IMG/VR virus record: IMGVR_UViG_3300045988_163070
Direction: 5' to 3' (one strand)
DNA length: 64,000 nucleotides
Source: a virus
Positions 1 through 64,000 of this stretch are shown here, one piece after another (positions within the stretch are counted from its first letter, which is position 1; every line of letters begins with the position of its first letter). The notes beneath the pieces were generated by a model. It searched no databases. It was given only the letters and a program-made list of their open reading frames with translations, and was not told the DNA's origin. Both the position numbers and the translations under genes were made by a program.

Positions 1-447
1 ATAATTTGAGCAATAACGCCATTTTTCTACATTCGAAAAGCTATCAGACATTGCAGCACGTATAAAGCTGTTACCAAGACATAGTTTGTACACGAAATGC
101 TGATAAACATTCTGTCTCCATGTCATCAGGCAATTAGGTCTAAGAAGTATCTGATTTAAATTCTTATTATTCCAAACAATACTATCATCTTTCACTTTCT
201 TGAACTGGAAGTTGGCATTGGCAATACGGGATGCAATATAATCTATCGGAAAAAAAACTTCCGGAACAGATTCAAAAAGAGATAGTAAGTTCCGAGAACA
301 AACAAACGGAGAAGAAAATAAATCTTCAACAGTTATTTTGATCCCTTCAGGAAGTTTCTTTTCCTCGCCCGTATCACTAATAACTTCTACATTAGTCTCC
401 TGTACAGGCTCTTCTTCTGACTTAGATTTTTTACGAAACCAGCTCAT
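1..447 (-). CDS. probable portal protein, N-terminal 149 codons (ORF continues past the left edge)
   Basis: ATG at 447 (MSWFRKKSKSEEEP...) stays open in frame to base 1. It lies directly downstream of terL in transcription order. It is absent from the supplied track because there is no stop in the window. The portal call is positional. Confidence 0.5.
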   Translation of the reverse strand, partial: MSWFRKKSKSEEEPVQETNVEVISDTGEEKKLPEGIKITVEDLFSSPFVCSRNLLSLFESVPEVFFPIDYIASRIANANFQFKKVKDDSIVWNNKNLNQILLRPNCLMTWRQNVYQHFVYKLCLGNSFIRAAMSDSFSNVEKWRYCSNY

Positions 448-562
448 TCATTTTTTATTTGAAACAAATGTAGGAATATGAATAATCGGTTTCTCAAAGC
501 ACTTAAATCTTGAAAAATGAGAAACACGAAAAGCCAGCCTTAACAAACTATATAACAACCAA

Positions 563-2593
563 TTAAACTACTGATAATTCGGGAAACGATTTTATTATAT
601 GATATGCAAGACCACTTAAAATAATGCTTGCACTCTTATTCTCGCTGTTTATGTTATAGTCCATCAGGTTAGTAATGAAATCATGGTAATCTTGAGATTC
701 CTCTAACATCTTTGATGATAGCAAAAAGTTATTTCTTATAAAATCAGAGGTAGCAGCTATTCGCTTATCCACATCGGAGAACTCTTTCTTTACTCTTACT
801 TCTGTGTCTTTCACAAGTTCTCTCAACTCACGTACAGTCTGATAATAGGCAGATGAACATTCAAAGAGACACGTATTGGCCTTGTGCTCTAAACATGCAG
901 TCTTAATTTCCTCTATGGAAGATGTCTCTCTAAACAAGGCATCAGTTAAATGCCACTTATCACCACATCGAAATGCCTGAACGAGAACAAATGTACCATC
1001 CACATTCGGCATGACATATACAAGCCGCTGCGAGTAAGCATTTCGTGCTTCTGTATTGAAGAATCCAAGCATGCCTTTACCTCCATATAAGTTTCTCTTT
1101 CTCCGGTTACTAAATTCAGTATACTGGTCATAGCATAAGTCAAACATGATATACCTAAAACAATCTGATAAATGACCATGTTCCTCATAAGTTTGCATAG
1201 TTGTTTTATTCTTCACCTTCGCTTTAAGAATAGCACCGTTGGCATCCTTCTGCACACTCATATAATCTTCAAGAGATACAGAGCAACTTTCATCAATATA
1301 GATTTCGATACCAGGAATAATACAATCAAAGATAGCATTAATAAATTCGCCGGTCATGGCAACACTCGGATTCTTGTTACCTACCTTATCCTCAATCTCG
1401 AATCCTTCTTTCTGCAAAGTGGATATAAACAAATCCATCCATGAACGCTTTTCGTCATCAAAACTATTAGCAGCTTTCGTGGAAGCGTCGCCATGGACAT
1501 AAAGTTTTTCACTGTATTGAATAGATTTCAAATACTTAGCAACAAGTTTAGAAGCTTTCTTGACCGTATTGTTCGGGCTTTCAGCACACGTCTCATGGAA
1601 TTGCCAAATTTTGGTACCGATAGTGAAATCAACTTGCCAATAGGATATACTGATATATGGAAGGACGTTATTATCAACAGAGATATGAATAGGTAGGCCC
1701 GGAACATAGTTGTGCTCACAGGAATGTTTGCCACGATTGAAGGAACCGAAGAACTCGCTACCGGTACGAATGACACCCCATTCCCCTAACGCATACACAT
1801 TGTAATAGTCCGGATCATTGATACGGTCTTTTTCAAAATCGGCAACACATTGTTCATCGTAGTAACCGTATGTACCATCAGGAGAACCGACTACCCAGAA
1901 GTTGTTTAAATACGTAGACTGAATCAGAACTGTATCACTTGGATGCTCTACAATCTTCTTTGTCCGGGCATTCATTATCTGTTTTGGCTCATTCATCCGG
2001 AGCGATTTCACCTCTGTTAGCTCACTGGGTATCTTCTTCCCTCCCAGTATAACTTCCATAGGAACATCATGGAACTTATCCTTATCAAAGATTTCCTTTT
2101 TAATCCAGTGTGTAATCTTGATCGGATTGAACGAACAGATAATTTGCTGGCCATGCTTACCACGCAAACGTTTTCTGATCTGTTTAAAATCCCCATGTTC
2201 AAAATCAGAGAACTCTTCCAGGAACACACGTTTATAATTTTCCAAACCTTTGATCTTCTCTGAGTCATCTAATCCGGAGAAGGTTATCTTAGCACCATTG
2301 AGCAAACAGATAATACGTCTTTCTTTGAAATCAAATAAATCGTAGACATTCAAAGTTTTTGCAGCTTCCTTGAAGGCTTCATAAATAGAGTCTTTTAGGG
2401 CAGAACCGACCTTACGAAATACCTTCGTATTCTCTCCATCCTGCAAAGTCATGATCAAGATAGATTGAGCAATACTAAAAGACTTAGCAGAAGAAGAACC
2501 ACCATATAGGATAATAAAACGTAATGTAGCATCCTGTAGATACTTCAACAGGTAAAACGCATTTGGATTTAATTTCTTATGGTTTATAATCAT
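563..2593 (-). CDS. terL: terminase large subunit
   Basis: 676 aa. N-terminal Walker A-like YGGSSSAKS followed by a nuclease-half-sized C-terminus. Located immediately downstream of a small terminase gene. Confidence 0.88.
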   Translation of the reverse strand: MIINHKKLNPNAFYLLKYLQDATLRFIILYGGSSSAKSFSIAQSILIMTLQDGENTKVFRKVGSALKDSIYEAFKEAAKTLNVYDLFDFKERRIICLLNGAKITFSGLDDSEKIKGLENYKRVFLEEFSDFEHGDFKQIRKRLRGKHGQQIICSFNPIKITHWIKKEIFDKDKFHDVPMEVILGGKKIPSELTEVKSLRMNEPKQIMNARTKKIVEHPSDTVLIQSTYLNNFWVVGSPDGTYGYYDEQCVADFEKDRINDPDYYNVYALGEWGVIRTGSEFFGSFNRGKHSCEHNYVPGLPIHISVDNNVLPYISISYWQVDFTIGTKIWQFHETCAESPNNTVKKASKLVAKYLKSIQYSEKLYVHGDASTKAANSFDDEKRSWMDLFISTLQKEGFEIEDKVGNKNPSVAMTGEFINAIFDCIIPGIEIYIDESCSVSLEDYMSVQKDANGAILKAKVKNKTTMQTYEEHGHLSDCFRYIMFDLCYDQYTEFSNRRKRNLYGGKGMLGFFNTEARNAYSQRLVYVMPNVDGTFVLVQAFRCGDKWHLTDALFRETSSIEEIKTACLEHKANTCLFECSSAYYQTVRELRELVKDTEVRVKKEFSDVDKRIAATSDFIRNNFLLSSKMLEESQDYHDFITNLMDYNINSENKSASIILSGLAYHIIKSFPELSVV

Positions 2594-2689
2594 CTTCTGA
2601 CACTTTGCTTTTACTCACAGTCGGAATAACAATCATTTTTGCTTGTTTTTCCTATCTTTTTGTAATAGTAGAAACATTCTATCTAAATG

Positions 2690-3223
2690 CTACTTATCTT
2701 CATCATCAAATCCGATGCGTAACTCACCGATCTTCTTTCCATCACCACCGTTCAAGGTGACGTTTTTGTCCGCCTCCCATCCATTCCAAGCCCCTAATAG
2801 CCGGGCCGCTTCTGTTTTACCATGATATTCATAGATGACTTCTCCCCTTTTATTTTGTACCTTCTTCAATGCATTCCGGGCACGCTTCGGAAGTTGAGAC
2901 GGGCTTCTCATCTTTATTTTTCCGGTTACAGGATCAATATAATGCAAATCATCAGTATCAGCCTGAACAATATCCATAAGCACTTTCTCGACAGCCAATC
3001 GTTTTATCTCAGAGTCCTTCGCTCTCTGGCTCTTTATCTCTTCTATCCTTAGACTAACCTTAGAGTTTTTAAGAAGTCTACAAGCGGTAACCCAAATGGA
3101 CTCAGCTTTCATCTTCGAGGCATCATAAGCCATACGATAGGCTTCGCTTGCATTTCCTTCCGTATCTACATAGTACTTACAGAAATTCTCTTGTTTGAAT
3201 GTTAATGGTTTCTCTTCACTCAT
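2690..3223 (-). CDS. terS: terminase small subunit
   Basis: 177 aa. N-terminus LTFKQENFCKYYVDTEGNASEAYRMAY is typical of the Terminase_2-type small subunit. Located upstream of terL. Confidence 0.8.
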   Translation of the reverse strand: MSEEKPLTFKQENFCKYYVDTEGNASEAYRMAYDASKMKAESIWVTACRLLKNSKVSLRIEEIKSQRAKDSEIKRLAVEKVLMDIVQADTDDLHYIDPVTGKIKMRSPSQLPKRARNALKKVQNKRGEVIYEYHGKTEAARLLGAWNGWEADKNVTLNGGDGKKIGELRIGFDDEDK

Positions 3224-3314
3224 ATACTTTTATTATAAAATCCTACATGGAGAAACGATGATTGTAACTCGACATGCAGGAATAAATCAGAATGGTTGTA
3301 TATCCACAGGATTC

Positions 3315-3476
3315 TTATCTCTCCGCCTCAGCATTTTTTTGAGAATTGTCTTTTCTCCGCATAGCGAATATTTTCATTACACCGTCTTCTACAGAGGTAT
3401 AGGACAAAGGTACTAAATAGACATTCCGGTTTACAGATTGCTTGAAATTGTCAAAATTACGTTTTTCGTTAATCAT
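3315..3476 (-). CDS. small hypothetical protein (53 aa)
   Basis: ATG-initiated ORF MINEKRNFDNFKQSV... read by hand upstream of terS. It is below the track size cut-off. Confidence 0.25.
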   Translation of the reverse strand: MINEKRNFDNFKQSVNRNVYLVPLSYTSVEDGVMKIFAMRRKDNSQKNAEAER

Positions 3477-4057
3477 CTAAATTTCAAGTGGTTTATGGTA
3501 CCTAACCAGATTTGCAAAATACATAGTCGTCGCCGGTTGGATATTTGCAATGTTTATCAATGGTCGGTTACAACCTACAGCGAAGATAAGTCCCTCGATA
3601 ATATCATCTAAGTAAAGCACCGGATATTCTGACTACAATTGTATAAAGAAGCCTTTTCCTCATTAAGTAGAAACCAGAGAAGAGTTCTTTCGCGGGGATC
3701 GGGTCCATATACATTATACAATCACCATCTGGTTACAATCTTACAATAGATTGAGCATACTGTTATTTAAAAATTGACTAATACCGTATAAATTTGTAGC
3801 ATTCTTTAGATTTATAATCGACGAATTAAAACGGATAAATATCATCTGATATAAATACTAATAATACATGTTCAAATTAATATTATCTTTTCAAATAACC
3901 ATTAAATAAAATGATTTTTATCACTACATTATAAAATAGAATGATCTTTAAAATATTTCATTATCTTTGCAGCCATTGATACATACTCTTAACAAGATAA
4001 ATTGTATTCAATATAAAGTTTGCAAATATAAAACATAAATATAAAATACAATATTAA

Positions 4058-5647
4058 ATGGACTTTTCACTTGACAAATCAACAATCATATGGCTTATAG
4101 CAATTGTTGCTGGTACCTGTTCTCTATATCTATATATCAAAAAGCTAAAGGACAAAAACAAATTAATATCAAATCGTCGCTTAGTCGAAAACATCCCTTC
4201 AATTATTTCTACAATCGGTGTACTAGGTACTTTCTATGGGATTACCAGTGGACTTCTTTCATTTAATTCTGATGACCTTGATACAAGTATTCCCGCATTA
4301 TTAGATGGTTTAAAAACAGCCTTCTTTACTTCGATTGCTGGTATGGTATGTTCATTAATTATGTCTAAGATAATCAATTCTTATTTTGATAAAGCTGATG
4401 ATGGCATTTCAGATGCAAATCAAGCTGCATCACAAATATGTAAAGCAGTACAAGAAATGAGCCAAAAGAACATAGCTATCCTTAATGCCTTAAAAGAACA
4501 ATCCGAAAACCAAGCTAAAAATCAAACAGCCTTTTATCGTTCAGTTGGTGATATCCTTATTGCCCTTCAAACATCCCATACCAACACTGAATCTGCTATT
4601 AATTCTATGGTGATTCTATCACGTAGTCAAGAAACTACAGTCAATGATCTGAGAAGCAAAGTTGAAAGTATGACTCTATCCCTTGGAGCGGTAGAAGAAA
4701 ACTCTACCATTCAAACAGCCACTCTTTCAAACATTCAACAACAAACAAAAGAACTATCCAATACAGATCGTAATATCAGTGAAATGCTTGACATTCTTTC
4801 TGGTATGAGTAATATACAAGAGGAAATATCAGAAGAGACCAAGGCTTTTGGTGGAAAACTCCATTCTGAAGTTGTCGAGATTGAAGATAAGATGGATGCT
4901 ACTAATCAACTCTTAACTTCCAAATTTGACGAATTTTCTGAGCTTCTGAAAAAAAGCAATACTGAAGCTCTTGTTGAAGTAATGAAGACTGTGACTGAAG
5001 AGTTCCAAAAACAGATGAACTCACTTATTAATAAACTTATTCAAGAGAACTTTGATCAACTTAACAAGAGTGTAGAAAAACTTAATACTTGGCAACAAGA
5101 GAACAAAGCAATGATTTCTTCACTCACTCAACAGTATAAAGAAATGGCTAGTAACTTTGAGAGTACTTCTACTACACTCTCACAAGTTGGTGACGATACA
5201 AGAACTCTTGTTAGTGAAGGTGGTAAACTCAAACAACTTATTGATTCTCTTAATCAAGTTATCGTTGAAGACCAAAAATTCATTGATGTTTCCAACAAAC
5301 TCCAAGAAACAGCAAACATATCAAAAGAAAATATGGAGAAATTTGATGAATCAACGAAAATTCTTAATGATTGGGTTCGTAAACAACGTAATTTTGTGGA
5401 TGGCGTCCAACTTCTCATTGAGAAACTAGATGAATTAAATAAAATCCGTGATTATAGTGAACAGTTTTGGAAAGGTACAAAAGAAAAGATGGAAGAAGGA
5501 GTTAGTATAATAACACAGGGTTCTCAGACCCTTAACTCCCAATTAACTTCACTTGATCGTCAATTTTATAATCGATTAGGCGCTACGCTTGCTGAGCTTG
5601 ATAACTGTATCACTAAAATGGTCGAACACGTAAATAATCGCAAATAA
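4058..5647 (+). CDS. zorA: ZorA-like MotA/ExbB-family channel protein with long coiled-coil tail
   Basis: 529 aa. Three N-terminal TM helices, including IGVLGTFYGITSGL and FFTSIAGMVCSLIM (MotA/TolQ/ExbB style). About 400 aa of heptad-rich Q/E/N/L coiled coil follow. A MotB-like gene starts 2 nt downstream. Confidence 0.75.
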   Translation: MDFSLDKSTIIWLIAIVAGTCSLYLYIKKLKDKNKLISNRRLVENIPSIISTIGVLGTFYGITSGLLSFNSDDLDTSIPALLDGLKTAFFTSIAGMVCSLIMSKIINSYFDKADDGISDANQAASQICKAVQEMSQKNIAILNALKEQSENQAKNQTAFYRSVGDILIALQTSHTNTESAINSMVILSRSQETTVNDLRSKVESMTLSLGAVEENSTIQTATLSNIQQQTKELSNTDRNISEMLDILSGMSNIQEEISEETKAFGGKLHSEVVEIEDKMDATNQLLTSKFDEFSELLKKSNTEALVEVMKTVTEEFQKQMNSLINKLIQENFDQLNKSVEKLNTWQQENKAMISSLTQQYKEMASNFESTSTTLSQVGDDTRTLVSEGGKLKQLIDSLNQVIVEDQKFIDVSNKLQETANISKENMEKFDESTKILNDWVRKQRNFVDGVQLLIEKLDELNKIRDYSEQFWKGTKEKMEEGVSIITQGSQTLNSQLTSLDRQFYNRLGATLAELDNCITKMVEHVNNRK

Positions 5648-5649
5648 CT

Positions 5650-6351
5650 ATGGCTAAGTCTAATGTTTGGATGTCAGTTTCCGACCTTATGACGGGTCTT
5701 ATGGTTATATTTCTTTTTATAGCCATTGCTTACATTAGTCGTGTAAAACAGAATCAAACTGTATTAACTGACTATATTGAAACCAAGAATGAACTTCATA
5801 ACAAGCTTGTTAATGAGTTTGCAGGAGATACCTTACAATGGCAAATGGCCATTGGCAAAGATCTTTCTATGAAATTCAAAGAGCCTACTGTTCTTTTCGC
5901 CTCAGGATCAGCTGATCTTACTCCTCGATTCTGTCAAATCCTCAACAATTTCTTACCAAGATACTTCAACATCTTACTTAATGATAGTTTGCGTACAAAC
6001 ATTCGAGAAATTCGTATCGAAGGACATACAGATAATGTGCCAATGCCTAGTTATGATACAGACTCCTATATTGCCAATGTCATTTTATCTCAAAAGCGTT
6101 CACTTAGTGTTCTAAAGTATTTTCGTAAAATGGAAGTTTTCAAAAAATACACATCAGAACAACAACGACTTCTTGAGTTCTGGTTTACAGCTAATGGGCT
6201 TTCGTATGGAAAATCACTTGACAACAATGGTGATTACACAATTGTAACGGGAAATGATATTGATAAAAATAAATCCAGACGTGTTGAATTTCGAATAGTG
6301 ACGAGTGGTGATGAGATACTTGAAAATTTCGTAAATAAGAATAAAAACTAA
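5650..6351 (+). CDS. zorB: ZorB-like MotB/OmpA-family stator protein
   Basis: 233 aa. N-terminal TM with conserved Asp (WMSVSDLMTGLMVIFLFIA). C-terminal OmpA-like motifs (IRIEGHTDN, LSQKRS, SRRVEFRIV). Confidence 0.8.
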   Translation: MAKSNVWMSVSDLMTGLMVIFLFIAIAYISRVKQNQTVLTDYIETKNELHNKLVNEFAGDTLQWQMAIGKDLSMKFKEPTVLFASGSADLTPRFCQILNNFLPRYFNILLNDSLRTNIREIRIEGHTDNVPMPSYDTDSYIANVILSQKRSLSVLKYFRKMEVFKKYTSEQQRLLEFWFTANGLSYGKSLDNNGDYTIVTGNDIDKNKSRRVEFRIVTSGDEILENFVNKNKN

Positions 6352-6356
6352 GCTCT

Positions 6357-7193
6357 ATGGACAGTGAGGATCCTATTTATCAGTTTGACCATTTCAAATC
6401 TTTACTTTCCACTATGGGGATTGAAGTTGGAGAAGCCTCAGCTTGGTCTCCTGTCGGTACAATCGAAGTTCTTTCTGAAAATATCGGTAAGAAAATAAAA
6501 TTTGAAAGTAATGGCATATTTTACATTGATGACAATGGAAGTGAACATCAAGGTTTTATGTATAAAAGAGATTTTTATTTTCACGATTATGGAGAGAGAA
6601 TGCCCAAATTCCATATAAGATACTGCCATACACTTGAGTGTTTTGGAAAAGAAGCTTATCGCTTTGCTAATAATGAACCTATCAAAGTTTTTGCACGAGA
6701 TAAAGCAATACGTCATGAAGTAGAAGTCTCCGGATTGCATCTATGTACCTATTGTTCTCAAATACTTGCAAATGAACTTGAGAATGAAATTCATAATTCT
6801 ACAGATTTCGTAGAATTCTTAAAACAAGCAGAAGGAATCGATCCCAATGATAACAGAGATACTGAAATTGATATTTTCGGGTATACCAAAAATTGGGAAC
6901 AAATAAGTCAAGCATACAGATCCATTCACCAATTTACATGTGAACGTTGTGGTCTCCAGATCACTGAACCTTTTGATCAACATTTTATGCACACACACCA
7001 TAAAAATGGAAACAAAACAGATAATAGAGAAGCTAACCTTGAATGCCTTTGCGTTCGCTGCCATTCAGAAGTGGATGATCGACATAAAAAACGTCTTTGC
7101 ACAGGAGCAAATAGGATTATACTAGAAGATTTCAACGAGAAATACCCTTCCTTTAATAAAGATAGTTTAGAAGATAATGATTTAGCTTTCTAA
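6357..7193 (+). CDS. zorE: ZorE-like HNH endonuclease
   Basis: 278 aa. C-terminal HNH with CxxC pairs (FTCERCG ... HTHHKNGNKTDNREANLECLCVRCH). Located 5 nt downstream of zorB on the same strand. Confidence 0.7.
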   Translation: MDSEDPIYQFDHFKSLLSTMGIEVGEASAWSPVGTIEVLSENIGKKIKFESNGIFYIDDNGSEHQGFMYKRDFYFHDYGERMPKFHIRYCHTLECFGKEAYRFANNEPIKVFARDKAIRHEVEVSGLHLCTYCSQILANELENEIHNSTDFVEFLKQAEGIDPNDNRDTEIDIFGYTKNWEQISQAYRSIHQFTCERCGLQITEPFDQHFMHTHHKNGNKTDNREANLECLCVRCHSEVDDRHKKRLCTGANRIILEDFNEKYPSFNKDSLEDNDLAF

Positions 7194-7358
7194 TACAATT
7201 ACATTCAACCATAAAAGGGAAAAATATGTAAAAAATTTAATCAAACCCGTTTACTTCTTTAAAAAAGGAACACGAATTGTATTACCGCTTTCCCACTAGC
7301 CCAATTTAGTTGAATCTTGTTATCTTTTCATTCACGATAAACTGTATATTGGGAAGAT

Positions 7359-7383
7359 AAGAGAGAACGTGAATTTCTCTCTT
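7359..7383 (+). terminator. candidate terminator hairpin after zorE
   Basis: AAGAGAGAA / TTCTCTCTT 9-bp stem with a 7-nt loop, followed by TGAATGGTTTTATTTTC. The stem is AT-rich, so support is weak. Confidence 0.35.
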
Positions 7384-7490
7384 TGAATGGTTTTATTTTC
7401 TTCATCCCTGCCTTATATCTATTTTCTTTATATTAGTCGCCATACAATAACCACCAATACTTAATGCTTCAATCATATTTAATCCCTTTC

Positions 7491-8210
7491 TTATTTATTA
7501 TGAAATATTCGTTTCAACTCTTCAATGGATAAAATCTTATCTTTTCTTCGATGTAACATAGCGTGACAATTGGGACAGACAGGAACCAGCTCATTCTCGA
7601 TATTGATAGCATAATTGCCATCTTTGGTTGAAATAGGATTTATATGGTGTACATGAATAAATCCTTTACCCAGTTCTCCATATGTTTTTTCAAAGTCAAA
7701 ATCACAGACGACACATTTAACCCCTTTGGCTTGAATACACTTATTGCGTGCTTCGGTATTTCTCTCATGCTTAGTTATAAAGACCTGTTCAAACTCTCCT
7801 TCATAAAACTCAACAACTTTTACCCTACCTTTTCTTTCAGGAGATTGGTGTTTTATTAATTCATAATGCTTTTGATAGATTTTTCGTTCATTTTTTTTCT
7901 TTATATTATTGTGCTTTTTCTCATAATATATAATAAAATCCATATAAGCATTTAAGGCTGTTTCCAATTTCTTAGTACCATAATCTTCATAGATTTGAGA
8001 TAAATAAAAATCCCTTAAATCTGTACTTATCCCTCTTGTATGCAATTCTCCATCAAGCATTTTCTGAAATGCCCTATAAAAATCTGCAAAAGAGTTTTTG
8101 TTAATACCATGCGTCAAGTGAAGCTTTTCTTTACCTATGACTAAACGTTCCTCCTTGTTATATATTGCTTTTACCATCTCATAAACGGCTTTCATTTGTT
8201 CAAAATTCAT
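7491..8210 (-). CDS. HNH endonuclease (McrA/COG3183-like C-terminus) with uncharacterised N-terminal domain
   Basis: 239 aa. C-terminus CVVCDFDF...GFIHVHHINP...N...VPVCPNCHAMLH. Confidence 0.8.
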   Translation of the reverse strand: MNFEQMKAVYEMVKAIYNKEERLVIGKEKLHLTHGINKNSFADFYRAFQKMLDGELHTRGISTDLRDFYLSQIYEDYGTKKLETALNAYMDFIIYYEKKHNNIKKKNERKIYQKHYELIKHQSPERKGRVKVVEFYEGEFEQVFITKHERNTEARNKCIQAKGVKCVVCDFDFEKTYGELGKGFIHVHHINPISTKDGNYAINIENELVPVCPNCHAMLHRRKDKILSIEELKRIFHNK

Positions 8211-8214
8211 ACTA

Positions 8215-8898
8215 TTATTCTTTTGGCATTATTAAAATCATATCCCCTAAAACCACTTTATGACAAACTCGGTCTGTAACATACCAATATGGATATTGAG
8301 AATTATTGTTGGATGTATCTATAAAACAATTCCATTTAGCATAAATAGGTGATGAAGCACCTGGGTCAAGACATAATAATTTAATAGGAATATCATTCTC
8401 ATTATATTCAATACCAATAGCTAATAAAGCATGACTATGCAGCTCTGATTCTCCTTTCTTTGGTTGATAAACTACGGAAATTATAATAGGTAAATCATTT
8501 TTTGTTATATTATCATCAATGAACTTCACCGCATTTTCTAAACTTTGAGGATTTTTTTGCTTTGCATCAACACACAGCTCTTTAGAACAATAATCACGTA
8601 TTTCTTTAGCTAAACATCTATAGCTATATCCATTGCGAATTAACCCCTGTTCTTCAAGGAAATGAGATAAAAATTTCCCCCGATTATACCTTTTGTTTAT
8701 AGGGCTATCTATAGAAATTTCTTCTTCAGATATTTTCCTCAAAATTAATAAATTCATCATTAATGAATACACCGCACAAGCACCATCCAAATCTCCTTGT
8801 TGATGATGTATTCTAACCCATTTTCCTGAGCAATCTTTAGATACAAGTCCTTTTTGAGGATGCAATTTTAGATTACTAACAATATTAATATATGTCAT
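8215..8898 (-). CDS. hypothetical protein, possible papain-fold (C39-like) cysteine peptidase
   Basis: 227 aa. Ordered Cys/His/Asp candidates DLDGACAVYSLMM, ELHSHALLAIGIE, LCLDPGAS. Located 4 nt upstream of the HNH gene. Confidence 0.35.
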   Translation of the reverse strand: MTYINIVSNLKLHPQKGLVSKDCSGKWVRIHHQQGDLDGACAVYSLMMNLLILRKISEEEISIDSPINKRYNRGKFLSHFLEEQGLIRNGYSYRCLAKEIRDYCSKELCVDAKQKNPQSLENAVKFIDDNITKNDLPIIISVVYQPKKGESELHSHALLAIGIEYNENDIPIKLLCLDPGASSPIYAKWNCFIDTSNNNSQYPYWYVTDRVCHKVVLGDMILIMPKE

Positions 8899-9131
8899 AT
8901 ATAAGAGTTTAGACTACAAAGGTAATTTAATTATTTTTTTTGCACCCATCAATTAGTCATAATTTATAGTTATACGTCAATTGATTCATACATATTTACC
9001 TGCGAGCTCAGAGGTTCTTAACATCTCTGCATTCTCTTCACCGAAAGCGATTAAGATGCTATCACAATCGGGAGAATCTCCGCGAGTTCCATCCAGTCGA
9101 AAGAAGCGAATCCGGTCGTAAAAATTTCATT

Positions 9132-9680
9132 CTAAAATAATTTTAACTGAGTAGACAACTCTGGTTTATAAATTCTAAATTTACGATTAAAGAAAGTATC
9201 GAAAGCTGCTACAATTTCAGAAATAGTATTATCAGTAATACCTAACAGTTTATCATCAGCAATTATCAGAGACAGAGCTTTATCAAGAGTCATTTTCTTT
9301 TCAATATACAGGGAATATACCAGGTACCTACGAGTATATGTTCTGGTTTTGAGTGCTTCTACTTCCTCAGGTGTCGCTATTCTCTTATATAACACTTTAT
9401 ACCAATGTGTCTCAGCAGTACGGGCACGTTTCTGCCTTGGTATCAAATCATAAAGCACTGCAATCTCTTTTTTCTGAATGCACTTATGTTTTTTACGAAC
9501 ACCATACATCACATAAGGAGTGTTCCAATCCGGATGAGTTCTCCGGTATTCAAGTTCTTTCTCCCGATCAATAAGATCTTGCACAAAGTCTTGTTTCATT
9601 AACCATTCTTCGAACCAGGCAGCACGTGCCTCTTCTTTATTATAGTAATCTTTACCATTGATATTCACTGGAATACCCAT
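9132..9680 (-). CDS. hypothetical protein
   Basis: 182-aa ORF in a co-directional gene string. No motif recognised. Confidence 0.55.
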   Translation of the reverse strand: MGIPVNINGKDYYNKEEARAAWFEEWLMKQDFVQDLIDREKELEYRRTHPDWNTPYVMYGVRKKHKCIQKKEIAVLYDLIPRQKRARTAETHWYKVLYKRIATPEEVEALKTRTYTRRYLVYSLYIEKKMTLDKALSLIIADDKLLGITDNTISEIVAAFDTFFNRKFRIYKPELSTQLKLF

Positions 9681-10009
9681 TGTTTCTTGTTTTTTGAATT
9701 TCTTTTATTATTGACCTCTGACAAGCACATACGGCACCAGGAAGAAAGGGAATGGTAAATTTTTCCGTTTCTGTTAACAAACCTGTCATAAAATCTATTT
9801 AAGTAGAAATAATTACCGCACCGGGTACACATTTTCATTTCACTTCCGGAAGAATCATACATATGATTACGAGGTTTACGATGAATAAGCGTACACCCTC
9901 TACATCCAGCATCTTCTCCACGATACCGGCGACAATGCGAAAGGGATTTTACTCCACATTTCGCAAAGTTCCGGCAGTCTATCCGAACTTCCGACCGAAT
10001 AACACTCAT
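9665..10009 (-). CDS. Cys-rich (zinc-binding-like) hypothetical protein
   Basis: 114 aa with several CxxC-type pairs (CRGC, CTRCG, CRMC). Its ends overlap both neighbouring genes. Confidence 0.5.
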   Translation of the reverse strand: MSVIRSEVRIDCRNFAKCGVKSLSHCRRYRGEDAGCRGCTLIHRKPRNHMYDSSGSEMKMCTRCGNYFYLNRFYDRFVNRNGKIYHSLSSWCRMCLSEVNNKRNSKNKKQWVFQ

Positions 10010-10794
10010 GATTGTTCAATAGTGGATAACAATTCTTTAGCTCGGCTAATCTGCCGACGATTAAGATATGATTGCCAGCATTTATTATACCGGGACCAGC
10101 GAAAAGCATTATACTTCAGTTGGTCTCGAATGTCCTCACTTGGAACACCACTGAAGAATAATTGTAAGCGGTTATCTTCTGTATTCTCAACAACACGAAC
10201 ATCATTGATTACGTACTCCTTTGTTTCAGTTTCTTTCAACTTCTTGGCTTTCTCCAAACGCAATTTTGCATCCCTGATTCTTGCGTTGTTATTGGTGAGC
10301 ATATAAGAAGGGAAACCATAACCGTACATAGCAGGTTTTGTAAGTTCAATCGCTTTCTCTTCTGAAAATCCCATTCCCTGCAATTGTTCAACTTTTGCAA
10401 CATCATTAAGTTTCTTACTCCGAAGTACTTTATTAGCTGCCTTCATCATGCTTTGAGATTTTTCTAACGCATCTATTTTTTCCTGCAGACGGTCTACTGC
10501 ATCATCATCTTCAAGATAGATATTGTTATTGTTCTCAGCTGCTTCAGCCTTTCGTTCAAAATACTCAGCTTTCTCTTCCAATTTAACGGATTTTCCTATA
10601 GCATTCCAAGAGCGATCTAAAAGATTACGATGTGATCTTTCTGAATGATGCCCTACGAGTATAGGCTGTCCTAAAGGGATATGTTCAACCATCTTGTGGC
10701 TCTGATCATAGACTTTAGTCGACTGGCATCTTGCCTTTCCTGCCAGTTCTCTGTATCTATCAGCTCTGGCCTCTTGTTTTTCTTTTCTGTTCAT
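10006..10794 (-). CDS. DUF3560-like protein
   Basis: 262 aa. The GQPILVGHHSERSHR motif and repeated helical halves match my memory of DUF3560. No search was run. Confidence 0.45.
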   Translation of the reverse strand: MNRKEKQEARADRYRELAGKARCQSTKVYDQSHKMVEHIPLGQPILVGHHSERSHRNLLDRSWNAIGKSVKLEEKAEYFERKAEAAENNNNIYLEDDDAVDRLQEKIDALEKSQSMMKAANKVLRSKKLNDVAKVEQLQGMGFSEEKAIELTKPAMYGYGFPSYMLTNNNARIRDAKLRLEKAKKLKETETKEYVINDVRVVENTEDNRLQLFFSGVPSEDIRDQLKYNAFRWSRYNKCWQSYLNRRQISRAKELLSTIEQS

Positions 10795-10842
10795 AATTTT
10801 ACATTACTTTGGTTTGACTTATATAAAACTGAAAGACCACAG

Positions 10843-11418
10843 CTACTTTGCCATGGTCTTATCATTAAATAATTTCGGTTCACCGATAGGAACCAGGTCA
10901 TCAAACAGACCGGGAACACGGGGAATTAATGCTTCATATTCCTCACGAAAAAACTCAATTTTCGTACGCCCCTGTTTTTTACCCTTCCTGGTATGTACAT
11001 CAAAAGTATAGGGAGGAATAGGTATAGGGTAACGCCTAACATCCTCTATCCATTTCTCTATGTCCACATCTCTTCTGTCATAAATGAAGTTCTGCAAATG
11101 ATCTGCATCCCGGTTTTTCCTGCATTCACAAAGAAGAATAACCGCTTTGCTGACAAATATCCGCCCCTTGGGTTCAGTAGCATTCTTGTTTACCAATTCA
11201 TGACCTTGCCACAATGCTTCTATCTCTTTTGTTATGATACCGAAGCAATCTTCTGCACTAATGGTATATAAACGCTTCCACACATAGTCGCGGTATCCAC
11301 TCGCCCATAATTCCAATGCAAAAAAGCCGGCTACCCCGGTATCGGCTCGCCGGATCGCTTTTTGCATTGCAGAACTCACCTCGAAGAAATCATATCCGCA
11401 AATTGTTCTAATAATCAT
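10843..11418 (-). CDS. hypothetical protein with MgsA/RarA C-terminal-like helical domain
   Basis: 191 aa. SSAMQKAIRRAD...WKRLYTISAEDCFG parallels the MgsA_C pattern (KSIRGSD...RRL..AsEDIG). Confidence 0.35.
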   Translation of the reverse strand: MIIRTICGYDFFEVSSAMQKAIRRADTGVAGFFALELWASGYRDYVWKRLYTISAEDCFGIITKEIEALWQGHELVNKNATEPKGRIFVSKAVILLCECRKNRDADHLQNFIYDRRDVDIEKWIEDVRRYPIPIPPYTFDVHTRKGKKQGRTKIEFFREEYEALIPRVPGLFDDLVPIGEPKLFNDKTMAK

Positions 11419-11446
11419 AATTTTAATTTAATGATTTGATTTTTAA

Positions 11447-11516
11447 TTGATTACATCAGTAAATTTAGCTAAAAAAGGCGGATATAGCAAACAGATTGAA
11501 CGCCATTTAAACGCCT
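11447..11516 (-). promoter_or_regulatory. intergenic repeat, diverged copy C (candidate promoter/operator)
   Basis: Shares TTACATCAGTAAA, GCAAACAG and CGCCATTT(A/T)AACGCC with the repeats at 16715 and 24106. Located directly upstream of the 10843-11418 gene. Confidence 0.4.
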
Positions 11517-11528
11517 TTTTACAAGTTA

Positions 11529-12281
11529 TTAGAATTTGAATTTGCAGGATATATTATACTGTACAAGCTGCTTTGTCTTGTCCTTTCCGTTGTTAGTAGC
11601 ACTCTTCAGGAGAATGCTATCACCAAAACTTTTCTTGATGAAAAGAATGGATCTACGCTCCTCTTCTTGGTTCCTGATTGAGGAAAGGCCACCGGCATTT
11701 ATGAAAGTATTCTTTTGCTCAAAGTTATACCGTAAATCAGTCAATATCCGGCGCTCTTTATACTTCATGTAACAGGATATCCAAAAATCTTCTTTTAAAC
11801 GGATTTCCTCATTCCACCAGGTATTTTTATTGTAAATTACTCCATAACTGCAACCGGTTATCATTTTTGAGAGAGAAAGAAAAGCTGATTCGTCATACAT
11901 CACAGGTGATATCCGGGAAGTGAAACCAAAGAGATGAACATCCATCATACTGGCCATCTCAAATAACGACTGAATGATATTAGTGATTCTATCCTTATCT
12001 TTCACACGCCCCGGTTCTCCCTTTTCGGCACAGATAGCTTTACAGGCGTGCACATCATCGTCTATCATGAAGAGTTCACCAAAATATTTCGCCATCCAGT
12101 TACGTTTAGGTATAAGGCCGATTATATCGTCTGGGTGCGTTACGATCTCACATTCCGGATTAAACTGCTGATATAAGTCTGCCTGACTCTCAGCAACACA
12201 AATAATAGGATCATTCACCAATTTTTTAGCAAACACCCGGTCATGGCGCTTATGACTTGGTATTACTATTTTGCAGGGCAT
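11529..12281 (-). CDS. possible GT-A-fold glycosyltransferase-like protein
   Basis: 250 aa. N-terminal KIVIPSHKRHDR and FMIDDDV (DxD-like) read like a GT-A core. Its start overlaps the upstream ParB-like gene by 32 nt. Confidence 0.3.
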   Translation of the reverse strand: MPCKIVIPSHKRHDRVFAKKLVNDPIICVAESQADLYQQFNPECEIVTHPDDIIGLIPKRNWMAKYFGELFMIDDDVHACKAICAEKGEPGRVKDKDRITNIIQSLFEMASMMDVHLFGFTSRISPVMYDESAFLSLSKMITGCSYGVIYNKNTWWNEEIRLKEDFWISCYMKYKERRILTDLRYNFEQKNTFINAGGLSSIRNQEEERRSILFIKKSFGDSILLKSATNNGKDKTKQLVQYNISCKFKF

Positions 12282-12906
12282 GACGGACGTCTTTTATATC
12301 AACAACATTACTCTTACTTATTTTCCCAGTTTTATAGGACTTCATGTGCTGCATATCCAGTCTTTCACGAAGCCAGTTACTATCAACTTCATTACTTGAG
12401 GTAATGATGAATAGCTCATGCTTTTCATCATATTTGGGAATAAGAGGATAGATAGCTGTATCATCTGTGATCGTATCAAACCGCTCTTTAAATTCGTCCT
12501 CTTTCTTTTCAGGATTAAACTCGATCCCCCATTCCTGAAGTTCAGACTTATTCCACTCATTTTCCATAGCGTCCATATCATTCTCACCAAAATTGACATT
12601 ATCCTTTGTAGCATACTCTCTAAGCTTCTTCACTGGAGTATCAGATGGCAAAACCTTACATGGAAGTTCTTTGTATCCAAGTTCCTTACAAGCACGTAAA
12701 CGGAGATTGCCACAAACAACAATATACCGGCCATCATTATAGGGAAATATTATAAGCTCTCTAAGTTCAAGCATTTCAGGCGAATCCTGAATACTTTTCT
12801 TCATCGCTTCAAAGCGATAATCACGGAAAAAGCGCGGATTTTTCGGTAATCCCATGAGCTGCCCCTTATTAAAATCAAGTAGGCATACTTGAATTGTCTC
12901 TGTCAT
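12250..12906 (-). CDS. ParB/Srx-fold nuclease-like protein
   Basis: ParB N-terminal domain pattern LRELIIFPYNDGRYIVVCGNLRLRACKELGY. The ATG at 12906 is preferred over the TTG at 12912 used in the track. Confidence 0.7.
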   Translation of the reverse strand: MTETIQVCLLDFNKGQLMGLPKNPRFFRDYRFEAMKKSIQDSPEMLELRELIIFPYNDGRYIVVCGNLRLRACKELGYKELPCKVLPSDTPVKKLREYATKDNVNFGENDMDAMENEWNKSELQEWGIEFNPEKKEDEFKERFDTITDDTAIYPLIPKYDEKHELFIITSSNEVDSNWLRERLDMQHMKSYKTGKISKSNVVDIKDVRHALQNSNTKS

Positions 12907-13009
12907 AACCAACTATATTAAAATCAACAACACTAACAGTCAGCAGGCAGACTCGAATTATCTCTGCCATAACCAACTATATTAAAATCAACAACACTAA
13001 CAGTCAGCA
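12891..13009. repeat. tandem direct repeat, 2 x 55 bp (period 64 bp, 2 mismatches)
   Basis: GAATT(G/A)TCTCTG(T/C)CATAACCAACTATATTAAAATCAACAACACTAACAGTCAGCA at 12891-12945 and 12955-13009. Copy 1 contains the start codon of the ParB-like gene. Confidence 0.9.
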
Positions 13010-13021
13010 ACAACGCCTTAA

Positions 13022-13318
13022 TCACCTCTCTGACTCCTCAGAGAGCAAATCTATTGCTCTCTTAATTTCACCCTCGATATCCTTACATCCGTAATGCTTT
13101 AGAAAGGCAACGGTAACTATTATAATATCAGCAGCTCTCTTTTTATATTCTGGATGATATGTTATATCATCGCACGGTAATTCTGATAGTTCGTCAAACC
13201 TCCTCCAAGCAGCAGATATTTTTAAACTGAAAGCCTTTTTGGAGGTGTTATCATTCAGATGAAAGCGGTGCTCTATTATTTTCGAAATCTTAGGAGCCAA
13301 CTTATTCAATGTTATCAT
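13022..13318 (-). CDS. small helical protein, possibly MazG-like pyrophosphohydrolase
   Basis: 98 aa. FDELSEL ... AADIIIVTVAFLKHYGCKDIEGEI resembles the MazG EExxE/D helix pattern. Support is weak. Confidence 0.3.
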   Translation of the reverse strand: MITLNKLAPKISKIIEHRFHLNDNTSKKAFSLKISAAWRRFDELSELPCDDITYHPEYKKRAADIIIVTVAFLKHYGCKDIEGEIKRAIDLLSEESER

Positions 13319-13426
13319 AAATGATTAGGTTAAATTGTTAGACTAATAATAATCTCACTCTGTTTTATACAGGCTGGTCCCTTATGTGGAACCTGTAAAT
13401 GATTCTTTTGTACACACGCATGATAA

Positions 13427-13720
13427 TTAGAGTTTTTCTTGTAACTTTTCCATTGCTTCGGTTGCACAAAGCAATGCGTAATTACTATCAACAGAAATAT
13501 ACGTTTGAATTGTAAACCAAAGCCCTAATATCCTCACTTGCAAAAAATAAGCAGTTTGGAAATTCCTTGCCTGAAATTGCCCTTCTAAACACATATACTT
13601 AGAAAGACTAAAGTAAATAGCATCTACTTTTTTAATTCTTAATTTTTTCATTCTATACTTTTGGGGATGAATATATTTTTTACTGGCCATAGAAGTATTA
13701 TCAAAACTCACTAAATTCAT
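13427..13720 (-). CDS. hypothetical protein
   Basis: 97-aa ORF in an otherwise empty 440-bp gap. Its composition is unremarkable. Confidence 0.3.
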   Translation of the reverse strand: MNLVSFDNTSMASKKYIHPQKYRMKKLRIKKVDAIYFSLSKYMCLEGQFQARNFQTAYFLQVRILGLWFTIQTYISVDSNYALLCATEAMEKLQEKL

Positions 13721-13758
13721 GAAAGACCTTAAAGAGTTTTTTATCTGCCAGCATACAA

Positions 13759-14199
13759 TTATTTATTTAGAGGGTCCGTAGTATCCAAATATTTCCTATA
13801 TTCCAATTCTGTTTTAGCAAGATTAATAAGAGTATTGACGCCTTGAAAAACCTGTTTTGCTTGATTTACTTTATTAGGATCTTCTTTCACGTCCTTTATT
13901 TGTTGAAGAACCAAGTTCCTCATATCTTGCAAAATGGTAGGATTCACGGTAGACACCTTATTCAACCGCTCATTCGCCAATATGACAACAGTGCTTGTTA
14001 TTGATCGGAAACGATTCAACTTCGAAGCTAAATCAAATATACTAAATATTAGTACTTTGCCATTGTTCAAGTATATTTCAACTTCGGTACCATCATCACC
14101 GGTACCATCACAATAGTTGAGAATTACAATTTCTTCATTCTGATAAAGGAATGGTTTATTAACCATCTCTTTTAATCTATCTATTGCATTATCACTCAT
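13759..14199 (-). CDS. hypothetical protein
   Basis: 146-aa ORF. Its start overlaps the stop of the upstream gene by 4 nt. Confidence 0.55.
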   Translation of the reverse strand: MSDNAIDRLKEMVNKPFLYQNEEIVILNYCDGTGDDGTEVEIYLNNGKVLIFSIFDLASKLNRFRSITSTVVILANERLNKVSTVNPTILQDMRNLVLQQIKDVKEDPNKVNQAKQVFQGVNTLINLAKTELEYRKYLDTTDPLNK

Positions 14200-14966
14200 G
14201 ATTTATTCTTTTTTGTTGCTTTATTAATCTGTCTATTCAAAGCTCCTTTCAGCTTAATTAGGTACTGAACATCTTCCGGGTACCGGGCATACATAGAATT
14301 TTCATTTTTTAGTTGTTCCGAGCGACTAATCATGTAAAGGTTCTCAATAGAAGCATTCTGTCTATTGCCATCTTTGAACTGAATATTGTAGCCAGAAGGA
14401 ATTTCACCATTATATTCAACCCATACGAGCCGATGTTTCGGCTCAAAGACATTCGGTTCAGCAGTTTTCACTTCAATATAACCGTCACGGGTTATACGTT
14501 CATGACCAACCGGCTTATGATTCTTTGGAATGTGTCCTTTCCGGAAACGTGTAGCCTTAGTTTTTTCAATTTGGGCATCAGACATATATTCTGTTTGCTT
14601 ACGTCCCTTATTCATTGGTTGATGTCCTTTGGGGAAGAAACCCTTTGAAGAATGTTCAAACAAGAATTTTGCAGACTTTCTCAATTTCATTTTAAAAGCA
14701 ATGCCACTGACAGCACTTTCTGTTGAGCTAAGAATTGAAGCTATTTCAAGATTTGTATGATCTGGATAAAGTGTAATCAATTTTTCCTTTCTATCCGGAC
14801 TCCATGTTCTTACATTGGGGGAACGTTTCAATTTCCGTTTTAAAGCCTTACTCTTGATAGCCTCACGTGATTTTCCAAGACGCTCTGCAAGTTCATTCAA
14901 ATTAGCGGTTGAAAACTCACTATCAAGGATAGCGAGTTGTTCGTCAGTCCAAGTTTTCATAAGCAT
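14196..14966 (-). CDS. HNH homing endonuclease (HNH_3-like)
   Basis: 256 aa. HRLVWVEYNGEIPSGYNIQFKDGNRQNASIENLYMISRSE is the typical free-standing HNH_3 motif. N-terminal HTH-like repeats are present. Confidence 0.75.
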   Translation of the reverse strand: MLMKTWTDEQLAILDSEFSTANLNELAERLGKSREAIKSKALKRKLKRSPNVRTWSPDRKEKLITLYPDHTNLEIASILSSTESAVSGIAFKMKLRKSAKFLFEHSSKGFFPKGHQPMNKGRKQTEYMSDAQIEKTKATRFRKGHIPKNHKPVGHERITRDGYIEVKTAEPNVFEPKHRLVWVEYNGEIPSGYNIQFKDGNRQNASIENLYMISRSEQLKNENSMYARYPEDVQYLIKLKGALNRQINKATKKNKS

Positions 14967-14987
14967 GTCAATAAAGAGAGGAAACCG

Positions 14988-16703
14988 TCAGGCTTCCTCT
15001 GTATTATCGTTATCAAGATCCTTTAATCGATCATTGAGTTTCTTTTGCTTTTTCTCCAATGAAGCATTTAGTTTTTTTCCTAATGCAAAGTACTCATCAG
15101 GATATTGTTCGTGGAACAGAATATTTTGGCATTTTTGCATATACGGATAAAACATCACATCATTAGCAGAAAGACTATTTGCGATGAAAGCCCGATACCA
15201 TTGATCCCGATCAGCTTTATTATTTTTGACGTATTCGACAAAATCTGATTTTTTATCGTACCTGCTTAATTGCAAGGTTTTCAGGTAGCCATCATCGCAA
15301 CTACGCAGAACCATCACATCAAAAACTGTCTGTTCATCAATAGAAAGCTCCTTTTTACGCTGAAAGTATGGCTTTTCTTGCGCCCATTTGCGCATTTCCT
15401 CAGCGCTTTTCTCAATGACAATTTCTTTATTCCTCTTTAACTGAGCTTTTATTTTCTCACGTTCTATTTCTTTAACATCTGCAACTGCTGTAGTTCCAGA
15501 AGCAATATCTTTTCTAACATAGTAGAAATTAACTTTAAATTCCGGATAATAATAGCCAAAGAATGAGATACATCGATAAACATCGCCATCATCAATCATT
15601 TTCAAAATACGTTCATCATCTTCCGAATACCAGCACTGCCCTTTAAAAACTTCATCCGGATTGACCACTGTAAACCCAAGTTGTTTAACAGCGTCTAAAG
15701 TACTTTCATACTGCTTCTTTTTTTCATCACTCCAATAAGAATCAACTTTTGCAACAATTACTGTTTTTCCGAATGAAAGAGGTTCACCTACCTTTACAAG
15801 ATTTTCACTTTCAAGCAGAATCTTCCGAACTACATACGCAATCCGCTTTTTATTAAAACAAGTAGCATTAATACACCGGGCGTCTTTATTGTTCATCTCA
15901 TAGAATAGACAACCATGATTACAGGTATTAGATTCACATTGAGAACATGGTTTAAATTCTCCATTTTCCCAATTATCAGCCTCCTCTTCAATCCAATCGG
16001 CTTTTTTAAGTTCCATAAAAGAATTACTCACATAATCCCGAATCATAGCGGTCGTGCATTGTTCATCTTCTTCCTCATGAAACTCTTTTTGAGTTTCTTC
16101 GTCAAGTTTTGAAAGAATCATTGCACCGGATAATGGGATATCTCCATTTCTTACACGTTCTTTCAGTTCCGGAATAAGACTATTTAGCTTTATACGATCA
16201 AAGACAAAACGAGCAGACTTTCCAAATTTAAGGGCAATATCCTCATAACTACGCCCTCTCTCTGACAGCTGCGCAAAAGCAAAAGCTTCTTCGATGGGAT
16301 CGACATCTTTTCTTTGAAGATTCTCAGTAATCATTGCATCGAAAGCCTCGTCATCTGTCATCTCTCTGACAATGCAAGAAATTGTTTGAAACCTTTCTGA
16401 CTTTTTACGATGTGCCTTGATTTTAGCAGTATTCTCTTCATCTTCCTTTGCTTTCAAGAGTGATACAGCACGGAAGCGGCGCTCACCGCAAACAATTTCA
16501 TACGAACAGGGGATTGTTGTGACATCTCCTGTTTCCAAGTCAGTAAAGTCCTCGGATTTAGCTACCCTAACGGTTATAGGCTGCAATAAGCCTTGTTTCT
16601 CAATGTTATTTGCAAGCTCTTTCAGAGCTGCTTCATCAAAAGTCTTTCTCGGATTCAAAGGAGAAGGACTGATAAGGTCAATTCTAATGTTTTGTACTTC
16701 CAT
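14988..16703 (-). CDS. ParB N-terminal domain protein (large, 571 aa)
   Basis: IDLISPSPLNPRKTFDEAALKELANNIEKQGLLQPITVR ... VCGERRFRA is the classic ParB/Spo0J N-terminal box. Confidence 0.8.
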   Translation of the reverse strand: MEVQNIRIDLISPSPLNPRKTFDEAALKELANNIEKQGLLQPITVRVAKSEDFTDLETGDVTTIPCSYEIVCGERRFRAVSLLKAKEDEENTAKIKAHRKKSERFQTISCIVREMTDDEAFDAMITENLQRKDVDPIEEAFAFAQLSERGRSYEDIALKFGKSARFVFDRIKLNSLIPELKERVRNGDIPLSGAMILSKLDEETQKEFHEEEDEQCTTAMIRDYVSNSFMELKKADWIEEEADNWENGEFKPCSQCESNTCNHGCLFYEMNNKDARCINATCFNKKRIAYVVRKILLESENLVKVGEPLSFGKTVIVAKVDSYWSDEKKKQYESTLDAVKQLGFTVVNPDEVFKGQCWYSEDDERILKMIDDGDVYRCISFFGYYYPEFKVNFYYVRKDIASGTTAVADVKEIEREKIKAQLKRNKEIVIEKSAEEMRKWAQEKPYFQRKKELSIDEQTVFDVMVLRSCDDGYLKTLQLSRYDKKSDFVEYVKNNKADRDQWYRAFIANSLSANDVMFYPYMQKCQNILFHEQYPDEYFALGKKLNASLEKKQKKLNDRLKDLDNDNTEEA

Positions 16704-16714
16704 AATTTAATTAT

Positions 16715-16805
16715 ATTGGTTTGGCTTTTAGTTTATTACATCAGTAAAGTTATCGTAAAATGACAAGTTATGCAAACAGAGACTTCGCCATTTTAACGCC
16801 ATTTT
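16715..16805 (-). promoter_or_regulatory. conserved ~91-bp intergenic repeat, copy A (candidate promoter/operator)
   Basis: Near-identical to 24106-24196 (about 6 mismatches plus a 1-nt indel). In gene sense it contains tandem AAATGGCG half-sites, TTTG, then about 20 nt later TAACTTTA (close to the Bacteroides -7 TAnnTTTG), then AAGCCAAACCAA about 15 nt before the ATG. Confidence 0.5.
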
Positions 16806-16993
16806 CATTCGGGCTTATTCCGTATTTGGATGAAGCCACGTCTTTCCGTTTCTCGAAGAAGTTCTAAATCTTCTTCCCGTATTTCAGCAGGAGTTTCACC
16901 GTTCACACTTCGATAAGTTCCAATACCGAAACGATCTCTGATACGAGCAACCTTATCCGGGTCTTTAGTAACCCAGTAAATTGTGACTTTCAT
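16805..16993 (-). CDS. small hypothetical protein
   Basis: 62-aa ORF tightly packed after the DnaC-like gene. Confidence 0.45.
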   Translation of the reverse strand: MKVTIYWVTKDPDKVARIRDRFGIGTYRSVNGETPAEIREEDLELLRETERRGFIQIRNKPE

Positions 16994-16998
16994 AGCAA

Positions 16999-17787
16999 CT
17001 ATATTCTACGGCTCTCGCCACATAAAGGGAGAACATTAAACGTCTTGAAACGATCTACTAATCTTGGTCCGAAACGTTTCTTAAATTCGTCTATACCAAG
17101 ATTCGAAGTTATATGATACTTCTTACCGTATTGTTGAAAAATCTCATACCGGGCATAAAGAAATTCATCAATAACAGAATCAAGACTGGTACCATACGAT
17201 TTTTGATTCTCCGTTTCCAGGCCGATATCGTTCAAGCAGATGTTAAAGGGATTTGGTTTAAATCCTTTGGATTGATTTTCATTGTAAGTGTACAAGTCAA
17301 TATGCCCATGAATTTTATAATAGTTCATCATTTGAGTAACAGACAAATTTTCAAAAGCATTCGGATTACAAGTGAGCTTCAGATAATCGGAAAAAATCTG
17401 CATTAACATTGTTTTCCCGGTACCAGGTTCACCAATAAGCAAAAGATTCTTATGAACCTTATAATCCTCTTCAGGAAACACATTTTGAGCATACCGGCAT
17501 CCATTGAAATAATACAGAAGAAACTGAATTAGTGTAGAGTTGTTGTCATCAACATCAAACTTTCTAAACTCACGTTCTGTATAATCCGCGCCAAGGTTAG
17601 AAATTAAACTCCAATGGCTGTAATACTCTTGTGTGTCGGTCAAGTCATACTCAGAAACGTCCAGAATACTTGCCTTGTGCCTTTGTATCAGATTCTCTAT
17701 TTGTCGAATTGTCAGCTTGCGCTTGCCGGCTTCCTTCTCCATCAAACTTTGAAGTTGGTTTGATAGATCCTTTTCCTCTTCCGTCAT
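16999..17787 (-). CDS. DnaC/IstB-like AAA+ helicase loader
   Basis: 262 aa. Walker A LLLIGEPGTGKTMLMQIF. Located downstream of a replication-initiator-like gene. Confidence 0.75.
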   Translation of the reverse strand: MTEEEKDLSNQLQSLMEKEAGKRKLTIRQIENLIQRHKASILDVSEYDLTDTQEYYSHWSLISNLGADYTEREFRKFDVDDNNSTLIQFLLYYFNGCRYAQNVFPEEDYKVHKNLLLIGEPGTGKTMLMQIFSDYLKLTCNPNAFENLSVTQMMNYYKIHGHIDLYTYNENQSKGFKPNPFNICLNDIGLETENQKSYGTSLDSVIDEFLYARYEIFQQYGKKYHITSNLGIDEFKKRFGPRLVDRFKTFNVLPLCGESRRI

Positions 17788-18517
17788 GGTCTACTAATTC
17801 ATTTTTACGCTCTTCACGTACATGATCCAATATCCAAAGGTTAGCCTTGGATTCCCAACGCTCAATTTTCACCCCATTAGCATTTTTCCACCCTATCGAA
17901 TCAAAATGATTGAAAAATATCTCTGCATGTTCGTGCCAATCAGATAACCGTTCAGGTGCATTTTGACTGATAAAGTATTGAATAACGTCATCAAGCGTAG
18001 GATTTATTAATTCTTTCGCAATCCTTTTAGGTTTCTCAAGTTTAGGAACCGGAAAAAGCTCGCCAGAGTTGCTTTCTTTCTTACCCCCTTTAGGGGGTTC
18101 TTTCTTTGTCTTAGTCTCTGTCTTATATTCTTCTTTAGGGGGTATGGGGGATCTTTCTTGTAAAGGTGTCCCTAAAGGGTGACCTAAAGGTATCCCTAAA
18201 GGTTGCCGTAAAGGTGGTATATTTTGCATACCTTTTTGTACACCTTTTATCGAATACGTTGATTTATTGCCTCTTCCATTGCCTTGTTTACATTCAATAA
18301 GACCTGCTTGAACTAATCTATTTCTGGCAGACTTGAATACTTTCACTGACACTCCCACGTCAGATGACACCTTTGTATCACTACGTGTCCAGTTATCCTC
18401 CCAGCCTAAACGATTCGCAATTTTTAGCAAGTAAAAATAAAGCCTCGTTTCACAGCAGGAAAATTGCCAACCTTCATCAAGTTCCCAAAATCTATTGATA
18501 AGTTCAATATAGGTCAT
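17651..18517 (-). CDS. replication initiator / replisome organiser-like (N-terminal wHTH)
   Basis: 288 aa. N-terminus RLYFYLLKIANRLGWEDNWTRSD...ARNRLVQAGLIECKQG has a DnaD/phage-O-like winged-helix pattern. A P/G/K-rich linker follows. The last 137 nt overlap the loader gene. Confidence 0.5.
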   Translation of the reverse strand: MTYIELINRFWELDEGWQFSCCETRLYFYLLKIANRLGWEDNWTRSDTKVSSDVGVSVKVFKSARNRLVQAGLIECKQGNGRGNKSTYSIKGVQKGMQNIPPLRQPLGIPLGHPLGTPLQERSPIPPKEEYKTETKTKKEPPKGGKKESNSGELFPVPKLEKPKRIAKELINPTLDDVIQYFISQNAPERLSDWHEHAEIFFNHFDSIGWKNANGVKIERWESKANLWILDHVREERKNELVDHDGRGKGSIKPTSKFDGEGSRQAQADNSTNRESDTKAQGKYSGRF

Positions 18518-18996
18518 ATCAATTTATAATAATTCCGTAAGACATCATTTATGTAAGGCTGAGGATCGGCCCTCAAATAATTGCAGACACTATTTATGAA
18601 CTCAATCAATCCATGACAAACGGCATATTCACTACCATATTTTTCAACTAACCCTTGCCACTCCTTCTGTGCTGATGATTGTATCCCGCCGCCCTTTCCT
18701 TTTATGCGAGGCGTTTTCATCTCAATACAGAGACTACATTTACCACCTCGAGGGAAAAGAAGAATTAAATCGGCAACTCCGGCAATTGCGCCTTCATACT
18801 TCCGCATAAAACCACTTTTCTTAGTTCGCGTACCACCATTGGGTATAGCAAACAATAATCCGGCAACATTGGGAAATGTGTTCCTAAACCATTCAACGCA
18901 TATATGCTGAATCTTAGTTTCAGAATACTTAGCTTCCAGTTTCTTAATATCTTCTTCAGTCATTTTTCTTGTTTTTTGAGATCGTATGACATTCAT
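18514..18996 (-). CDS. VRR-NUC domain nuclease
   Basis: 160 aa. GVADLILLFPRGGKCSLCIEMKTP gives the D...E-x-K core typical of VRR-NUC. Confidence 0.75.
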   Translation of the reverse strand: MNVIRSQKTRKMTEEDIKKLEAKYSETKIQHICVEWFRNTFPNVAGLLFAIPNGGTRTKKSGFMRKYEGAIAGVADLILLFPRGGKCSLCIEMKTPRIKGKGGGIQSSAQKEWQGLVEKYGSEYAVCHGLIEFINSVCNYLRADPQPYINDVLRNYYKLI

Positions 18997-19141
18997 TGAG
19001 AAGATCTACAATCTGTTTACACCTGTTCCGGCAACCGATAAAGGATATGATTGTAACCCATTCCGGCCCGAACAGCATTTCTTTTTTATATTCCTGAATA
19101 TGAGTGTTACCTCCGTTCACTATTAATCGGAATGGTTTCAT
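18956..19141 (-). CDS. small hypothetical protein
   Basis: 61-aa ORF bridging the SNF2 and VRR-NUC genes. Confidence 0.35.
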   Translation of the reverse strand: MKPFRLIVNGGNTHIQEYKKEMLFGPEWVTIISFIGCRNRCKQIVDLLNECHTISKNKKND

Positions 19142-20874
19142 AATTTATCCCTGAATAAGTCCATTGCAAGATTTACCATATTCTCCTCGACCTGATCATC
19201 GGTGCCAGTCACGCCATTTGCTATATTCTTTTTAGTTTGAATGACATCATACATATACTTGTCAATGGTATCTTTACCTAAGAAATAATAACAATTCACA
19301 TTGTTCTTTTGCCCATTTCGGTGTGCCCGGTCCTCTGCCTGTTCGCAATCACTGAAAGTCCAGGGAAATTCAATAAAAGCAACCCGGCTTGAAGCTGTAA
19401 GAGTTAGTCCGGTACCACCCGATTTATAATTCAAGATGATTAATTTACAATCCGGATTATTTTGGAAGGAGTCTACAGCAAATTGCTTCTGACTGATATT
19501 GTCAGAGCCAGTAACGGTAACAGCATTCGGAAACTCCTTCTTCAGCTCTGCAATAACCTCTTTCAGATAGCCAAATACGATAAGCTTCTCACCACCATCT
19601 ATAACATCATGAATGAATTCAGATACAGCCTTAATTTTCCCACGTGCAGATATTTGTTTGAGAAGCCCCATCTTCACCATCACGGCACCATTCATAAACC
19701 GTTGTACCTGTGCATCAGATGCGTTCTTGTATTGTTTAAGATACTTCACTATATCGGACTCTGCAGATTGATATTCCTTCATGTTCGTAATATCAATCTG
19801 CAAGTACTGACGTGTTTTGTCCGGAAGCTGAGTGAGTACTTTAGATTTTTCACGCCTGAAGAAGCAACAGTTCCAAAGTCTCCAGTTCAGTTCTTTTACA
19901 TTAGATGCTTGCTTTGGGCCATCACAGTATCTCTCAACGAAACGACTATACCCTCCGAAATCCTCCAAACGCCCAAGTATTTTGAGCTGTTGTATAAGGT
20001 CTGTATTATTGTTCACAACAGGAGTACCGGTAAGTGCAAGTAGAAATCTTTTCCCTTTGCAAATACCCTCTACAAATTTCCCTTGCTGGGTTTTGCCGGA
20101 TTTGCATTTATGGGATTCATCAATTATGACAGACTTGAACAGATTAACACGTTCATCGAACAGAATACCCTTCATCGTCAATTTACCACCTTCACTCACA
20201 CGCTTTACAAAGAACTTCTTAAGTGATTCGTAATTAGTAATAAACACCTCACACAAAGGGCTTCCATCAGCCTTCTTGCAATCATAAAAAGAATGCCAGG
20301 TCTGCCGGTTACTGTCATCAAGTATAATAGCACTAAGCCCGGCAAATTTCTTGAATTCACGCTGCCAATTCACTTTCAGAGCAGCCGGGCAAACAACTAA
20401 CGTAGGAAATGATTCACCATAGATTACAGCTTCCCGGTGCGCTTTGACAACAGTGCAAATTGCCTGTAATGTCTTGCCTAATCCCGGTTGATCACCGAGT
20501 ATACACCGTTTTTTTTCTACGGCGTACTGTACGCCCTCCAACTGATATTGATATGGTTGCAGCAACATGTAATGTTCTCCCACAAAAGGCTTCATGTCCG
20601 GTAAATCATAATTTATGTCTTCCGTGACCTCCCTCTGCTTAACAACAGAGCAGAATTGCATGTGTACGGCCCACTGGGCAAATCTTCCCACATACCAGGC
20701 GGCATCTTTCCCGAATGGATAACGTGAATCATTAATACTAACAAGCCACGCCCGGTCAGTACCGTCGTAGCGTGGCTTGCTTGGTATCGTTTTTATGACC
20801 TCAACCAATTTAGGATGATACTCGAACTGAATCCGGTATAGATTAGGGGTTTTAGTCACATAGATAGGTTTCAT
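19138..20874 (-). CDS. SNF2-family DNA helicase/translocase
   Basis: 578 aa. Motifs DQPGLGKTLQAI (I), IIDESHKCK (II), LTGTPVVNN (III), AEDRAHRNGQK (VI). Confidence 0.9.
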   Translation of the reverse strand: MKPIYVTKTPNLYRIQFEYHPKLVEVIKTIPSKPRYDGTDRAWLVSINDSRYPFGKDAAWYVGRFAQWAVHMQFCSVVKQREVTEDINYDLPDMKPFVGEHYMLLQPYQYQLEGVQYAVEKKRCILGDQPGLGKTLQAICTVVKAHREAVIYGESFPTLVVCPAALKVNWQREFKKFAGLSAIILDDSNRQTWHSFYDCKKADGSPLCEVFITNYESLKKFFVKRVSEGGKLTMKGILFDERVNLFKSVIIDESHKCKSGKTQQGKFVEGICKGKRFLLALTGTPVVNNNTDLIQQLKILGRLEDFGGYSRFVERYCDGPKQASNVKELNWRLWNCCFFRREKSKVLTQLPDKTRQYLQIDITNMKEYQSAESDIVKYLKQYKNASDAQVQRFMNGAVMVKMGLLKQISARGKIKAVSEFIHDVIDGGEKLIVFGYLKEVIAELKKEFPNAVTVTGSDNISQKQFAVDSFQNNPDCKLIILNYKSGGTGLTLTASSRVAFIEFPWTFSDCEQAEDRAHRNGQKNNVNCYYFLGKDTIDKYMYDVIQTKKNIANGVTGTDDQVEENMVNLAMDLFRDKL

Positions 20875-21467
20875 GAAGCAGGTTCTAATACAAATTCTTC
20901 GTGTTCAACAGTAGAGTATTCACCTTCTCCATCCTCTTCTTCGTCCGTTCCATCTGTTTTATCAAAAGGATCCTCACCTTCCTTAAACTCAAACTCTCTC
21001 TGTATCTCAGAGCATTTGTTTTCAGTAACATACAACTCGGCTTCATAGAGGAATTTATGTACAGCATCCCGGAAATCCTCACAGTGTACATATTGCTCGT
21101 TGTCCGGGTCAAATCCAATACCAGGAGAACAAATATTGAGTACTTTATTCGTCATCAACGTTCTCTTTGCAGTCAGCACGCATACTTCAAAAGAAGAATC
21201 ACCGCCAATACTGACACCGGTAACATCAAACTTTTTAAAAAACTCATCTTCAAGACAGGATGCAGGACGTTCCCAGTTTATATAACCGGATTCTTTTTGT
21301 TCCGTAATCTCAACCATAAATGGTATAAGATTCTGAAGCGCATTTTTTAAATCAACATGAACAGGGTTTATGCCTCTAAATACAATGTCATTGCCTTCCA
21401 AATCGGCATAAGAGACCTCTAAACAACCCTTCTTGGTCATTTTAGCTTTTGAAATCCTTAAACTCAT
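20871..21467 (-). CDS. hypothetical protein with acidic C-terminus
   Basis: 198-aa ORF. C-terminal DGTDEEEDGEGE tail. Confidence 0.55.
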   Translation of the reverse strand: MSLRISKAKMTKKGCLEVSYADLEGNDIVFRGINPVHVDLKNALQNLIPFMVEITEQKESGYINWERPASCLEDEFFKKFDVTGVSIGGDSSFEVCVLTAKRTLMTNKVLNICSPGIGFDPDNEQYVHCEDFRDAVHKFLYEAELYVTENKCSEIQREFEFKEGEDPFDKTDGTDEEEDGEGEYSTVEHEEFVLEPAS

Positions 21468-21492
21468 TATTCAATAAATTAAATAGTTATAC

Positions 21493-21912
21493 TTACCTAT
21501 GTTGATACTCACTGATAAACTCGTGATAATATTTATCAGCAGGTAATGGTAGGTTTATTCCGAATTCAGCAGCAGCATCAGCCTGAACCTTATCCATGAA
21601 ATTTTTCATCTGGATCGTATTAAGTTTCGATGTACTGCCTACGACAGATATGGCATGGCCACTCACACAGATTTGGCGGGTAAGGAACTTCCTGCAGTAG
21701 AAATCATGTATATCTAACTTGTCTGTACCGGTTTCCTTCTCGATGCAAGAAAACCACAACCACATCAATGCATTTTGTGACAGTGTCCTCGGCTCAACTT
21801 TTCTCTTTATACTAATAGTATAAATACCATTTTTAAGCGTAGAACAGAGATAGTCAAACGATTTATCCATAGTGACTACCCCGTCTCTTTTTGTTAGAAT
21901 AGCATCTGCCAT
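21493..21912 (-). CDS. ninB: NinB/Orf-family recombination mediator
   Basis: 139 aa. RTLSQNALMWLWF and VVGSTSKLNTIQMKNFMDKVQ parallel lambda Orf RSLDQNRKLW and GQSTSRMRVGEFAELLE. Confidence 0.6.
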   Translation of the reverse strand: MADAILTKRDGVVTMDKSFDYLCSTLKNGIYTISIKRKVEPRTLSQNALMWLWFSCIEKETGTDKLDIHDFYCRKFLTRQICVSGHAISVVGSTSKLNTIQMKNFMDKVQADAAAEFGINLPLPADKYYHEFISEYQHR

Positions 21913-21915
21913 AAT

Positions 21916-22389
21916 TTAAAAAGGAAGATCAGGTAAAGGTACTGAATCTTGCTGATACGAAGAAGACTGGTATGTAGGCTTTGGAGCAGGAGACTGGTAA
22001 CTCGATGTGGGCTGTTGCACAGGAGCGGGAATCGGAGCAGGAGCAGCCGGCTGTTGAAGCTTTGGAGTGAGCATTTCCATATAATCGACAAAAACCTCTG
22101 CAATATAATACTTTACTCCATTTTTATCATAACTACGTGTTCGCAATTTCCCTTCCAGGTATAACTTGTCTCCTTTATGTATATACCTTTCCGCAAGCTC
22201 AGCGGTTTTATTCCACATTATTACATTATGCCATTCGGTACGCTCAGGAACCTGAGTTCCGTTTGCAAGTGTATAGCCTTTATCAGTAGTGGCAAAAGTA
22301 AACGAGGCAACTTTAGCCCCCCCGTCTAACGCTCTTACATCGGGATCTTTGCCAACTCGCCCGATTAACATGATTTTATTCAAACTCAT
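21916..22389 (-). CDS. ssb: single-stranded DNA-binding protein
   Basis: 157 aa. N-terminal OB fold LNKIMLIGRVGKDPDVR. P/Q-rich linker. Acidic C-terminal tip DLPF. Confidence 0.9.
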   Translation of the reverse strand: MSLNKIMLIGRVGKDPDVRALDGGAKVASFTFATTDKGYTLANGTQVPERTEWHNVIMWNKTAELAERYIHKGDKLYLEGKLRTRSYDKNGVKYYIAEVFVDYMEMLTPKLQQPAAPAPIPAPVQQPTSSYQSPAPKPTYQSSSYQQDSVPLPDLPF

Positions 22390-23294
22390 TTGTCTTCCTC
22401 CCTTATGGTTACGCGAATACTATCCGCCTTGGTTGTGGACTTTACATATTTAGAATAAAGTTCCGGATGCTCCTCTTGAAATTTCTTTGAATCGAAACTC
22501 TTACTCTGTGAAGATGGAGTGTAACTAACACGCAATCTTCCGGCATCCCAAGATTTGACGCCATTCTCTCTCATAGCCGTTTTCAACTTCTCCTTATACC
22601 CTTTCTGAATTTCGGATAGACTGGAAAGCTCTTCCTCAATTCCGACTATGGTATTTACAAGCTGCATTGGGATCAGTAATTTATCATCAGCAGGAACAAG
22701 AGCATTAGATTGGTATTGTTCACCTTTTATTTCGCACTCAAGTAACTTCTTGACTTCAGAATCGGGTTTACGCTCAATCTCAACCAACTCGGATTTATCA
22801 CCTCGCAGCCAAATACCAAACAGCTTATCAACTTTTATTAGCGGATTCTGAAGTTCAAATAAATAAGCATAGATTGACAACTGCCAGCTCAGGTATTCTA
22901 AATCCAAATTAGCAGTAGTTTTGATATCTCCAAGAGAAATTCGTTCATCCTTTTCCCATACACAATCTATATTCGATGCAAAATGCTCATTGTCTGAAAC
23001 AGTGTACTCGTTGGCAAATGCTTTATAACCGGCATTCGTTCGCTCTTTCAAATAGTTTTCAGCCTCAATACTCTCAGGTGTGAATCCTGTAGAATCGACA
23101 AACTGGCATTGTGCATGAATACGACTACCTTTTTCGGCAGCCCTCTTCAATATAAACTCAGGAATATCTTTATATTTATTCGGGAACAGCTGCCGGCTTA
23201 TCATTCCTGTTATTCCCTGCAACAGTTTGTCACCTAAAAGGTACGTGTGGTTCTCTTCATTAAAAACCACAGCAGATTTAACTAATTCTATCAT
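22386..23294 (-). CDS. PD-(D/E)XK (RecB/Cas4-like) recombination exonuclease
   Basis: 302 aa. GSRIH, IDCVW...LGDIKT (D...D-x-K) and WQLSIYAYL (QxxxY) motifs. Confidence 0.65.
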   Translation of the reverse strand: MIELVKSAVVFNEENHTYLLGDKLLQGITGMISRQLFPNKYKDIPEFILKRAAEKGSRIHAQCQFVDSTGFTPESIEAENYLKERTNAGYKAFANEYTVSDNEHFASNIDCVWEKDERISLGDIKTTANLDLEYLSWQLSIYAYLFELQNPLIKVDKLFGIWLRGDKSELVEIERKPDSEVKKLLECEIKGEQYQSNALVPADDKLLIPMQLVNTIVGIEEELSSLSEIQKGYKEKLKTAMRENGVKSWDAGRLRVSYTPSSQSKSFDSKKFQEEHPELYSKYVKSTTKADSIRVTIREEDK

Positions 23295-23300
23295 TGCTTC

Positions 23301-24092
23301 TCATTGTTTGGGTGGGTAAGATCTTCCCATCTCCATTGTTATATTTCTAAACTCGTTATTATTTTGCATGGCCGGGTGTTTAGCCCAAACTCTTTCAAGT
23401 TCTTCCCTGCTTTTTACAGAGGTCATTTCATAAATTGCCCTATCCAGGTCAGCACCAGTGAAAACAGTACCCGAACCTTTGGTTTCAGTTTTTGTATTGG
23501 GTCTCTCATCTACTTTTTCTTTCGTCTGACCGAAAGTATAACGCACACGTCCTTTGTCATCTGAAATAGCAATACCGGTTATTTCTTTTTGCTGATTGTA
23601 AACAATCTCCTTTACTTTAAGCTTAGTATATAAACCATAAGAGCCCGATTTACTTGAATATATCTCGCTTTTGTCCAGTTTAATCCAAATGAAAGGCCCA
23701 GTATAAAGTTCCCGACCTATACCCCAATTGAACCCCGCACGCTTAAAAGCGTCTGAAGCCTGACCTTTCTCTTTTTCCGTATTGGACTCAGTACCTACAT
23801 CCTGCTTTGAGACCCACTCTTTTTTATCATTATCCCAAATGGATAGCGTACAGAACAAATTGCCATTTACGACATCGTGGGTACGTTTCCAATTCATAGG
23901 ACCGAATACCTCATCAAGCAATCGCATGTCCACCCTCGCATCTTTGTAAAGCAACAGAGAGCAACCGGAGCCATCACTCTTCATACTTCCAACTCTGCAT
24001 TCAATCTCAGATGCCAAAAGAGGTCTAATAGAATTGAGTTTGTTTTCTACAGATTGCTGAACTACTGGTTCAACTTTTTTACTTGCAGCCAT
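23301..24092 (-). CDS. Rad52/Sak-like single-strand annealing protein
   Basis: 263 aa. FGPMNWKRTHD ... KGQASDAFKRAGFNWGIGRELY is typical of Rad52-family phage annealases. Confidence 0.65.
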   Translation of the reverse strand: MAASKKVEPVVQQSVENKLNSIRPLLASEIECRVGSMKSDGSGCSLLLYKDARVDMRLLDEVFGPMNWKRTHDVVNGNLFCTLSIWDNDKKEWVSKQDVGTESNTEKEKGQASDAFKRAGFNWGIGRELYTGPFIWIKLDKSEIYSSKSGSYGLYTKLKVKEIVYNQQKEITGIAISDDKGRVRYTFGQTKEKVDERPNTKTETKGSGTVFTGADLDRAIYEMTSVKSREELERVWAKHPAMQNNNEFRNITMEMGRSYPPKQ

Positions 24093-24105
24093 AATTCTTT
24101 TTGTT

Positions 24106-24196
24106 ATTGGTTTGACTTTTAGTTTATTACATCAGTAAAGTTATCGTTAAATGACGAAGTTAGCAAACGGAAACTTCGCCATTTTAGCGCCATTTT
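24106..24196 (-). promoter_or_regulatory. conserved ~91-bp intergenic repeat, copy B
   Basis: See copy A at 16715. It fills the whole gap between the stop at 24196 and the annealase start at 24092. Confidence 0.5.
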
Positions 24197-24645
24197 TATA
24201 ATGGGTAATATGGAGTTCTTGGTTCTCTCCCATTACTCAAGTCAAGTGTGCGATAGTCGTTCAGAAGCTGCTTACTGAAATTAATTACACGTAAGCATGT
24301 GATTTCTGAAAACATCCCAATATGGGTATAATCAGAAGGTAGATCAAGCATTCTTGAAAGCCATGCGTAAGCTTCAGTTTTTTTCATGTAACCAAGCTCC
24401 CAAATCTTATCGAAATACTCGTGAGCTTGATGCTTCATTTTACGAAGTGGCCTTCGTGCAACTCTTCCTAATGCTCTATTAGTACCCTTGTGAACTCCTA
24501 CATATGCATCACATCCAGAACACAAATAGATCATTCCGTATGACCTTCGATAAACAACAGAACTATCGACAAACTCTGTTGGATTACCGCAATATGGACA
24601 TATCTTCCCAGCGATAATTAGTTTTTGTCTTTCGGTTAATTCCAT
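24196..24645 (-). CDS. zinc-ribbon protein (DUF3268-like)
   Basis: 149 aa. CPYCGNP ... CSGCDAYVGVHKGT ... LRKMKHQAHEYFD matches my memory of DUF3268. Confidence 0.45.
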   Translation of the reverse strand: MELTERQKLIIAGKICPYCGNPTEFVDSSVVYRRSYGMIYLCSGCDAYVGVHKGTNRALGRVARRPLRKMKHQAHEYFDKIWELGYMKKTEAYAWLSRMLDLPSDYTHIGMFSEITCLRVINFSKQLLNDYRTLDLSNGREPRTPYYPL

Positions 24646-24661
24646 AATAATACATTAATTG

Positions 24662-24744
24662 TGGACGGTAGAGGAATCGAACCCCTCCCACTCGTTTTGA
24701 ATTGGTTGCGCAACACGAAGCTCTAACCGATAAGCTAACCGTCC
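24662..24744 (-). tRNA. tRNA-like gene with a 17-nt anticodon loop (identity undetermined)
   Basis: Perfect 7-bp acceptor GGACGGT/ACCGTCC. D-arm GCTT-ATCGGTTA-GAGC. T-arm AGGGG-TTCGATT-CCTCT. 5-nt variable loop. Anticodon stem TCGTG/AACGA encloses TTGCGCAACCAATTCAA. Confidence 0.6.
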
Positions 24745-24837
24745 GAGGAAAGATATACTATCCTCACGAACCGTACACCTTGAATTAAAACACAAATACA
24801 AAACTACATGATACTATTAATCACCTTCATGGGTTTG

Positions 24838-25000
24838 CGAAGTAGAAAGGAGTCGAACCTCTAAACTTTGCAACAGGATTTTTCGTTTCAGTGTCTGATT
24901 GTGCATATGTGGGGATTTAATAGTTTGATTTTCCCACTCGTGATGCTATTCGTGCATTGTCACCACTGAAACTAAGCGTCTACCATTCCGCCACTACTTC
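24838..25000 (-). ncRNA. 163-nt tRNA-like RNA: class-II (Leu-like) tRNA body with a ~70-nt insert capping an extended anticodon helix
   Basis: Acceptor GAAGTAG/CTACTTC. D-arm GCG-GAATGGTAGA-CGC. T-arm AGAGG-TTCGACT-CCTTT. 12-position helix TTAGTTTCAGTG/CACTGAAACGAA with one A.G mismatch. Confidence 0.5.
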
Positions 25001-25086
25001 ATTTCGTTGCCAGCCGCTGCTGGCAACTTTGATTGATTTGATTAAAATATTAACCTTTGATTGATTTCACCCTCACGGGCTACTTG

Positions 25087-25218
25087 TGCCAAGAGACGGA
25101 TTCGAACCGCCGACCTCTGCTTGTGGTGCTCTCCCGTTGAGCTAAGAGTATTTCTTGAGAGACTCGAACTCCCAACCTTCCACCACACACAGCGCTCTAT
25201 CCACTGAGCTATCCAAGC
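25087..25218 (-). ncRNA. 132-nt double tRNA-like RNA (outer tRNA frame plus nested permuted T-arm/D-arm module)
   Basis: Outer: GCTTGGA...TCTTGGC acceptor (4 WC, 2 GU, 1 mismatch), D-arm GCTC-AGTGGATA-GAGC, T-arm GGCGG-TTCGAAT-CCGTC. An 11-12 bp helix replaces the anticodon arm. Inner: GGGAG-TTCGAGT-CTCTC and GCTC-AACGGGA-GAGC. Confidence 0.5.
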
Positions 25219-25284
25219 AAATGCCCGGATTTTTATTCCGGGCTAATCTAATCACAAACGTTAAAATCATCCTCACGGACTTTC

Positions 25285-25338
25285 GTGCAAGTCCCGGCAT
25301 CGAACCGAGAAGAAAGCCACTTTCCAGAAAACTAACAC
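25285..25338 (-). ncRNA. possible 54-nt mini tRNA-like element (acceptor-like helix plus T-arm)
   Basis: GTGTTAGT/ACTTGCAC helix (one T.T, one G.U). Hairpin GAAAG-TGG-CTTTC. T-arm CTCGG-TTCGATG-CCGGG. This is the weakest member of the cluster. Confidence 0.25.
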
Positions 25339-25407
25339 CTAAACAAAAACTATATGGCAAACGACCTATTATAAAACTGGAAAGCCCTTATCTTGCATCC
25401 TTGAATA

Positions 25408-25593
25408 CTATTCCTTTTTAGAAATTTTCTCCTCGTATACACCTCGGAACACATACATAAGAAATACCATTATAATAATGATCACAGAAGCTGTATACTC
25501 TTTATAACTGGCATTTATGCCATCCCCTAACCAAATTGCCGCCCAAATGCCAACAATAGAAACTACATTTTGAGAAATTCTTAATGCTTTCAT
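25408..25593 (-). CDS. small membrane protein
   Basis: 61 aa with two hydrophobic helices (VVSIVGIWAAIWL, SVIIIIMVFLMYVF). Confidence 0.45.
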   Translation of the reverse strand: MKALRISQNVVSIVGIWAAIWLGDGINASYKEYTASVIIIIMVFLMYVFRGVYEEKISKKE

Positions 25594-25904
25594 CTCTTAG
25601 ATTTTTTGCTACGTTTACTTTTCTTGTTTGAGCACTTGCAATGCAGCAACACCTGAGCTGCATTGCAACGCCACTTCCCATTTTGTTTATTGACAGGTTT
25701 ATCGCTATCAATTTTACCTGCCTCAATAAGACTGATCAACTTCTTTTCACCCCCTACTATATATGCTGATTTATCTTTTCCAAATGCCTCTGATGACATT
25801 ATACGGAGTATATTATCAAGCAAAATCATAGCCATTCCAGGTGTGATAATATATCCGCGAAGAATGGATATATTATCGCTTTCTTGTAACAGTGACGATC
25901 CCAT
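25590..25904 (-). CDS. hypothetical protein with basic C-terminus
   Basis: 104-aa ORF overlapping both neighbours. KKSKRSKKSKR tail. Confidence 0.4.
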   Translation of the reverse strand: MGSSLLQESDNISILRGYIITPGMAMILLDNILRIMSSEAFGKDKSAYIVGGEKKLISLIEAGKIDSDKPVNKQNGKWRCNAAQVLLHCKCSNKKSKRSKKSKR

Positions 25905-26070
25905 TATTTTGATCTGATTTAATTCCCCACTTTTTGTCCGGCTCTTTATCCTTCAATCTATATGATATCAGATTGAGTATGTAGGCACGGCTGGAAATAG
26001 GGAAAATTACTTCTGCATCTTTCTCCATTTCACGGATGATGCACATAATACTTTTCTTTTTTTCTTCCAT
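25873..26070 (-). CDS. small hypothetical protein
   Basis: 65-aa ORF. First gene of a 3-ORF overlapping string. Confidence 0.35.
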   Translation of the reverse strand: MEEKKKSIMCIIREMEKDAEVIFPISSRAYILNLISYRLKDKEPDKKWGIKSDQNNGIVTVTRKR

Positions 26071-26180
26071 ATTGATTATTAATTGATTAATAGTTTCCTC
26101 CGATTCAAGACTATTCGCTAATGACCAAGAACCGGAGGATTTTCTTATTTTTGAAGTGTCTAATTAAAAAAATAAGAAAT

Positions 26181-26578
26181 ATGAATAATGAAGAAAAAGT
26201 AGTTTCAAACTACAAAGAAACTTTAGAGAAAAAATTGAATGGACTTTCAGACTCCAAAGTAATCTACTGACAATTGCATCCGCTACTTTCGCTGTACTGG
26301 TTTCTTTAAGCAATCTTTCAACAAACAACGATTGCAGTCGAATTTTACTATTGGTGGTAGTATGTTCAAACGCACTATCCATCCTTTTTTCGTGTATAAC
26401 CATATACGAGAATCGAGCAATGAGCAACGTGATGATACGCAACGCTCAAAAACAGGTAGAAGAATATATCCTCTATAGCTTATACAATTCCAAAATGACC
26501 GCAACGCCAGCCGTACCACGCAAGAAGTTCTTCGTAGCTTGTGAATCAATTTCTTACATTTCATTTTTACACCTTTGA
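26181..26578 (+). pseudogene. membrane-protein gene split by a frameshift at an A6 run (or slippage-dependent)
   Basis: ATG at 26181 (MNNEEKVVSNYKETLEKK) stops at 26270. The -1 frame is open from 26192 to 26578 and encodes two TM-like segments (LLTIASATFAVLVSL, ILLLVVVCSNALSILFSCITIY). The frames meet at AAAAAA 26229-26234. Confidence 0.35.
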
Positions 26579-26750
26579 TTTATATTTATTCTATTTTACA
26601 CTAAAAAAAATCAGATTCAATATTTTCCAAAACGATTGCACTTAGTTGTTTCATCCAATTTCAATTGCTGCCGACGGAACTTATTTATCGCCCATTTCTC
26701 AGTTTTTTAGAACGACAATATTTTTTGCCAATTGGACAGTAGTAGTAATG

Positions 26751-27205
26751 TCATATACCAGTTCCTGTATATGACTCTTTCATATCTTTATAAGAAAATT
26801 CATTTATCTCAGCCGAATAGACTGGCTGCAACAACTGAAAGATGAAATCGGTGAACCAATCATACGAACATCCGATCTTTAGAATAAACAAGTGGAATTT
26901 ATCGGGCAGGAAGAGATCTTCGACACACCGACTGTCTTCATAGAGCTCATACCCCTGAAATTGAGCAGCCACGAGGAGTTGGTAGAGGATATCTCCGACT
27001 ATATCTACCTGGCAACAGAAAATATCAAAACAGAGTGAGCTGCGCCTGCGATTCTTGTTGCTGACGGATGACACCAGGCTCGGTGCTGACGTTGATCAGG
27101 GTGTAAGATGTCTTTTCGCCAATAGAGTATTTGGGCAAAATATAGCGGTGAAGTATTTCACGGTTACTCAAACCGTCTCTGGCGTGTTCGTCATAGGTGC
27201 ATTAC
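26751..27205 (-). pseudogene. 5'-truncated, frameshifted gene remnant of higher GC
   Basis: Frame 1 has no start: ...DEHARDGLSNREILHRYILPKYSIGEKTSYTLINVSTEPGVIRQQQ, ending about 27046. The 107-aa ORF 26751-27074 continues in another frame. Local GC is visibly above that of the flanks. Confidence 0.35.
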
Positions 27206-27240
27206 AAAATAAATACCCTCAATGAAAATCCAATTGAGGG
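27205..27240 (-). terminator. rho-independent terminator of the 29426-27294 cassette
   Basis: CCCTCAAT/ATTGAGGG 8-bp stem (27216-27223 / 27233-27240), followed on the minus strand by TATTTATTTTG. Confidence 0.6.
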
Positions 27241-27293
27241 TATCTATATGCATTTATTTATTATAAAAAATAGCAATAATATATTATCCTAAT

Positions 27294-27869
27294 TTACATT
27301 TCCAAATCATGATCATTATTTTTATCTTTCTCACTTACAATGGAATTGAAAGATTCTATATACATCTCATCATCTGATAGGGTAATATATCCATGTTTTA
27401 TATTCTGTTCAATATACAAATTGTCCTTTTCAGTATTTGTAAACATAGACATAAAATTTACATCATCACGAAACCAATATCTTTTAGCTTCATAATCCAT
27501 TCCAAAAAGTGTTATCAGATTTCTACTACTTTGAGCCAATATCTTTGAACGTGCTTCTTCGTCTGCCCTACTTGCATCGGCAATATCATTAAGAGCCTTC
27601 CCAAAACTGTGTATAAATTTTTTACGCACCCTTCCATCTTTAAAGGCTTTTTGTATTTCATGTACAATAGAAATAGTATTTCCTTTAATCCATTTTATAG
27701 TACCCTCATGATCAAGCGGTAGAGTAAATTCTGCTCCCTTATACCTTTTATCATTCATAATTTTATGAATATGAAAACCCTTTCCCCATTTTATCTCCTC
27801 TCTTGTACCGCTTTTATGATTATCTATTCTAACAGTCTGTTTTTTCAAAATAGTTGCCAGTGTTTTCAT
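27294..27869 (-). CDS. hypothetical protein (cassette gene 3)
   Basis: 191 aa. Soluble and K/E-rich. No motif recognised. Confidence 0.6.
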   Translation of the reverse strand: MKTLATILKKQTVRIDNHKSGTREEIKWGKGFHIHKIMNDKRYKGAEFTLPLDHEGTIKWIKGNTISIVHEIQKAFKDGRVRKKFIHSFGKALNDIADASRADEEARSKILAQSSRNLITLFGMDYEAKRYWFRDDVNFMSMFTNTEKDNLYIEQNIKHGYITLSDDEMYIESFNSIVSEKDKNNDHDLEM

Positions 27870-27960
27870 TATATAATTTTTTTAGTTGATAACAGAGAAA
27901 CAATAAATTTATGATACATACAATTTTTATTATTCCGTATTAAAGTCAAAAATGTAAATG

Positions 27961-28524
27961 TTATGTATTTGAATCTTCCTTTTTTTCTTTGATATCTGTA
28001 TTAATAGTAAAAGATGCGAAATTATAAATACTGATTGCTATATCCTTCATTATCCATATTGAAAATAAAATGAAATATAGCGAAATGACTAAAAGCAATG
28101 CGTTGATAATACTAAGCGGTATTATATGAAACGGCATATTCACAGTCCCTATACTATTTACTATCAGAAGATAAAGAACCCCAAAACAAATAATCTTTAT
28201 TGCAGCCGCAAAAGATGAGTTCAGCCCATTTAATAACTTATTTCCCTTTGCATTATGTTTCATCTTTTCACAAATTGGGGACCAGTACATAGACATTAAT
28301 ATAGCATAAGCAGCCAAAAGGATTGACAGCATTACAGGAACCACACTCAATCCAATCGTGATAACCTTAAACAGTTCAACAAGCATATCTTTCTCCCCTA
28401 AGTAGCTAATAACAGTTATAGTAACTGCTGCTAATACGGGAAAAATTGAATCTTTAATCAAATCATAATTCGTGTATGATCTGAACACCGAGTCCCAGCC
28501 AAATATTGAGTGTTTCTTTTCCAT
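27961..28524 (-). CDS. multi-pass membrane protein (cassette gene 2)
   Basis: 187 aa with about 5 hydrophobic helices. Its start is 2 nt after the stop of gene 1. Confidence 0.65.
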   Translation of the reverse strand: MEKKHSIFGWDSVFRSYTNYDLIKDSIFPVLAAVTITVISYLGEKDMLVELFKVITIGLSVVPVMLSILLAAYAILMSMYWSPICEKMKHNAKGNKLLNGLNSSFAAAIKIICFGVLYLLIVNSIGTVNMPFHIIPLSIINALLLVISLYFILFSIWIMKDIAISIYNFASFTINTDIKEKKEDSNT

Positions 28525-28526
28525 TT

Positions 28527-29426
28527 TTATTCTGAACCTTTATATCTTGTAACAACTTCGTTATATACAGCCATATATATACTACCGATGCTACTGAATC
28601 CAACTTTTATCTTTTCAATGTAATTCTCGGTGCGTATTCTATGATTTTTCCTTTTGGGTTTACTTCCTTTTTTCTTTCCTGGTATTAATTGGTAACCAGT
28701 GATTTCAGCAGCCCCATTCCCCATTTTGGTTACAAGGTTAATTAAGGAATCAACCATTCCTCCTTCAGTTAAATTTAGATCTTCATTTTCTGCTGATGAT
28801 ACATCCATATTTATCAATGCGATATTACCTTCTTTGGCCAAATCACTAAACGTTTCTTCAAACCCTTCTATATCATCCTTATTTCCGTAATTAATAGTTA
28901 GCTTAACGCGGTTAACATTGAGTTCCTTATACGCTTCTGTTATCTCATCTTTTGATGTAACGAAGTTAGAATGAACTTGTTCTGGTCCTAATATCTTAGT
29001 TGAAGCAGCATCAATATATTTTTTTATATTCTGAATTGTAACTTCACTGCCAGATAGCAAACATAATTTATGTACTTCTGGGATAAAATAGAATGTTGCT
29101 TTCTTTGTATTAGCATACAAATCTTCTTCACTCTCTCTACTTTCTATTTTTTTACTTTTTTGATTGAACCATGCATTATCTCTAATACCTATATAAGTAA
29201 CAATAGTTCCTTCATACATGTTCAAAGTAGCAAGTTTTTCAAACCTCAGCAGCTCAATATAATTATCTCCTCTTAATGGTATCACAAAATCCAAATATGC
29301 CATTTTATTAAATAACTCCACATAAGAATCAGGAGCTTGATTATGTAACAAAACAATATTCAATAATTGCATTGTTCTCCATTGATGTTTTTCAGCAGTT
29401 TTAAACTGTCTAAATTTTGTTTTCAT
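28527..29426 (-). CDS. hypothetical protein (cassette gene 1), possibly DUF4747-like
   Basis: 299 aa. ATFYFIPEVHKLCLL and RVKLTINYGNKDD loosely match my memory of DUF4747. Basic KKKGSKPKRKNHR patch near the C-terminus. Confidence 0.6.
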   Translation of the reverse strand: MKTKFRQFKTAEKHQWRTMQLLNIVLLHNQAPDSYVELFNKMAYLDFVIPLRGDNYIELLRFEKLATLNMYEGTIVTYIGIRDNAWFNQKSKKIESRESEEDLYANTKKATFYFIPEVHKLCLLSGSEVTIQNIKKYIDAASTKILGPEQVHSNFVTSKDEITEAYKELNVNRVKLTINYGNKDDIEGFEETFSDLAKEGNIALINMDVSSAENEDLNLTEGGMVDSLINLVTKMGNGAAEITGYQLIPGKKKGSKPKRKNHRIRTENYIEKIKVGFSSIGSIYMAVYNEVVTRYKGSE

Positions 29427-29652
29427 AATTCTTAGATATTCATGCAGAGTGCGCCCACAGCCGTTATAAAGCTGAAACCGATTTTACGATTTACACTCTA
29501 CATGAATAGATTATAACATTATTGGGCATCGCAAATATATGAATTTCCAATAACTATGAACTATTTTTTACTTAAAATATACTTTCTCCATTTATTTTCT
29601 TTCTGTATTAATTTGACGATTTACGCAATTCACAAAATTTTCATTTAACTTG

Positions 29653-29727
29653 AAGTGATGGGCGGACTCGAACCGCCGACCTCATGCATATTAAGACATG
29701 CGCTCTAACCAACTGAGCTACACCACC
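29653..29727 (-). tRNA. tRNA with Ile-like body and an 8-nt anticodon loop CUUAAUAU
   Basis: GGTGGTG TA GCTC AGTTGGTTA GAGC G CATGT CTTAATAT GCATG AGGTC GGCGG TTCGAGT CCGCC CATCACT T. All arms are in register except for one extra loop nucleotide. Confidence 0.7.
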
Positions 29728-30031
29728 TGCTATATCTACTTTTTTTTAACTCACATAACTCTTAAAGCAAATACCACGATTTGCCGACATAAATATGCCT
29801 AACTGTTTTATTTTTACAACGATATGGTTCTGACCTTTAACCACAGCATTATATCGTTGTCAAGTTGTGCCTATTTACGTAGTCCGCTTTCAGCAGAGGA
29901 TAACTTGCAACCTCTATTTTTACCAATATGTCAAAGAACTCTTCTCTGTGTTCCCAGCCTCCCTTCAAGGGCAGGCTCACTGGCCGGGCTGGGTGCCGGT
30001 TAACCGGCTATCTTGGTTTGACTTAGTGAGG

Positions 30032-30271
30032 TCAATCTTTGCCCATTCGTGCAAGCATCCGATCACATAGTTTGTAGTTGCGTTCTAAATAGGCTTCCTG
30101 AGAATTCAAATCTCTATCAAACAGTTCCTCTGATATCGCTTTTAATTTTTCAATGATCTCTATCCGTCTTTCCTCACTGTCATCAAAGCTCAAGATATCA
30201 GCCAGCCCCTCAACTACACCGGAAATGGATGCAAGGCTCATGCCTTTTAATCTATTTGTGAATTCTTCCAT
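30032..30271 (-). CDS. small hypothetical protein
   Basis: 79-aa acidic helical ORF downstream of 30293-30613. Confidence 0.45.
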   Translation of the reverse strand: MEEFTNRLKGMSLASISGVVEGLADILSFDDSEERRIEIIEKLKAISEELFDRDLNSQEAYLERNYKLCDRMLARMGKD

Positions 30272-30292
30272 GATTGATTTGATTTTGATTGA

Positions 30293-30613
30293 TTACTTTG
30301 TCACATACCCCATTGCAAGATTTCCGCAAGGATCACTGTACAGGCTTGAAAGAGATAAATTCTTCTTTGGAAAAATAGATGTAGTACTTTCGCGAAATCT
30401 TATCTCTGCCTTATATTCATCCATTTTCAAGTGAGCATCTATCCAAGCTGTTTTAAGAGCAGACTTAAAAGAATAGCCGTAATTGCGAACATAGACCCAA
30501 GTTCTTTGGATGATAGCTCTAAAATTATACTTACCATCAACGATAAGCCTATAATCTCTTTTCTTAGAGTTACTTTTCTCTGTTTTCGGTTGGATACTTG
30601 CTTTTTTATTCAT
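30293..30613 (-). CDS. hypothetical protein (divergent from repressor; Cro/antirepressor position)
   Basis: 106-aa basic ORF transcribed divergently from the HTH gene across the operator repeats. Confidence 0.45.
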   Translation of the reverse strand: MNKKASIQPKTEKSNSKKRDYRLIVDGKYNFRAIIQRTWVYVRNYGYSFKSALKTAWIDAHLKMDEYKAEIRFRESTTSIFPKKNLSLSSLYSDPCGNLAMGYVTK

Positions 30614-30647
30614 ACTTTTGGAGTATTGATTGATTGATGATGCAAAT

Positions 30648-30710
30648 ATAAACGCATTTACGTTAATATCAAAACGTAAAGCCTAAATTAATAAACGCAT
30701 TTACGTTAAT
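30648..30710. promoter_or_regulatory. two identical 20-bp operator-like sites in the divergent promoter region
   Basis: ATAAACGCATTTACGTTAAT at 30648-30667 and 30691-30710. Each contains AACG-N6-CGTT dyad symmetry. A related AACGTAAA lies between them. Confidence 0.6.
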
Positions 30711-30727
30711 TAACTTTTTGATTGATT

Positions 30728-31123
30728 ATGAATGATGCAAGTTTGAATGGGAAGATCAGGGAAATTATCTCTTACTATAAGCTGTCTGACAGACAGTTCG
30801 CTATTAAAATTGGGGTAACACAATCCGTTATTGGTTCTATGTTTCAAAAAAACACTGAACCTTCAGCTAAAGTAATTAAACTAACGCTAAACGTATTTAC
30901 GAACATATCTTCTGAATGGTTACTTCGCGATAAAGGCCCTATGTTAATTTCAGATATCAAATCCGATCCAAACATTGAACGCATGGAGCGTTTAGTAGAT
31001 ACGATAGCCACCCTTCAAGGTACAATCAACGAACAGATGAAGACTAATCAATTGCTCACTGAGGAACTTAGAAAGGCAAAGGGAGAATTAGCAATGTTGA
31101 AGAATGAACGTAATGCAGGATAA
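30728..31123 (+). CDS. XRE-family HTH repressor-like protein with C-terminal coiled coil
   Basis: LSDRQFAIKIGVTQSVIGSMFQKNTEPSAKVI HTH. ATG at 30728 is preferred over the TTG at 30722. Confidence 0.7.
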   Translation: MNDASLNGKIREIISYYKLSDRQFAIKIGVTQSVIGSMFQKNTEPSAKVIKLTLNVFTNISSEWLLRDKGPMLISDIKSDPNIERMERLVDTIATLQGTINEQMKTNQLLTEELRKAKGELAMLKNERNAG

Positions 31124-31144
31124 TCATATTGACTACATACAAAC

Positions 31145-31657
31145 ATGAAAAAAAGCTTATTATTTATTTTAGCATTTTTGCCAGTAATCTGTTTTGCTCA
31201 AAAAGTAAATACACAGATTGACGATTTTACAGGAGAAAAAGTAATTACTACCTCATGGGAAAAAATATATTCCGGCGGCGCAACTGGTAAAAATCAAACA
31301 CGCATAAGATTTAGGCACGAAGATGGTACAGACTTCATTGAATTTCGTATTTTCACTGATTGCGTAGCATCATATGATAAAGGAAAGGAAATTCTATTAA
31401 AGACGAATAGTGGTATTATAAAAGTCTATAATCTCGAATATACACTTACGAAACCAGGAGACTGGAATCCCAATGGAATTAATGACAAACTCGGAATCTA
31501 TTTAACCTGCTCAAGTAACGAACTTAATAAACTCTCCAACGAAAGTGTCACAAAGATGCGAATTATGTTAAGTGATGGATATAGAGATATAGCTTTGAAG
31601 GGGAAAGATTCATCTAAACTACAAGAGTTATACAATCAATTCAATAAAGCTAAATAA
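31145..31657 (+). CDS. secreted/lipoprotein-like protein
   Basis: 170 aa. Signal peptide MKKSLLFILAFLPVICFAQ. Confidence 0.6.
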   Translation: MKKSLLFILAFLPVICFAQKVNTQIDDFTGEKVITTSWEKIYSGGATGKNQTRIRFRHEDGTDFIEFRIFTDCVASYDKGKEILLKTNSGIIKVYNLEYTLTKPGDWNPNGINDKLGIYLTCSSNELNKLSNESVTKMRIMLSDGYRDIALKGKDSSKLQELYNQFNKAK

Positions 31658-31928
31658 CAACATTGAAATGGAACTTAAATAATTAGCAAATAGTACTAAA
31701 TTCATGGTTACTGGAAATAATATGACAGTATATGATTTAGAATATAGACTATATAATACCAAATTGGAATGAAACTGCAAAAGCTTGATAGTACGTAAGA
31801 ATTTAAATGGTCAAACCATAAAAATGAAATCTCCAAACCAAATTTAAGATTTGATCAAGCAAAAGCAAATATCAACAATATTTCTTATATAAACAGATAT
31901 TTTTCAATTTATTTAATTAAGAAGTAAT

Positions 31929-32396
31929 ATGACATATTTTAGAGAAGCCAAACCTGTTGATAATAAAGTTTATCCACTAACTATTACAGCAGAAGAAAAA
32001 GACAAAATATTAAATGCAATATTAGCTGCAGCTAATGGTAGTGCAACTGCCAATATTGATTATGATGATATCTCAAACATTGAAATTAGTAAGGATCAAT
32101 ACGAAATGGTACTGAAAGAGTTCAAGAAGAAAGGACTAATTGATTATATAGGATATGGTACTGAGAACCTTACGATAAATTCTGAAATTTCAAATTTCGC
32201 AGAAAAAGGTGGTTTTACAGTTGAAAGAGATTTATATACAATCAACTTTGATGTACTTGAATTGCAACTTAAGCGATTAGAGAAAGAATTGAGTCCAGAT
32301 ACGACTGCAAAAGTTAATAGCGTTATCAAAAAAGCTAAAAACATAACCGAACTCATAGCTGGACTCGCAACTTTAGTAGATAGAATAAACCTTTAA
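31929..32396 (+). CDS. hypothetical protein
   Basis: 155-aa ORF. No motif recognised. Confidence 0.5.
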   Translation: MTYFREAKPVDNKVYPLTITAEEKDKILNAILAAANGSATANIDYDDISNIEISKDQYEMVLKEFKKKGLIDYIGYGTENLTINSEISNFAEKGGFTVERDLYTINFDVLELQLKRLEKELSPDTTAKVNSVIKKAKNITELIAGLATLVDRINL

Positions 32397-32722
32397 GGTT
32401 TACCCCCTGTATCAACTAACAAGAATTCTAAGATAGAAGCAGCTTGGAGTAGATATGATGCATACAAGGTCGAATCAGCAGATGGATTATAACGGTATCT
32501 TCTCGTTTTAACGTTCTTGATTTCGACATAACCATTAGCCATTTCACTCGCTAAAATTTTTAAACTTGAAATTGTATCTTTCACGTCTTGATTATAAGAT
32601 GACCCTATACGTCTAACAGCGCAAGGGTTAACTTTTTCATCATTGGAAAAAATATAGGCTTTTTCCTCAGAAGATTCATTTTTATATATCCTTTTAAGGA
32701 TACTCTTTAATAACGATTTCAT
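32393..32722 (-). CDS. hypothetical protein
   Basis: ORF convergent with 31929-32396 (4-nt overlap of stops). ATG MKSLLKSILK at 32722 is preferred over the TTG at 32752. Confidence 0.45.
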   Translation of the reverse strand: MKSLLKSILKRIYKNESSEEKAYIFSNDEKVNPCAVRRIGSSYNQDVKDTISSLKILASEMANGYVEIKNVKTRRYRYNPSADSTLYASYLLQAASILEFLLVDTGGKP

Positions 32723-32925
32723 AAATGCATTATTTGGTTTGACAATGCGCAAATATAATATTTAAAACAATATATAACATGAAACACGAAAATCTTGATA
32801 GTACATAAAAAAGTTTATTTCCGTATTCTTGTCGGAAACGTCTTTATATAATTGGAAATCTATTCAAAATCAAAACAGTACAATGGTTATTAAATAATTA
32901 GTCTAGTTTAGTTTTTGTGTTGAGT

Positions 32926-32966
32926 CGGAAGCCTGCAAGCGAGCATGAGCTTCCGGCTTTCTTTTT
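32926..32966 (+). terminator. terminator-like hairpin upstream of integrase
   Basis: CGGAAGC/GCTTCCG 7-bp stem with a 16-nt loop, followed by GCTTTCTTTTTGC. No obvious plus-strand ORF lies just upstream. Confidence 0.35.
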
Positions 32967-33134
32967 GCTGTAATTCAGCAAGTTACATTCACAATCGAAC
33001 TTTTTTTATATCTATTAGTAGCCCATATTAGAGAATTAAAACAAATCATAATGTCACTTTTGACGCTATATAATGGTCGAAAAATGGTCGGATTATGGTC
33101 GGAAAACATGATACGATCGAAAACAGAATAAAGT

Positions 33135-34313
33135 ATGGCTACATTTTCATTGGTAATTGTCCCAGCTAAAAAACTATCAGACGGGACACATAAAATAAGA
33201 ATCAGAGTAGCACATAACTCTGATACAAGATTCATCACAACAGAAATTGTCGTTCGTGAAAACGAATTTAAGAACGGAAAGATAGTCCAACGCCCAGACA
33301 AAGATTTCCTCAACATAAAATTGCAGGAATGGTATAACACGTACTTCAAACGCTATATAGAATTAGAGCATGCAGAATCGTTAACTTGCGCCCAATTAGT
33401 TAAGATGATAACAAACCCTATTAATGGCGAACGTAATCGCAAATTTGAGGATATCGTTGAAGAATTCCTCTCACAGATCGATGAGGATGATAGAGAAAAA
33501 ACGCATAAACTTTATAAATTGGCCGCTAAACATTTTATTCGGTTTACTGGTCCAAGTACACTCATGGAACACATAACACCAATCCGGATTAATAACTATC
33601 TAACGCATTTAAGGAAGAGCAAACTCTCTCCTACCTCAATCAAAATCTATATTACACTATTGAAAGTGATAATAAACTATGCCATCAAGATGAGATACGT
33701 AGAATATAAGGTAGATCCATTTGTCACAGCTTCCATTCCTTCAGCTAAGAAAAGAGACACACATATCACAGTTGAACAACTAAAGATTATTAGAGATATG
33801 GTACCTAATCAATATAACGTATCAGTAGTTCGCGACATTTTCATGCTTACTTATTATTTAGCCGGCATGAACTTAGTTGATATGCTGGCTTACGACTTCC
33901 GGACCGACATTGTAGATTACATCAGAATCAAGACAAGGAATACTAAAGATGGTGACCGGTTGACTTCGTTTGCGATTCCTGATGAAGCAAAACCTCTCAT
34001 CAAGAAATATATGAATAAGAATACCGGAAAGCTCGTATTTGGAAAGTATAAAACCTATGTATCCTGTTATAATACACTCACCCGGAAAATGAAAGTTCTG
34101 AAAACAGTAGCAGGCGTTACTCACAACTTAACATTATATTCAGCTCGCAAATCATTCGTTCAACATGGATACGACTTGGGAATTCCTCTTAGCACATTAG
34201 AATACTGTATCGGTCAGTCAATGAAAGAAGATCGTCCAATCTTCAATTATGTATCAATCATGAAAAAGCATGCTGATAAAGCGATACGCGAGATACTTGA
34301 TAATCTGAAATAA
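33135..34313 (+). CDS. int: tyrosine recombinase / phage integrase
   Basis: 392 aa. N-terminus MATFSLVIVPAKKLSDGTHKIRIRV and a SAM-like domain typical of Bacteroidota-type integrases. C-terminal catalytic region LYSARKSFVQHG...YV. Confidence 0.8.
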   Translation: MATFSLVIVPAKKLSDGTHKIRIRVAHNSDTRFITTEIVVRENEFKNGKIVQRPDKDFLNIKLQEWYNTYFKRYIELEHAESLTCAQLVKMITNPINGERNRKFEDIVEEFLSQIDEDDREKTHKLYKLAAKHFIRFTGPSTLMEHITPIRINNYLTHLRKSKLSPTSIKIYITLLKVIINYAIKMRYVEYKVDPFVTASIPSAKKRDTHITVEQLKIIRDMVPNQYNVSVVRDIFMLTYYLAGMNLVDMLAYDFRTDIVDYIRIKTRNTKDGDRLTSFAIPDEAKPLIKKYMNKNTGKLVFGKYKTYVSCYNTLTRKMKVLKTVAGVTHNLTLYSARKSFVQHGYDLGIPLSTLEYCIGQSMKEDRPIFNYVSIMKKHADKAIREILDNLK

Positions 34314-34375
34314 AATAGTAACTTTGCAACATCAAGATAATACGGACATAATTCGGATTATTTTGGTTTGACTTG

Positions 34376-34404
34376 GTGAGGGGGTGGTTCCCCTCACTTT
34401 TTTT
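34376..34404 (+). terminator. rho-independent terminator after integrase
   Basis: GTGAGGGG/CCCCTCAC 8-bp stem, 6-nt loop, then TTTTTTT. Confidence 0.8.
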
Positions 34405-34506
34405 ATATCCTCATCGAACTTTTTCAATCGTCAATAGTAATACCCTATGTAATCCTTCTGGAAATTTGTTGATTTGTGTGCTGTTGATTGGTGGGATTAC
34501 AAACAA

Positions 34507-34528
34507 AGAGGTAGCTTCGGCTACCTCT
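34507..34528. terminator. bidirectional terminator hairpin
   Basis: AGAGGTAGC-TTCG-GCTACCTCT (9-bp stem, tetraloop). T-rich on both sides. Located 11 nt below the stop of the 34539-35030 minus-strand gene. Confidence 0.65.
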
Positions 34529-34538
34529 CATTATTATT

Positions 34539-35030
34539 TTACTTCTCTATCAGTTCATTAGCTTCAAGTAATTCCTGTGCATCTTCCTTTAGATATATAG
34601 GAATAGAAACAATAATATCTTTCACACCAATATATTGGGCTAACACAGTACGATGTCTCCCATCAGAAATAATGAAAGATTTATTTTGTGATATGTCCCA
34701 CATAGGTGGATCAACACATTCTTTATTCAACCATCTCTCTATAGTATTGGCAAATCTGGACTCATCGTGCCAAAATCCATCAAATTTTTTATTAAAGACC
34801 ACATCATATAAATTGGTTGAATTCTTTATTAATTTATCAACATTACATTGCATAAAAATCCTATTTGAATACATAGGATGATTAATAGGTAGTTCCATTT
34901 TACGAACATCAGTTGCCCAAACAGGAACAATACTGTTCAATTCATCATCACTCATTTTTCGACATTTATTCCTTAATAAAATATCTTCTTCATCTAAATC
35001 TTCATCATCTGTTTTTTTCCAATCTTCCAT
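34539..35030 (-). CDS. orphan ParB/Srx-fold protein with acidic N-terminus
   Basis: 163 aa. FIISDGRHRTVLAQYIG is the DGxHR box of ParB-like nuclease domains. N-terminal DDEDLDEEDILL. Confidence 0.55.
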   Translation of the reverse strand: MEDWKKTDDEDLDEEDILLRNKCRKMSDDELNSIVPVWATDVRKMELPINHPMYSNRIFMQCNVDKLIKNSTNLYDVVFNKKFDGFWHDESRFANTIERWLNKECVDPPMWDISQNKSFIISDGRHRTVLAQYIGVKDIIVSIPIYLKEDAQELLEANELIEK

Positions 35031-35096
35031 AGTAATTATATTAATTCATTACAATAAATAGTGAGATTTTACTAAATCACAAAATATAACTAAAAT

Positions 35097-35128
35097 TTAG
35101 AAAAGCCCCGTTCTAAAAATACGGGGCT
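35097..35128 (-). terminator. rho-independent terminator
   Basis: AGCCCCG/CGGGGCT stem (35104-35110 / 35122-35128), followed on the minus strand by TTTTCTAAATTTT. Confidence 0.6.
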
Positions 35129-35137
35129 ACATTCTAA

Positions 35138-35329
35138 CTAATAGTTTTCAGCTAATTTTTGAATAGCTTTTAGTCTTTCTTTTATAGCTGAAATTCTTTG
35201 TTTATCACCCGAAGAAGATAAAGATTTCAACTCATCTTTAAGTAACTCGGCTTGCTGCCTTTCAAGTTCCCTGGCATCTTCTTGGCTTATCGCTCCAAAG
35301 CCAGTAATCCTGTAATTGTCATGTTCCAT
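35138..35329 (-). CDS. small coiled-coil protein
   Basis: 63-aa helical ORF followed by a terminator. Confidence 0.45.
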   Translation of the reverse strand: MEHDNYRITGFGAISQEDARELERQQAELLKDELKSLSSSGDKQRISAIKERLKAIQKLAENY

Positions 35330-35497
35330 ACGAATAATTTTTTAAATTAAACATTTGTATTCCGAGCAAAAAATATGCCGGAACACATTTTCTTTGTATT
35401 CCGGCACGAAGGCACTTGTTTATACGGTGACAAATATATATATTATTTCCCAAATATTGTATTCTTTGCTATATAATTTTATCCGAAAAATGTATTT

Positions 35498-36043
35498 TCA
35501 ATGAAATGGATATTTCTTTCTCAATTTATCCCACAGCCAACTTACAATTAACAAACCTATAATACAGCAATACACATTATCTTTATGCAAATCCCACCAC
35601 GAAAGTTCTACTATATTTTCCTTCTGATTTAATATAGCATCAACCTTATTACTCAATGTATCTAACATGTTAGAGAGATGTTTTAGGGTAACAGATACTG
35701 TTTCATCAACTTCTGTTCTTTCCTGTTCTTGTTTGGATGCAGTAGTAGTACTTTCCTTCACTACGTGTTGTTTTCCGACAGAATCAGGAGCAGACAAATA
35801 AACAGTTTTATTTTCCAACTTTAGATTACTTAGCCGGTCATTTGTTATCTTCGTTTGCTTACTAACATCCGCTCGCAGTGATTGAATAACACTTTGAATG
35901 CGATTAAAATCATCAGAGTAGTCAATCTGCTTTTGAGTCTCAATGTTCCGAGACGCCTGGCAAGAAGAACATACAAGACAACAGACTATTACAGCCAGCA
36001 GACTAATTATAGCCGTTAGGCACATCTTAGCTAAATCTTTCAT
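35498..36043 (-). CDS. lysis-cassette membrane protein, possible unimolecular spanin
   Basis: 181 aa. N-terminal signal with Cys-rich lipobox-like LVCSSC. C-terminal TM CCIIGLLIVSWLW. Its start overlaps the endolysin stop. Confidence 0.4.
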   Translation of the reverse strand: MKDLAKMCLTAIISLLAVIVCCLVCSSCQASRNIETQKQIDYSDDFNRIQSVIQSLRADVSKQTKITNDRLSNLKLENKTVYLSAPDSVGKQHVVKESTTTASKQEQERTEVDETVSVTLKHLSNMLDTLSNKVDAILNQKENIVELSWWDLHKDNVYCCIIGLLIVSWLWDKLRKKYPFH

Positions 36044-36534
36044 GGCTTTACAACTACATTACGTAAAAAGTTACTAAATTCACTCCTCACATCAAAACAA
36101 GGACACGCTTTGATATATTCAAGCGGTTCTACCTCTCCACTACCATCGAGATCAGGTGATGTATCCCGGTGCCCTAACAATTCAATGATAGGATACTCCT
36201 TACAGAGTTTTGCTACAAGATCACACAATGCGTTTTTTTGTGCATCCGTACGGGTGTCCTTTGCCTTTCCGTTCGCATCAAGTCCACCGATGTAGCAGAT
36301 ACCGACACTGTGTTTATTATAACTAATACCGGAAAACCCTTTCGTGTTACAATGTGCTCCGTCAATGGATAATGACCGACCGTTTTCTACGGTACCATCT
36401 AAATCTATCACGAAGTTATAACCAATCTGGCTGAACCCTCTTTGTTTGTGCATCAGGTCAATATCCTTTGCACGTATGTCCTGTCCGGCTTTCGTTGCCG
36501 AACAATGGATGATAATTGAATCAATTGTTTTCAT
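36040..36534 (-). CDS. N-acetylmuramoyl-L-alanine amidase endolysin (Amidase_2/PGRP)
   Basis: 164 aa. IIIHCSAT...IGYNFVIDLDGTVENGR...GAHC...HSVGICYIGG...LLGHRD. Confidence 0.85.
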   Translation of the reverse strand: MKTIDSIIIHCSATKAGQDIRAKDIDLMHKQRGFSQIGYNFVIDLDGTVENGRSLSIDGAHCNTKGFSGISYNKHSVGICYIGGLDANGKAKDTRTDAQKNALCDLVAKLCKEYPIIELLGHRDTSPDLDGSGEVEPLEYIKACPCFDVRSEFSNFLRNVVVKP

Positions 36535-37046
36535 ATCTTTTCCTCCTTGTCTAATTCTCCTTCAATTCTGTCGATAATACTCTGCACATGTGCAGGTGTA
36601 GCTCGCTTAAATTCAAAACGTATCACATGATAGATGATACGGAATCCTTTGTTTTTAGGATATGCAATAATCAGATTTTTGAACGCATTCTGAAGATACA
36701 CATAAGAGAACACATACGTTATAGTCTTGATTACCAATAATGAGTTCTCACCGTCTCCTATTAAGGTCATAAAGGAGAAAATCACCTCAATGATTATAAG
36801 ATAGAGAACAAGTTCGACCAAGGCATTTTTAAACTTACCCCATTTGAAGTTTTTACAACGTATAATCGAAACACCATCAGCTCTCATTCCACACCAAATA
36901 TTGAATCCAAACATTATAATCAAAGCTATAAGGAAACCTTTAGTCGGTGTTAAATAAGCAAGAAGAGAGCTGAACATCGAAACGAAAATAATTCGTATCT
37001 GGTCTACATTAAATAGCTCATATAACCATTTCATAATATTAATCAT
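36531..37046 (-). CDS. holin
   Basis: 171 aa with 3-4 TM helices. Located directly upstream of and overlapping the endolysin. Confidence 0.65.
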   Translation of the reverse strand: MINIMKWLYELFNVDQIRIIFVSMFSSLLAYLTPTKGFLIALIIMFGFNIWCGMRADGVSIIRCKNFKWGKFKNALVELVLYLIIIEVIFSFMTLIGDGENSLLVIKTITYVFSYVYLQNAFKNLIIAYPKNKGFRIIYHVIRFEFKRATPAHVQSIIDRIEGELDKEEKI

Positions 37047-37339
37047 AAAGTTAAAGCTATCAATATTGAAAACACAGTAATCAGTCCTGGCAATAAGACA
37101 GTAGCTAATGCGTCAAGCCAGTCAAAGGCAAATCCACACTTCTTCTGAATGTACTCAACAATGATCGCAGCAATGGCAGTTGTCGTTAAAGAGACAATAG
37201 CAGATTTGCAGAAATCAATGTTTAATAGAAGAAAACAGAAGGCAAGCATCACAACAAAAACGAATACTCCAGCTTTTACATGTGCTGGCCGGTTAGACTG
37301 TAAAATCCAATCATACAATACTTTTATACTCATACTCAA
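37043..37339 (-). CDS. small membrane protein (second holin/antiholin candidate)
   Basis: 98 aa with 3 TM helices. Overlaps the holin start. Confidence 0.5.
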   Translation of the reverse strand: MSMSIKVLYDWILQSNRPAHVKAGVFVFVVMLAFCFLLLNIDFCKSAIVSLTTTAIAAIIVEYIQKKCGFAFDWLDALATVLLPGLITVFSILIALTL

Positions 37340-37541
37340 AGCGTTTAATTATTAATAAAATATTCTGTATGAGACAAATGTATTGAGTATAGTAACCGGT
37401 TTGCCAAAAGTGAAAAATCTTGGAAAGTCATTTCCTTTTAATAAGCTATTTATTAACGACTTACAAAACGGACTAATTTTATAGGAAATAAAAAAGGTAG
37501 TCGAAAACCGGCTACCTTACATCTATCTATTAAGAAGAGAC

Positions 37542-38024
37542 TTATTGATATAAACTTAGATCAACAGCATCTTTCTTTTTCCAACCAGCAGCTAATGTGC
37601 GCTGAACAAAAACCATTTCCTTAGTATAAAAGTCCGTCAGATTTTCCAAGGTATTAAATTCATAGTAGACAGGTTCATCATCTGTTCCAAATTTAAATCT
37701 TACTGGTAAAGAGGTACCGTCTGTCTGCACTGCAAGATCATAGGCTGATTTATAATTGAACTGGTTTTCCTGTGATAACCATACAGGTATGCCATTATAG
37801 GTAAATCCGGACATGATCTCGTTATTTATCTCCTGATTATACCAGTTAATAACCATAACCTTTACCTCCTCACTGGTAGGCTTATAAGAGAACTCCTCTT
37901 CCATATAGGAAGCATTTCCCTCTTGCTCACTTGGCTGTACATCCCAACGTACACGCCACTTATTTTTCACCGGATTTACACACTCAAAGAGCGATACACC
38001 GGAACTTCCTTCTACTCGTTTCAT
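37542..38024 (-). CDS. hypothetical protein (DUF4376-like), translationally coupled to the RT
   Basis: 160 aa. Its ATG overlaps the RT stop (TAATG). GIPVWLSQENQFNYKSAYDLA resembles fibre-associated DUF4376, from memory only. Confidence 0.5.
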   Translation of the reverse strand: MKRVEGSSGVSLFECVNPVKNKWRVRWDVQPSEQEGNASYMEEEFSYKPTSEEVKVMVINWYNQEINNEIMSGFTYNGIPVWLSQENQFNYKSAYDLAVQTDGTSLPVRFKFGTDDEPVYYEFNTLENLTDFYTKEMVFVQRTLAAGWKKKDAVDLSLYQ

Positions 38025-39340
38025 TAGCTAAATACATATTTTGTTCGACCTTTACCGAACGTCTCCGTCTTAATCGTTGTTTCAAACGGAAAACCATCCG
38101 GCATACTTGAAATTTGTTGGAGGATATTTTTCATTTCCTCCGAATTGGTGAAGAACTTCTTCATTTCACCATTTTGCTCAATTGAGACAATACAACGGTC
38201 TTCTCCCTGCTCTGTTTTAATACCCATTTCATAATCTTTCACTATGATAGGGAGATTTACCAATTCTCTTATGGAAACAACTGTGCCTGGAAAACGCTTC
38301 TTCCCGTCTTCCGGCTTGTAAGTGACGTTTAAATCTTTGAAACTTTTCATTTTTATGCCTGTTAATTTATAAAATAGATTCTTGCAATCGGCATGCTTTA
38401 CCAAGCCATAAAAAGAGGCAATGAGTTCTTTACGACGTCTACGGCTTTTCACTTTATGAAGCCTACGAGCAAAGTTCTGTTTGTTCCTTTTGCGTACACG
38501 GGTATGATCCGGATAAATAACGAAGCCTAAGAAATCAATACCTTGCTTGGTTGGAAATACACGTTCAATCTTTTTAATCACAAGATTTATCTTAGCCACC
38601 TGCAGACACACAATATTACGCATCTTCCAAAGAACTTTTTTGCTCCCATTCAAAACACGCCCGTCGTCACAATACCGGAAATAGTGCTTCACGCCTTCCC
38701 GGTCCTTCAGGACATGGTCGATAAAAATGGATAACAGAAGATTACCAAGCCCCTGCGAACTTCTTAATCCTATGCTTATTCCCTTTTGCATCACGTCCAC
38801 GAATCCGGAAAGTAGCTGAATGAGCTTATTATCCTTAAACACCTTATTAACACAGTATTTCATAAAATCATGATCAACATTCTCATAAAATTTACGAATA
38901 TCAAAAGTGTAACAGAACTCTGTTCCTTGTGCATCATTCCCTATCGAATCACGTACATAACATAATAGATCGTGTGTACCACGTCCTTTTATAGATGCAG
39001 ATGTAGTCCGGATAAAACGACCTCGCAAATGTTCATCTACAACTTTCATAATTGCATGCACAGCAACCCGTTCTTTCAAAGAAAAAATTTGGATGCGACG
39101 TAGTTTACCACCTTCAAAGACCTCCTTTTCAAAAAAATTACTAACTTTAAAACTGCCATTACGAATCCTTTCTGTCAATTCGTCAATGACTTCTTTTTTA
39201 TGCGCAATAAGAGTTCTCCCTGAACGGCTGCGTTTACGTTTCCGACCTCGCAACACTGTCCAGAAAGACTCTTCCATATTTTCAGGAGTTATTATCTCCT
39301 CAATGATATTGCCTTCTCTACGCATAATTTTTGCCTTCAA
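38024..39340 (-). CDS. DGR-type reverse transcriptase
   Basis: 438 aa. RT motifs FDIRKFYENVDH, SIGLRSSQGLGN (the IGxxxSQ hallmark of DGR RTs), RYCDDGRV (YxDD), GIDFLGF. TR lies 206 nt upstream. Confidence 0.88.
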   Translation of the reverse strand: MKAKIMRREGNIIEEIITPENMEESFWTVLRGRKRKRSRSGRTLIAHKKEVIDELTERIRNGSFKVSNFFEKEVFEGGKLRRIQIFSLKERVAVHAIMKVVDEHLRGRFIRTTSASIKGRGTHDLLCYVRDSIGNDAQGTEFCYTFDIRKFYENVDHDFMKYCVNKVFKDNKLIQLLSGFVDVMQKGISIGLRSSQGLGNLLLSIFIDHVLKDREGVKHYFRYCDDGRVLNGSKKVLWKMRNIVCLQVAKINLVIKKIERVFPTKQGIDFLGFVIYPDHTRVRKRNKQNFARRLHKVKSRRRRKELIASFYGLVKHADCKNLFYKLTGIKMKSFKDLNVTYKPEDGKKRFPGTVVSIRELVNLPIIVKDYEMGIKTEQGEDRCIVSIEQNGEMKKFFTNSEEMKNILQQISSMPDGFPFETTIKTETFGKGRTKYVFS

Positions 39341-39545
39341 CTTTCTGGGCCCAACTTCTTCGAGAATCCCAATAAAGGGAAACCTACCAAACTCTACCCA
39401 ACGATGTATGTTTCAGTTTTCCAGTCTTGCGACTGCTGTTACTGAGGCTCATCCCCCTCGGCTCAATGATGAGTAACTCGTACTCCTTATCGTACGCCGA
39501 TTAATTTCTTCAGGCACTAACGTCCAAATTCGTTTAAATTGTTTC

Positions 39546-39656
39546 CGAGCCGGGAACCGTTGTTCGCAGACGCATTCGATGAATCGTTACCGCAATTCGC
39601 ATACGAGACACCGCCGTTCGGGTTCGCGTTGTTGTTCGACCGAAAGACCACACGAG
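39546..39656 (-). repeat. DGR template repeat (TR)
   Basis: 111 bp matching 39898-40008 at 105/111 positions. Read in gene sense it is AAC-codon-rich. Confidence 0.88.
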
Positions 39657-39829
39657 TCTATGGGGGAATCCACCTACGGGGGTACAAAATTAACAATTTA
39701 TTCATCTTGACAAAAGATTAAGTAAGTTATATTTTCGCCGGGCTTCGCCCGGATTTGTGCCGTTCGGGAAGAGCAGCACAAATCCGAACATGGCTAAACG
39801 TTTTCCGATTTAGTCGCTTCGCTCCCGCT

Positions 39830-42800
39830 TTACGATTCCGATTTCAACGATTTGTACGCTTCAACGCTCTCCGCGACCTCGATTTGACCGCGGAAGGCGA
39901 GCCGGGAACCGTAGTTCGCAGACGCATTCGATGAATCGTAACCGCAATTCGGATACGAGACACCGCCGGGCGGGTTCGCGTTGCTGTTCGACCGAAAGAC
40001 CACACGAGAAGCTGCTGCGCTCGGTTGGAATTCATCACAATAATAGGTTGTACTACTACCAGCCTGTGAAAAAGCAGCAATCACATCACAATATTTTTGA
40101 TGAACCATACCAGTTGCAAAACCACCGGTTGTACCGGAACGAACTTTACGTACCGTACCGTCAGGCATCTCAATATTTAACTTATACTGCTCTTGTGCAT
40201 TAGTATTAGGTAAACCAACTTTATCCATCCATTCATATTTGTCACCATACCAACTTTCATAACCCATACAGTTACTTGAAGGAATACGAGTATGAACTAT
40301 TCTACCATCGGCATCCTTTGAGATATACCAAGAATATTCAGTTTTATGCACACCATCTGAATCATAGCTTACAGTATCCTGCATACCGATTACGGCAGTA
40401 GTTCCGACTATCCGGTTATTTGTATTTTGACCATAACCGCATTGATCTTGTGCATCACGACGACCATATGCTGCATAGAACAAGTTAGCTACATCTTTGT
40501 GCATCTCCCAGTCCACAAGTTGCAAATTACGTTGTTGTGCATAATAGTGAAAATCGGATTGAGACATACTACCAACACTTGCAGAAGTATTAAAAGCAGA
40601 ATAAAGAGAATTACCAATAGAGATTGCTTCACCGACACCTGTCAGACAAGGCAGGTGTTCAACCCAATCCGGCTCCATATCCTCAATCTTGTCACTGTTG
40701 GATAATACAACAAGGTCAAATTCTGCGTTATTGAAGATCGTGAAATAAAGGAAAGCAGCTCTTTCCGGAACGTCTGCAATAAGATACATTCCTTCAGCAA
40801 ACTTATTGTTAAGACTCGGAACGGTCAAATCCTTTATAACATTACCGGATGCGTCTACGAAGATACTGCCAATCAAGCCGGTTCCTAACGTGGTCGGGAA
40901 ACGGACACGCTTATGCTTGGAAACATCGACACCGCAAACACTATAATTCGTGTCTGAAGAATAGCTGTCCGTCAAGGTAGCACGACCAATCAGAATCTTA
41001 GATTTCTCCTTATAAAGCCCGGATTCCCGGATATTGGAAAGATAAACTTTATCACATACCGGTATATCCGGAATTTCGGTATTGGAACTGTAACAGGTGT
41101 ACTTCTTGTTGTTAAGGTAGTCATTAATTCCTTTATACCAATAGTGAGGTTCATACATCCAAAGATCACCCTCCGTACTATCCAATTTGGCAGGAGTAGC
41201 ACCGGATATTTTCTCTGAATCGGCATAATAATTAGAGTTCTCATCGTGTAGATTGCAAATCACCATTTTACCTTTCTCAGTCTGCTTACCTAAAACACGA
41301 TGACGTTTAGCCAGGATCTTAGTAATATGTCCGTTGGCTACATAGCTGTTACCGTATTTATAGCCGGTCAGATTGTCGAGGTTGCTGATATTAGCATCAT
41401 CGGCAACAGTGTCATCAAACTCAATCATCGTATATTTAGGCTGAATGATGGTCAGCTCCGGGAAATGAGCAACGGCTGCTTCATATTCTTCATCAGTCAT
41501 GGAACGGGTAAGACGATAGGTTCCCACCAGGCGACAGGAAGATACATTACCGCCATTCTCATCAACACCTCCCATTTCCATAAGGTTTCTAATCAGCGTA
41601 CCGTCTCCTTCCATATCAATACCAGTAATACGAAGGTATCTGACAGCCGGACACGCTGTGAGCAGTCTTTGCCAGTCGATCAGTGCGCAACTATCGACAA
41701 CAAGGCGATTAGTATTAACCGTACCCTCTAATGTCAGATTGTCGTTAGATAATTTGTTCAAGTATCGTAATTCAAGCGTCTGAAGAGTAGCAGGAAGAAC
41801 AGCAACGGACAAGGGAGAACCAGGTGCAAAAGATACTCCCGTTAATGCAGATTTACCAGCACGGAAAGTCTCAAGTTTGGAATTTGAAGATAAATCCATA
41901 GAAGTAAAGTTTTCACTTTGCAACCCGGTAAGGTTCAACTCACGCAGATTCTTACACTTGTCAACTAAAAGTGCGTTCATGGTCTTTTGCGTAGCCGAAC
42001 AACTGATATTCAAAACTCGCAATGCTACGCAATTGCTTAGATTTAGAGTACCGACAATAGCATGGCTAACATTAGTCAGATCAAGACCTAACATACGGGA
42101 TGCACCGTAGAAGTATTGAGGATCATTGACTATCAAATCCGTGTCGAGCGTCAGTTCGACAATACTGCCGGCATCTTCAGCGAGCACACCACTTTGTTTC
42201 GGTTCGCCGGACGTGTACCCATAGCCGAAGTAATAACGTTCGCTGGCGGTTATCTTAACCTTACGCTTATCAGTAGAGAACTTATAACCAAAATAGATAG
42301 GGAATGAATCCTGTCGGTATGTACCTGCAAGATATTGGCTATCCAAAAGAGCAAAACGGTTTTGGATCGTGAATGTACGGTGAGCGTAACGACTACCTTG
42401 AAGGGCGTACAGGTAGTCATAGTATTTTGTACCCTCCGAAGTCGTAACACCCTCTGTTAAAGGCTTGATATACTTGTATTCTCCGTCCTTATTATAAATC
42501 CTCTCGCACCAATTACCCATCAGTTGGTTATTGAAGATATCAAGTACATACTCGGTGCTCATATTACTACGGATATTCCCGGCAACTTCCTGCAATTTCT
42601 CCGGCCAAGAGCGGACAAGTTTCCAAAGTATGGAGTCGTGACCGGCCATTGCATAGGAGCCAATAGAATCATCAAAGGTTTCCCATGTCATAGTATAGTC
42701 ATACTTCAGTACGGAGTCATTACGTCCGCCTAAAATCGTATCCATGTCATAAGGAAGAATATACCAGTGAACACCGTCCCAAGTGCAGAACATCATGTTC

Positions 42801-45800
42801 TTTGCCCGGCTGTCAACAGCCATCAAATAGTCAGTGATTATGTACCAACCGAACAAGCTGTTTACATTAAAGTAATCGGCACATTCTGCACGGAACCGGG
42901 CGGGGTCATTTTTTACCGAATTAATCCATGTCCAAAGGCGGGTTACAGCGTCTTTATCCTCTTGGTCGGCATCTTCCCATGTCTTATCCGGCTTAAAACG
43001 GAATTCCAAACCGTCAGCGAAGTTTTCAGCAGTTATGTTGGAAGTACCGAAGAGGCACAACGGATGAGAATTGTTCAAGAACTCAAGGCAGATACATTTG
43101 TTACGGTCGCCATTCAAAGCGGCTAAATCATTGAATCCGGCAATACCTTCAAAACCGTAGACATTGTGAGAATCGCTCTTTTCGTTATTGAAATTGTACT
43201 TACCCAAATAGGTATTTACACCGGTATTATCATTATCGTAGAACAAGTCCATCGGAAAACCATCAACACCGATACGAACACTGCCGTCTATTTCCTGTGG
43301 GGGTGTCAGCCAGCCACATTTCTTCCATGTGTCATTGACCAGTCTCACACCACCAGTATTGTGCGTTGATGATGAGTCGGAGAAATCAGCCTTCAAACAG
43401 AAAATACCCACACGTTTGGCGCCGGGTTTGAATGAATACATCAAGTCCGGAACATCGACACCATTCACTTCCAAAGTCGTTCCATATTTATCGAAACGTT
43501 CAAAGTAGATACGGTAGTTCTTTCGCGGATAGGTAGTAGACGATGTACCCTGTATCCGAAGTCCTGCATTACGAAGTACAAAATCATACTCCTTGCCATA
43601 TGCAGAATAGAAATACACGTCAACAGGCACTTCAAACTTTTTGTTGTTCGTTGCATTAACAAGTTCGACATCACCAACAAAGCGCATGACAGATTTACCT
43701 TGTACACGAAGCTTTTCTATATCCACATCCGAGCCGTCGTCATTCATAACATCGTTTTTCTGGAATAGAACAACCATTTCCTCTGATGTCGGACGGTCTA
43801 CCATGTAGTTGGTCAGCTCTTCATCATCAGTCAGACCACGCCGGTAGATACGCAAATTGCGCAACTCGATATCGGCTGCATCGGAAGATACAGTAATATT
43901 TACCGGAGCTTCCTGCTTCATACTTTCAGTCTGTGAGTACTGTTTCGCACCACAACGGATACCATTTACGTACAATTCTATCAAACGAGTACCGGACTTC
44001 TTGCCGATAACGAAAGCTATTTTCAGATTCAGATCGGAAGCAAAAAGTGTATTGACAGAACTTCCTCCGGAAGCGGTTATTTTCGCTTCCTGTGTTGTCA
44101 TCTGGAATCCTATTCCACCGGACATACACGAAAGAATGACACCGTTACGATCAGTTACATTCGAACACTTCAATTCAAATTCATACGTAGCACCGTTCGA
44201 TACGGCATCATTGGCAAGGGGTTGTTTAAGAATCTCTATTGTAGCTCCATTAGTTAACTGCAAAGAGTCACCAGTCCAACCATTACTATTCCAATCAAAC
44301 CCGGTAAACTTGGTTGTTACCTCGCCATCAGTCCAAACTGCCGGATTTTCTTCGGTGTTACTACGACCGGCAGCCGAAAGTTTTAAATCAAGGTCTGCTT
44401 GTACTTCCTCGATATCAATAGAGGATTTTGCAACGTGGACTAAGAAATCATATTCAGTGTTGCCGCAAGAGAACCGCATTGCATACTCTCCCTGCTCGGT
44501 GAACCGGTTTGTATATACCTGAACGGTACGCGGCACACTTACTGTCTGTGTTTTGGTGCCATTGTTGTACACGGACATTTCAGCAGGGGTTTTGCTCGGA
44601 TCGTAAACAACAAAATCGAATTGCAGTTTCTCATATTGACCGACTTCAAGGCGTGGTGTCAAATGATCATCCGTAAAGATGCGGCCGTCCGGGAAGCGAT
44701 GCATCATGCCGATACTGGGAGCAGAAGAACCCTCTTTGAATATATCCAAGTAGATACTTTCAGAGCGAACGGTAAGATCGGCAGAAGCTTCCATTTCAGC
44801 AACCATCTGCACGGTATGCCGACCAGGTAAAAGGTCAGACATGGAAATACTGAAGCTGCTGTTCGTTTGCCCGGATTTAGTAATAGTCTTGGAGTCTTTC
44901 TGAACACCATCAACATACAACATGACAACTTTGTTGCCTGTTCCCGAAATGGTGAACGGAATGGATGCAGTTGCACCGGCTGCATAGCCGCCAACAGGAG
45001 AAGCAATGTTATAAGTAGAACTCAAAGATAACGTAATAACTTTGACGGACGTGTATGCCTGTTTAGTCTGCTTCTTGCCTTCCGGATCGGTAGTTGTTGC
45101 CTTTACATAGATATCCGTTGTTCCCAAAAGCAAATACTTACTCAAATCAAGGGTATATGTACCCTTAGATACATCGTTAATAGTCTCTGTGTACACAGTT
45201 TGAGCACCTCGAAGCATCTGTATGGTAAGCGTAGCTTTCTGCCCAGTAGATTCGCCCTTGTCATCTCCGGAACTATATTGGTGATCGTAGAAATAGGTAA
45301 GATGAGAAGAACCACCCTCTTTGATAATGCTGTTATCTACCGAAGCATTGAGGACAATCTTTGTTGCAGTACCGGTTTCTCCGCCGCCACCGCCTGTACC
45401 GCCTTGAAATTCCGTACTGGCTATTTCTGCACCGGACTTGTTTTTCAAACTTAGCTTAACAGTATTATTATCCTCGTCAACCTCGGATTCGAGTGTGAAA
45501 ACAGTATTGGCTTCAATCTCATTAAATTTAGCAGTTACAGGAGCGTTCTGAATGGCATTTGTTGAGTTGGCATCCAAACTTTCATCTGTTTGAGGAATTT
45601 CGACATTGAAAGATACACCACCACTTTCATCCGGAGTATGCTTTTCACCGTTGAAAGTAATTTCTTTCACAGCTCCTGCACCACCGTATTCATTCCAAGC
45701 AGCCGGCTGATCGAAAGCTGTTATGTCGTTTGATTCAAAACGATAATCTTTCCATTTCCCAGCAGACTCCTCGAAAGTAATAATCATGCCGGGCTTCTCT

Positions 45801-47395
45801 TCATCCTTGACTTTAGCTCCAGAAACGGCTGTTACTGCTGTTTCTTTTGTATAGAAGCCAGTATTTAAAGGATGAAGTTTAGTTACGTTATAAAAGCCAC
45901 TACCTGAACCGGAACCACCGGAGATTTCTTCCCACTCACTCCACTTCTCACCTGTCATCTTACGTTGTTTCAACACACCACCGGTATAATACGTAGACAG
46001 GAAGATTTGGGTAATGGCATCATCCTCACCGTACCGGGACACAACTAAAATATCACTTGAATAAGTGTCTGCATCAGCCACAATATAATAGCCGGAGTTA
46101 ACAACAGAATCAATATCAGTATAAAGGACTGTATTGAAAAAATGAAGCATATCTATATTTGACAGATTCTTGTAGAAATCCTCTTCAGTACCCTTATACC
46201 CTTTGCCTTTTGCATCTTCATAGGTATTAACCTCATTCCATGAGTCCGGTACATAATCACTGCCGACATATACATAAGTATGATATTTACCTACTTTATC
46301 TAAGAATGAACATTTGATACCAATGTTCCTTAGCTCAATAGGAACAAGGTATATAGCCTTATCTAATGTGAATCTGTTTGTATTATCACTCGGATCGACA
46401 TGATATAAAGATACATTATAGTCAGTAACGCTCGTTATTCTCCAACTACCCCACTCTCCGTTTTTTCGCTGTCTCTGATATACGAACCCACACTCATAGC
46501 GTATTTGTTCATAAATGTTCTCATCAAGTATCGTAGTAGCCAAAAGACCTTTTATATCCTTGAATTCATTTCGTTCATCTTCATTATACCGATAAGTAAA
46601 CAAGCCGGCAGTACCAAACACCTCATCTAAATCTCTTAGATCGTTCAAGAAATCCAAGTCTATAACAATACTACCACAAACATTTATGGCTGCCAATAGT
46701 TTTTTCAATTCTCCCCAAACAGAGCCATCATCACTTTTAGATGTCTCTTTTGTTCCAAGAGCTTCCTGTAATTTAGCTTCGGTTGACATCCATTTCCCCC
46801 AAGTTGTGTTACCACTGGAAACAACACCACTCCGGGACAAAGTAATAACCGGTCCTACGGTTACTTCAGTAGCCGTACTGTTATTCATTGCATCAAGTTG
46901 GATGCACGATGTAAACGACTGATAAACATTATTGAGTCCCAACCGCTCTACTTGAATATTGAGAGGAATACTGGTAGAACCAGGCGCAAATACACAACGG
47001 TAATTTCCAACAGAGGAATTACCTTCATATAAAGAATTGAGTTTTGATTTTAAGTTAGCCAGTGAATCAATCGTACCCAAACTTTTAAAAGGATCAGTAA
47101 GAGGATTTGATTTTGTTGAAGTGCCTAATATCCTTTTCAACAGTTCAGCATCTCCTTCAGTTATACTCTTCTCTGCATCTGTAATACGATTCTTAAAATC
47201 CTCCAAATCTTTATTAATATAAGCGGATATAGCGTCAGTTAAATCCTGTACCAATATTTTCCGCCCACCACTAATCTCAACATACATATCATCAGACAAA
47301 GATTTCACGGCAGTAAGCTGCTCTATCGTGAAACTATTTGTCTTTAACGCTTGCAGCACAAGGCTGACAATCTGCTGTTTCTCCGTTTCTGTCAT
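39830..47395 (-). CDS. giant tail fibre / receptor-binding protein, DGR target (LamG-like, CotH-like, LRR, C-terminal CLec-type VR)
   Basis: 2521 aa. LamG-like (IELYVNGIRCG...LRNLRIYRRGLTDDE). CotH-like (DYLMAVDSRAKNMMFCTWDGVHWYILPYDMDTILGG). LRRs (LDLTNV..LNLSNC..LRVLNIS..LRELNLTGL). C-terminus RVVFRSNSNANPPGGVSYPNCGYDSSNASANYGSRLAFRG overlaps VR. Confidence 0.85.
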   Translation of the reverse strand: MTETEKQQIVSLVLQALKTNSFTIEQLTAVKSLSDDMYVEISGGRKILVQDLTDAISAYINKDLEDFKNRITDAEKSITEGDAELLKRILGTSTKSNPLTDPFKSLGTIDSLANLKSKLNSLYEGNSSVGNYRCVFAPGSTSIPLNIQVERLGLNNVYQSFTSCIQLDAMNNSTATEVTVGPVITLSRSGVVSSGNTTWGKWMSTEAKLQEALGTKETSKSDDGSVWGELKKLLAAINVCGSIVIDLDFLNDLRDLDEVFGTAGLFTYRYNEDERNEFKDIKGLLATTILDENIYEQIRYECGFVYQRQRKNGEWGSWRITSVTDYNVSLYHVDPSDNTNRFTLDKAIYLVPIELRNIGIKCSFLDKVGKYHTYVYVGSDYVPDSWNEVNTYEDAKGKGYKGTEEDFYKNLSNIDMLHFFNTVLYTDIDSVVNSGYYIVADADTYSSDILVVSRYGEDDAITQIFLSTYYTGGVLKQRKMTGEKWSEWEEISGGSGSGSGFYNVTKLHPLNTGFYTKETAVTAVSGAKVKDEEKPGMIITFEESAGKWKDYRFESNDITAFDQPAAWNEYGGAGAVKEITFNGEKHTPDESGGVSFNVEIPQTDESLDANSTNAIQNAPVTAKFNEIEANTVFTLESEVDEDNNTVKLSLKNKSGAEIASTEFQGGTGGGGGETGTATKIVLNASVDNSIIKEGGSSHLTYFYDHQYSSGDDKGESTGQKATLTIQMLRGAQTVYTETINDVSKGTYTLDLSKYLLLGTTDIYVKATTTDPEGKKQTKQAYTSVKVITLSLSSTYNIASPVGGYAAGATASIPFTISGTGNKVVMLYVDGVQKDSKTITKSGQTNSSFSISMSDLLPGRHTVQMVAEMEASADLTVRSESIYLDIFKEGSSAPSIGMMHRFPDGRIFTDDHLTPRLEVGQYEKLQFDFVVYDPSKTPAEMSVYNNGTKTQTVSVPRTVQVYTNRFTEQGEYAMRFSCGNTEYDFLVHVAKSSIDIEEVQADLDLKLSAAGRSNTEENPAVWTDGEVTTKFTGFDWNSNGWTGDSLQLTNGATIEILKQPLANDAVSNGATYEFELKCSNVTDRNGVILSCMSGGIGFQMTTQEAKITASGGSSVNTLFASDLNLKIAFVIGKKSGTRLIELYVNGIRCGAKQYSQTESMKQEAPVNITVSSDAADIELRNLRIYRRGLTDDEELTNYMVDRPTSEEMVVLFQKNDVMNDDGSDVDIEKLRVQGKSVMRFVGDVELVNATNNKKFEVPVDVYFYSAYGKEYDFVLRNAGLRIQGTSSTTYPRKNYRIYFERFDKYGTTLEVNGVDVPDLMYSFKPGAKRVGIFCLKADFSDSSSTHNTGGVRLVNDTWKKCGWLTPPQEIDGSVRIGVDGFPMDLFYDNDNTGVNTYLGKYNFNNEKSDSHNVYGFEGIAGFNDLAALNGDRNKCICLEFLNNSHPLCLFGTSNITAENFADGLEFRFKPDKTWEDADQEDKDAVTRLWTWINSVKNDPARFRAECADYFNVNSLFGWYIITDYLMAVDSRAKNMMFCTWDGVHWYILPYDMDTILGGRNDSVLKYDYTMTWETFDDSIGSYAMAGHDSILWKLVRSWPEKLQEVAGNIRSNMSTEYVLDIFNNQLMGNWCERIYNKDGEYKYIKPLTEGVTTSEGTKYYDYLYALQGSRYAHRTFTIQNRFALLDSQYLAGTYRQDSFPIYFGYKFSTDKRKVKITASERYYFGYGYTSGEPKQSGVLAEDAGSIVELTLDTDLIVNDPQYFYGASRMLGLDLTNVSHAIVGTLNLSNCVALRVLNISCSATQKTMNALLVDKCKNLRELNLTGLQSENFTSMDLSSNSKLETFRAGKSALTGVSFAPGSPLSVAVLPATLQTLELRYLNKLSNDNLTLEGTVNTNRLVVDSCALIDWQRLLTACPAVRYLRITGIDMEGDGTLIRNLMEMGGVDENGGNVSSCRLVGTYRLTRSMTDEEYEAAVAHFPELTIIQPKYTMIEFDDTVADDANISNLDNLTGYKYGNSYVANGHITKILAKRHRVLGKQTEKGKMVICNLHDENSNYYADSEKISGATPAKLDSTEGDLWMYEPHYWYKGINDYLNNKKYTCYSSNTEIPDIPVCDKVYLSNIRESGLYKEKSKILIGRATLTDSYSSDTNYSVCGVDVSKHKRVRFPTTLGTGLIGSIFVDASGNVIKDLTVPSLNNKFAEGMYLIADVPERAAFLYFTIFNNAEFDLVVLSNSDKIEDMEPDWVEHLPCLTGVGEAISIGNSLYSAFNTSASVGSMSQSDFHYYAQQRNLQLVDWEMHKDVANLFYAAYGRRDAQDQCGYGQNTNNRIVGTTAVIGMQDTVSYDSDGVHKTEYSWYISKDADGRIVHTRIPSSNCMGYESWYGDKYEWMDKVGLPNTNAQEQYKLNIEMPDGTVRKVRSGTTGGFATGMVHQKYCDVIAAFSQAGSSTTYYCDEFQPSAAASRVVFRSNSNANPPGGVSYPNCGYDSSNASANYGSRLAFRGQIEVAESVEAYKSLKSES
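39898..40008 (-). repeat. DGR variable repeat (VR) inside the 3' end of the fibre gene
   Basis: Differs from TR at 6 positions. Five of these are adenines in TR (gene sense): AAC to AGC, AAC to CCC (2 nt), AAC to TAC twice. The sixth is G to C. Confidence 0.88.
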
Positions 47396-47417
47396 AATTA
47401 TTCTTTTAATGAATTAT

Positions 47418-47855
47418 CTAATCATTATCATATACCCACGTTAACTCAATGGTCATACCAATATTATCAATATCATAGTCATACATGTAATCAAGATAAA
47501 GCTGGAATTCTTTTCCGGTACCTACATCTCCGGCATCTACTCCCTTTAAAATATAGACTCCATCTCTACTAACTACACTACCCTCAATAAGATTACTATA
47601 TGGACCACCTGTGTATAGAATGGCACGTAAATTTATCAAACTGTCATCCAAAGAACTTTTCAAGCTATCAAGTCCGGTTATCACCAGTTTACCATAACCT
47701 TTCCTGCCAATATACTTACTGTCTATGTCAGTAGTCTTAATGGTGATTAAATCCCAATATGATTGTTCATCACCGCCCGGATGATGAATACTGTTCACTG
47801 TGATCATTGTATCACTGTTGATAGAAGTGCCAGTATTTGGAGTAGCATTAGACAT
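47418..47855 (-). CDS. virion structural protein (fibre/baseplate region)
   Basis: 145-aa ORF between baseplate-region genes and the fibre gene. The call is positional only. Confidence 0.45.
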   Translation of the reverse strand: MSNATPNTGTSINSDTMITVNSIHHPGGDEQSYWDLITIKTTDIDSKYIGRKGYGKLVITGLDSLKSSLDDSLINLRAILYTGGPYSNLIEGSVVSRDGVYILKGVDAGDVGTGKEFQLYLDYMYDYDIDNIGMTIELTWVYDND

Positions 47856-47878
47856 ATTGATATAAGTTCCAATTTCTG

Positions 47879-48733
47879 CTACAGGTTTTCTGTACCAAAT
47901 TTGATACTACGCATATCCCCAGTATCCGTTTTTCTGTAATTATCACCTTGTACACGTCTCATCGCAACCTGATTATTCCATTCCAAAACAGGATCAAGCG
48001 ATTTTATCTGCTGTAACTGCTGATTGAAGACAAAGCTTTTCAATCCCTCGATTTCTTGATTCAATTCAGGAACACCACCGTCTTTTCTTGCATAACGTAC
48101 ACCATCAAAATAGATATAGTTACAGCATAGAATACGGTTAAGAAAGTCAGCAAACCACACTGGGCAACCAATAGAATTACCTAAAGTAAATATCTTCTGT
48201 GTAGCTTCACGGCTATACAATTCTACGATATCACCATCAGCAGTGGTAAACTGTTCGTTATCTACTGTGAATGACCAGTTATTATCTTTGAATCCACCGG
48301 GGGCACGGAAATCGAAGAAATATTGCATACCATCAATCCAAAAGATACAATCCGTCCGTTGTCGGTTATCTTTCATTGAATACTGTATTACAGTAGTCTC
48401 ATTAAGTTCGGCACTATCATTCGTAACTTTGAATATCTCACTCCAGGAATCACCAATTAACACATCGTAGTAACCGCTATTCAGCCCTGTAATAATGTGA
48501 AAGTAGATTATCTGATTATTATTCATATTCCATGTGTGCCACTCAATAGAATCCTGACGTTCATTAATTAAATCTCGTACAACCAAGGCAGGCACTGCAT
48601 CTGATTTGTCACCTATCAACTCAATGAATATGATATCAGAGCTTGCAAATTTCTGAATGTATTTACTCTTCGCACCGAACCGGTCCGTAGTAGGGTTAAA
48701 AAACAAAGGGGTAAAAGGACTTATTTTCAACAT
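47879..48733 (-). CDS. baseplate/tail-tip protein (positional)
   Basis: 284-aa ORF in the tail-tip gene string. Confidence 0.45.
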   Translation of the reverse strand: MLKISPFTPLFFNPTTDRFGAKSKYIQKFASSDIIFIELIGDKSDAVPALVVRDLINERQDSIEWHTWNMNNNQIIYFHIITGLNSGYYDVLIGDSWSEIFKVTNDSAELNETTVIQYSMKDNRQRTDCIFWIDGMQYFFDFRAPGGFKDNNWSFTVDNEQFTTADGDIVELYSREATQKIFTLGNSIGCPVWFADFLNRILCCNYIYFDGVRYARKDGGVPELNQEIEGLKSFVFNQQLQQIKSLDPVLEWNNQVAMRRVQGDNYRKTDTGDMRSIKFGTENL

Positions 48734-48739
48734 AATATT

Positions 48740-50647
48740 TTAAGCTTTAGAGATAGATTTCACTATAAGTTCATATTTAAGCCCGTCAAACCGTTCTATT
48801 TGTCCGTCTGCTTCACTCAAAAATCCCTTATACAAATACTCATCTTTAACAAGAGTAATTATACCATCCACAGGAGAAGGAATAACTTCATCATAGGTAT
48901 TAAATCCAACTTTACCACAAGTGGCCAACTTTTCAGATATCACAAAATTATCTTTTAACGCAATGTTGTTAATCACAACATCACTGTTGCCATCAGAAGA
49001 AGTAAATTCAAGCTTATCAGCGCTAATACCAATATACTTGCTGTTTGCAAGCAACATAGCACGCTGGTTATACATCACATTAAACATCTTATCCGGATTC
49101 AACACGCCGCTGATATTCCATCCGGTTCTAATGAGTTTATAGCACATCACCCCAGACGTTAATATAGAATCAGCAGCTCCAACAAAAAACACGTCATTAT
49201 CACTTTCATTATCAGTAGTATTCTTACCTCTCTTTTGTGCTAAGAACTCAATACCATAGGCATCTGCACGATAAGGACTAATAAGCTCCAGTTTATTATC
49301 AGTAATATCTACGCCAGTCATGTATTCTGTCGTAAACCGGAATTCATCACGTCCGTTAATGGAATCATAATCCTGTTTGTCATAGCCGACACGAACAGAC
49401 GAATAAATCAGCTTCTCATCAACAGAATAAGTAAATTCAGTATGGTCGACTTCAAATTCTTTGATTATACTTGTGGAAAACAGTGTATCTCTGTGAACGA
49501 ACTGAACAATATTTCCATCAATTACAGGAACAAAGCCGAACACAGATTCCATCCAGTCAACAAACTTTGTATAAGAAGTATATAACTTCGCATCTGGTAT
49601 GCCACGAATACTTTCAGCAGCTACTATAACACAATTATCAAGTCTGGAATCATAATTGCTTGCAATCTTACCGGTAATGCCTTCTTTTCCTCCATTGATA
49701 CTTTTAAGCAAACAATTCAATACCCTTGTAGGTGTTATTGCATCAATGTAGATAGGATCACTGATAGAATTATAAGTTACCTTAAACTCTTTAATCTTCT
49801 TAATGTTGATTTTTGCATAAGTAGTATGAGAAGCTTTCAAACTGATAGAAAAATACACCATCTTTCTTTGACCATAAGAATCAAATGAAGCCTTACTCAC
49901 GCTAATGCTCAATATTATTGTTTTAGTTTCTCCTTTACTGATATTCACTGCTTGAGTATTCCCACAAGAGGAAAGAGTGAATGTTGCATATTCAGCATCC
50001 CCGCTATTCTCATATTCAACATCCATTTCCACATAAGCCTTAATGCCCGATGCCGGGACACCGAGCAGATCAGCAACTACGCCTTTTTCTCCTTTGTCAT
50101 ATTCAAGATAGCCTCCTTTGGATATCTCATTACTATAACTGGAAACATAGACATCTGCAAGTTCAATGGGGTTTACGGTATATGTATCACCAATAGAGAA
50201 GTTTAGTATATTTTGCATATCTAGCCTATCATAATATAGCTGATGCACTGCCTTTATTTCATCTACAAGATACTCGTATTGTGTTCCCTTGTTAGCCTTA
50301 ATAAGAGTAGCAGTACTATTATCAACCGTATTCATTGATATCGTATAGCCCGAATTATCGAAGGTACCGAAATCCAGTTTACTATTGATAACAATATCAT
50401 AGGTGTGCTGATTATTGATTTCGTAAATTGCGATCCGAGCGTCTGCAAACAGATATTTTTCTACCCATTCATCGAGAAGCAACTCATAAGCTTCTCCTAC
50501 AAACTCAAACTTAGATGTGAATGTTCTAATAACTCCACCGAATCCATCACGTTTGAGTGTACGTTTTATCTCATCCCAATTCCGGATACAAGATTTAGGA
50601 AGTTCATGCGTGGTACCAGCTACTGTAAGAACATATTTGCAAAGCAT
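48740..50647 (-). CDS. baseplate/tail-tip protein (positional)
   Basis: 635-aa ORF. First structural gene after the moron block. Confidence 0.45.
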   Translation of the reverse strand: MLCKYVLTVAGTTHELPKSCIRNWDEIKRTLKRDGFGGVIRTFTSKFEFVGEAYELLLDEWVEKYLFADARIAIYEINNQHTYDIVINSKLDFGTFDNSGYTISMNTVDNSTATLIKANKGTQYEYLVDEIKAVHQLYYDRLDMQNILNFSIGDTYTVNPIELADVYVSSYSNEISKGGYLEYDKGEKGVVADLLGVPASGIKAYVEMDVEYENSGDAEYATFTLSSCGNTQAVNISKGETKTIILSISVSKASFDSYGQRKMVYFSISLKASHTTYAKINIKKIKEFKVTYNSISDPIYIDAITPTRVLNCLLKSINGGKEGITGKIASNYDSRLDNCVIVAAESIRGIPDAKLYTSYTKFVDWMESVFGFVPVIDGNIVQFVHRDTLFSTSIIKEFEVDHTEFTYSVDEKLIYSSVRVGYDKQDYDSINGRDEFRFTTEYMTGVDITDNKLELISPYRADAYGIEFLAQKRGKNTTDNESDNDVFFVGAADSILTSGVMCYKLIRTGWNISGVLNPDKMFNVMYNQRAMLLANSKYIGISADKLEFTSSDGNSDVVINNIALKDNFVISEKLATCGKVGFNTYDEVIPSPVDGIITLVKDEYLYKGFLSEADGQIERFDGLKYELIVKSISKA

Positions 50648-50751
50648 TTTTATAGGGTTAAAACTTTCATGGGCAAATATAAAGAAAAAGCCAACCGGTT
50701 TCCCGATTGGCTAAATTCTTGAAAATAACACTTTGCGAAAACGTTCTATAA

Positions 50752-50940
50752 CTACCTGTCTTTCAACACCATTTCTATGCCAAGGAACAAAAACGACTTT
50801 TCGACATTCGCCAAGCTAATTTTTCCATTGCCTTTTAAAAAGGCATTGAGAGAACTTCTATTTATATCCAAATGCCTGGCTAATTCAATCTGCTTTATTC
50901 CCCTTTTCTTGAGGGCCTCAATTATAATTTCACGTATCAT
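50752..50940 (-). CDS. small XRE/Cro-like HTH protein
   Basis: 62 aa. GIKQIELARHLDINRSSLNAFLKGN. Confidence 0.65.
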   Translation of the reverse strand: MIREIIIEALKKRGIKQIELARHLDINRSSLNAFLKGNGKISLANVEKSFLFLGIEMVLKDR

Positions 50941-51257
50941 AAATAGTATTTTGAGACAAATATATGATTCTTGAACGACAATTCGCCCCAGATGTGGGGC
51001 AAATGTCTAACCTCTTTCAGATTTTTGTTTCCAAAGGCACATTCTCAAAGGGTTCGCATCGAAAACTAAGCCATGCGCATTTATTTTTATTCTCCTAACA
51101 AATAAACAATATTTTCATCAATGGATATTTCACCTATTGCTTCGTTTGAGTGATCAGCACTTAACAGTCGAACTTCTTTTGATTTATCTTCAATTTGAAT
51201 CAGCTTATTTATTAGCTCTTGTACTATCATTATTAAATTCCTCCCTTATTTATTATG

Positions 51258-51470
51258 CTAATCAAGTTGTTTATAACTAAATATTGGCATTTTTTTAGGC
51301 CGTGGACATTCTTTTAGGTAGTTTCTATCTTTTGCAATAACATCCCGCAAAGTGCTTTTCTTTAACGCTTTCTTTTGTTTTCGAGGAAGTCTTATTAATT
51401 TTTTGTATCCGTAAATACCACCTACAATATGCCACATAGTGAAATCAATTCTTAATCCTTCGTACATCAT
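51258..51470 (-). CDS. small hypothetical protein
   Basis: 70-aa basic ORF. Confidence 0.35.
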   Translation of the reverse strand: MMYEGLRIDFTMWHIVGGIYGYKKLIRLPRKQKKALKKSTLRDVIAKDRNYLKECPRPKKMPIFSYKQLD

Positions 51471-51578
51471 TGTTTATAGTTTTATTTGAACATTTTATGC
51501 AAAGATAAATAATAAGCGGTAAATCCAATGTAGAAAAGAGCTAATTCCTACTTAGTAAGACTCGGTTTACCTCATTTT

Positions 51579-52313
51579 CTATTCTATAATACGGTCAATC
51601 CTTTCTTGCTCTTTTTTAACAAAATCATATAATTCCTTTTCAAAAGCTTGTTTGTGACCTTGGACTTGCCTTGATATTTCTGATTCAAAAATGTTCATTA
51701 CATCCTTGGCTATATCTACTATATTTGTTCTTTGTTTATGAATACCCTCTATTATCAATTTATAATTAGGATCTATCTTTTTACACTCTTCTTCCATCTG
51801 AGTTACTATATTTGCAATATTTACCTCCCGTTCCTCTGCCGTGAGTTTATCTTCAGATTCTAAAAACATATGTAGTAAGTTGATACATTTTACCCATAAT
51901 CCATAAGTTTCTCTGGTTTTATTTAGGTGGACTAATAATGGATTCGCAACAGGATAGTTTTTTAGTTTTATTAGTTGAATCCTTAACCGGATATTATTCA
52001 ATTGATCTTGATCTGCCATGCGGTCAATTTTGCGTCTATCCTCTGTCGTAAATGTTTTATCTATCCACTTTGAAGAAAAGTCAAGAATATCAATAGGCTT
52101 CATGGAGTGACTAATATCTAAAATATTATTTACCATTTCATCAAGCCTTTTTTGTTCTTGTTCTCTACGAATTAATAAAACTTGAAGTTTGCGATTCTCT
52201 CTATTTTGTTTATTAGATACGCTTATAGACCTAAAAGCAATTATCATAGCAATTGCAGTTGCTATTGATCCTATAGCAGTCCAATCAATTGTATATAAAT
52301 CAACATTCATCAT
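51579..52313 (-). CDS. membrane-anchored coiled-coil protein
   Basis: 244 aa. One N-terminal TM (IGSIATAIAMIIAF), then a helical region rich in charged residues. Flanked by AT-rich non-coding DNA. Confidence 0.55.
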   Translation of the reverse strand: MMNVDLYTIDWTAIGSIATAIAMIIAFRSISVSNKQNRENRKLQVLLIRREQEQKRLDEMVNNILDISHSMKPIDILDFSSKWIDKTFTTEDRRKIDRMADQDQLNNIRLRIQLIKLKNYPVANPLLVHLNKTRETYGLWVKCINLLHMFLESEDKLTAEEREVNIANIVTQMEEECKKIDPNYKLIIEGIHKQRTNIVDIAKDVMNIFESEISRQVQGHKQAFEKELYDFVKKEQERIDRIIE

Positions 52314-52502
52314 ATTATAGTGTTCATTTGAATTTATTTCATAGTAGTTTCTATTTCATATTTCTACCGTATAAGTCAAGAAACTGTATAAGGAGCTTAT
52401 TACAAACACAAAGGTAACAATTTAAGAGAATAATGTAGAATTATCGTTTTTATTTATTTCATTTCTATCTTTAATTACTCCTTTTCAAACATACTAAAAA
52501 AC

Positions 52503-53102
52503 CTATATCCATTCAGGCTTTACCACTTCGTATCTTTCTTTTAAGTACTCATCCGTTCTACCATCCGGGCGTTGTTCTGAATAGATTATTTGCCCCGAAT
52601 CCCATTCAATATCAGACCATCGGAATCCGTCTTTTAACGGTTCGGGAGTATAATTTCGAAATATCAACATACCGCGTTCAGTACGTTCTATAATACTATC
52701 AGCGGTATCATATCCATCAATGCCATCCCACCCCGGTCGATTAGTCGGTCGGTAAATTATGCCATCTTCACGTGTCGGGTCAATGTCTGTGATTACTCCT
52801 TCATAACCAGAACAAGTTTCTATGAACTCTGCCCCAACATGAAGCCAGTATGGCAGTGTGAGCATTAGTGCGAGTTGCCGCTCTTTTTCTTCAGCAGCTT
52901 TCTTTTTCGCAAGCTGCATTGCTGCCCATCGAGCGCGTATCCTCAACACAGAGGAACTTACTTGCCGAAAAAGACGACAGGTGATTGTTTTGTATGGATC
53001 GAAATATATATTTTTCTTGTCACAGAAATATCGTAATCCATCAACAGGTTCAGCATCGTTGCAAAACTCGCAATCAGTGCATGATTTTTTTCTTCTTGTC
53101 AT
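52503..53102 (-). CDS. hypothetical protein with N-terminal Cys cluster
   Basis: 199 aa. CTDCEFC...FCDKK...TC. Confidence 0.5.
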   Translation of the reverse strand: MTRRKKSCTDCEFCNDAEPVDGLRYFCDKKNIYFDPYKTITCRLFRQVSSSVLRIRARWAAMQLAKKKAAEEKERQLALMLTLPYWLHVGAEFIETCSGYEGVITDIDPTREDGIIYRPTNRPGWDGIDGYDTADSIIERTERGMLIFRNYTPEPLKDGFRWSDIEWDSGQIIYSEQRPDGRTDEYLKERYEVVKPEWI

Positions 53103-53137
53103 ATTTAAAACTGTTACATTTCTTTATTTTTATTAAC

Positions 53138-53470
53138 TTAATACCTACTCAATAAGTTGTAAAACATTCGTTTCTTCTCAATGTATTTTAGTCCGTTCCT
53201 GCGAAGTCCCCTTTTAGTCCTGGACACAATCATTTGACAACCTCTAACGCCAACATATATGAAACACGAATGATGTCTTTTAGTTTCTTTAAAAGCCCAC
53301 CAAATCGCTTCACGACAATATCTGTAACTATCATTTTGAACACCTTCATAGCCTTTTCGCATTATGAAATGTCCAATTTCGTTAGCTTCTTCTTTTGAAT
53401 AGCAAATTGTAAATATATTATTCATATCTTTATTATTATATATGTTCACTAAAATCCTTAATACGCACAT
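53138..53470 (-). CDS. hypothetical protein
   Basis: 110-aa ORF. Confidence 0.4.
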   Translation of the reverse strand: MCVLRILVNIYNNKDMNNIFTICYSKEEANEIGHFIMRKGYEGVQNDSYRYCREAIWWAFKETKRHHSCFIYVGVRGCQMIVSRTKRGLRRNGLKYIEKKRMFYNLLSRY

Positions 53471-53629
53471 CTATCTGCTTTACCACTTCCTGTAAGATGC
53501 TAATACATTCATCAACCGGATATTCAGCTAACAGATCGTCGATATTTTGAATGATATCATTGGCTGCAATACTATTACTCATCTATTCTGTTATTAGTTG
53601 TTTCCAAAATGGAAAACTCTGATTCATAT

Positions 53630-53845
53630 TTAAAAATTGGGGTTCTCTAATGCTTCTGTAAGTTCTTCTTCAGTAATGCTCTCACAGATGTTTGAATCAT
53701 CTATGTAAACATTATATCCAGTCTCATTGCGAGACACTTCCAATACACGAACTTCACCGGTTGGTGATTCTACTCTATAAATTGTTTTCATATTTTCTGA
53801 AATTAAAAGGTTAGAACATAGTATCATCACACACAATAGCGTCAC
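53630..53845 (-). CDS. small hypothetical protein
   Basis: 71-aa ORF overlapping the end of the upstream ORF. Confidence 0.35.
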   Translation of the reverse strand: MTLLCVMILCSNLLISENMKTIYRVESPTGEVRVLEVSRNETGYNVYIDDSNICESITEEELTEALENPNF

Positions 53846-54086
53846 CGGCTATATAATCATCGGGAAAAATAGCACTATTCATTAATGCAATCCGAGTAGC
53901 CTCAACATTCAACTCAAAGTGGAATTTACCCTCCTCATTCATTATCATTATTTTATTAGGGCAAATATCAATGACTTGAACATAGCCATTTACTAAACTC
54001 TGCGCTTCTTTTAGGGTAAAGCAGTTCCCATTCACCGGAGAAATCTCAACTGTTTCTCCGGTAACTTTCAACAAAGTGGCTTTCAT
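53811..54086 (-). CDS. DUF3846-like protein
   Basis: 91 aa. MKATLLKVTGETVEISP...LKEAQSLVNGYVQVI...IMNEEG pattern, from memory only. Confidence 0.4.
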   Translation of the reverse strand: MKATLLKVTGETVEISPVNGNCFTLKEAQSLVNGYVQVIDICPNKIMIMNEEGKFHFELNVEATRIALMNSAIFPDDYIAGDAIVCDDTMF

Positions 54087-54090
54087 ATGC

Positions 54091-54345
54091 TTACCCTTCT
54101 GTGGTTAGTGTCAGGCAGATACTTTCAAGCATATCTCCCTTTTGCTTTTCCAGTTCAATACGGCTTGTTAGCTGCTGTAATTGTTGAGAAAGCATTTTTA
54201 TATTCCCAATATTACTCCCTTGATTAGTATGGGTGTTGAGGCTGTTATGTGTATCACCTATGAGCTGATTAGCTTGTGCTATGAGGGTAGCAAGCTCTTG
54301 CCTGCTATCCTCTTTTCTCTTTGAGTAGTATTCTAATGGAGTCAT
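54091..54345 (-). CDS. small coiled-coil protein
   Basis: 84-aa ORF. Confidence 0.4.
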   Translation of the reverse strand: MTPLEYYSKRKEDSRQELATLIAQANQLIGDTHNSLNTHTNQGSNIGNIKMLSQQLQQLTSRIELEKQKGDMLESICLTLTTEG

Positions 54346-54346
54346 A

Positions 54347-54679
54347 TCAATACACGGTTACAAGATTCTCAATTTTGAAGCTTCTAAACTCCTGCTTATC
54401 AACATCGAAGTAAGAGAAAGTCTTATAAGAAGGCTTTGTCATACGTTTACCCTTGTTTGTCGCACCTGCAGGCACATTTTTAAGAGTGCCGATAGCATAA
54501 CGAATACTGCCATTCACTTTCTCATAGGCGAATTTAACTTCACCGCTTCTCATTCTTTTAGCAAGTCTGTAAAGCTCCCACGCTTTTAGCAGACAATATT
54601 TCCAACTCTTTTTTGTTGTTGAAAGGAGGTGATGAGCATACTTCATCACTCTGGCTCTAAAATTAGACTTTGTTTCCAT
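54347..54679 (-). CDS. hypothetical protein (DUF2693-like)
   Basis: 110 aa. FAYEKVNGSIRYAIGTLKNVP...FSYFDVDKQEFRSFKIENL. Preceded by the TTGGTTTGACTT leader motif. Confidence 0.4.
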   Translation of the reverse strand: METKSNFRARVMKYAHHLLSTTKKSWKYCLLKAWELYRLAKRMRSGEVKFAYEKVNGSIRYAIGTLKNVPAGATNKGKRMTKPSYKTFSYFDVDKQEFRSFKIENLVTVY

Positions 54680-54806
54680 AATTCACTTTTTTTGGTTTGA
54701 CTTTTATGTTATTTGGTATTGCAAATATAGCCATTTGTTAGGTAATAGCCTAACAAAATAGATATTTTTTTTCTTCAACAGCCTTTTTCAAACCATTTTT
54801 AACGAA

Positions 54807-55280
54807 TTAATAATCAAGTTCTTGATATAACATCTTCCGACCAAATGAAATGCGGCTTCGGACTGTTCCAGTCGGGACATTCAACAGTTCACTTATTTCG
54901 TCATAGGAATATCCCTGGGCACAATATATTAAGCTATCCATACAACATGATTTTTGGGCACACCGGCGAATGGCAGACACAACATCATTAAACATTGCCA
55001 AATTAGAAGCATAATCAGAAGAAGCATTTTCAACTGCTGAATCATATCCAATAAAATGTATGAGAGAATTTCTATTGTACTGCGTAATATAAGTATTCTG
55101 CATGACAGCAAGGCACCACGGTTTCAAAGGTTTTGATACATCGAACTTATCACGATTTATAAGCATTTTGTACACCGTGTCACCGGCTAAATCTTCTGCA
55201 TCCTGCATAGATCGGCAGAATCTTTTCGCTACACGTAATATCCAGGGATATATTTCTGATACTTCCTTTTCAAAGTCCAT
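54807..55280 (-). CDS. ECF-type sigma-70 family RNA polymerase sigma factor
   Basis: 157 aa. Region 2-like DAEDLAGDTVYKML...KPWCLAVMQNTYI. Region 4 HTH YSYDEISELLNVPTGTVRSRISFGRKML. Confidence 0.7.
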   Translation of the reverse strand: MDFEKEVSEIYPWILRVAKRFCRSMQDAEDLAGDTVYKMLINRDKFDVSKPLKPWCLAVMQNTYITQYNRNSLIHFIGYDSAVENASSDYASNLAMFNDVVSAIRRCAQKSCCMDSLIYCAQGYSYDEISELLNVPTGTVRSRISFGRKMLYQELDY

Positions 55281-55557
55281 TGTCAGCCCTCCTTATTAGG
55301 TGTATCTTAGGTTCACCATTAATGCACCTTTCCACATATTCCCGATGCATTATGCTTTGTTCGTGCATTTCTTTAGCAGAACGCTCGATAGAACTAATGA
55401 TAGTGCCTATGTCAGGGGGTAACGAGGCAATCATTTCTTTTACTGCGGATACTTCAAATGTTATCCGATCACACTTCGTTTCCAAGGTACGAAGTTCTGA
55501 CAATAAAACATTGCATAAACGCTTATTTATGCAGTTTGCGTTGTTCTTTCTATTCAT
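55270..55557 (-). CDS. small hypothetical protein upstream of the sigma factor
   Basis: 95-aa ORF overlapping the sigma start by 11 nt. Confidence 0.4.
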   Translation of the reverse strand: MNRKNNANCINKRLCNVLLSELRTLETKCDRITFEVSAVKEMIASLPPDIGTIISSIERSAKEMHEQSIMHREYVERCINGEPKIHLIRRADNGL

Positions 55558-55663
55558 AAAAAAGGTCGTTTGTGATTCCTAAAAAGGAGTTACTAACGAC
55601 CTTCGAAAAAATTCGATTGTTATTGAGATTTAATTAATTCTATATCAATATGAAATATAACAT

Positions 55664-56242
55664 TTACGTCCTTTTCTTCTTCATGCTTATCTCTACATCT
55701 GCCTGATGGACGATGTTTGCATAAACAGCAGCATTTATGTTCCGGACATCAATATTCATTTTAAAAAAAGTCATAAGAAAAGCTATTTCAGCATCAAAAG
55801 AAGAACGTATCTGTTCCGGAGTAGCTTTTTCTTTCTTCTCATCAGAACGCATATCATCGCTTCTCTTTTGCTCAAATAAAGCAGATCGCAACAATTCTTC
55901 AACTTTAGACTTAACTTGTTCATCAGACATGGATTTCGTATCATATGATAACAAAGCCAAAGTCTCCCGGACATCTTCATAAGCATCAATAGCAATCAGA
56001 GAAATACAAACTTTAAAAAGCAAAACACGTGCCCTCTCTTTTATCATATCCTCACGATCAACTAACACAGATTTCAATCCGGACGGATTAGTTATCTTCT
56101 TGTACTCTATTATCAAATCAGATGAACGTTTCTTTAATTCCATCTCATTAATATCCTCATCTGGTGAAAGTAATACGGAGCAATCACCACATGAAAGCTC
56201 TATAAAATCATATAGAGATAATTGGTTCAATCTTTCAATCAT
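55664..56242 (-). CDS. hypothetical protein downstream of tape measure
   Basis: 192-aa ORF. Its start overlaps the TMP stop by 4 nt. Confidence 0.5.
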   Translation of the reverse strand: MIERLNQLSLYDFIELSCGDCSVLLSPDEDINEMELKKRSSDLIIEYKKITNPSGLKSVLVDREDMIKERARVLLFKVCISLIAIDAYEDVRETLALLSYDTKSMSDEQVKSKVEELLRSALFEQKRSDDMRSDEKKEKATPEQIRSSFDAEIAFLMTFFKMNIDVRNINAAVYANIVHQADVEISMKKKRT

Positions 56243-59200
56243 AACCGGGAAAGCATATAATATTTATAATCACGGGCACACGCATCTTTATGTTGCTGCT
56301 TACCAATACTGCGTAGTTCATGACGTAAGCCCTTTATTTCATATTTCAAATCACTATAATCATTGAAAATAATAGGTTCACCAGTAGTATCCACTCCTAC
56401 AAAGGTGGGAGAAAGAGAGGGAACATCCCATTCCGGAACATCCCAATCAGGCAAATCAATAGAGCTCACATCCGGAAATACCTGTGCACCTTTAGGAAGA
56501 TCCACAAGTGTAGGAGTATCGGGTGTCACCCATGCTTTACCGGCATACATGACAACCTCATGTTTACCAGCATCACCCACGAGCGCCTTACCGCCCGGAT
56601 GAGCACCGTCTTTCGTTCCTTCAGCATAAGAAGGAATCGGTGTAGCGAGAATAGTTGCCACTTGAATAGCTCCCAATGCTCCTATCAAGATTGATAACGG
56701 GATATTGGGCAACGCTTCAGTAATAGCAAGTGCAGTCGCTATTCCAGCCTGGGCAATACTCGTTGCTTTCTCCCATACAGCTTGTTTATGAGCAATCTCT
56801 TGCTTTTTCTTTTCAAGCTCCTCATTCTTGGCTTCAGTAGCAGCTTTTGCAGAACGTTTACGGGCTTCGGCTTCCTCTTCCGATATGGCACCTTGTTCAG
56901 CCTGCTTTTCATAACGTTCTACATCTTTTTCATACTTCTCATCGTTTGCATCCTGTTCTTCCTCTATTCGGTCAATCTGACCGTCATAAACAGTACTGAC
57001 AAGACTACCGATTGCACCGACAGCTTGAGATGCAGTCTGCAACCATTTTTTGAGATTCTTTTGACGTTCTTTCTGCGCTTTTTCATCTGCCTTGGTAACA
57101 CTATTGATAGCAGCAATCTCTGCTTCTGCTTCCTCTTCGGCAAGATCAGCCTTTAATTTCTGCAACTGTTCGGCAATCTTAGCCCTATCATCCGCACTAA
57201 GGTTATCAGCTTGAAGTTCCAATTCTAAGGCATCAATAGCGGCTTCGGTAGTCTTTCGAGCATAATCAAGCCGTAACCGGTATTCCTCTGCCGCATATTC
57301 CTGCTGTGTAATTTGCTTAGAAGCCAGTTTCTTTTTCAACGCAAGCATATCCATGATGTGTTCTTCATCACGAATCTTTTGCTCATGAGATGCATTTTCA
57401 GCGATCAATGAAATTTGATCGGAAGCATACTTCTCATACAACTCCTTTTTCTTCTTTGCATACTTTTCAGCAATGAGGAACACATCTTCACCAGTTTTCT
57501 CTGCTGCATCAATTTCACTCTCACGTTGAAGTTCCAACTGTTGAAGTTTTAAATCCAATTCCTCTTTAGAACCTTTTCTAACAACAGTAAGGGCGTTTTC
57601 AATATCCTTCTTTTCACGATCTGAATTATACTTGATGGAATATTCATCAAGAGCACGCTGCATCTCTTTAGCAAGATTCTTCCGGGTTGCAATCTCTTCC
57701 CTACTATATCCCTTAACAGCAGCTATCTTCTTTGAATACTCAATACCAATACGGGCAAGTTCTTTCTCTAATCCCTCATCCATAAGGGAAAGTTCTGATT
57801 CTTGGTAAGTCTGTTGGATTTTCAATTTCTCCTGTGCAGCTTTCTCCAATTCGCGTTTTTCCTTATCAGTGAGAGGTTTTTTGAAAGTACTTTCTGTATT
57901 TTCATTCTTTGGATTAAATTTTTCTGCAATTTTATCAAGTCCAGCATTAAATTCATCACTCGAATATATCCTAAAGAAATTTTTAGAAAACTCTAATTGC
58001 GCCCTATCAGCTTTTTGAGCTTCTTTTGTATATACTCCAAACATCTTAGCACCTGCATTTTTAAACCATGACATATTTTCAAATTCTGATGTAGAGTACA
58101 GGGCACCAGTTTTCATTCTTTCTAAAGCCTTACGTTCTTGAGCTGTCACTTCAATTCGTTTATTCTTCATTTGAATAACAGCTTTGGTATATGCTTCTTC
58201 CTCTGAATCGCCTGCATCAAGAAGTCTCTTATACTCACTTTGAAACTCTTTTTCAGCTTCCAATATTTTATTATTTGCATCCTTTTGTGCAAGTCCTCTA
58301 AAGTTTGTTTCTATTTGAGTTATTTTATCTTCGGGAGATTTTAAATCATTAGCTATGCTTCTAATCTTATCGGCCATCCAATTAAGAAACTCTTTTGCAG
58401 GACCTGTTGATTCAGAAAATGAGAGCATGAATGCTTCCCATGCAGACGAAAGATTAGCCAAAGCTCCCTGAACATTATCTCCCATTGTGTGTGCCATATT
58501 AGCAAGCTCTCCATCTACACCAGTTATTTGATCACGTAATGGAACAATCTTATCAGCGGCAGTAAGGAAAGCGTTGAAAGCTGCTACACTCCGTTTATCC
58601 GTCATTTCAAGAGTAGTATTCAAATCTACTCCCTGCTCTTTCAACTTCTGTAAACCAATAACCAATTCAGGCAATGTCTTTACAGGACCTCCCAGTGATT
58701 TTGCAAGTACACCATTAGTATCAGCTAAATTTAATAGAATATTACGTGTAGCGGTAGCAGACATAGAAGCATCAAAGCCAGCATCTGCAAGTTTTCCAAC
58801 CAATGCTAAAGTATCCTCTATGGTAAAATTGAAAGCTTTAGCAACCGGGCCTACGATAGGTAATGCAGTAGCAAGGTATGAAAAAGATAAAGCGCTTTTC
58901 GAGGTTGCAACTGCCATAGCAGAAACATAGCGTTCAGTTTCTTTGGTATCTGCATTAAACATTCTCAAAGCTGCACCTGATAAAGCGGCAGCATCTGATA
59001 ATTCAGCACCAGTCGCTTGAGCAAATTTGAGTACAGCTTCTGTTGATTCTAAAATTTCTTTTCTAGTAAATCCTAATTTTGCTAACTCTATTTGTAATTC
59101 AGTAGCTTCCGAAGCAGTATATTTAGTAGTAGCTCCCAAACGTTGAGCATCAGAAGTTAATTCTTTTATTTTATTTGAAGTAGTACCTAATATAGCTGCA

Positions 59201-60147
59201 AGACGGCTATTGGCATATTCAAACTTAACGATATCCCCAACCCCTTCACGTAATTTGGTGAATAAAGCAACAACACCTGTAACAACAGCTTGTGCACCAA
59301 TATATCCAGCAGCTATGCCTTTTAACCCCATGCCGACTTGACTCAAGCCTTTACCCATGTGCTGTTGAAGCATCAAACCGGAATTTCGAGCAATAATACC
59401 CATGTTTTTCATAGATCTATTGCCATTCTCTAATTCAATGATAGCAGCTTTGATTTCTTCCCGATATGCACCTACTGTCATCTTCTGCTGTGTGTACCGG
59501 TCGGAGTTACGTTTCACATAATCGGTATTAATACCTATTGTGGAGTTAAGGCGTGCAAGAGTCCGGATATAGTTCTCATCAGTATCTTTCAATACATCTA
59601 CAGCCTTTTGAAGCTGTTTATTCATTTCTTTTGCTTGTGCCTTACTATGTACTTCCTGATTGGTTAGAGTGATAGCTGTCCGGATGAGCTTTAACCGTTC
59701 TTCCTCTGTCAATACAGTTTTCTTACGAGTACTATTACCTGCATTTTGAGCTTTGGTTAAGTTGGCTTCTGCTTTAGCACTTTTTTCTAAAGAAGAAGCA
59801 TTATCAGCACTCGCCTTAGTAAGTTTCTTGATTTCAGCAGTGGAAAGCTTTTCTGTATTCAACTTTTCCTCTATACGTTTTGTCACAGTCTGGGATATTT
59901 CCGACTGTTTTCTAAGAGCTTCGGTCAATTCATTAGAAGCGGAACTCGCATTTTTAGATTGAGTAGTATATATAGAGCCTAACTTTTCAAGATCGGCAAT
60001 TCCGTCCACATTAATCTTTAACCCTTTTGCAAGATCTTTGGCCGCATTGGCATACGTTGCCCTTACACGCTCAATAGTATTATCCAGTTCAACCAATGTC
60101 TGAATCTCACCATCCTTTACAAGTCCTTCTATTACTAATTCTGCCAT
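56239..60147 (-). CDS. tail tape measure protein (TP901-type core)
   Basis: 1302 aa. ILGTTSNKIKELTSDAQRLGATTKYTASEATELQIELAKLGF...ALSFSYLATALPIVGPVA core. Long coiled coils. C-terminal TM-like segment. Confidence 0.88.
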   Translation of the reverse strand: MAELVIEGLVKDGEIQTLVELDNTIERVRATYANAAKDLAKGLKINVDGIADLEKLGSIYTTQSKNASSASNELTEALRKQSEISQTVTKRIEEKLNTEKLSTAEIKKLTKASADNASSLEKSAKAEANLTKAQNAGNSTRKKTVLTEEERLKLIRTAITLTNQEVHSKAQAKEMNKQLQKAVDVLKDTDENYIRTLARLNSTIGINTDYVKRNSDRYTQQKMTVGAYREEIKAAIIELENGNRSMKNMGIIARNSGLMLQQHMGKGLSQVGMGLKGIAAGYIGAQAVVTGVVALFTKLREGVGDIVKFEYANSRLAAILGTTSNKIKELTSDAQRLGATTKYTASEATELQIELAKLGFTRKEILESTEAVLKFAQATGAELSDAAALSGAALRMFNADTKETERYVSAMAVATSKSALSFSYLATALPIVGPVAKAFNFTIEDTLALVGKLADAGFDASMSATATRNILLNLADTNGVLAKSLGGPVKTLPELVIGLQKLKEQGVDLNTTLEMTDKRSVAAFNAFLTAADKIVPLRDQITGVDGELANMAHTMGDNVQGALANLSSAWEAFMLSFSESTGPAKEFLNWMADKIRSIANDLKSPEDKITQIETNFRGLAQKDANNKILEAEKEFQSEYKRLLDAGDSEEEAYTKAVIQMKNKRIEVTAQERKALERMKTGALYSTSEFENMSWFKNAGAKMFGVYTKEAQKADRAQLEFSKNFFRIYSSDEFNAGLDKIAEKFNPKNENTESTFKKPLTDKEKRELEKAAQEKLKIQQTYQESELSLMDEGLEKELARIGIEYSKKIAAVKGYSREEIATRKNLAKEMQRALDEYSIKYNSDREKKDIENALTVVRKGSKEELDLKLQQLELQRESEIDAAEKTGEDVFLIAEKYAKKKKELYEKYASDQISLIAENASHEQKIRDEEHIMDMLALKKKLASKQITQQEYAAEEYRLRLDYARKTTEAAIDALELELQADNLSADDRAKIAEQLQKLKADLAEEEAEAEIAAINSVTKADEKAQKERQKNLKKWLQTASQAVGAIGSLVSTVYDGQIDRIEEEQDANDEKYEKDVERYEKQAEQGAISEEEAEARKRSAKAATEAKNEELEKKKQEIAHKQAVWEKATSIAQAGIATALAITEALPNIPLSILIGALGAIQVATILATPIPSYAEGTKDGAHPGGKALVGDAGKHEVVMYAGKAWVTPDTPTLVDLPKGAQVFPDVSSIDLPDWDVPEWDVPSLSPTFVGVDTTGEPIIFNDYSDLKYEIKGLRHELRSIGKQQHKDACARDYKYYMLSRL

Positions 60148-60149
60148 AA

Positions 60150-60338
60150 TTATAGGTAATGTCTATATTCGATAATCTTTCCTTTAATCTCATTCCCAAC
60201 CTTATCAAAAGCATAGGTACCGTCCTCTTTTTGATAAACAACATACATACAGCCATCTAAAATAGCTGCTTTCTTCGCCAGTTCACTGATACGATCCAGT
60301 TCACTTTGCATTTTCTTTATCTCGCATCCACAAGCCAT
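60150..60338 (-). CDS. small protein upstream of TMP (tail chaperone position)
   Basis: 62-aa ORF. The call is positional only. Confidence 0.35.
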   Translation of the reverse strand: MACGCEIKKMQSELDRISELAKKAAILDGCMYVVYQKEDGTYAFDKVGNEIKGKIIEYRHYL

Positions 60339-60341
60339 AGC

Positions 60342-60863
60342 CTACCGGTACCCACATTCAGAAAAGAAACGCTCTAACCATGGACGAAGATACATGATGT
60401 TGAAATACTCCTTTGCAGTATCTCCAACGCCAAGAACCTGCTCACCATACTTTCTTTCAATGGATGGCCCCTCTTTAAAACCTTTTGTTTCAAAGCGTAA
60501 TCCGGAATCTATTTTTTGCGCAAAAATGCTATCATAAAAAGTACCAGTGATAAAAAGGTTAGGAACCTCAACGGGGCGTGGTGGCAAATAAAGCATCTCT
60601 CCCCTAAGAGGTGGGGTTATCTTCTCTTTCCAATGTTTATACCTTTCTGCTTGATTTTGCCAGGGACCGGGTTCATTGAAATAGGTATCGTTATCATAAG
60701 TAGGATTCAATAAATGTTCAGTACCATCTATACCACTATATAACTGTTCCTGTATGCAGTCAATAAGCACATTCTTATTTTCCTCCATACATTTGACACA
60801 CTCTCCCTTAAACCCGGAAGCAATGGAATGAATCACATCATAAACTTTATCAAAATCTGCCAT
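60342..60863 (-). CDS. tail assembly protein (positional)
   Basis: 173-aa ORF between the major-tail-position gene and the TMP. Confidence 0.4.
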   Translation of the reverse strand: MADFDKVYDVIHSIASGFKGECVKCMEENKNVLIDCIQEQLYSGIDGTEHLLNPTYDNDTYFNEPGPWQNQAERYKHWKEKITPPLRGEMLYLPPRPVEVPNLFITGTFYDSIFAQKIDSGLRFETKGFKEGPSIERKYGEQVLGVGDTAKEYFNIMYLRPWLERFFSECGYR

Positions 60864-61065
60864 ATAATAAATAATGAAATGGGCCGGGCTGCAACTACAC
60901 CCCAGCCCATTAGTTACTTAGTTATCGTATCGAACACATCAGAGAGCTTCTTCCGGCGCTTTTCCTCTTTCAAGTTTAGCCACACCACATTGATATGAGC
61001 TTCAATAAATTCTTCCTTCGTCATCTCCTTTACTACGGAATCAACGAACGTTACACCATCTGTTT

Positions 61066-61905
61066 TCATGCTACCTGCTCAATACCTCTAATTCCTTTTT
61101 CAAACAACACAGAAGGAGATTTCAACGAAGGAACAGCACCTGCTTTGGGGACAATGGTTATTACACCATCAGCATAAGAAGCAGAAGTTGTATTATTCAT
61201 AACCTCGGCGGCACCATCAGCGATGAGACTTCCGAATTCTTCTGTACGATCGTAGCCACCAATCTTCTCGATAATCTTGTAGGCATTTTCCGCTTCTGTC
61301 TTTTCAAAAACGACATCAACCAAGCCCATCAAGAAGTTTTTAGGATTGAAATCTAACTGCACATAATCAAAATTCAACAGGCTTTCTTCTGCATCCTCAT
61401 GAGCGAAACTTACTGTCATAGTTGATTTTGCACCACTTGTCGGGAAACGAGTAACAGTCGGATAAACAGAAGACATTGAAATACCTGCCAATACATCTGT
61501 ACCATCATTAAAGCCAATCAAGGTGTTATCTTGATTCCAAAAATAAACGTCCCACCCCTTGTTAGCACACCTCAAAAGTTGGGCATTCAAAACTTCGTCG
61601 AAACTCTTTAAAGTAAAGGTATCTGTAAGAGCATTAAGCCCGTTGTACTCACTTGCACCATAACCAGTCGCATTTACCTGTGGATCACCACCATTCGAAG
61701 CATATTCCAGGAATGGGAAAATAGGATAAATACGACCCGGGCGGTCAGCATGGCATAATTCAAGTAACTTCTCACTTGTAATATCGGCAGGAAGTTTCAC
61801 GCCATGTTCTACCATAATAGCACCTTTGACTTTCTTCCAGTCGATTTTACATGCAGAACTACCTGTATTCATCCGGCCACCTTTACATGTTCTAATCTTT
61901 CTCAT
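61066..61905 (-). CDS. major tail protein (positional)
   Basis: 279-aa ORF in the standard slot upstream of the chaperone-position genes and the TMP. Confidence 0.4.
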   Translation of the reverse strand: MRKIRTCKGGRMNTGSSACKIDWKKVKGAIMVEHGVKLPADITSEKLLELCHADRPGRIYPIFPFLEYASNGGDPQVNATGYGASEYNGLNALTDTFTLKSFDEVLNAQLLRCANKGWDVYFWNQDNTLIGFNDGTDVLAGISMSSVYPTVTRFPTSGAKSTMTVSFAHEDAEESLLNFDYVQLDFNPKNFLMGLVDVVFEKTEAENAYKIIEKIGGYDRTEEFGSLIADGAAEVMNNTTSASYADGVITIVPKAGAVPSLKSPSVLFEKGIRGIEQVA

Positions 61906-62474
61906 TTTCTTCTACAATTAAGATTATTAATTTTTATTTCCATCGAGCGTATGTTTATGGCATCTATGGGCTCGCTCACAGCCTTACCGGAATCTGTATA
62001 GGCTCCGTATCTACCATACGAATAATTCTCTGAATAACTATGTTTCACTTTCTCGTCACAGTCGCAGTCGAACCGGAAATCTTCATATAATACTTCCAAC
62101 AAACGTTTATAGATTGGACGGAGAATATTCTTGAAAGATGTAGTTCTACGTTCCTCATTACTCCACTCCTTACAGGATGAACAAACTATAATCAACGAAA
62201 CCTTTGCCTTAGAAAAATAATTTGGATCACTTCTATCTTCATAAATTGGAGTAAAGAGTGCAACCAGCGGGAACTTTTTTTCAGACTGGCCAGGAGATTT
62301 ACTGTATTCATCTAATATGTCCTTGATATATTGACTGCTACCAAAGATGTAATTCAATCTTGGTGACTTTACAATTTTTGCCCCACCTTTCCCATTAGGG
62401 TAGAGGATTTCAAGTCCTTCAGGAAGTTTTCTAACTACTTCTTCAAACAGTTCTGTTATATCCAATTCCATCAT
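61902..62474 (-). CDS. head-tail joining/neck protein (positional)
   Basis: 190-aa ORF with 4-nt overlaps on both neighbours. Confidence 0.4.
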   Translation of the reverse strand: MMELDITELFEEVVRKLPEGLEILYPNGKGGAKIVKSPRLNYIFGSSQYIKDILDEYSKSPGQSEKKFPLVALFTPIYEDRSDPNYFSKAKVSLIIVCSSCKEWSNEERRTTSFKNILRPIYKRLLEVLYEDFRFDCDCDEKVKHSYSENYSYGRYGAYTDSGKAVSEPIDAINIRSMEIKINNLNCRRK

Positions 62475-63013
62475 AAATTGAAAGCATTAATGGGAGTTAA
62501 TAGGTTCTTTTGAATCTTCAAACCGGTGAAAGGACAATCATCGGACATCGCCCATTCTACAAAGAGTCGGTTCTTCTTCACCATGCTGTTCCAGACACTA
62601 ACCTGTCTCTTAATCGGAGATATATACTCGTTAGCACATTTCAATCTTACAAGACCAGTGATAGTAGCCTGTGTATTCATATCACGTAAAATGTGAAAGA
62701 ACACATAATCGGCGAACGGTTCACTTAGCTTTTCACATAAAAGTGCATATCCGGATTGAGGTTCATCTTTTTCCAAGATATCAACCTCATCTGAAGAATC
62801 CTCTTTTTCCTGTTCTACGATCTCCAAATAATCAGTAATAGCTTGTGAAAGACTAAAACCGACAGCAGTATGAAGAAATTCGGTCTGAAATGCCTTGATA
62901 TACCCGTTTATCACCTCATTTACTGCAAGAGACTGGGGCGAAGGCATTTCAGCGACCGAAGCATTCTCAATATGCCTGGGACCTGACGTAAAATATGAAA
63001 CATCAATCAACAT
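62471..63013 (-). CDS. head-tail joining protein (positional)
   Basis: 180-aa ORF. Confidence 0.4.
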   Translation of the reverse strand: MLIDVSYFTSGPRHIENASVAEMPSPQSLAVNEVINGYIKAFQTEFLHTAVGFSLSQAITDYLEIVEQEKEDSSDEVDILEKDEPQSGYALLCEKLSEPFADYVFFHILRDMNTQATITGLVRLKCANEYISPIKRQVSVWNSMVKKNRLFVEWAMSDDCPFTGLKIQKNLLTPINAFNL

Positions 63014-63021
63014 GGCAATAG

Positions 63022-63444
63022 TTATTTAGAAGCCTTACCCTTTCCGGTTTTCTTTTCATCTTCCACGGAAACGGTTTTATCATCAACAACAGTTACTTCC
63101 TTAGCATCTCCAGCAGGCAATTCTTTTGAATCGGCAGCCGGAAGATTCTTGTTATCAGAAGGAATCAGGGCTTCAAGTTCTGCAATACGAGCTTTCATTG
63201 TATCACGTTCATCTGTCAGTTCAACAATAGCTTTATCTTTCTCCGTAATGGATTCAGTAAGTTCACCGATTTTCGCATCTTTCTCTGTGAGCATACATTC
63301 CAATGTCTTTTGAGCATCTTCTTCTGTCACCAAGCCGCATTCGGAAATGGGAGTGAATGAAACCACCCCTCTACCAATCCGAATACGCTGCTCTTTAAGT
63401 ACATTGGCTACATCCTTATCATTTCCTCTAAGTATGTAATCCAT
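63022..63444 (-). CDS. hypothetical head-associated protein
   Basis: 140 aa. Central coiled coil and K-rich tail. Located directly after the capsid gene. Confidence 0.4.
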   Translation of the reverse strand: MDYILRGNDKDVANVLKEQRIRIGRGVVSFTPISECGLVTEEDAQKTLECMLTEKDAKIGELTESITEKDKAIVELTDERDTMKARIAELEALIPSDNKNLPAADSKELPAGDAKEVTVVDDKTVSVEDEKKTGKGKASK

Positions 63445-63448
63445 AATT

Positions 63449-64000
63449 CTACTTTTTAGTAATTGCTTCTTTCAATTCAGCCAAATCTCCATAAGCGAAT
63501 GCCCAAGGATTGTAAACAGGGAAAATCACCTCTTCACTCGCAATAAGAACCACCTCGTTACACAACTTCGTTTCCACATCTTCAGCCCACTCTAACGCAA
63601 GATTAGTGTAGTCAACGATTGATGCCCCCATGTGCATATCTCCAATAAAGTATTTACCCGGCAACATACCCGTACTTTCTACAATCGGACGATTAGCAAT
63701 GTGTTTTACACCGTTAACTACCTTAATAATGCCAAGATTACGCCCTGTGGTATCCTTTTCTGATTCCATCGCATTAACATCGGACGGATTGAGAGTAATA
63801 GCATTGGGATAATACTGTGCATAGGTCATCACAGCGAATGCTGTCTTAATAACATCTTCCGAATTAGGAGCCTCGATGCTTTGGAAAAATGAGTTGTTGA
63901 CAGTAAATGTCATACTTGCAATGCCTGTTTCCTCACCTACAAAAGCAACACCTTTCAACAAGATTTGACGGTCATTCATCTTGATAATAGGATTCGCTTT
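63449..64000 (-). CDS. HK97-fold major capsid protein, C-terminal part (ORF continues past the right edge)
   Basis: The frame stays open upstream of the M at 63979 up to base 64000. IANRPIVESTGMLPGKYFIGDMHMGASIVDYTNLALEW...VVLIASEEVIFPVYNPWAFAYG fits the Phage_capsid C-terminal pattern. Confidence 0.65.
   Translation of the reverse strand, partial: KANPIIKMNDRQILLKGVAFVGEETGIASMTFTVNNSFFQSIEAPNSEDVIKTAFAVMTYAQYYPNAITLNPSDVNAMESEKDTTGRNLGIIKVVNGVKHIANRPIVESTGMLPGKYFIGDMHMGASIVDYTNLALEWAEDVETKLCNEVVLIASEEVIFPVYNPWAFAYGDLAELKEAITKK

What the first reader, a model, noticed from the sequence alone, without database searches (positions are those of the whole stretch)
24838..25000. 163-nt element: Leu-like tRNA frame with a 70-nt structured insert on an extended anticodon helix
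The ends form a class-II-type tRNA frame. This comprises acceptor GAAGUAG/CUACUUC, D-arm GCG-GAAUGGUAGA-CGC as in tRNA-Leu, T-arm AGAGG-UUCGACU-CCUUU and a ~20-nt variable region. Where the anticodon arm should be there is a 12-position helix (UUAGUUUCAGUG / CACUGAAACGAA, with a single A.G mismatch). It is capped by a 70-nt insert with its own hairpins (GUGA..UCAC, GUGGG..CCCAC). The insert is far smaller than a group I intron, and I cannot place a bulge-helix-bulge motif by eye.
Basis: seen in the sequence. Interest (0 to 1): 0.65.

Follow-up and report, generated by a model that had tools for sequence, protein, structure and literature searches.

The report
Phage tRNA-shaped RNA carrying a cargo domain
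A common group of human-gut Bacteroides phages encodes a conserved 163-nt RNA that keeps the body of a leucine tRNA but has a long helix and a conserved folded domain where the anticodon should be. It almost certainly cannot decode, looks like a natural "tRNA scaffold" carrying an RNA cargo of unknown target, and is one of many such RNAs arranged in arrays in these phages.

Summary
On the minus strand (25000..24838) there is a class-II, Leu-like tRNA frame. Its anticodon arm continues as a 10-12 bp helix with an invariant A.G mismatch, capped by a 70-nt domain.

About 10 distinct variants occur in LoVEphage-like Bacteroides/Phocaeicola phages and prophages, in three unrelated gene contexts. 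Compensatory changes support the acceptor, the T-arm, the long helix and the hairpin GUGGG/CCCAC. The 5' half of the insert is the most conserved part (26/28 invariant columns).

It is not a decoder and probably not an intron-containing tRNA:
- The "anticodon" pair flips A-U to U-A between clades.
- The discriminator base varies (G/A/U).
- There is no BHB motif, and no group I, YrlA or tmRNA match.
- RtcB is absent from this window.

The same scaffold and helix carry an unrelated cargo in a sister family (B2, 147 nt) and a third cargo in L173.

The window's other three tRNA-like genes also lack canonical anticodon loops, which are 8 nt, 17-19 nt and a 70-nt YrlA-like insert. Related phages carry arrays of 3-6 such genes, some capped by a tetraloop.

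Best reading: a processed, non-decoding tRNA-scaffolded ncRNA whose cargo binds an unknown, probably host, partner. No Rfam family or paper was found. Expression has not been tested.

The parts
24838..25000 (-). Whole element 'B': a 163-nt tRNA-like RNA gene (RNA position 1 = 25000; discriminator G = 24838)
   Evidence: Sequence. ARAGORN -i calls tRNA-Leu at c[24837,25000]. Ten homologous variants give 94.3% paired cells and 11 compensatory pairs. RNAalifold gives the same consensus.
24994..25000 (-). Acceptor stem, 5' strand GAAGUAG; pairs with 24839-24845 (CUACUUC)
   Evidence: Four of seven pairs change on both sides across variants: GAAGUAG/CUACUUC, GGAUAAG/CUUAUCC, GAAUAAG/CUUAUUC, GAAGGAA/UUCCUUC.
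24976..24991 (-). D-arm GCG-GAAUGGUAGA-CGC (class-II, Leu-like), including the G18G19 equivalents
   Evidence: The stem and the GG are invariant in all 10 variants. U8 is also invariant.
24964..24975 (-). Long helix P1, 5' strand UUAGUUUCAGUG (anticodon stem plus extension)
   Evidence: Pairs with 24882-24893. The A.G mismatch is invariant. Column pair 35/112 is A-U in 5 variants and U-A in 5. Sister family B2 has UUAGUUUG/CAAACGAA.
24894..24963 (-). 70-nt cargo domain (RNA positions 38-107)
   Evidence: The 5' half has 26 of 28 invariant columns and is the most conserved region of the element. There is no Rfam match.
24936..24958 (-). Invariant cargo core AAUGCACGAAUAGCAUCACGAGU. It contains hairpin P2, AUGC-ACGAAUA-GCAU (24943-24957).
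   Evidence: Invariant in all variants. It occurs once in the window, with no match of up to 3 mismatches on either strand. P2 is predicted by RNAalifold, but it never varies, so it cannot be tested by covariation.
24909..24937 (-). Hairpin P3, GUGGG...CCCAC, with a 17-19-nt loop that contains CUAUU. CUAUU is complementary to AAUAG in the P2 loop, so a kissing interaction is possible.
   Evidence: Stem variants are GUGGG/CCCAC, GUCAGG/CUUGAC, GUUGGG/CCCGAC and GUAAGG/CCUUAC. Two pairs change on both sides and there are additional wobble changes. The kissing pairs are invariant, so they are untested.
24896..24905 (-). Small hairpin P4 (2-3 bp) in the 3' tail of the cargo
   Evidence: One pair switches U-A to C-G. 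Support is weak.
24882..24893 (-). Long helix P1, 3' strand CACUGAAACGAA
   Evidence: See the 5' strand entry.
24863..24881 (-). Variable region (19 nt) with a short hairpin. The stem CUG/CAG is clean in the LoVEphage clade and weaker in the window.
   Evidence: RNAalifold pairs columns 125-127 with 135-137, with compensatory changes.
24846..24862 (-). T-arm AGAGG-UUCGACU-CCUUU
   Evidence: Three of five pairs change on both sides (AGAGG/CCUUU versus CCCGG/CCGGG). GGUUCGA is invariant.
24839..24845 (-). Acceptor stem, 3' strand CUACUUC, followed by discriminator G (24838) and then CA. No CCA is encoded.
   Evidence: The discriminator is G, A or U in different variants.
25006..25027 (-). Leader hairpin GUUGCCAGC-AGCG-GCUGGCAAC, ending 5 nt upstream of the 5' end
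   Evidence: Every B and B2 copy has an 8-9 bp hairpin ending 3-10 nt upstream, with a different sequence in each clade.
25067..25078 (-). Leader motif CCGTGAGGGTGA (consensus YCGTGAGGRTRR), 78 nt upstream of B
   Evidence: The window has three perfect copies, all on the minus strand, one upstream of each of A, B and C. None of 100 shuffles reaches the count of 7 matches found at up to one mismatch. Across all loci, 62 of 75 copies lie less than 150 nt upstream of a tRNA-like gene.
25087..25218 (-). Neighbour 'C': an Ile-like tRNA frame with a 12-position helix (one G.A mismatch) and a cargo of T-arm, 4-bp hairpin and D-arm (YrlA-like order)
   Evidence: Rfam tRNA 39 bits with a 70-nt insertion. 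Weak YrlA match at 22.8 bits, E = 0.029, gathering score 69. The family is found in 97 IMG/VR loci.
24662..24744 (-). Neighbour 'A': an Arg-like tRNA frame with a 17-19-nt anticodon loop
   Evidence: Rfam tRNA 39.9 bits. ARAGORN calls it 'tRNA-???'. The homologue in Bacteroides phage BS-TP2 keeps a 16-nt loop and has a compensated acceptor stem.

Best explanation
Element B is a phage gene for a non-decoding, tRNA-shaped noncoding RNA, in effect a natural 'tRNA scaffold'.

Shown:
- It keeps the acceptor, D and T arms and the elbow nucleotides of a class-II (Leu-like) tRNA.
- The anticodon triplet is replaced. The former loop ends (UU...AA) pair to extend the anticodon stem into a 10-12 bp helix.
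- That helix carries a 70-nt three-hairpin cargo. The 5' half of the cargo is the most conserved part of the gene.
- The same scaffold carries unrelated cargos in sister families.

Inferred:
- The RNA is transcribed with the early replication and recombination genes.
- It is cut out like a tRNA, by RNase P at the 5' end and by RNase Z or exonucleases plus CCA addition at the 3' end. The leader hairpin is left as a protective 3' end on the upstream RNA.
- It accumulates as a stable RNA of about 163-166 nt.
- The tRNA body supplies processing and stability, and possibly tRNA-binding proteins. The cargo is the effector and binds a partner conserved across Bacteroides and Phocaeicola hosts.
- The most plausible setting is phage-host conflict, as a decoy or inhibitor of a defence or RNA-metabolism factor.
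For: Structure under selection:
- 94.3% of cells are paired. Eleven pairs carry double changes, spread over the acceptor (4), T-arm (3), P3 (2), the long helix (1) and P4 (1). RNAalifold gives an independent consensus.
- G.U pairs occur only in this strand's sense.
- U8, G18G19 and GGUUCGA are invariant.

Not a decoder:
- The would-be anticodon base and its partner flip A-U to U-A in 5 of 10 variants.
- ARAGORN's intron reading gives CAG (Leu) in the window. Applying the same splice to the LoVEphage-clade sequences by hand gives CGG and a poor stem; ARAGORN itself calls those copies tRNA-His, or tRNA-Phe for L008.
- The discriminator is G, A or U.

The cargo is the constrained part:
- 26 of 28 columns are invariant in its 5' half, against 13 of 24 in the T-arm plus 3' acceptor.

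Modularity:
- Family B2 (15 distinct sequences aligned, 147 nt) has the same frame, the same helix with the A.G mismatch and the same acceptor as LoVEphage B, but an unrelated cargo with a different fold. L173 carries a third cargo.

The class as a whole:
- All four tRNA-like genes of the window lack a 7-nt anticodon loop.
- Relatives carry arrays of 3-6 such genes.
- Some frames are capped by a tri- or tetraloop (CAUGU-UUUU-ACAUG, ACGCA-GAUA-UGCGU), which cannot decode.

The element is a mosaic module:
- It occurs in three unrelated gene contexts, always on the strand of the early genes.
- The window shares no LoVEphage neighbour proteins.

Other points:
- A leader hairpin with a clade-specific sequence precedes every copy.
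- No Rfam family matches, and no paper was found.
Against: - There are no expression, processing or binding data. Every step after 'structured RNA gene' is inference.
- The family is narrow: 10 distinct variants in about 4-5 lineages. P2 and the proposed loop-loop contact never vary and so are untested.
- The single-sequence fold is not exceptional (z = -1.4).
- Rfam's tRNA model does not score B.
- One contig (L018) carries a copy truncated after the variable arm, so the element can be lost.
- Tetraloop-capped relatives show that the tRNA body may be functional by itself, so 'the cargo is the effector' may be only half the story.
- No partner, target complementarity or linked protein was found.
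Confidence: 0.55

Rival explanations
1. It is a real tRNA-Leu gene interrupted by a new kind of small intron. The 70-80-nt insert is removed by a phage or host endonuclease and the halves are joined, for example by RtcB, to give a decoding tRNA.
For: - ARAGORN with introns allowed returns tRNA-Leu(CAG) with a 71-nt intron and a well-formed loop UUCAGAC in the window.
- The 5' strand, UUCAG, reads like the loop of a tRNA-Leu(CAG). The intron-anticodon pairing resembles the anticodon-intron helix of eukaryal and archaeal pre-tRNAs (established knowledge).
- LoVEphage encodes an RtcB ligase followed by a PD-(D/E)XK-like protein about 10 kb away.
- The genes sit in arrays, like phage tRNA clusters.
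Against: - The anticodon is not conserved under any splice. It reads CAG versus CUG if cut after position 36, and CAG versus CGG under ARAGORN's splice, on one and the same Leu-type body.
- The discriminator varies (G/A/U).
- The insert is more conserved than the exons.
- There is no BHB, and no group I or group II signal.
- The window has no RtcB.
- Sister family B2 has no candidate anticodon flanking its cargo.
- Related frames end in tetraloops.
- No uninterrupted copy of this tRNA exists in IMG/VR.
Confidence: 0.1
2. The functional unit is the tRNA body, not the cargo. B and its array neighbours are anticodon-less tRNA decoys or sponges. They would bind enzymes or toxins that recognise the acceptor, T-arm or elbow of tRNAs, such as tRNA-targeting defence nucleases, nucleotidyltransferase toxins, or processing and modification enzymes. 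The anticodon is disabled so that the RNAs stay out of translation, and what caps the stem matters less.
For: - Four of four tRNA-like genes in the window, and whole arrays in relatives, have non-canonical anticodon domains of very different kinds: 3-4-nt caps, 8-nt and 17-19-nt loops, and 35-90-nt inserts.
- Several tRNA types serve as frames (Leu-, Ile- and Arg-like).
- The tertiary-interaction nucleotides are invariant.
- The cassette content of the arrays is reshuffled between related phages, as at accessory or counter-defence loci.
Against: - In B the cargo's 5' half is the most conserved segment, which a mere cap would not explain.
- C's cargo is also nearly invariant across different outer frames.
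- No target system was identified.
Confidence: 0.2
3. It is a cis-acting processing signal ('tRNA punctuation'). Its only role would be to direct RNase P and RNase Z cleavage of the early polycistronic transcript. The leader hairpin would stabilise the upstream mRNA, as with MALAT1/mascRNA. The excised RNA would be a by-product.
For: - The element lies between genes on the same strand, in three different operon contexts.
- A stable hairpin ends 3-10 nt before the predicted RNase P site in every copy.
- In LoVEphage the downstream ORF starts about 20 nt after the 3' end.
Against: - A punctuation signal needs no conserved 70-nt cargo.
- Arrays of 3-6 consecutive elements without intervening ORFs are not needed for punctuation.
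- The cargo core is invariant while the stems drift.
Confidence: 0.08
4. It is a decaying tRNA pseudogene, or a DNA-level site such as attP or an origin structure, that happens to retain a tRNA-like sequence.
For: - Temperate phages often carry tRNA fragments at attP, and an integrase gene lies at 33135-34313.
- One truncated copy exists (L018).
Against: - Both strands of the acceptor, the T-arm and P3 co-vary, which a partial attP copy or a pseudogene would not maintain.
- G.U pairs are strand-specific.
- The element is kept at 77-78% identity in phages that share no neighbouring genes.
- It lies about 8 kb from the integrase.
Confidence: 0.03

Closest known systems
Engineered 'tRNA scaffold' for recombinant RNA expression (Ponchon & Dardel 2007; from my own knowledge; the approach is described in PMC3753655, listed)
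   Same: The architecture is identical. An RNA of interest is fused to the anticodon stem of a tRNA, replacing the loop. The acceptor, D and T arms are kept so that the chimera is processed and stabilised like a tRNA.
   Different: The engineered version is a laboratory design. Here the arrangement is natural, conserved, phage-encoded and has exchangeable cargos. Processing and stability have not been shown for B.
Bacterial Y RNAs of the YrlA type (Rfam RF02553; Chen et al. 2014, PMC4201824)
   Same: Both are noncoding RNAs built from a tRNA-like module joined by a helix to a second module. YrlA is also found in phages, and in Salmonella it is linked to RtcB. Neighbour C's cargo has the YrlA order T-arm, hairpin, D-arm.
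   Different: B has no YrlA match at E <= 10, and C reaches only 22.8 bits against a threshold of 69. No Ro60/Rsr (TROVE) gene was seen among the ORFs scanned. In YrlA the RNA ends form the Ro-binding stem and the tRNA-like part is permuted and internal. In B the ends form a normal acceptor stem. The GNCGAAN0-1G motif is not matched: B has GCACGAAUAG.
Intron-containing pre-tRNAs: archaeal and eukaryal BHB introns with an anticodon-intron helix, and the cyanobacterial tRNA-Leu group I intron
   Same: An insertion sits in the anticodon loop of a Leu-type tRNA, and the insert pairs with the anticodon region to prolong the anticodon stem.
   Different: B has no bulge-helix-bulge. It is about a third of the size of a group I intron and has no Rfam intron match. 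The anticodon is not conserved, and the insert is more conserved than the exons.
tRNA-like processed RNAs: mascRNA from MALAT1, and the MHV68 TMER tRNA-like/miRNA units (from my own knowledge)
   Same: These are tRNA-shaped RNAs that do not decode. They are used as RNase P and RNase Z handles, with a structure that protects the upstream RNA end.
   Different: They are eukaryotic or herpesviral. Their partner RNA lies beside the tRNA-like unit, not inside its anticodon arm.
Phage T4 stable RNAs C and D (species 1 and 2) in the tRNA cluster (from my own knowledge)
   Same: They are phage-encoded stable RNAs of unknown function, co-located and co-processed with tRNAs.
   Different: No sequence or structural relationship was tested, and they are not known to be tRNA frames with cargo.
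tmRNA
   Same: A tRNA-like acceptor and T-arm are combined with a large internal domain.
   Different: ARAGORN finds no tmRNA. B has no G3.U70, has a full D-arm and anticodon stem, has no pseudoknot ring, and has no credible tag reading frame.

Membership tests
Canonical (decoding) tRNA | Cloverleaf with a 7-bp acceptor stem, D-arm, T-arm and the conserved elbow nucleotides (U8, G18G19, GTPsiC-type T-loop) | tested here: met
   Direct reading. These positions are invariant in 10 variants. The acceptor and T-arm show compensatory changes. ARAGORN calls cargo-deleted constructs tRNA.
Canonical (decoding) tRNA | 7-nt anticodon loop with a conserved anticodon that matches the tRNA's identity | tested here: not met
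   The loop is replaced by a helix and 70 nt. The candidate anticodon base flips A to U together with its partner. Alternative splice readings give Leu, Gln or Pro on the same body.
Canonical (decoding) tRNA | Score at or above the Rfam RF00005 gathering threshold | tested here: not met
   B has no tRNA hit at E <= 10. Neighbours A and C pass, as does the sister family B2 (32.4 bits).
Canonical (decoding) tRNA | Aminoacylation (for tRNA-Leu, discriminator A73 is an identity element) | not testable with these tools
   The discriminator is G in the window and A or U elsewhere, which argues against a conserved Leu identity. Charging needs an experiment.
tRNA with BHB (archaeal or eukaryal-type) intron | Two 3-nt bulges separated by a 4-bp helix at the exon-intron borders | tested here: not met
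   The helix is continuous over 10-12 positions, with only a 1x1 A.G mismatch.
tRNA with group I intron | Group I catalytic core (P3-P9), normally more than 200 nt, with an Rfam Intron_gpI match | tested here: not met
   The insert is 70 nt. No Rfam hit was found in gathering mode or at E <= 10.
YrlA / bacterial Y RNA | Match to RF02553 | tested here: not met
   B has no hit at E <= 10. The only YrlA hit is the neighbour C, at 22.8 bits against a gathering score of 69.
YrlA / bacterial Y RNA | Encoded within a few kb of an rsr (Ro60/TROVE) gene on the same strand | tested here: not met
   Pfam and PHROG scans of 10 flanking ORFs, and a Pfam scan of 10 further large ORFs of the window, show no TROVE domain. 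Not every ORF of the window was scanned.
YrlA / bacterial Y RNA | GNCGAAN0-1G motif near the 5' end (PMC4201824) | tested here: not met
   The closest strings are GCACGAAUAG (P2 loop) and AAACGAAAA (3' strand of the helix). Neither fits the motif (direct reading; motif taken).
tmRNA | Detected by ARAGORN; G3.U70 alanine identity; tag reading frame | tested here: not met
   ARAGORN reports no tmRNA. Pair 3-70 is A-U.
tRNA-scaffolded RNA (architecture class, defined by the engineered precedent) | Intact acceptor, D and T arms with a heterologous structured RNA fused to the anticodon stem | tested here: met
   The same scaffold carries three unrelated cargos: B, B2 and L173.
tRNA-scaffolded RNA (architecture class, defined by the engineered precedent) | Processed by RNase P and 3' maturation enzymes, and accumulates as a stable chimera | not testable with these tools
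   This needs Northern blots, RNA-seq or in-vitro RNase P assays.

The most novel reading that the evidence does not exclude
B is one member of a class that has not been recognised before. Abundant temperate gut Bacteroides phages would carry arrays of anticodon-less tRNA scaffolds, each excised by the host tRNA-processing machinery. The scaffolds would display exchangeable structured RNA cargos, or just a capped stem, and act as RNA effectors against host defence or RNA-metabolism factors. In other words, a modular, RNA-only counter-defence or host-takeover toolkit built on the tRNA fold.
Probability: 0.35. Interest if true: 0.9.

Novelty: new variant of a known kind. Interest (0 to 1): 0.75.

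Why it matters
- tRNA-like noncoding RNAs are known (Y RNAs, mascRNA, viral TMERs), and biotechnologists use tRNAs as scaffolds. A natural, conserved tRNA scaffold with swappable cargos, organised in arrays, was not found in Rfam 15 or in the searched literature.
- It sits in LoVEphage-like phages. A 2025 study found LoVEphage to be the most common inducible temperate phage in human gut viromes, at about 8% of viromes (PMC12629997). The RNA is therefore probably made in many human guts.
- If the cargos are effectors, they would be a new kind of phage-host interface in Bacteroides, which lacks Hfq-type sRNA biology. They would also be a source of naturally optimised stable RNA modules.
- A practical point: tRNA finders either miss these genes or label them 'tRNA-His/Undet with intron' or 'tRNA-???'. 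Phage 'tRNA' counts in gut viromes may therefore include non-decoders.

Tried and rejected
1. Known RNA families. Rfam was run in gathering mode on the whole window, at E <= 10 on 24550-25350, and at E <= 1 on seven array loci. Only tRNA, a weak YrlA hit (on C) and a weak BTnc049 hit came back. Nothing matched B's cargo.
2. Group I intron, BHB intron and tmRNA. All were rejected; see the membership tests.
3. Splicing linked to RtcB. LoVEphage has RtcB, but the window and the other B contexts have none in the DNA held.
4. Antisense target of the invariant core. No match of up to 3 mismatches occurs elsewhere in the window. The unrelated IMG/VR hits to the 19-mer lie in what looks like a phage protein-coding gene and appear to be chance.
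5. An uninterrupted ('empty-site') tRNA with the same stem. The IMG/VR scan gave only two chance hits.
6. A conserved protein partner next to the element. The three contexts share none. DUF3268 follows the array in only 11 loci. The commonest neighbour (91 loci) is a 104-aa protein of unknown function (PHROG 18744) that reads to me like a helix-turn-helix DNA-binding protein.
7. A motif shared by the different cargos. No 7-mer is shared beyond the scaffold itself.
8. More distant relatives. Exact-pattern scans of IMG/VR and GTDB returned the same narrow family. The metagenome scan was not used, because LoVEphage copies would probably swamp it.
9. Literature. Nine full-text searches were run on YrlA and phage, LoVEphage, decoys, introns, tRNA scaffold, extended anticodon stem, Y RNA in Bacteroides, loss of the anticodon loop, and anti-defence. 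None found a description of these RNAs.
10. UGA-suppressor reading of neighbour A (ARAGORN 'SeC tca'). Rejected, because the UCA is not conserved in the BS-TP2 homologue.
Full report
**Where and what**

The finding lies on the minus strand, from 25000 (5' end) to 24838. The window is a temperate Bacteroides phage. It encodes a terminase, ParB, an SNF2 helicase, SSB, a RecE-like exonuclease, an Erf-like annealing protein, an integrase and a reverse transcriptase, and it carries an RT-3 RNA. The region's only database relatives are Bacteroides and Phocaeicola phages: LoVEphage, PV4-TP1, BI-TP1 and BS-TP2.

**Checking the observation**

- the acceptor GAAGUAG/CUACUUC;
- the class-II D-arm GCG-GAAUGGUAGA-CGC;
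- the T-arm AGAGG-UUCGACU-CCUUU;
- a 19-nt variable region;
- the 12-position helix UUAGUUUCAGUG/CACUGAAACGAA with one A.G mismatch;
- an insert of exactly 70 nt.

The single-sequence fold is not exceptional (z = -1.4). Standard tools largely miss the element. ARAGORN in default mode and Rfam's tRNA model do not report it, even at E <= 10. In the LoVEphage GenBank record the homologue is annotated 'tRNA-His / tRNA-Undet, two pieces'.

**Homologues and covariation**

Exact-pattern scans with the insert core, or with the helix plus any insert, returned the same set. It comprised about 40 IMG/VR contigs and nine Bacteroides or Phocaeicola genome contigs from GTDB, which appear to carry prophages. 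Together they collapse to about 10 distinct sequences.

On a 10-sequence alignment, 94.3% of cells are paired in the structure I wrote down, against 36-44% when the partners are slid. Eleven pairs carry changes on both sides:
- acceptor: 4 pairs;
- T-arm: 3 pairs;
- distal hairpin P3: 2 pairs, with stems GUGGG/CCCAC, GUCAGG/CUUGAC, GUUGGG/CCCGAC and GUAAGG/CCUUAC;
- long helix: 1 pair, A-U in five variants and U-A in five;
- P4: 1 pair.

RNAalifold, run without my structure, recovers the same helices plus a variable-arm hairpin. U8, the GG of the D-loop and GGUUCGA of the T-loop are invariant. This is a structured RNA gene with an intact tRNA elbow.

GUGA/UCAC is specific to the window clade. 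The conserved proximal hairpin is AUGC-ACGAAUA-GCAU, which never varies and so cannot be tested. The same holds for a possible loop-loop contact between AAUAG and CUAUU.

**Decoder, intron or scaffold?**

Four results argue against decoding.
1. The base that would be the middle of the anticodon flips A to U together with its partner. It behaves as a helix pair, not as an anticodon.
2. ARAGORN's splice gives a good tRNA-Leu(CAG) in the window. Applied by hand to the LoVEphage clade, the same splice gives CGG and a poor stem, and a cut after position 36 gives CUG. The body stays Leu-type throughout.
3. The discriminator base is G, A or U.
4. The insert is more conserved than the 'exons'. Its 5' half has 26 of 28 invariant columns, against 13 of 24 for the T-arm plus 3' acceptor.

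There is no bulge-helix-bulge and no match to group I or any other Rfam family. LoVEphage does encode RtcB and a PD-(D/E)XK-like protein about 10 kb away. However, the window has no RtcB and none of the LoVEphage neighbour proteins.

**The decisive context: one scaffold, several cargos, and arrays**

A scan for the helix with any insert found a sister family, B2 (147 nt; 15 distinct sequences aligned). B2 has the same frame, the same acceptor as LoVEphage B (GGAUAAG/CUUAUCC) and the same helix, including the A.G mismatch (UUAGUUUG/CAAACGAA). The pair next to the cargo is swapped from C-G to G-C. Its cargo is unrelated and folds differently. One contig (L173) carries a third cargo.

Read this way, the cargo replaces exactly the anticodon triplet of a loop UU-NNN-AA, and the ends of that loop pair to lengthen the stem. 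This is my inference.

The window's other tRNA-like genes are abnormal in the same place:
- C (25218-25087) is an Ile-like frame with a 12-position helix and a cargo ordered T-arm, 4-bp hairpin, D-arm. That order gives a weak YrlA hit (22.8 bits against a gathering score of 69).
- A (24744-24662) has a 17-19-nt loop. The BS-TP2 homologue keeps a 16-nt loop.
- The gene at 29727-29653 has an 8-nt loop.

Phages syntenic with the window carry arrays of 3-6 such genes at the same position. In these arrays Leu-like frames have middles that give total lengths of 99, 107, 115, 128, 147 and 164 nt. Ile-like frames carry an insert of about 90 nt, the C-type cargo, or simply a tri- or tetraloop (CAUGU-UUUU-ACAUG). 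Another frame ends in ACGCA-GAUA-UGCGU. Tetraloop-capped 'tRNAs' cannot decode, yet their acceptor stems pair despite differing sequences.

The cargos share no motif with one another, and none matches Rfam. No uninterrupted tRNA with B's stem exists in IMG/VR.

**Genomic setting**

B occurs in three unrelated neighbourhoods: LoVEphage-type, L037-type and window-type. In all three it lies on the strand of the early replication and recombination genes. It therefore travels as a mosaic module.

Every B and B2 copy is preceded by an 8-9-bp hairpin that ends 3-10 nt before the 5' end, with a different sequence in each clade.

In the window each of A, B and C also has one copy of the motif YCGTGAGGRTRR upstream. 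These are the only three perfect matches in 64 kb, all on the minus strand. Across all loci, 62 of 75 copies lie within 150 nt upstream of a tRNA-like gene. In B2 and A-type units the motif forms the loop of the leader hairpin, which is followed by a run of U.

One contig (L018) has a copy truncated after the variable arm by a deletion that also removes the adjacent genes.

**Most likely mechanism**

- Shown: this is a conserved, structured, tRNA-shaped RNA gene without a usable anticodon. Its most constrained part is the cargo, and its scaffold is reused with other cargos.
- Inferred: it is co-transcribed with early genes and excised by RNase P and 3'-end maturation. The leader hairpin is left as a protected end on the upstream RNA. 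The product accumulates as a stable chimera of about 163-166 nt. The tRNA body serves as a processing and stability handle, and the cargo binds a factor.
- Because the three phage contexts share no protein gene, that factor is more likely to be a host one, conserved in Bacteroides and Phocaeicola. A role in phage-host conflict is plausible, given the array organisation and cassette shuffling, but it is not demonstrated.
- The main alternative within the same picture is that the tRNA body itself is the active decoy and the anticodon is merely disabled. The tetraloop relatives favour this view. B's invariant cargo argues that it is not the whole story.
- A true intron is unlikely, at about 0.1.

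**Comparison with what is known**

The closest architecture is the engineered tRNA scaffold. The closest natural relatives in concept are the YrlA-type Y RNAs, mascRNA, the herpesviral TMERs and the T4 stable RNAs. B fails the tested membership criteria for canonical tRNA (loop, anticodon, Rfam score), BHB and group I intron tRNAs, YrlA and tmRNA. Nine full-text literature searches found no description of these RNAs.

LoVEphage is reported as the most common inducible temperate phage in gut viromes and can be induced from cultured hosts (PMC12629997). The decisive experiments are therefore feasible.

**Verdict**

The finding is real, conserved and not explained by any catalogued family. I rate it a new variant of a known kind (tRNA-like noncoding RNA), with a substantial chance that the wider set constitutes a new class. 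The limits are the absence of expression or partner data and a narrow family of about 4-5 lineages, so parts of the cargo structure remain untested.

Noticed in passing
window 25087-25218 (-): Element C is an Ile-like tRNA frame. Its anticodon arm runs into a 12-position helix (one G.A mismatch) capped by a T-arm, a 4-bp hairpin and a D-arm. This amounts to a second, permuted tRNA-like head in YrlA order. The weak RF02553 hit is 22.8 bits, E = 0.029. The family is widespread: 97 IMG/VR loci and 20 variants. The cargo is nearly invariant while the outer acceptor stems differ.
   Followed up: partly
window 24662-24744 (-): Element A is an Arg-like tRNA frame with a 17-19-nt 'anticodon loop' containing the palindrome GUUGCGCAAC. 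The homologue in Bacteroides phage BS-TP2 keeps a 16-nt loop and has a compensated acceptor stem. ARAGORN's UGA-suppressor reading (UCA) is not conserved.
   Followed up: partly
window 29653-29727 (-): This is a tRNA-Ile-like gene with an 8-nt loop, CUUAAUAU (ARAGORN 'tRNA-???, taat'). It shares the upstream string GGTATTTGCTTTA with C-type loci. In relatives the same frame and stem carry an insert of about 90 nt (L031:1893-2051, L138:10536-10695) or just a tri- or tetraloop (L061:1532-1602, L079:1806-1874, L068:3697-3766).
   Followed up: partly
window 24758-24769, 25067-25078, 25267-25278 (all -): The motif YCGTGAGGRTRR occurs exactly three times in 64 kb, once upstream of each of A, B and C. 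Across all fetched loci, 62 of 75 copies lie less than 150 nt upstream of a tRNA-like gene. It often forms the loop of a hairpin GGUGYRC...YRCACC followed by a U-run. It could be a promoter, a terminator, a processing site or a protein-binding site; which one is unknown.
   Followed up: partly
L109:3666-5578; L079:926-3015; L066:4815-6676; L138:10018-11587; L061:859-2494: Phages related to the window carry arrays of 3-6 tRNA-like genes, none with a canonical anticodon loop. The arrays sit upstream of the Erf / RecE-like exonuclease / SSB / SNF2 module, and their cassette content is reshuffled between contigs. The Leu-like frame GAAGGAAUGGCGGAAUUGGUAGACGC...CCCGGUUCGAGUCCGGGUUCCUUCAC recurs with 99-, 107-, 115-, 128- and 147-nt versions.
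   Followed up: partly
L153-L186, L109:5432-5578: The sister family B2 (147 nt) uses the same scaffold and helix as the finding but carries an unrelated cargo (..AAUACGGCUGGCUAGCCUCGAAGCAGGAAAGACGAUYGGGGAAGUCAGAACCRCAAUUGAAACGUA). L173 carries a third cargo on the same helix.
   Followed up: yes
L018:9431-9605 (-) compared with L037:978-1152: The B copy in L018 is truncated after the variable arm. The deletion fuses it to the C-terminal part of an exonuclease gene and removes two intervening ORFs. It is either a natural deletion variant or an assembly artefact.
   Followed up: partly
L060 (LoVEphage MW660583) 39267-41448: LoVEphage encodes an RtcB RNA ligase followed by a PD-(D/E)XK 'MmcB-like' protein and a GIY-YIG protein, about 10 kb downstream of its B copy. 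It also has a separate cluster of eight canonical tRNAs at 17-858. The window has none of these.
   Followed up: partly
window 39346-39502 (-), 38024-39340 (-), 39830-47395 (-): An RT-3 RNA (130 bits) lies directly upstream of a reverse-transcriptase gene and downstream of a 2521-aa ORF. This looks like a diversity-generating retroelement cassette.
   Followed up: no
window 24196-24645 (-); window 25590-25904 (-): A DUF3268 zinc-finger protein gene starts 16 nt after element A in the window clade and follows the array in 11 loci. A 104-aa protein (PHROG 18744, unknown function) that reads to me like a helix-turn-helix DNA-binding protein lies upstream of the array and is the commonest neighbour, present in 91 loci.
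   Followed up: partly
L061:6060-6176 (+), L109:1513-1619 (-): There are sub-threshold matches to the Bacteroides sRNA family BTnc049 (52.6 and 45 bits; gathering score 81.9) a few kb from the tRNA-like arrays.
   Followed up: no

Follow-up and report, generated by a model that had tools for sequence, protein, structure and literature searches.

The 64,000-nt stretch of viral DNA analysed here (the window) encodes, at positions 25087-25218 of the minus strand, a 132-nt RNA of a Bacteroides-type prophage in which an outer tRNA frame bears a helix that ends in a closed second elbow with the canonical T-loop and D-loop nucleotides. This architecture is maintained by compensatory evolution and recurs in independent phage lineages, and its inner part, the payload, is modular and is seated in different carrier frames. 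The double-headed RNA looks like a real RNA class, a description of which was found neither in Rfam 15 nor in the literature searched. We lean toward reading the locus as a genuine gene of expressed type, its product being a non-decoding RNA on a tRNA scaffold, the tRNA mimic of which would act as a platform or decoy.

A tRNA frame with a second elbow on its anticodon arm

All elements were read directly from the sequence (Table 1). The outer tRNA frame is complete, with acceptor stem, D-arm, 5-nt variable loop and T-arm in exact tRNA register, and it has U8, A14, G18 G19, the G15-C48 pair and the T-loop. The place of the anticodon stem-loop is taken by a 12-layer helix, interrupted by a conserved G.A mismatch (G at 25188 opposite A at 25121, the 31:39 position) and ending in a T-arm, a stub of 3-4 bp and a D-arm; i.e., the permuted order, as in YrlA, with the module at 25128-25173. 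An earlier, sequence-only reading had proposed an outer acceptor of four Watson-Crick pairs, two G.U pairs and one U.U mismatch, a D-arm, 5-nt variable loop and T-arm in tRNA register, a helix of 11-12 bp with G.A at 31:39 in lieu of the anticodon arm, and a permuted, YrlA-like second elbow at the helix tip. Each part was borne out: the acceptor count on GCUUGGA/UCUUGGC, the arms as listed on the minus strand, the helix as CUGU(G)UGUGGU/ACCACA(A)GCAG, and the second elbow through the presence of all three tip elements, a reading that comparative evidence backs.

Table 1. Coordinates of the double-headed RNA, its parts and nearby elements in the window
Feature	Position	Strand	Details
Whole double-headed tRNA-like RNA	25087..25218	-	5' G at 25218, discriminator A at 25087; no encoded CCA; Rfam tRNA 39.0 bits; covariance model R1 145 bits
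Outer acceptor, 5' strand GCUUGGA	25212..25218	-	Pairs with 25088-25094
Outer D-arm GCUC-AGUGGAUA-GAGC	25194..25209	-	U8 A9 precede; carries G18 G19
Long helix, 5' strand CUGUG UGUGGUG	25181..25192	-	Outer and inner anticodon-stem halves
Inner variable-loop-like linker GAAGGUU	25174..25180	-	Last U is the 48' partner of A15'
Inner T-arm GGGAG-UUCGAGU-CUCUC	25157..25173	-	
Inner acceptor-like stub hairpin AAGA-AAUAC-UCUU	25144..25156	-	Closes inner head
Inner D-arm GCUC-AACGGGA-GAGC	25128..25142	-	U8' A9' at 25144-25143 precede
Long helix, 3' strand ACCACA A GCAG	25117..25127	-	
Outer variable loop AGGUC (5 nt)	25112..25116	-	C48 pairs with G15
Outer T-arm GGCGG-UUCGAAU-CCGUC	25095..25111	-	
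Outer acceptor, 3' strand UCUUGGC	25088..25094	-	U3.G70 here, C3-G70 in L229
GC-rich hairpin GCCCGGA-AUAAAAA-UCCGGGC, then AUUU	25223..25243	-	4 nt upstream of RNA 5' end
Related carrier frame without payload	29653..29727	-	8-nt anticodon loop; Rfam tRNA 59.2 bits
Array neighbour, 163-nt tRNA-framed RNA	24838..25000	-	Acceptor GAAGUAG/CUACUUC 7 bp, Leu-type D-arm, T-arm
Array neighbour, 83-nt tRNA-like RNA	24662..24744	-	Rfam tRNA 39.9 bits; ARAGORN 'tRNA-???'
Array neighbour, weaker case	25286..25396	-	T-arm CUCGG-UUCGAUG-CCGGG, 5-bp acceptor GCAAG/CUUGC

The Rfam tRNA model (RF00005, positions 1-71) covers all 132 nt with a score above its cut-off of 29 bits and places 70 nt as an insert in the anticodon arm, while ARAGORN called no tRNA at this locus or at 12 related copies (13 loci). 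Neither program called two ordinary tRNAs here, although the sequence-only reading had named such a double call as its refutation, and by direct reading no register of the sequence yields a 7-nt loop with U33 or an anticodon. The inner part matches the YrlA family (RF02553) weakly, at 22.8 bits (E = 0.2) against a cut-off of 69, and no tmRNA was called by ARAGORN or Rfam, the window copy having U3.G70 and not G3.U70. Apart from tRNA, no Rfam 15 family reached threshold for this RNA, and a full-text literature search found no description of such a double-headed RNA. The sequence-only reading had likewise been aware of none, and to our knowledge no natural RNA has been described with two complete tRNA elbows joined through their anticodon stems.

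The Rfam alignment, with its anticodon-arm insert, would also fit an intron-containing tRNA gene from which some 60-70 nt are spliced out to give a normal decoding tRNA, and in one LoVEphage record the homologue of the element at 24838..25000, which neighbours the RNA, is entered as a two-piece 'tRNA-His / tRNA-Undet'. However, whichever contiguous segment is removed, no 7-nt loop with U33 results (the 5-bp stem is bordered by UGUGGUG... and ...CACCACA), the helix is continuous and lacks a bulge-helix-bulge motif, Rfam scans of the region, including one at E values up to 1, gave no intron-family match, and splicing would leave unexplained that the insert is a conserved tRNA elbow. With a canonical loop available in no register, we rejected this reading from the sequence and hold it to be scarcely credible.

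Thermodynamics of the single-sequence fold fails to single out the locus. Its folding z-score is an unremarkable -0.39, and the fold of the sequence-only reading lies at -39.6 kcal/mol against a minimum free energy (MFE) of -42.0 kcal/mol. The energy model gives the long helix a pair probability of at least 0.87 and favours another fold for the inner 50 nt of the window sequence, with values of 0.32 for the inner T-stem, 0.02 for the stub and 0.04 for the inner D hairpin, owing to competition from an alternative helix of 10 bp between positions 42-51 and 70-79 of the 132-mer. In L337, a sequence-unrelated version of the RNA, the double cloverleaf emerges from MFE folding by itself, and nearly so in another, L293. 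The hairpin just upstream of the RNA 5' end, flagged by a terminator scan and conserved in L229 and L062, is a candidate terminator-like or leader structure.

Compensatory evolution and recurrence among phages

A covariance model (R1) built from 10 examples gave, at a full-length threshold of at least 125 bits, 83 matches in 99 fetched viral contigs of human-gut type; it also finds one copy each in L407, a Bacteroides MAG, and in L413, from Kitasatospora. The same architecture built from unrelated sequence occurs in L152, L337, L293/L339 and the L225/L172/L413/L302 group, these versions residing in actinophage-like, low-GC and other contigs. The RNAs of L225, L172 and L413 are located within ordinary tRNA arrays, a setting that speaks for processing together with tRNAs. 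Sequence patterns differed in their value for finding such RNAs: a scan with the 21-mer of the inner T-arm was too generic (120 loci, mostly ordinary tRNAs, of which only L002, L006, L022, L062 and L108 were relevant); a T-loop followed by a short spacer and a D-arm returned mostly classic YrlA-like RNAs and tightly packed tRNAs; and the class was enriched only by a third pattern, in which a further T-loop follows downstream, too close to belong to an ordinary tRNA. BLAST searches of cultured phages with the window region and the L225 and L293 RNAs identified ordinary tRNA fragments only and no cultured phage carrying a double-headed RNA. Comparison of gene neighbourhoods found no protein gene common to all lineages. 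The conserved neighbours of the main family are small early proteins, one of which (104 aa) might, as a guess from its sequence, be an excisionase or an HTH-type DNA binder.

Pair statistics were computed on 38 distinct sequences and 40 pairs in an alignment fitted to the model, such that the following counts favour the structure: 94.3% of cells pair, compared to 79.7 +/- 0.5% in shuffles, and both-sided changes occur at 27 of the 40 pairs, compared to 16.3 +/- 2.0 in shuffles, a level attained in none of 500 shuffles. Covariation scores 0.457 with the proper partners and 0.07-0.10 once these are displaced by 1-3 columns. By element, the outer acceptor shows double-sided changes at 7 of 7 pairs with 98.1% of cells paired across the 38 homologues; covarying pairs number four of five in the inner T-stem and three of five in the outer T-arm (100% of cells paired in each) and three of four in the stub (85.5%), and the outer and inner D-stems are each 100% paired. 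The sequence-only reading would have been refuted by a long helix lacking compensatory changes; eight of the nine pairs of this helix covary across lineages. Of the 38 sequences, 34 have no Watson-Crick pair at the G.A position, which corresponds to alignment columns 35 and 121, and the outer anticodon-stem pairs next to the payload covary (U-A in 18 sequences, C-G in 14).

Tertiary contacts follow the same pattern. The core nucleotides of the tRNA L-shape (U8-A14, G18 G19/U54 U55 C56, R15-Y48) occur in each head and do not vary among 10 sequences compared. In the full set the 15-48 pair covaries in both heads: for the inner 15'-48' pair, 33 sequences have A-U, five have G-C and none is unpaired, and the outer 15-48 pair is G-C in 30, A-U in three and otherwise composed in five. 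Across 10 sequences, U8, A9, GCUC, A14, G18, A21 and GAGC are invariant in the outer D-arm, as are U54, U55, C56, A58, G18' and G19' in the inner head. Since the inner head hardly varies within the main family, support for its fold comes mostly from the few independent lineages and the model-fitted alignment.

The stub measures 3-5 bp in all lineages and frequently carries a UUCG cap. This bears on the proposal that the RNA is a precursor which, like permuted algal tRNAs, is opened at the inner stub by RNase P and RNase Z to give paired half-molecules or two RNAs. The inner head does have the permuted order that such processing requires, and there is a precedent in Mycobacterium smegmatis YrlA, which RNase P cleaves and to whose internal acceptor CCA is added (PMC4201824). 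That cleavage is ascribed to a 7-bp acceptor, whereas the shorter-stemmed YrlA of Salmonella is left uncut (PMC4201824), so a stub of 3-5 bp, often under a stable UUCG loop, should stay closed. The internal 7-bp acceptor of a permuted or split tRNA precursor is absent, the stub in the window having 3-4 bp. A processing intermediate is, because of this short stub, the least likely of the roles suggested in the sequence-only reading, which also named a decoy and a Y-RNA-like scaffold, and we consider the precursor explanation very unlikely.

A near-invariant payload in varied carriers

Within the main family, the outer acceptor has a mean pairwise identity of 0.505. The inner helix reaches 0.994, the inner T-arm together with its variable loop 0.943, and the inner D-arm 0.933. 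Recent recombination spread, rather than selection on sequence, could partly account for the near-invariance of the payload. The window also contains a related carrier frame without payload, at 29653..29727, the upstream block and 3' half of which match, by alignment, the double-headed genes of L002 and L270.

These contrasting rates weigh on two other explanations. According to the first, the outer head is charged with an amino acid, for a tmRNA-like role or as a donor for a non-ribosomal reaction, and the inner elbow merely caps the anticodon arm against anticodon nucleases. In its favour, the core of acceptor, T-arm and D-arm is intact and kept by compensatory change, and several members (including L274, L261, L249 and L245) have both G3.U70 and A73, which are AlaRS determinants under established tRNA identity rules. 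The window copy, however, has U3.G70 and L229 has C3-G70; G3.U70 is confined to some members, and the discriminator (A, U, C or G) and the 1-72 and 3-70 pairs vary freely, such that acceptor identity is not conserved and no single identity unites the members. Moreover, the outer frame evolves fastest and the payload slowest, the opposite of what charging predicts, and ARAGORN and Rfam gave no tmRNA. An aminoacylated RNA is thus improbable.

According to the second, the phenomenon lies at the DNA level: a small mobile insertion, with the long helix as its inverted repeats, entered several tRNA genes at the anticodon region and disabled them, and the RNA fold is incidental. This would agree with a payload that is near invariant while the carriers differ, with a carrier found both with and without it, and with the HNH endonuclease genes that are common in the loci of the double-headed RNA. 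It is opposed by carriers that still change compensatorily after their supposed disruption, at all seven acceptor pairs and at the outer anticodon-stem pairs beside the payload, and by a payload that retains every canonical elbow nucleotide together with a covarying 15'-48' pair. At least four other lineages build the architecture from unrelated sequence, and some 60 nt of payload are too short to encode anything. We accordingly give an incidental insertion very little credence. An attP site or integration scar was likewise rejected, the element being complete, covarying, placed in an array and 8 kb from the integrase gene (33135-34313).

The same phages bear other tRNA frames with different payloads, and three further candidates surround the double-headed gene in the window (Table 1). 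A parallel to such scaffolds is found elsewhere, in tRNA frames that carry a hairpin and an ACAGCAA motif beside DUF2828 genes. The RNA at 24838..25000 has its anticodon arm extended by a helix (GUUUCAGUG/CACUGAAAC) with an insert of about 70 nt, and is 77-78% identical to DNA of LoVEphage, BI-TP1 and PV4-TP1. The RNA at 24662..24744 has an aberrant 27-nt anticodon arm and an acceptor (GGACGGU/ACCGUCC) shared with the double-headed RNA of L259. The weaker case, at 25286..25396, was read and folded as a long helix (CUUUCCAG/CUGGAAAG) around about 55 nt and was detected by no tool. A DUF3268 gene lies after the array, at 24196-24645. The DUF3268 RNA motif, according to the literature a k-junction RNA, was considered and rejected, as Rfam gave no such match here.

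A proposed non-decoding tRNA mimic and its relation to known RNAs

The nearest known relative in form is YrlA (RF02553; Chen et al. 2014, PMC4201824), likewise a closed, permuted tRNA mimic on an anticodon-stem-like helix, with canonical T-loop and D-loop nucleotides and an occurrence in phages. In YrlA, however, the 5' and 3' termini lie at the end of the helix, which bears a Ro60-binding motif, and the gene adjoins rsr. In the double-headed RNA the termini belong to a complete second tRNA, into which the helix continues; the motif is absent from this RNA, and no Ro60-type gene was found among the window ORFs scanned. The RNA could nonetheless be a true Y RNA, partnering a Ro60-type ring protein (a host Rsr/TROVE protein or a DUF2828-type phage protein) and tethering it to an exoribonuclease, with the outer tRNA as a stand-in for the terminal stem. 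The YrlA topology of the inner head and its weak YrlA match would fit, as would a central helix that is, as in Y RNAs, the most conserved part. L293/L339 is the only lineage in which the RNA is placed near a DUF2828/DUF7788 gene (1.7 kb downstream of it); homologues of this gene adjoin YrlA-like RNAs elsewhere, and tRNA frames with a hairpin and an ACAGCAA motif adjoin DUF2828 genes in about 25 of 80 loci.

Several findings oppose a Y RNA. A scan of 30 window ORFs against Pfam (all 26 of at least 200 aa, except the antisense ORFs at 12250-12912 and 43857-44522) and a tblastn search found no TROVE or DUF2828 domain, and neither gene was found at the main-family loci. The YrlA score is far under the gathering cut-off. 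The conserved GNCGAAN0-1G on the 5' strand of the Ro60-binding YrlA helix (PMC4201824) is missing from GCGCUGUGUGUGGUGGAAGG, and ACAGCAA is also missing from the helix. In L293 itself, three separate ACAGCAA hairpins immediately precede the DUF2828 gene and are better candidates for the DUF2828 partner. Finally, the resemblance of DUF2828 to Ro60 is one that we infer, sequence and profile searches of the PDB having returned nothing significant. We therefore consider a Y RNA in the strict sense unlikely.

We thus prefer a non-decoding tRNA mimic on a tRNA scaffold. Having no anticodon loop, the RNA should be unable to read codons. The outer acceptor, T-arm and D-arm would allow host RNase P, RNase Z and CCA-adding enzyme to excise it from the array, and the outer frame would confer tRNA-like stability, as in engineered 'tRNA scaffolds'. 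The functional unit would be the near-invariant central helix with the closed inner elbow, a YrlA-type tRNA mimic, and the whole may bind, bivalently, such proteins or RNAs as recognise a tRNA elbow or tRNA body, and so be their platform or decoy. Candidate partners would include enzymes that process or modify tRNA, a partner of the Y-RNA type, or a host defence factor that targets tRNA and acts early in infection. Salmonella YrlA, for its part, is modified by TruB and DusA (PMC4201824).

Other tRNA-related RNAs share parts of this design. tRNA mimicry recurs in RNA biology, as in Y RNAs, tmRNA and viral tRNA-like structures. An ordinary tRNA has the same frame in register, passes the same Rfam cut-off and lies in tRNA arrays in some phages; the RNA described here differs in lacking an anticodon loop, U33, an ARAGORN call and conserved identity elements, and, compared to tRNAs with anticodon-arm inserts, its 'insert' is a second tRNA core and not an intron. 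In the engineered 'tRNA scaffold' chimeras reportedly made by Ponchon and Dardel in 2007, an RNA of interest is said to replace the anticodon stem-loop. The principle is the same, i.e., a tRNA body for processing and stability with a payload on the anticodon stem, and the likeness extends to a payload in varied carriers and to one carrier with and without payload; here, however, the molecule is natural and conserved, its payload is a tRNA elbow, and the carrier would only presumptively serve processing and stability. The tRNA-like domain of tmRNA also combines an acceptor and T-arm module with a long helix for an anticodon arm and is not used in usual decoding. tmRNA has G3.U70, an mRNA-like reading frame, pseudoknots and no true D-stem, and none of these traits holds for the window RNA.

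Permuted tRNA genes of Cyanidioschyzon merolae have the same order (T-arm, acceptor 3' strand, linker, acceptor 5' strand, D-arm) with a full 7-bp acceptor, and pass through a circular intermediate to normal decoding tRNAs; in the double-headed RNA, by contrast, the acceptor is a capped stub of 3-5 bp and the permuted unit is nested within another tRNA. Species 1 and 2 of phage T4 (rnaC and rnaD), encoded within a phage tRNA cluster, are likewise small and stable and resemble tRNA in their 3' parts, but have no second elbow and are not of the same class; R1, with filters off, gave a partial match of 15.8 bits to rnaC and none to rnaD, and both were rejected as members.

The abundance of the architecture in human-gut-type viral contigs, together with its being kept or re-invented in distant lineages, argues for a general function. 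A broader and decidedly tentative proposal is that double-headed tRNAs constitute an unrecognised, widespread class of phage noncoding RNA, present in Clostridia-like contigs of low GC content and in phages or prophages of both Bacteroidota and Actinomycetota. They would belong to a larger natural family of tRNA-scaffolded RNAs with exchangeable payloads and would be bivalent tRNA mimics that tether or sequester host factors able to recognise tRNA. A two-elbow RNA might then neutralise tRNA-targeting anti-phage defence or redirect enzymes of tRNA processing and decay. If the scaffold-plus-payload principle is true, phages would express and stabilise small RNAs by means of a modular cassette, the tRNA body. 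This would explain many 'tRNA-Undet' and 'tRNA with intron' calls in phage genomes, and the conflict between phage and host would gain a further layer, centred on tRNA-binding proteins. The RNAs form a defined, testable set for pull-downs and structural work, and annotation pipelines need a dedicated covariance model, since ARAGORN misses these genes and Rfam mislabels them as tRNAs.

As for origin, a tandem tRNA duplicate may have folded in a domain-swapped manner, whereupon the acceptor at the junction would have been reduced to the stub and both anticodon loops to a small internal loop or the single G.A. In L293, L172, L302 and L413, identity between the two heads of the same RNA is 0.80-0.90, compared to 0.73 +/- 0.07 in a cross-lineage control.

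Structure and comparative support

Read directly on the minus strand, the 132-nt RNA is GCUUGGA UA GCUC-AGUGGAUA-GAGC G CUGUG-UGUGGUG GAAGGUU GGGAG-UUCGAGU-CUCUC AAGA-AAUAC-UCUU A GCUC-AACGGGA-GAGC ACCACA-A-GCAG AGGUC GGCGG-UUCGAAU-CCGUC UCUUGGC A, and every element of the double-headed fold proposed in the sequence-only reading, a tRNA frame whose anticodon helix ends in a second, permuted elbow, is present and in register. The Rfam tRNA model covers the whole length of the RNA (39.0 bits, cut-off 29), with 70 nt in the anticodon arm aligned as an insert. Such an insert could be read as a DNA-level insertion or as the intron of an intron-containing tRNA; the RNA has no anticodon loop in any register, and both alternatives rank below a two-headed RNA. 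ARAGORN makes no call here, and the inner part matches YrlA, the bacterial Y RNA with a permuted tRNA mimic, weakly (22.8 bits versus a cut-off of 69, E = 0.2). For the window copy, the folding-energy z-score is unremarkable (-0.39) and the double cloverleaf lies at -39.6 kcal/mol versus -42.0 kcal/mol for the minimum-free-energy (MFE) fold; pair probabilities are at least 0.83 for the outer arms and long helix and 0.02-0.32 for the three inner hairpins, the latter because a 10-bp alternative helix competes. The structural case therefore stands on comparative evidence.

IMG/VR contigs were scanned for a topology-specific pattern (inner T-loop, 10-19 nt, D-arm, and a further T-loop nearer than an ordinary tRNA would allow), which occurs at no fewer than 118 loci; in 99 of these, R1, a covariance model built from 10 examples, has at least 83 matches at full length, scoring 125-145 bits. 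The same pattern, run on one genome per prokaryotic species, yielded one copy of the main sequence family, from a MAG of Bacteroides sp. (L407, 135 bits with R1), and a divergent one in Kitasatospora (L413, 84 bits). The architecture recurs in sequence-unrelated versions: L152 (115 bits), the high-GC, actinophage-like L225 (96), L172 (85) and L302 (74), L337 (67), and L293 and L339 (65 and 63; 38% GC). Plain MFE folding gives the double cloverleaf for L337 and a near match to it for L293, and ARAGORN calls none of these versions.

In A3, a model-based alignment of 38 distinct sequences, 94.3% of cells form a standard pair (79.7 +/- 0.5% in shuffled controls), 27 of 40 pairs are changed on both sides (16.3 +/- 2.0), and the covariation score is 0.457 (0.160), values reached by none of 500 shuffles; sliding the partners by 1-3 columns lowers the score to 0.07-0.10. 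The long helix, for which compensatory change among homologues had been the proposed check, shows it in 8 of 9 pairs, alongside the outer acceptor (7/7), inner T-stem (4/5), stub (3/4) and outer T-stem (3/5). The D-stems are invariant, and the G.A mismatch position of the long helix holds a non-standard pair in 34 of the 38. The R15-Y48 tertiary pair covaries in the inner head (A-U 33, G-C 5, unpaired 0) and in the outer (G-C 30, A-U 3, other 5), and in the 10 examples neither head varies at U8, A14, G18 G19 or T-loop U54, U55, C56 and A58; both heads are therefore equipped for the L-shaped tRNA core. A3 is fitted to the model, and the inner head is nearly invariant within the main family, so it is chiefly the independent lineages that support it. 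This is a conserved RNA in which two tRNA-type cores are joined via a common helix, and we regard the double-headed structure as well supported.

We rate the RNA among the tRNA-mimicking non-coding RNAs. Rfam 15 has no family for it beyond the generic tRNA match, and a two-elbow tRNA-like RNA is undescribed in the full-text literature searched, which leaves most subscription journals outside and does not prove absence. Phage T4 species 1 and 2 RNAs were tested as members and excluded.

Modular carrier and payload

Mean pairwise identity among 30 distinct main-family sequences is 0.505 (minimum 0) for the outer acceptor, 0.853 for the outer D-arm, 0.846 for the outer variable loop and T-arm, and 0.854 for the outer anticodon-stem half; it is 0.994 for the inner helix, 0.943 for the inner variable loop and T-arm, 0.79 for the stub hairpin and 0.933 for the inner D-arm. 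Frames are also shared: an upstream block (GTCGGCAAATCGTGGTATTTGCTTTA) and the 3' half are common to the L002 and L270 genes and a window tRNA-like gene that has an 8-nt anticodon loop in place of the payload, and the last element of the window array shares its acceptor stem with the L259 double-headed RNA. The outer tRNA thus behaves as an exchangeable carrier, constrained only in shape, and the central helix plus inner elbow as a sequence-constrained unit. The same payload sits on at least eight different acceptor stems, the discriminator base may be A, U, C or G, and G3.U70 occurs only in some members (U3.G70 in the window copy, C3-G70 in L229); a chargeable tRNA-like RNA, in which this frame would be aminoacylated, is ranked lower than the modular reading.

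The tRNA-like gene itself (Rfam 59.2 bits; loop CUUAAUAU; labelled 'tRNA-??? (taat)' by ARAGORN), whose frame is the carrier in L002 and L270, may decode as a four-base or suppressor-type tRNA, or may be a further frame that does not decode.

The outer frame would recruit RNase P, RNase Z and the CCA-adding enzyme and confer stability; processing and stability drawn from an outer tRNA body are the logic of engineered tRNA scaffolds. With a second elbow displayed on the invariant helix, the payload would serve as a decoy or binding platform for factors recognising the elbow or the body of a tRNA. At 3-5 bp, the inner stub would stay closed. In the work of Chen et al. (PMC4201824), RNase P cut only a YrlA with a 7-bp acceptor, and the closed Salmonella YrlA was modified by TruB and DusA; a precursor cut at the stub ranks below the closed form. 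In topology the RNA would amount to a domain-swapped tandem tRNA dimer. Within single RNAs of L293, L172, L302 and L413, one head has 0.80-0.90 identity to the other (control 0.73 +/- 0.07), which lends modest support to a possible origin by tandem duplication.

Genomic setting and the DUF2828 parallel

The window comes from a temperate phage or prophage of Bacteroidota type, for which no close cultured relative was found. The RNA lies in the early/recombination region, near genes for an Erf-like annealing protein, a RecE-like exonuclease, an SNF2 helicase and a DUF3268 protein, where it is second in a run of four tRNA-framed RNAs whose anticodon arms are all abnormal. Ordinary tRNA arrays enclose it in L225, L172 and L413, so that placement among tRNA or tRNA-like genes recurs. 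Related contigs hold further RNA types, e.g., of 114-120 nt with an AU-rich insert. No protein gene common to the neighbourhoods of all lineages was found.

The third array element matches LoVEphage, BI-TP1 and PV4-TP1, and the fourth Bacteroides phage BS-TP2. Small hairpins occupy the spacers that follow the first three elements (UCC-GUGA-GGA, CCC-GUGA-GGG, CC-AUGA-AGG), and another, UUC-GUGA-GGA, precedes the last element by ~30 nt; all but CC-AUGA-AGG are closed by a GUGA (GNRA-type) tetraloop.

A true Ro60-type Y RNA, with a Ro60/TROVE partner, would share the permuted elbow; no Ro60/TROVE or DUF2828 domain occurs in the 30 window ORFs scanned, and this reading ranks below that of a carrier with a payload. 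A 501-aa DUF2828 + DUF7788 protein is encoded 1.7 kb upstream of the double-headed RNA in L293 and L339, and homologues of this protein adjoin YrlA-like RNAs in other phage contigs. Among 80 further loci fetched for this protein (L463-L542), ~25 have between one and four tRNA-framed RNAs, 112-136 nt long, next to the gene; in these RNAs, labelled only 'tRNA' by Rfam, a hairpin and then an A(C/U)(A/U)GCAA motif replace the anticodon arm. They have the look of an undescribed 'tRNA-scaffolded Y-RNA-like' class, with a possible Ro60 analogue as partner. A tRNA body with a payload replacing the anticodon stem-loop is thereby shown to be a design general to phages, and at least one such payload resembles the protein-binding module of a Y-RNA-like system.

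Phage DUF2828 + DUF7788 genes are very common (at least 479 confirmed in IMG/VR), and the motif also occurs in the YrlA-like RNAs beside them. Upstream of the L293 DUF2828 gene, three repeated stand-alone hairpins with 'CAAACAGCAAA' (e.g., UUGGUGCAAACAGCAAA...GCACCAA) may serve the adjacent protein as minimal Y-like RNAs.

Coordinates of features in the window and in fetched viral loci (L-numbers)
Feature	Locus	Position	Strand
Terminase	window	563-2593	
Type II Zorya system	window	4058-7193	plus
TET-associated glycosyltransferase (TAGT)	window	11529-12281	minus
ParB	window	14988-16703	
tRNA-framed array	window	24662-25396	minus
First element	window	25286-25396	minus
Second element (double-headed RNA)	window	25087-25218	minus
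Third element	window	24838-25000	minus
Fourth element	window	24662-24744	minus
tRNA-like gene	window	29653-29727	minus
Integrase	window	33135-34313	
Reverse transcriptase	window	38024-39340	minus
RT-3 RNA	window	39346-39502	minus
CotH/lectin-like protein	window	39830-47395	
Tail protein	window	56239-60147	
DUF2828-adjacent RNAs	L478	6644-7311	
DUF2828-adjacent RNAs	L474	4324-4873	
DUF2828-adjacent RNAs	L468	3635-4888	
DUF2828-adjacent RNAs	L494	3314-4880	
DUF2828-adjacent RNA	L203	4515-4615	
Stand-alone hairpins	L293	6365-7145	minus
T-arm/stub/D-arm repeats	L140	2802-3021	
T-arm/stub/D-arm repeats	L142	1956-2181	
T-arm/stub/D-arm repeats	L126	2566-2705	
T-arm/stub/D-arm repeats	L286	668-781	
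T-arm/stub/D-arm repeats	L287	7271-7399	

Other features of the window and further tRNA-like arrangements

A complete type II Zorya defence system (ZorA2, E = 8e-245; ZorB2, 1.5e-82; ZorE2 HNH nuclease, 1.4e-123) adjoins the terminase gene and, if this stretch belongs to the prophage, is prophage-borne. The reverse transcriptase gene abuts an RT-3 RNA (130 bits), with a 2521-aa protein of CotH and lectin-like domains upstream, a layout that suggests a diversity-generating retroelement. The TAGT gene (E = 7.7e-14) hints at hypermodified DNA bases.

Beside ordinary tRNAs in viral contigs, concatenated T-arm, stub and D-arm repeats form several permuted elbows in a row and may be multi-headed relatives of the double-headed RNA. 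Other arrangements of tRNA-like modules, probably Y-RNA-related, occur on bacterial chromosomes of Pseudomonas (L345, L367, L380, L434), Acidovorax and Delftia (L379, L384, L389, L412, L416, L422) and Flavobacterium (L347, L361, L411, L437); some consist of units in tandem, with short tetraloop hairpins for anticodon arms, and others follow the order T-arm, stub, D-arm, T-arm.

Follow-up and report, generated by a model that had tools for sequence, protein, structure and literature searches.

A hankyphage-type diversity-generating retroelement, evidently active, predicted to diversify the tip of a giant tail-fibre-like phage protein

The accessory protein Avd occurs in about 74% of diversity-generating retroelements (DGRs) and is not strictly defining. 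Wu et al. (2018) describe a Lineage 3a that lacks avd and comes from Bacteroides and relatives, to which the small protein CH1 (160-169 aa, pI 4.7±0.2) is limited; they report no CH1 motif, no motif in the C-terminal extension of the reverse transcriptase (RT) and no RNA structure. Bacteroides phage p00 (BK010646), called the hankyphage, is Mu-like and transposable, with a genome of 43 kb. It carries a DGR for which activity in culture was published in 2025 and linked to broad host range, its target protein being treated as a tail fibre (PMC12135933), and a C-type lectin domain is reported for that protein (Benler et al. 2018). In Bordetella BPP-1, adenine-specific mutagenesis acts on a C-terminal VR of a tail-fibre protein. 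In the main text of Weinberg et al. (2017) only the RNA motif RT-10, the family present in BPP-1, is tied to a DGR, and a DGR role of the other RT motifs is speculated.

The window analysed here, a stretch of 64,000 nucleotides of viral DNA (IMG/VR record IMGVR_UViG_3300045988_163070), very probably contains a functional DGR of the hankyphage type, belonging to Lineage 3a and Architecture E1 of Wu et al. (target-TR-RT-CH1, without Avd); the tailed phage that carries it is 64 kb or longer. The lineage, Avd-less and found in Bacteroidales, is already described, and this element adds another member. Its features are as follows.

37542-38024, minus strand: CH1-type accessory gene (DUF4376), 160 aa, pI 4.64; its start codon, ATG, shares bases with the RT stop (TAATG)
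38024-38350, minus strand: RT C-terminal domain, aa 326-433 plus stop codon; phrog_19665 match, beginning at an invariant Met
38351-39325, minus strand: RT core, aa 1-325; Pfam RVT_1, probable start ATG at 39325
39346-39502, minus strand: RT-3 RNA (Rfam RF03068), between TR and the RT start
39503-39545, minus strand: TR-to-RT-3 linker, opening with a conserved AAACAA motif (alignment)
39546-39656, minus strand: TR, non-coding, 111 nt, 23 adenines
39662-39675, minus strand: 5' element of the DGR RNA, AGGUGG-A-UUCCCCC, the 5' strand of a long-range helix (covariation); ends 5 nt before TR
39685-39714, minus strand: promoter-like site of Bacteroides type, TTTG-N18-TAATTTTG; pattern match, one of four in the window
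39737-39786, minus strand: two adjacent GC-rich, terminator-like stem-loops downstream of the target stop; fold z = -3.3
39830-47395, minus strand: target gene, tail-fibre-like, 2521 aa; ORF, phrog_14959 match of 3414 bits
39861-39892, minus strand: CCGCG-N13-CGCGG inverted repeat after VR, inside the target coding tail (...AFRGQIEVAE...)
39898-40008, minus strand: VR, encoding target aa ~2463-2499; 22 codons separate its end from the target stop

The original prediction of a DGR at 38024-40008, with its strand and its assignment of TR and VR, holds after the repeat, the RT motifs and the adenine pattern were rechecked. Its coordinates and counts were correct but the extent of the element was incomplete, the rest of the target gene and the CH1 gene lying outside; the RT-3 RNA, the 5' RNA element with its long-range helix and the conserved C-terminal domain of the RT had been overlooked and were identified here.

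The same gene order is found in the hankyphage, BT-TP2, BS-TP4 and BKO1-TP3: a giant target with a C-terminal VR, the TR, RT-3 RNA, an RT with the C-terminal domain and a DUF4376/CH1 gene. These DGRs, like that of the window, lack an Avd homologue and keep the long-range helix with compensatory changes, and their TR and VR differ at adenines only, with one exception in the window. The RT is 68% identical to that of the hankyphage; the TRs are ~73% identical, measuring 111 nt here against 116-117 nt in the hankyphage type. A 64-aa ORF between VR and TR of the hankyphage is not conserved in the window or in other relatives, and this interval holds no conserved ORF. The cassette is homologous to that of the hankyphage. 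For the phage backbone, no deposited phage gave a DNA match, and there is no nucleotide similarity to the hankyphage, a phage of 43 kb as against at least 64 kb here. Elsewhere in the window, the gene at 47418-48733 shows a 1-nt deletion, and hence a frameshift, relative to six relatives. A representative genome set contained no close RT that would point to a host; the 80 genome relatives of the RT that were retained (47-75% identity) mostly carry Bacteroidales names (Bacteroides, Phocaeicola, Parabacteroides, Prevotella), with ~12 binned elsewhere.

The likeness to Lineage 3a extends to the small acidic CH1 after the RT, the single adjacent target and the few non-A substitutions, and the window fits Architecture E1 in having CH1 adjacent to the RT and no avd, HRDC or MSL. 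The gene after the RT, present at the same place in the four phages named above, has a weak match to DUF4376, whose E of 1.3e-4 does not reach the Pfam cut-off; it was equated with CH1 by description (length, pI and position adjoining the RT). No Avd-family Pfam match was found among 46 ORFs of 85-200 aa, consistent with an avd-less Lineage 3a element. To what Wu et al. reported, the present analysis adds the assignment of DUF4376, of RT-3 and of the helix.

TR and VR form a 111-nt direct repeat, 105/111 identical, with the two copies spaced 352 nt apart and TR lying ~220 nt upstream of the RT. A recount agrees with the prediction that TR adenines account for five of the six differences, all within AAC codons, and that about 23 adenines are available, the exact number being 23, as in BPP-1. 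In the gene sense (minus strand) the changes are A>G at TR 39632 (AAC>AGC), AA>CC at 39618-39617 (AAC>CCC) and A>T at both 39588 and 39561 (AAC>TAC each); a hypergeometric test gives p = 0.0014 for this placement on adenines. The sixth difference is, as had been noted, a non-adenine G>C (TR 39600 / VR 39952); it is private to the VR of the window, the TR's G being kept in all ten other VRs that share this TR. All but one of the 23 adenines stand at codon positions 1-2 of the VR frame (8 AAC, 2 AAT). The homology begins at CTCGTG and stops where it had been predicted to, but its 3' string, ...GGTTCCCGGCTCG, is one base longer than had been quoted; this 13-nt end is GC-rich and adenine-free in TR and VR alike.

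The variable codons lie at the tip of a very large protein. Up to ~9e12 variants could be generated from 13 codons, within the C-terminal ~36 residues of 2521. The target is 46% identical over >1800 aa to the DGR target of the hankyphage, for which the lectin domain was reported; the VR domain here (last 189-306 aa; six-homologue profile) had no Pfam or PDB sequence match, whether to a C-type lectin or Ig-like fold or to any other. Many domains of the protein are without assignment. The gene closes the tail module: it follows the tape measure gene (56239-60147) and precedes the lysis genes, and an amidase, like the tape measure, was identified among its neighbours. An active DGR whose tip binds something other than a bacterial receptor, for example host mucus glycans, is a possibility raised by Benler et al. 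(2018) for the homologous hankyphage protein, and the size of the target, its unassigned domains and the fact that no receptor is known leave room for it; we consider it unlikely, since the place of the gene in the tail module and the treatment of its homologue as a tail fibre, with DGR activity tied to broad host range, both argue circumstantially the other way. VR changes would most likely alter receptor or ligand binding, as suggested by the position of the gene and the work on the hankyphage.

The prediction had also described the DGR as apparently active and its class as not new, and proposed that population reads should show VR polymorphism confined to TR adenines. This check was approximated with assembled contigs, in which hardly any VR differences lie away from TR adenines: when the 16 related loci are counted together with the window, 131/133 TR/VR mismatches are at these adenines. 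Eleven genomes (the window and 10 relatives) have a common TR, identical at 110-111 of 111 positions, and yet 11 distinct VRs. In the first eight of them 19/23 adenines are variable, and the closest relatives hardly differ in the flanks. Having essentially one TR and a different VR in each of 11 genomes indicates that the DGR is active in this lineage, as judged from assembled genomes. These data suggest that the element evidently diversifies the tip of the giant tail-fibre-like protein.

It might still be that the lineage is active and the copy in the window recently inactivated or decaying. With only 5/23 adenines substituted, one private non-adenine change and the frameshift in the gene at 47418-48733, the window sequence may contain errors or be such a copy. 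We regard a decaying cassette as very improbable, because the RT, CH1 and target frames are intact, as are YCDD and IGxxxSQ, and because TR, RT-3 and the helix are identical to those of relatives with different VRs. Five substitutions are within the range of the same-TR relatives, which span 2 (L008) to 10, and another relative, L186, likewise has one non-A change.

The RT aligns with the Bordetella enzyme (bRT) at its catalytic and template-contacting residues. The DGR-type IGxxxSQ motif named in the prediction is present as IGLRSSQ (aa 185-191, 38753-38773), aligned with bRT I181/G182/Q187, and YxDD, in which inactivating changes had been suggested as a refutation, is intact as YCDD (aa 218-221, 38663-38674), aligned with D215/D216. 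The best PDB match is bRT 8ub7_A (E = 5.8e-19, aa 2-319), and the top Foldseek matches are 8ubd and 8ub7, the structure model of the RT being of low confidence (pLDDT 58) and that of its C-terminal domain moderate (pLDDT 57). Weaker sequence and structure matches include group II intron RTs and DRT9. An ordinary duplication or gene-conversion tract beside the RT of another retroelement (retron, group II intron or Abi/DRT), to which those weaker matches might point, is effectively refuted by the adenine-specific pattern in independent genomes, where 131/133 mismatches are at adenines of the copy that stays invariant, together with the Bordetella DGR RT as the top match in both sequence and fold, and no intron RNA domains or retron msr/msd in Rfam, where only RT-3 and tRNAs reach threshold.

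Absent from bRT is the C-terminal domain of ~108 aa, which is beta-rich with one helix; no PDB fold resembles it significantly. Most aligned relatives, the hankyphage type included, are 87-94% identical to it, as against ~70% for the whole RT; three aligned rows are only 57-59% identical. Among 1.84 billion representatives the domain is found in 232 clusters, either fused to an RT or standing alone (~105 aa). Besides this extra domain, the element differs from BPP-1 in lacking Avd, in having CH1 and in its RNA family, RT-3 in place of RT-10.

The RT-3 RNA scores 130.1 bits, the gathering score being 40.5, and covers model positions 1-148 of 148. None of the relatives tested lacks it, even at 43% RT identity. 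Its place is between TR and RT in all members examined, and it pairs with a segment beyond TR that is outside the Rfam model. In this long-range helix, a stretch of 7 nt lying just 5' of TR is paired with RT-3 (39662-39667 with 39452-39457; the 3' strand also includes GCC at 39446-39448), so that TR is enclosed. In the discovery set 95.5% of cells are paired, 4/7 pairs show double changes, and the covariation score was reached by 0/500 shuffles. An independent genome set (49 distinct sequences) gives 91.8% paired with double changes in 7/7 pairs; it has 71 compensatory cells where shuffles give 20±7, and slid registers reach at most 66.5% paired; RNAalifold returns the helix unprompted. The helix is well supported by covariation; its role, like those of the C-terminal RT domain and CH1, is inferred. 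Its counterpart in BPP-1 is the cPRT stop duplex, which averages 13 bp in the BPP-1 comparison, as against 6-7 bp plus a 3-bp extension here.

Upstream of these RNA elements, the promoter-like site follows the Bacteroides promoter consensus. Its -7 box, TAnnTTTG, is at the same place in at least 20 relatives (alignment), and a TR transcript from this site would begin ~10 nt before the 5' RNA element. Such a transcript would contain the 5' element, the 111-nt TR, the linker, RT-3 RNA and probably the RT and CH1 frames. The 7 nt upstream of TR would pair with RT-3 beside its first stem and close TR into a loop, as the covariation indicates. The RT, with its bRT-like core and C-terminal domain and no Avd, would bind this RNA and copy TR into cDNA with random bases opposite adenines, a step suggested by the A-only mismatch pattern and the homology to bRT. 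Synthesis probably halts at the long-range helix, by analogy with the Bordetella stop duplex, and the cDNA would then replace VR, presumably guided by the adenine-free repeat ends (20 nt at the 5' end; 13 nt, GC-rich, at the 3' end). We tentatively propose that Lineage 3a DGRs may use an Avd-independent ribonucleoprotein in which RT-3 and the helix form the scaffold, the helix serves as the cDNA stop, and the lineage-specific RT C-terminal domain, possibly with CH1, takes over the positioning of the RNA that Avd performs in Bordetella. A conserved helix that brackets the template RNA makes such a mechanism testable.

Finally, the inverted repeat after VR had been placed where target-recognition hairpins are usually found. 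The repeat itself is present, but a role as such a hairpin is unsupported, in which the element again differs from BPP-1: its DNA fold shows no excess stability over shuffled controls (z = -1.07 and -0.19; ~0 to -1.3 across six lineages), and its arms are broken without compensation in the relative L015 and in the hankyphage, although mutagenesis in both is still limited to adenines. Of the two terminator-like stem-loops beyond the target stop, the second, CCGGGCGAAGCCCGG, is kept in relatives, as seen in the alignment.

A repeat search of the window returned one 111-nt direct repeat, the template repeat (TR, 39546-39656) and the variable repeat (VR, 39898-40008), which are 95% identical; the window holds no third copy. 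The homologous stretch runs from CTCGTG to GGTTCCCGGCTCG, and the sequences flanking it are unrelated. From TR to VR there are six differences, which in gene sense (minus strand) are as follows:

TR 39632, minus strand, A to G
TR 39618-39617, minus strand, AA to CC
TR 39600, minus strand, G to C, not an adenine
TR 39588, minus strand, A to T
TR 39561, minus strand, A to T

Direct comparison thus reproduces the original prediction, every coordinate of which was correct. Five of the six differences lie on TR adenines, all within AAC codons that become AGC, CCC, TAC and TAC (p = 0.0014 for five of six random differences landing there), and the sixth, the G to C change at TR 39600, falls outside the adenine rule. 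The TR adenines, put at about 23, number exactly 23; 22 of them occupy codon position 1 or 2, their mutagenesis can create no stop codon, and the theoretical repertoire from TR is 9e12 proteins.

The minus strand carries all genes of the element, the target being the final gene of a tail module, with a tape measure gene before it and an amidase after it. The parts of the cassette are:

39830-47395, minus strand, target ORF of 2521 aa containing VR, which ends 22 codons ahead of the stop
39737-39786, minus strand, two GC-rich stem-loops 3' of the target stop (fold z = -3.3)
39685-39714, minus strand, Bacteroides-type promoter-like site TTTG-N18-TAATTTTG (pattern match to the Bacteroides promoter consensus)
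39662-39675, minus strand, conserved 5' element AGGUGGAUUCCCCC between the promoter-like site and TR
directly after TR, minus strand, 43-nt linker from TR to RT-3
39346-39502, minus strand, full-length Rfam RT-3 RNA (130 bits; gathering score 40.5)
probable ATG at 39325, minus strand, reverse transcriptase (RT) of 433 aa, after the RT-3 RNA
37542-38024, minus strand, ORF of 160 aa (pI 4.64) sharing one base with the RT stop (TAATG)

The same order of giant target, TR, RT-3, RT and DUF4376 gene is found in hankyphage (Bacteroides phage p00, BK010646), BT-TP2, BS-TP4 and BKO1-TP3. With an RT 68% identical over its full length to that of hankyphage, and a target that shares 46% identity across more than 1800 aa, the cassette is homologous to the hankyphage DGR, whose activity in culture has been demonstrated experimentally (PMC12135933). 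Wu et al. (2018) described Architecture E1 of Lineage 3a as lacking avd, and an accessory gene, CH1, of 160-169 aa and pI 4.7±0.2 that is confined to Bacteroides and relatives. The 160-aa ORF of the window fits CH1 and the cassette Architecture E1; the DGR is a member of an already known, classified type, as had been anticipated. It is in itself ordinary for a gut Bacteroidales phage, adding one further phage backbone to the lineage known from hankyphage, and its value is that of a clean exemplar of avd-less Lineage 3a.

Megablast searches of 50,697 deposited phages, with the DGR region and two pieces of 24-25 kb from the window as queries, gave no useful match to the backbone. Searched alone against representative genomes the RT found no match, and a second genome scan with an RT alignment as query returned relatives that are all at most 75% identical; among the 80 genome relatives retained, most are Bacteroidales-named and about a dozen are binned elsewhere. 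The flank of one related contig with a 92% identical RT contains the Bacteroides sRNA BTnc049 (Rfam RF04179, 106 bits; L014, 16477-16585, minus strand), and because of this sRNA the contig hints at a Bacteroides host or prophage context.

To assess activity we drew on 17 IMG/VR loci with a close RT and on JGI/ENA metagenome contigs, which supplied three further VR alleles. The TR is identical to that of the window at 110-111 of 111 positions in ten genomes, yet the accompanying VRs, the window's counted, are mutually different in 11 of 11 cases, and 19 of the 23 adenines vary among eight genomes. Flanking DNA is near-identical in the closest relatives (L002-L009). When the window is taken together with 16 loci that each carry a TR/VR pair of their own, a set that includes hankyphage, BT-TP2 and BS-TP4, 131 of 133 mismatches occur at TR adenines. 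The two exceptions are G57C in the window and G38C in a single relative (L186), the latter adjoining two mutated adenines. Since position 57 is G in every other VR, the window's G57C is either a mutation private to this VR or an error in the sequence. The expectation that VR polymorphism would follow TR adenines is therefore borne out at assembly level, by 11 distinct VRs and the 131 of 133 mismatches, and the description of the element as apparently active holds: the DGR is genuine and active in its lineage.

Several variants of this arrangement were observed. In five related loci (L006 and L183-L186) the block of TR, RT-3, RT and CH1 is 97-100% identical to that of the window (compared over 36500-49700) and the target gene only 87-90%; conservation is much stronger in the retroelement core than in the diversified gene. 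In six contigs (L006 at 9670-9780, L018 at about 9680, L080, L120, L133 and L154) the VR-spacer-TR interval has collapsed to one repeat copy, and the target gene continues directly into the sequence downstream of TR. In L018 the 5' end of the collapsed copy resembles VR and the 3' end resembles TR. These copies reflect either homologous recombination between VR and TR or assembly chimeras across the 111-nt repeat. Another relative (L003, about 157-285; IMG/VR 3300029214_000057) combines an RT 100% identical to that of the window with a TR that bears an insertion of 9 nt along with about 15 differences, of which several are non-adenine; its TR allele has probably been swapped, presumably to fit a different target. 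In BS-TP4 (L020, 7956-8616) a RelE/XRE toxin-antitoxin pair lies between VR and TR, at a spacing of 1012 nt, and all TR/VR mismatches nonetheless fall on adenines.

In all relatives examined, down to an RT identity of 43%, RT-3 occupies the interval between TR and RT. Weinberg et al. (2017) reported RT-3 near RT genes and linked only RT-10 to a DGR; this orphan Rfam motif is here assigned to avd-less Lineage 3a. Just upstream of TR, 7 nt following a conserved AGGYGG are complementary to a G-rich stretch after RT-3 stem 1; in the window UCCCCC (39667-39662) faces GGGGGA (39457-39452). The pairing was evaluated in a discovery set and in a test set from the genome collection, the latter fetched only once the structure had been fixed, with strands extracted by nhmmer anchoring and zero sequences removed.

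Support for the long-range helix in two sets of sequences
Discovery set: about 100 loci, 19 distinct combinations; 95.5% of cells paired (slid registers at most 72%); 4 of 7 pairs changed on both sides; 0 of 500 shuffles reach the covariation score
Test set: 49 distinct combinations; 91.8% of cells paired (slid registers at most 66.5%); 7 of 7 pairs changed on both sides; 0 of 500 shuffles reach the covariation score

Compensatory cells in the test set number 71, against 20±7 in shuffles, and RNAalifold on the full-length alignment recovers the same helix with a 3-bp extension (GGU 39674-39672 with GCC 39448-39446). TR, the linker and RT-3 stem 1 all fall inside the helix, which ends 5 nt from the TR boundary. 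Compensatory changes in an independent set of 49 sequences show the template to be enclosed by this long-range helix. Template-flanking duplexes have been reported in 207 of 278 surveyed DGRs with Avd homologues, and the helix may play an analogous role. The RT-3 assignment and the covariation-supported helix are additions open to direct specialist testing; if confirmed, a DGR this compact, with two proteins, no Avd and a defined RNA scaffold, would also be relevant to targeted-mutagenesis tools. A candidate priming duplex, in which CGGCUC at the 3' end of TR would pair with GAGCCG in the P1 strand of RT-3, was seen in the window and set aside, not being conserved in hankyphage.

No Avd-family domain was detected among 46 small ORFs of the window, and no conserved ORF was found between VR and TR; the 64-aa ORF at this position in hankyphage, considered as an Avd candidate, is not maintained as an open reading frame in five other lineages. 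The RT matches Pfam RVT_1, and its closest solved relative is the Bordetella DGR RT 8ub7_A (E = 5.8e-19, aa 2-319), in alignment with which the catalytic aspartates and the I-G-x-x-x-S-Q motif coincide, confirming the DGR-specific motif noted originally. The whole-RT model is of low confidence (pLDDT 58) and usable solely for recovering the Bordetella phage BPP-1 enzyme (bRT) as top fold match (8ubd, 8ub7).

Residues 326-433 of the RT (38024-38350) have no bRT counterpart and match phrog_19665. Identity here is 87-94% to most aligned relatives, hankyphage-type included, with three rows at 57-59%, against about 70% for the whole RT. With 232 clusters among 1.84 billion representatives the domain is rare; it forms the C-terminal part of RTs of 430-500 aa or stands alone in proteins of about 105 aa that begin at the invariant Met326. 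In LoVEphage (L102, 3295-4838) the annotation splits the homologous RT into three ORFs. The Met326 start, the stand-alone forms and this annotation together suggest a family history of gene fusion or fission, or of frameshifting. A model of the domain (pLDDT 57) gave best PDB matches of E >= 0.03; several OB-fold proteins were matched at low probability, too weakly for any fold to be assigned.

The inverted repeat after VR had been proposed as a target-recognition hairpin, a proposal we abandon. It sits within coding sequence, has a folding stability in six lineages that does not exceed that of shuffled sequence (z -1.3 to +0.5), shows no covariation, and is not conserved, being broken without compensation in one relative (L015) and in hankyphage, in both of which adenine-only mutagenesis persists. 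The VR-bearing domain gave zero Pfam or PDB sequence matches, either as a single sequence or as a six-sequence profile, and its putative C-type lectin fold rests on homology to the hankyphage protein.

Two adjacent ORFs of 284 and 145 aa (47418-48733, minus strand) jointly match one 438-aa family, phrog_26568. Direct alignment with L006 places a 1-nt deletion in an A-run of the window (GAAAA-CC against GAAAAGCC), and in BLAST comparisons with six further relatives, of which four are 98.6-99.8% identical, a gap of at least one base appears at this gene; the deletion reflects either a frameshift mutation or an error in sequencing. Rfam identifies three tRNA-like genes on the minus strand (24661-24744, 25087-25218 and 29652-29727). 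ARAGORN reports two of them as 'tRNA-???' with four-base anticodons (tgcg and taat), and the third, of 132 nt, may contain an intron.
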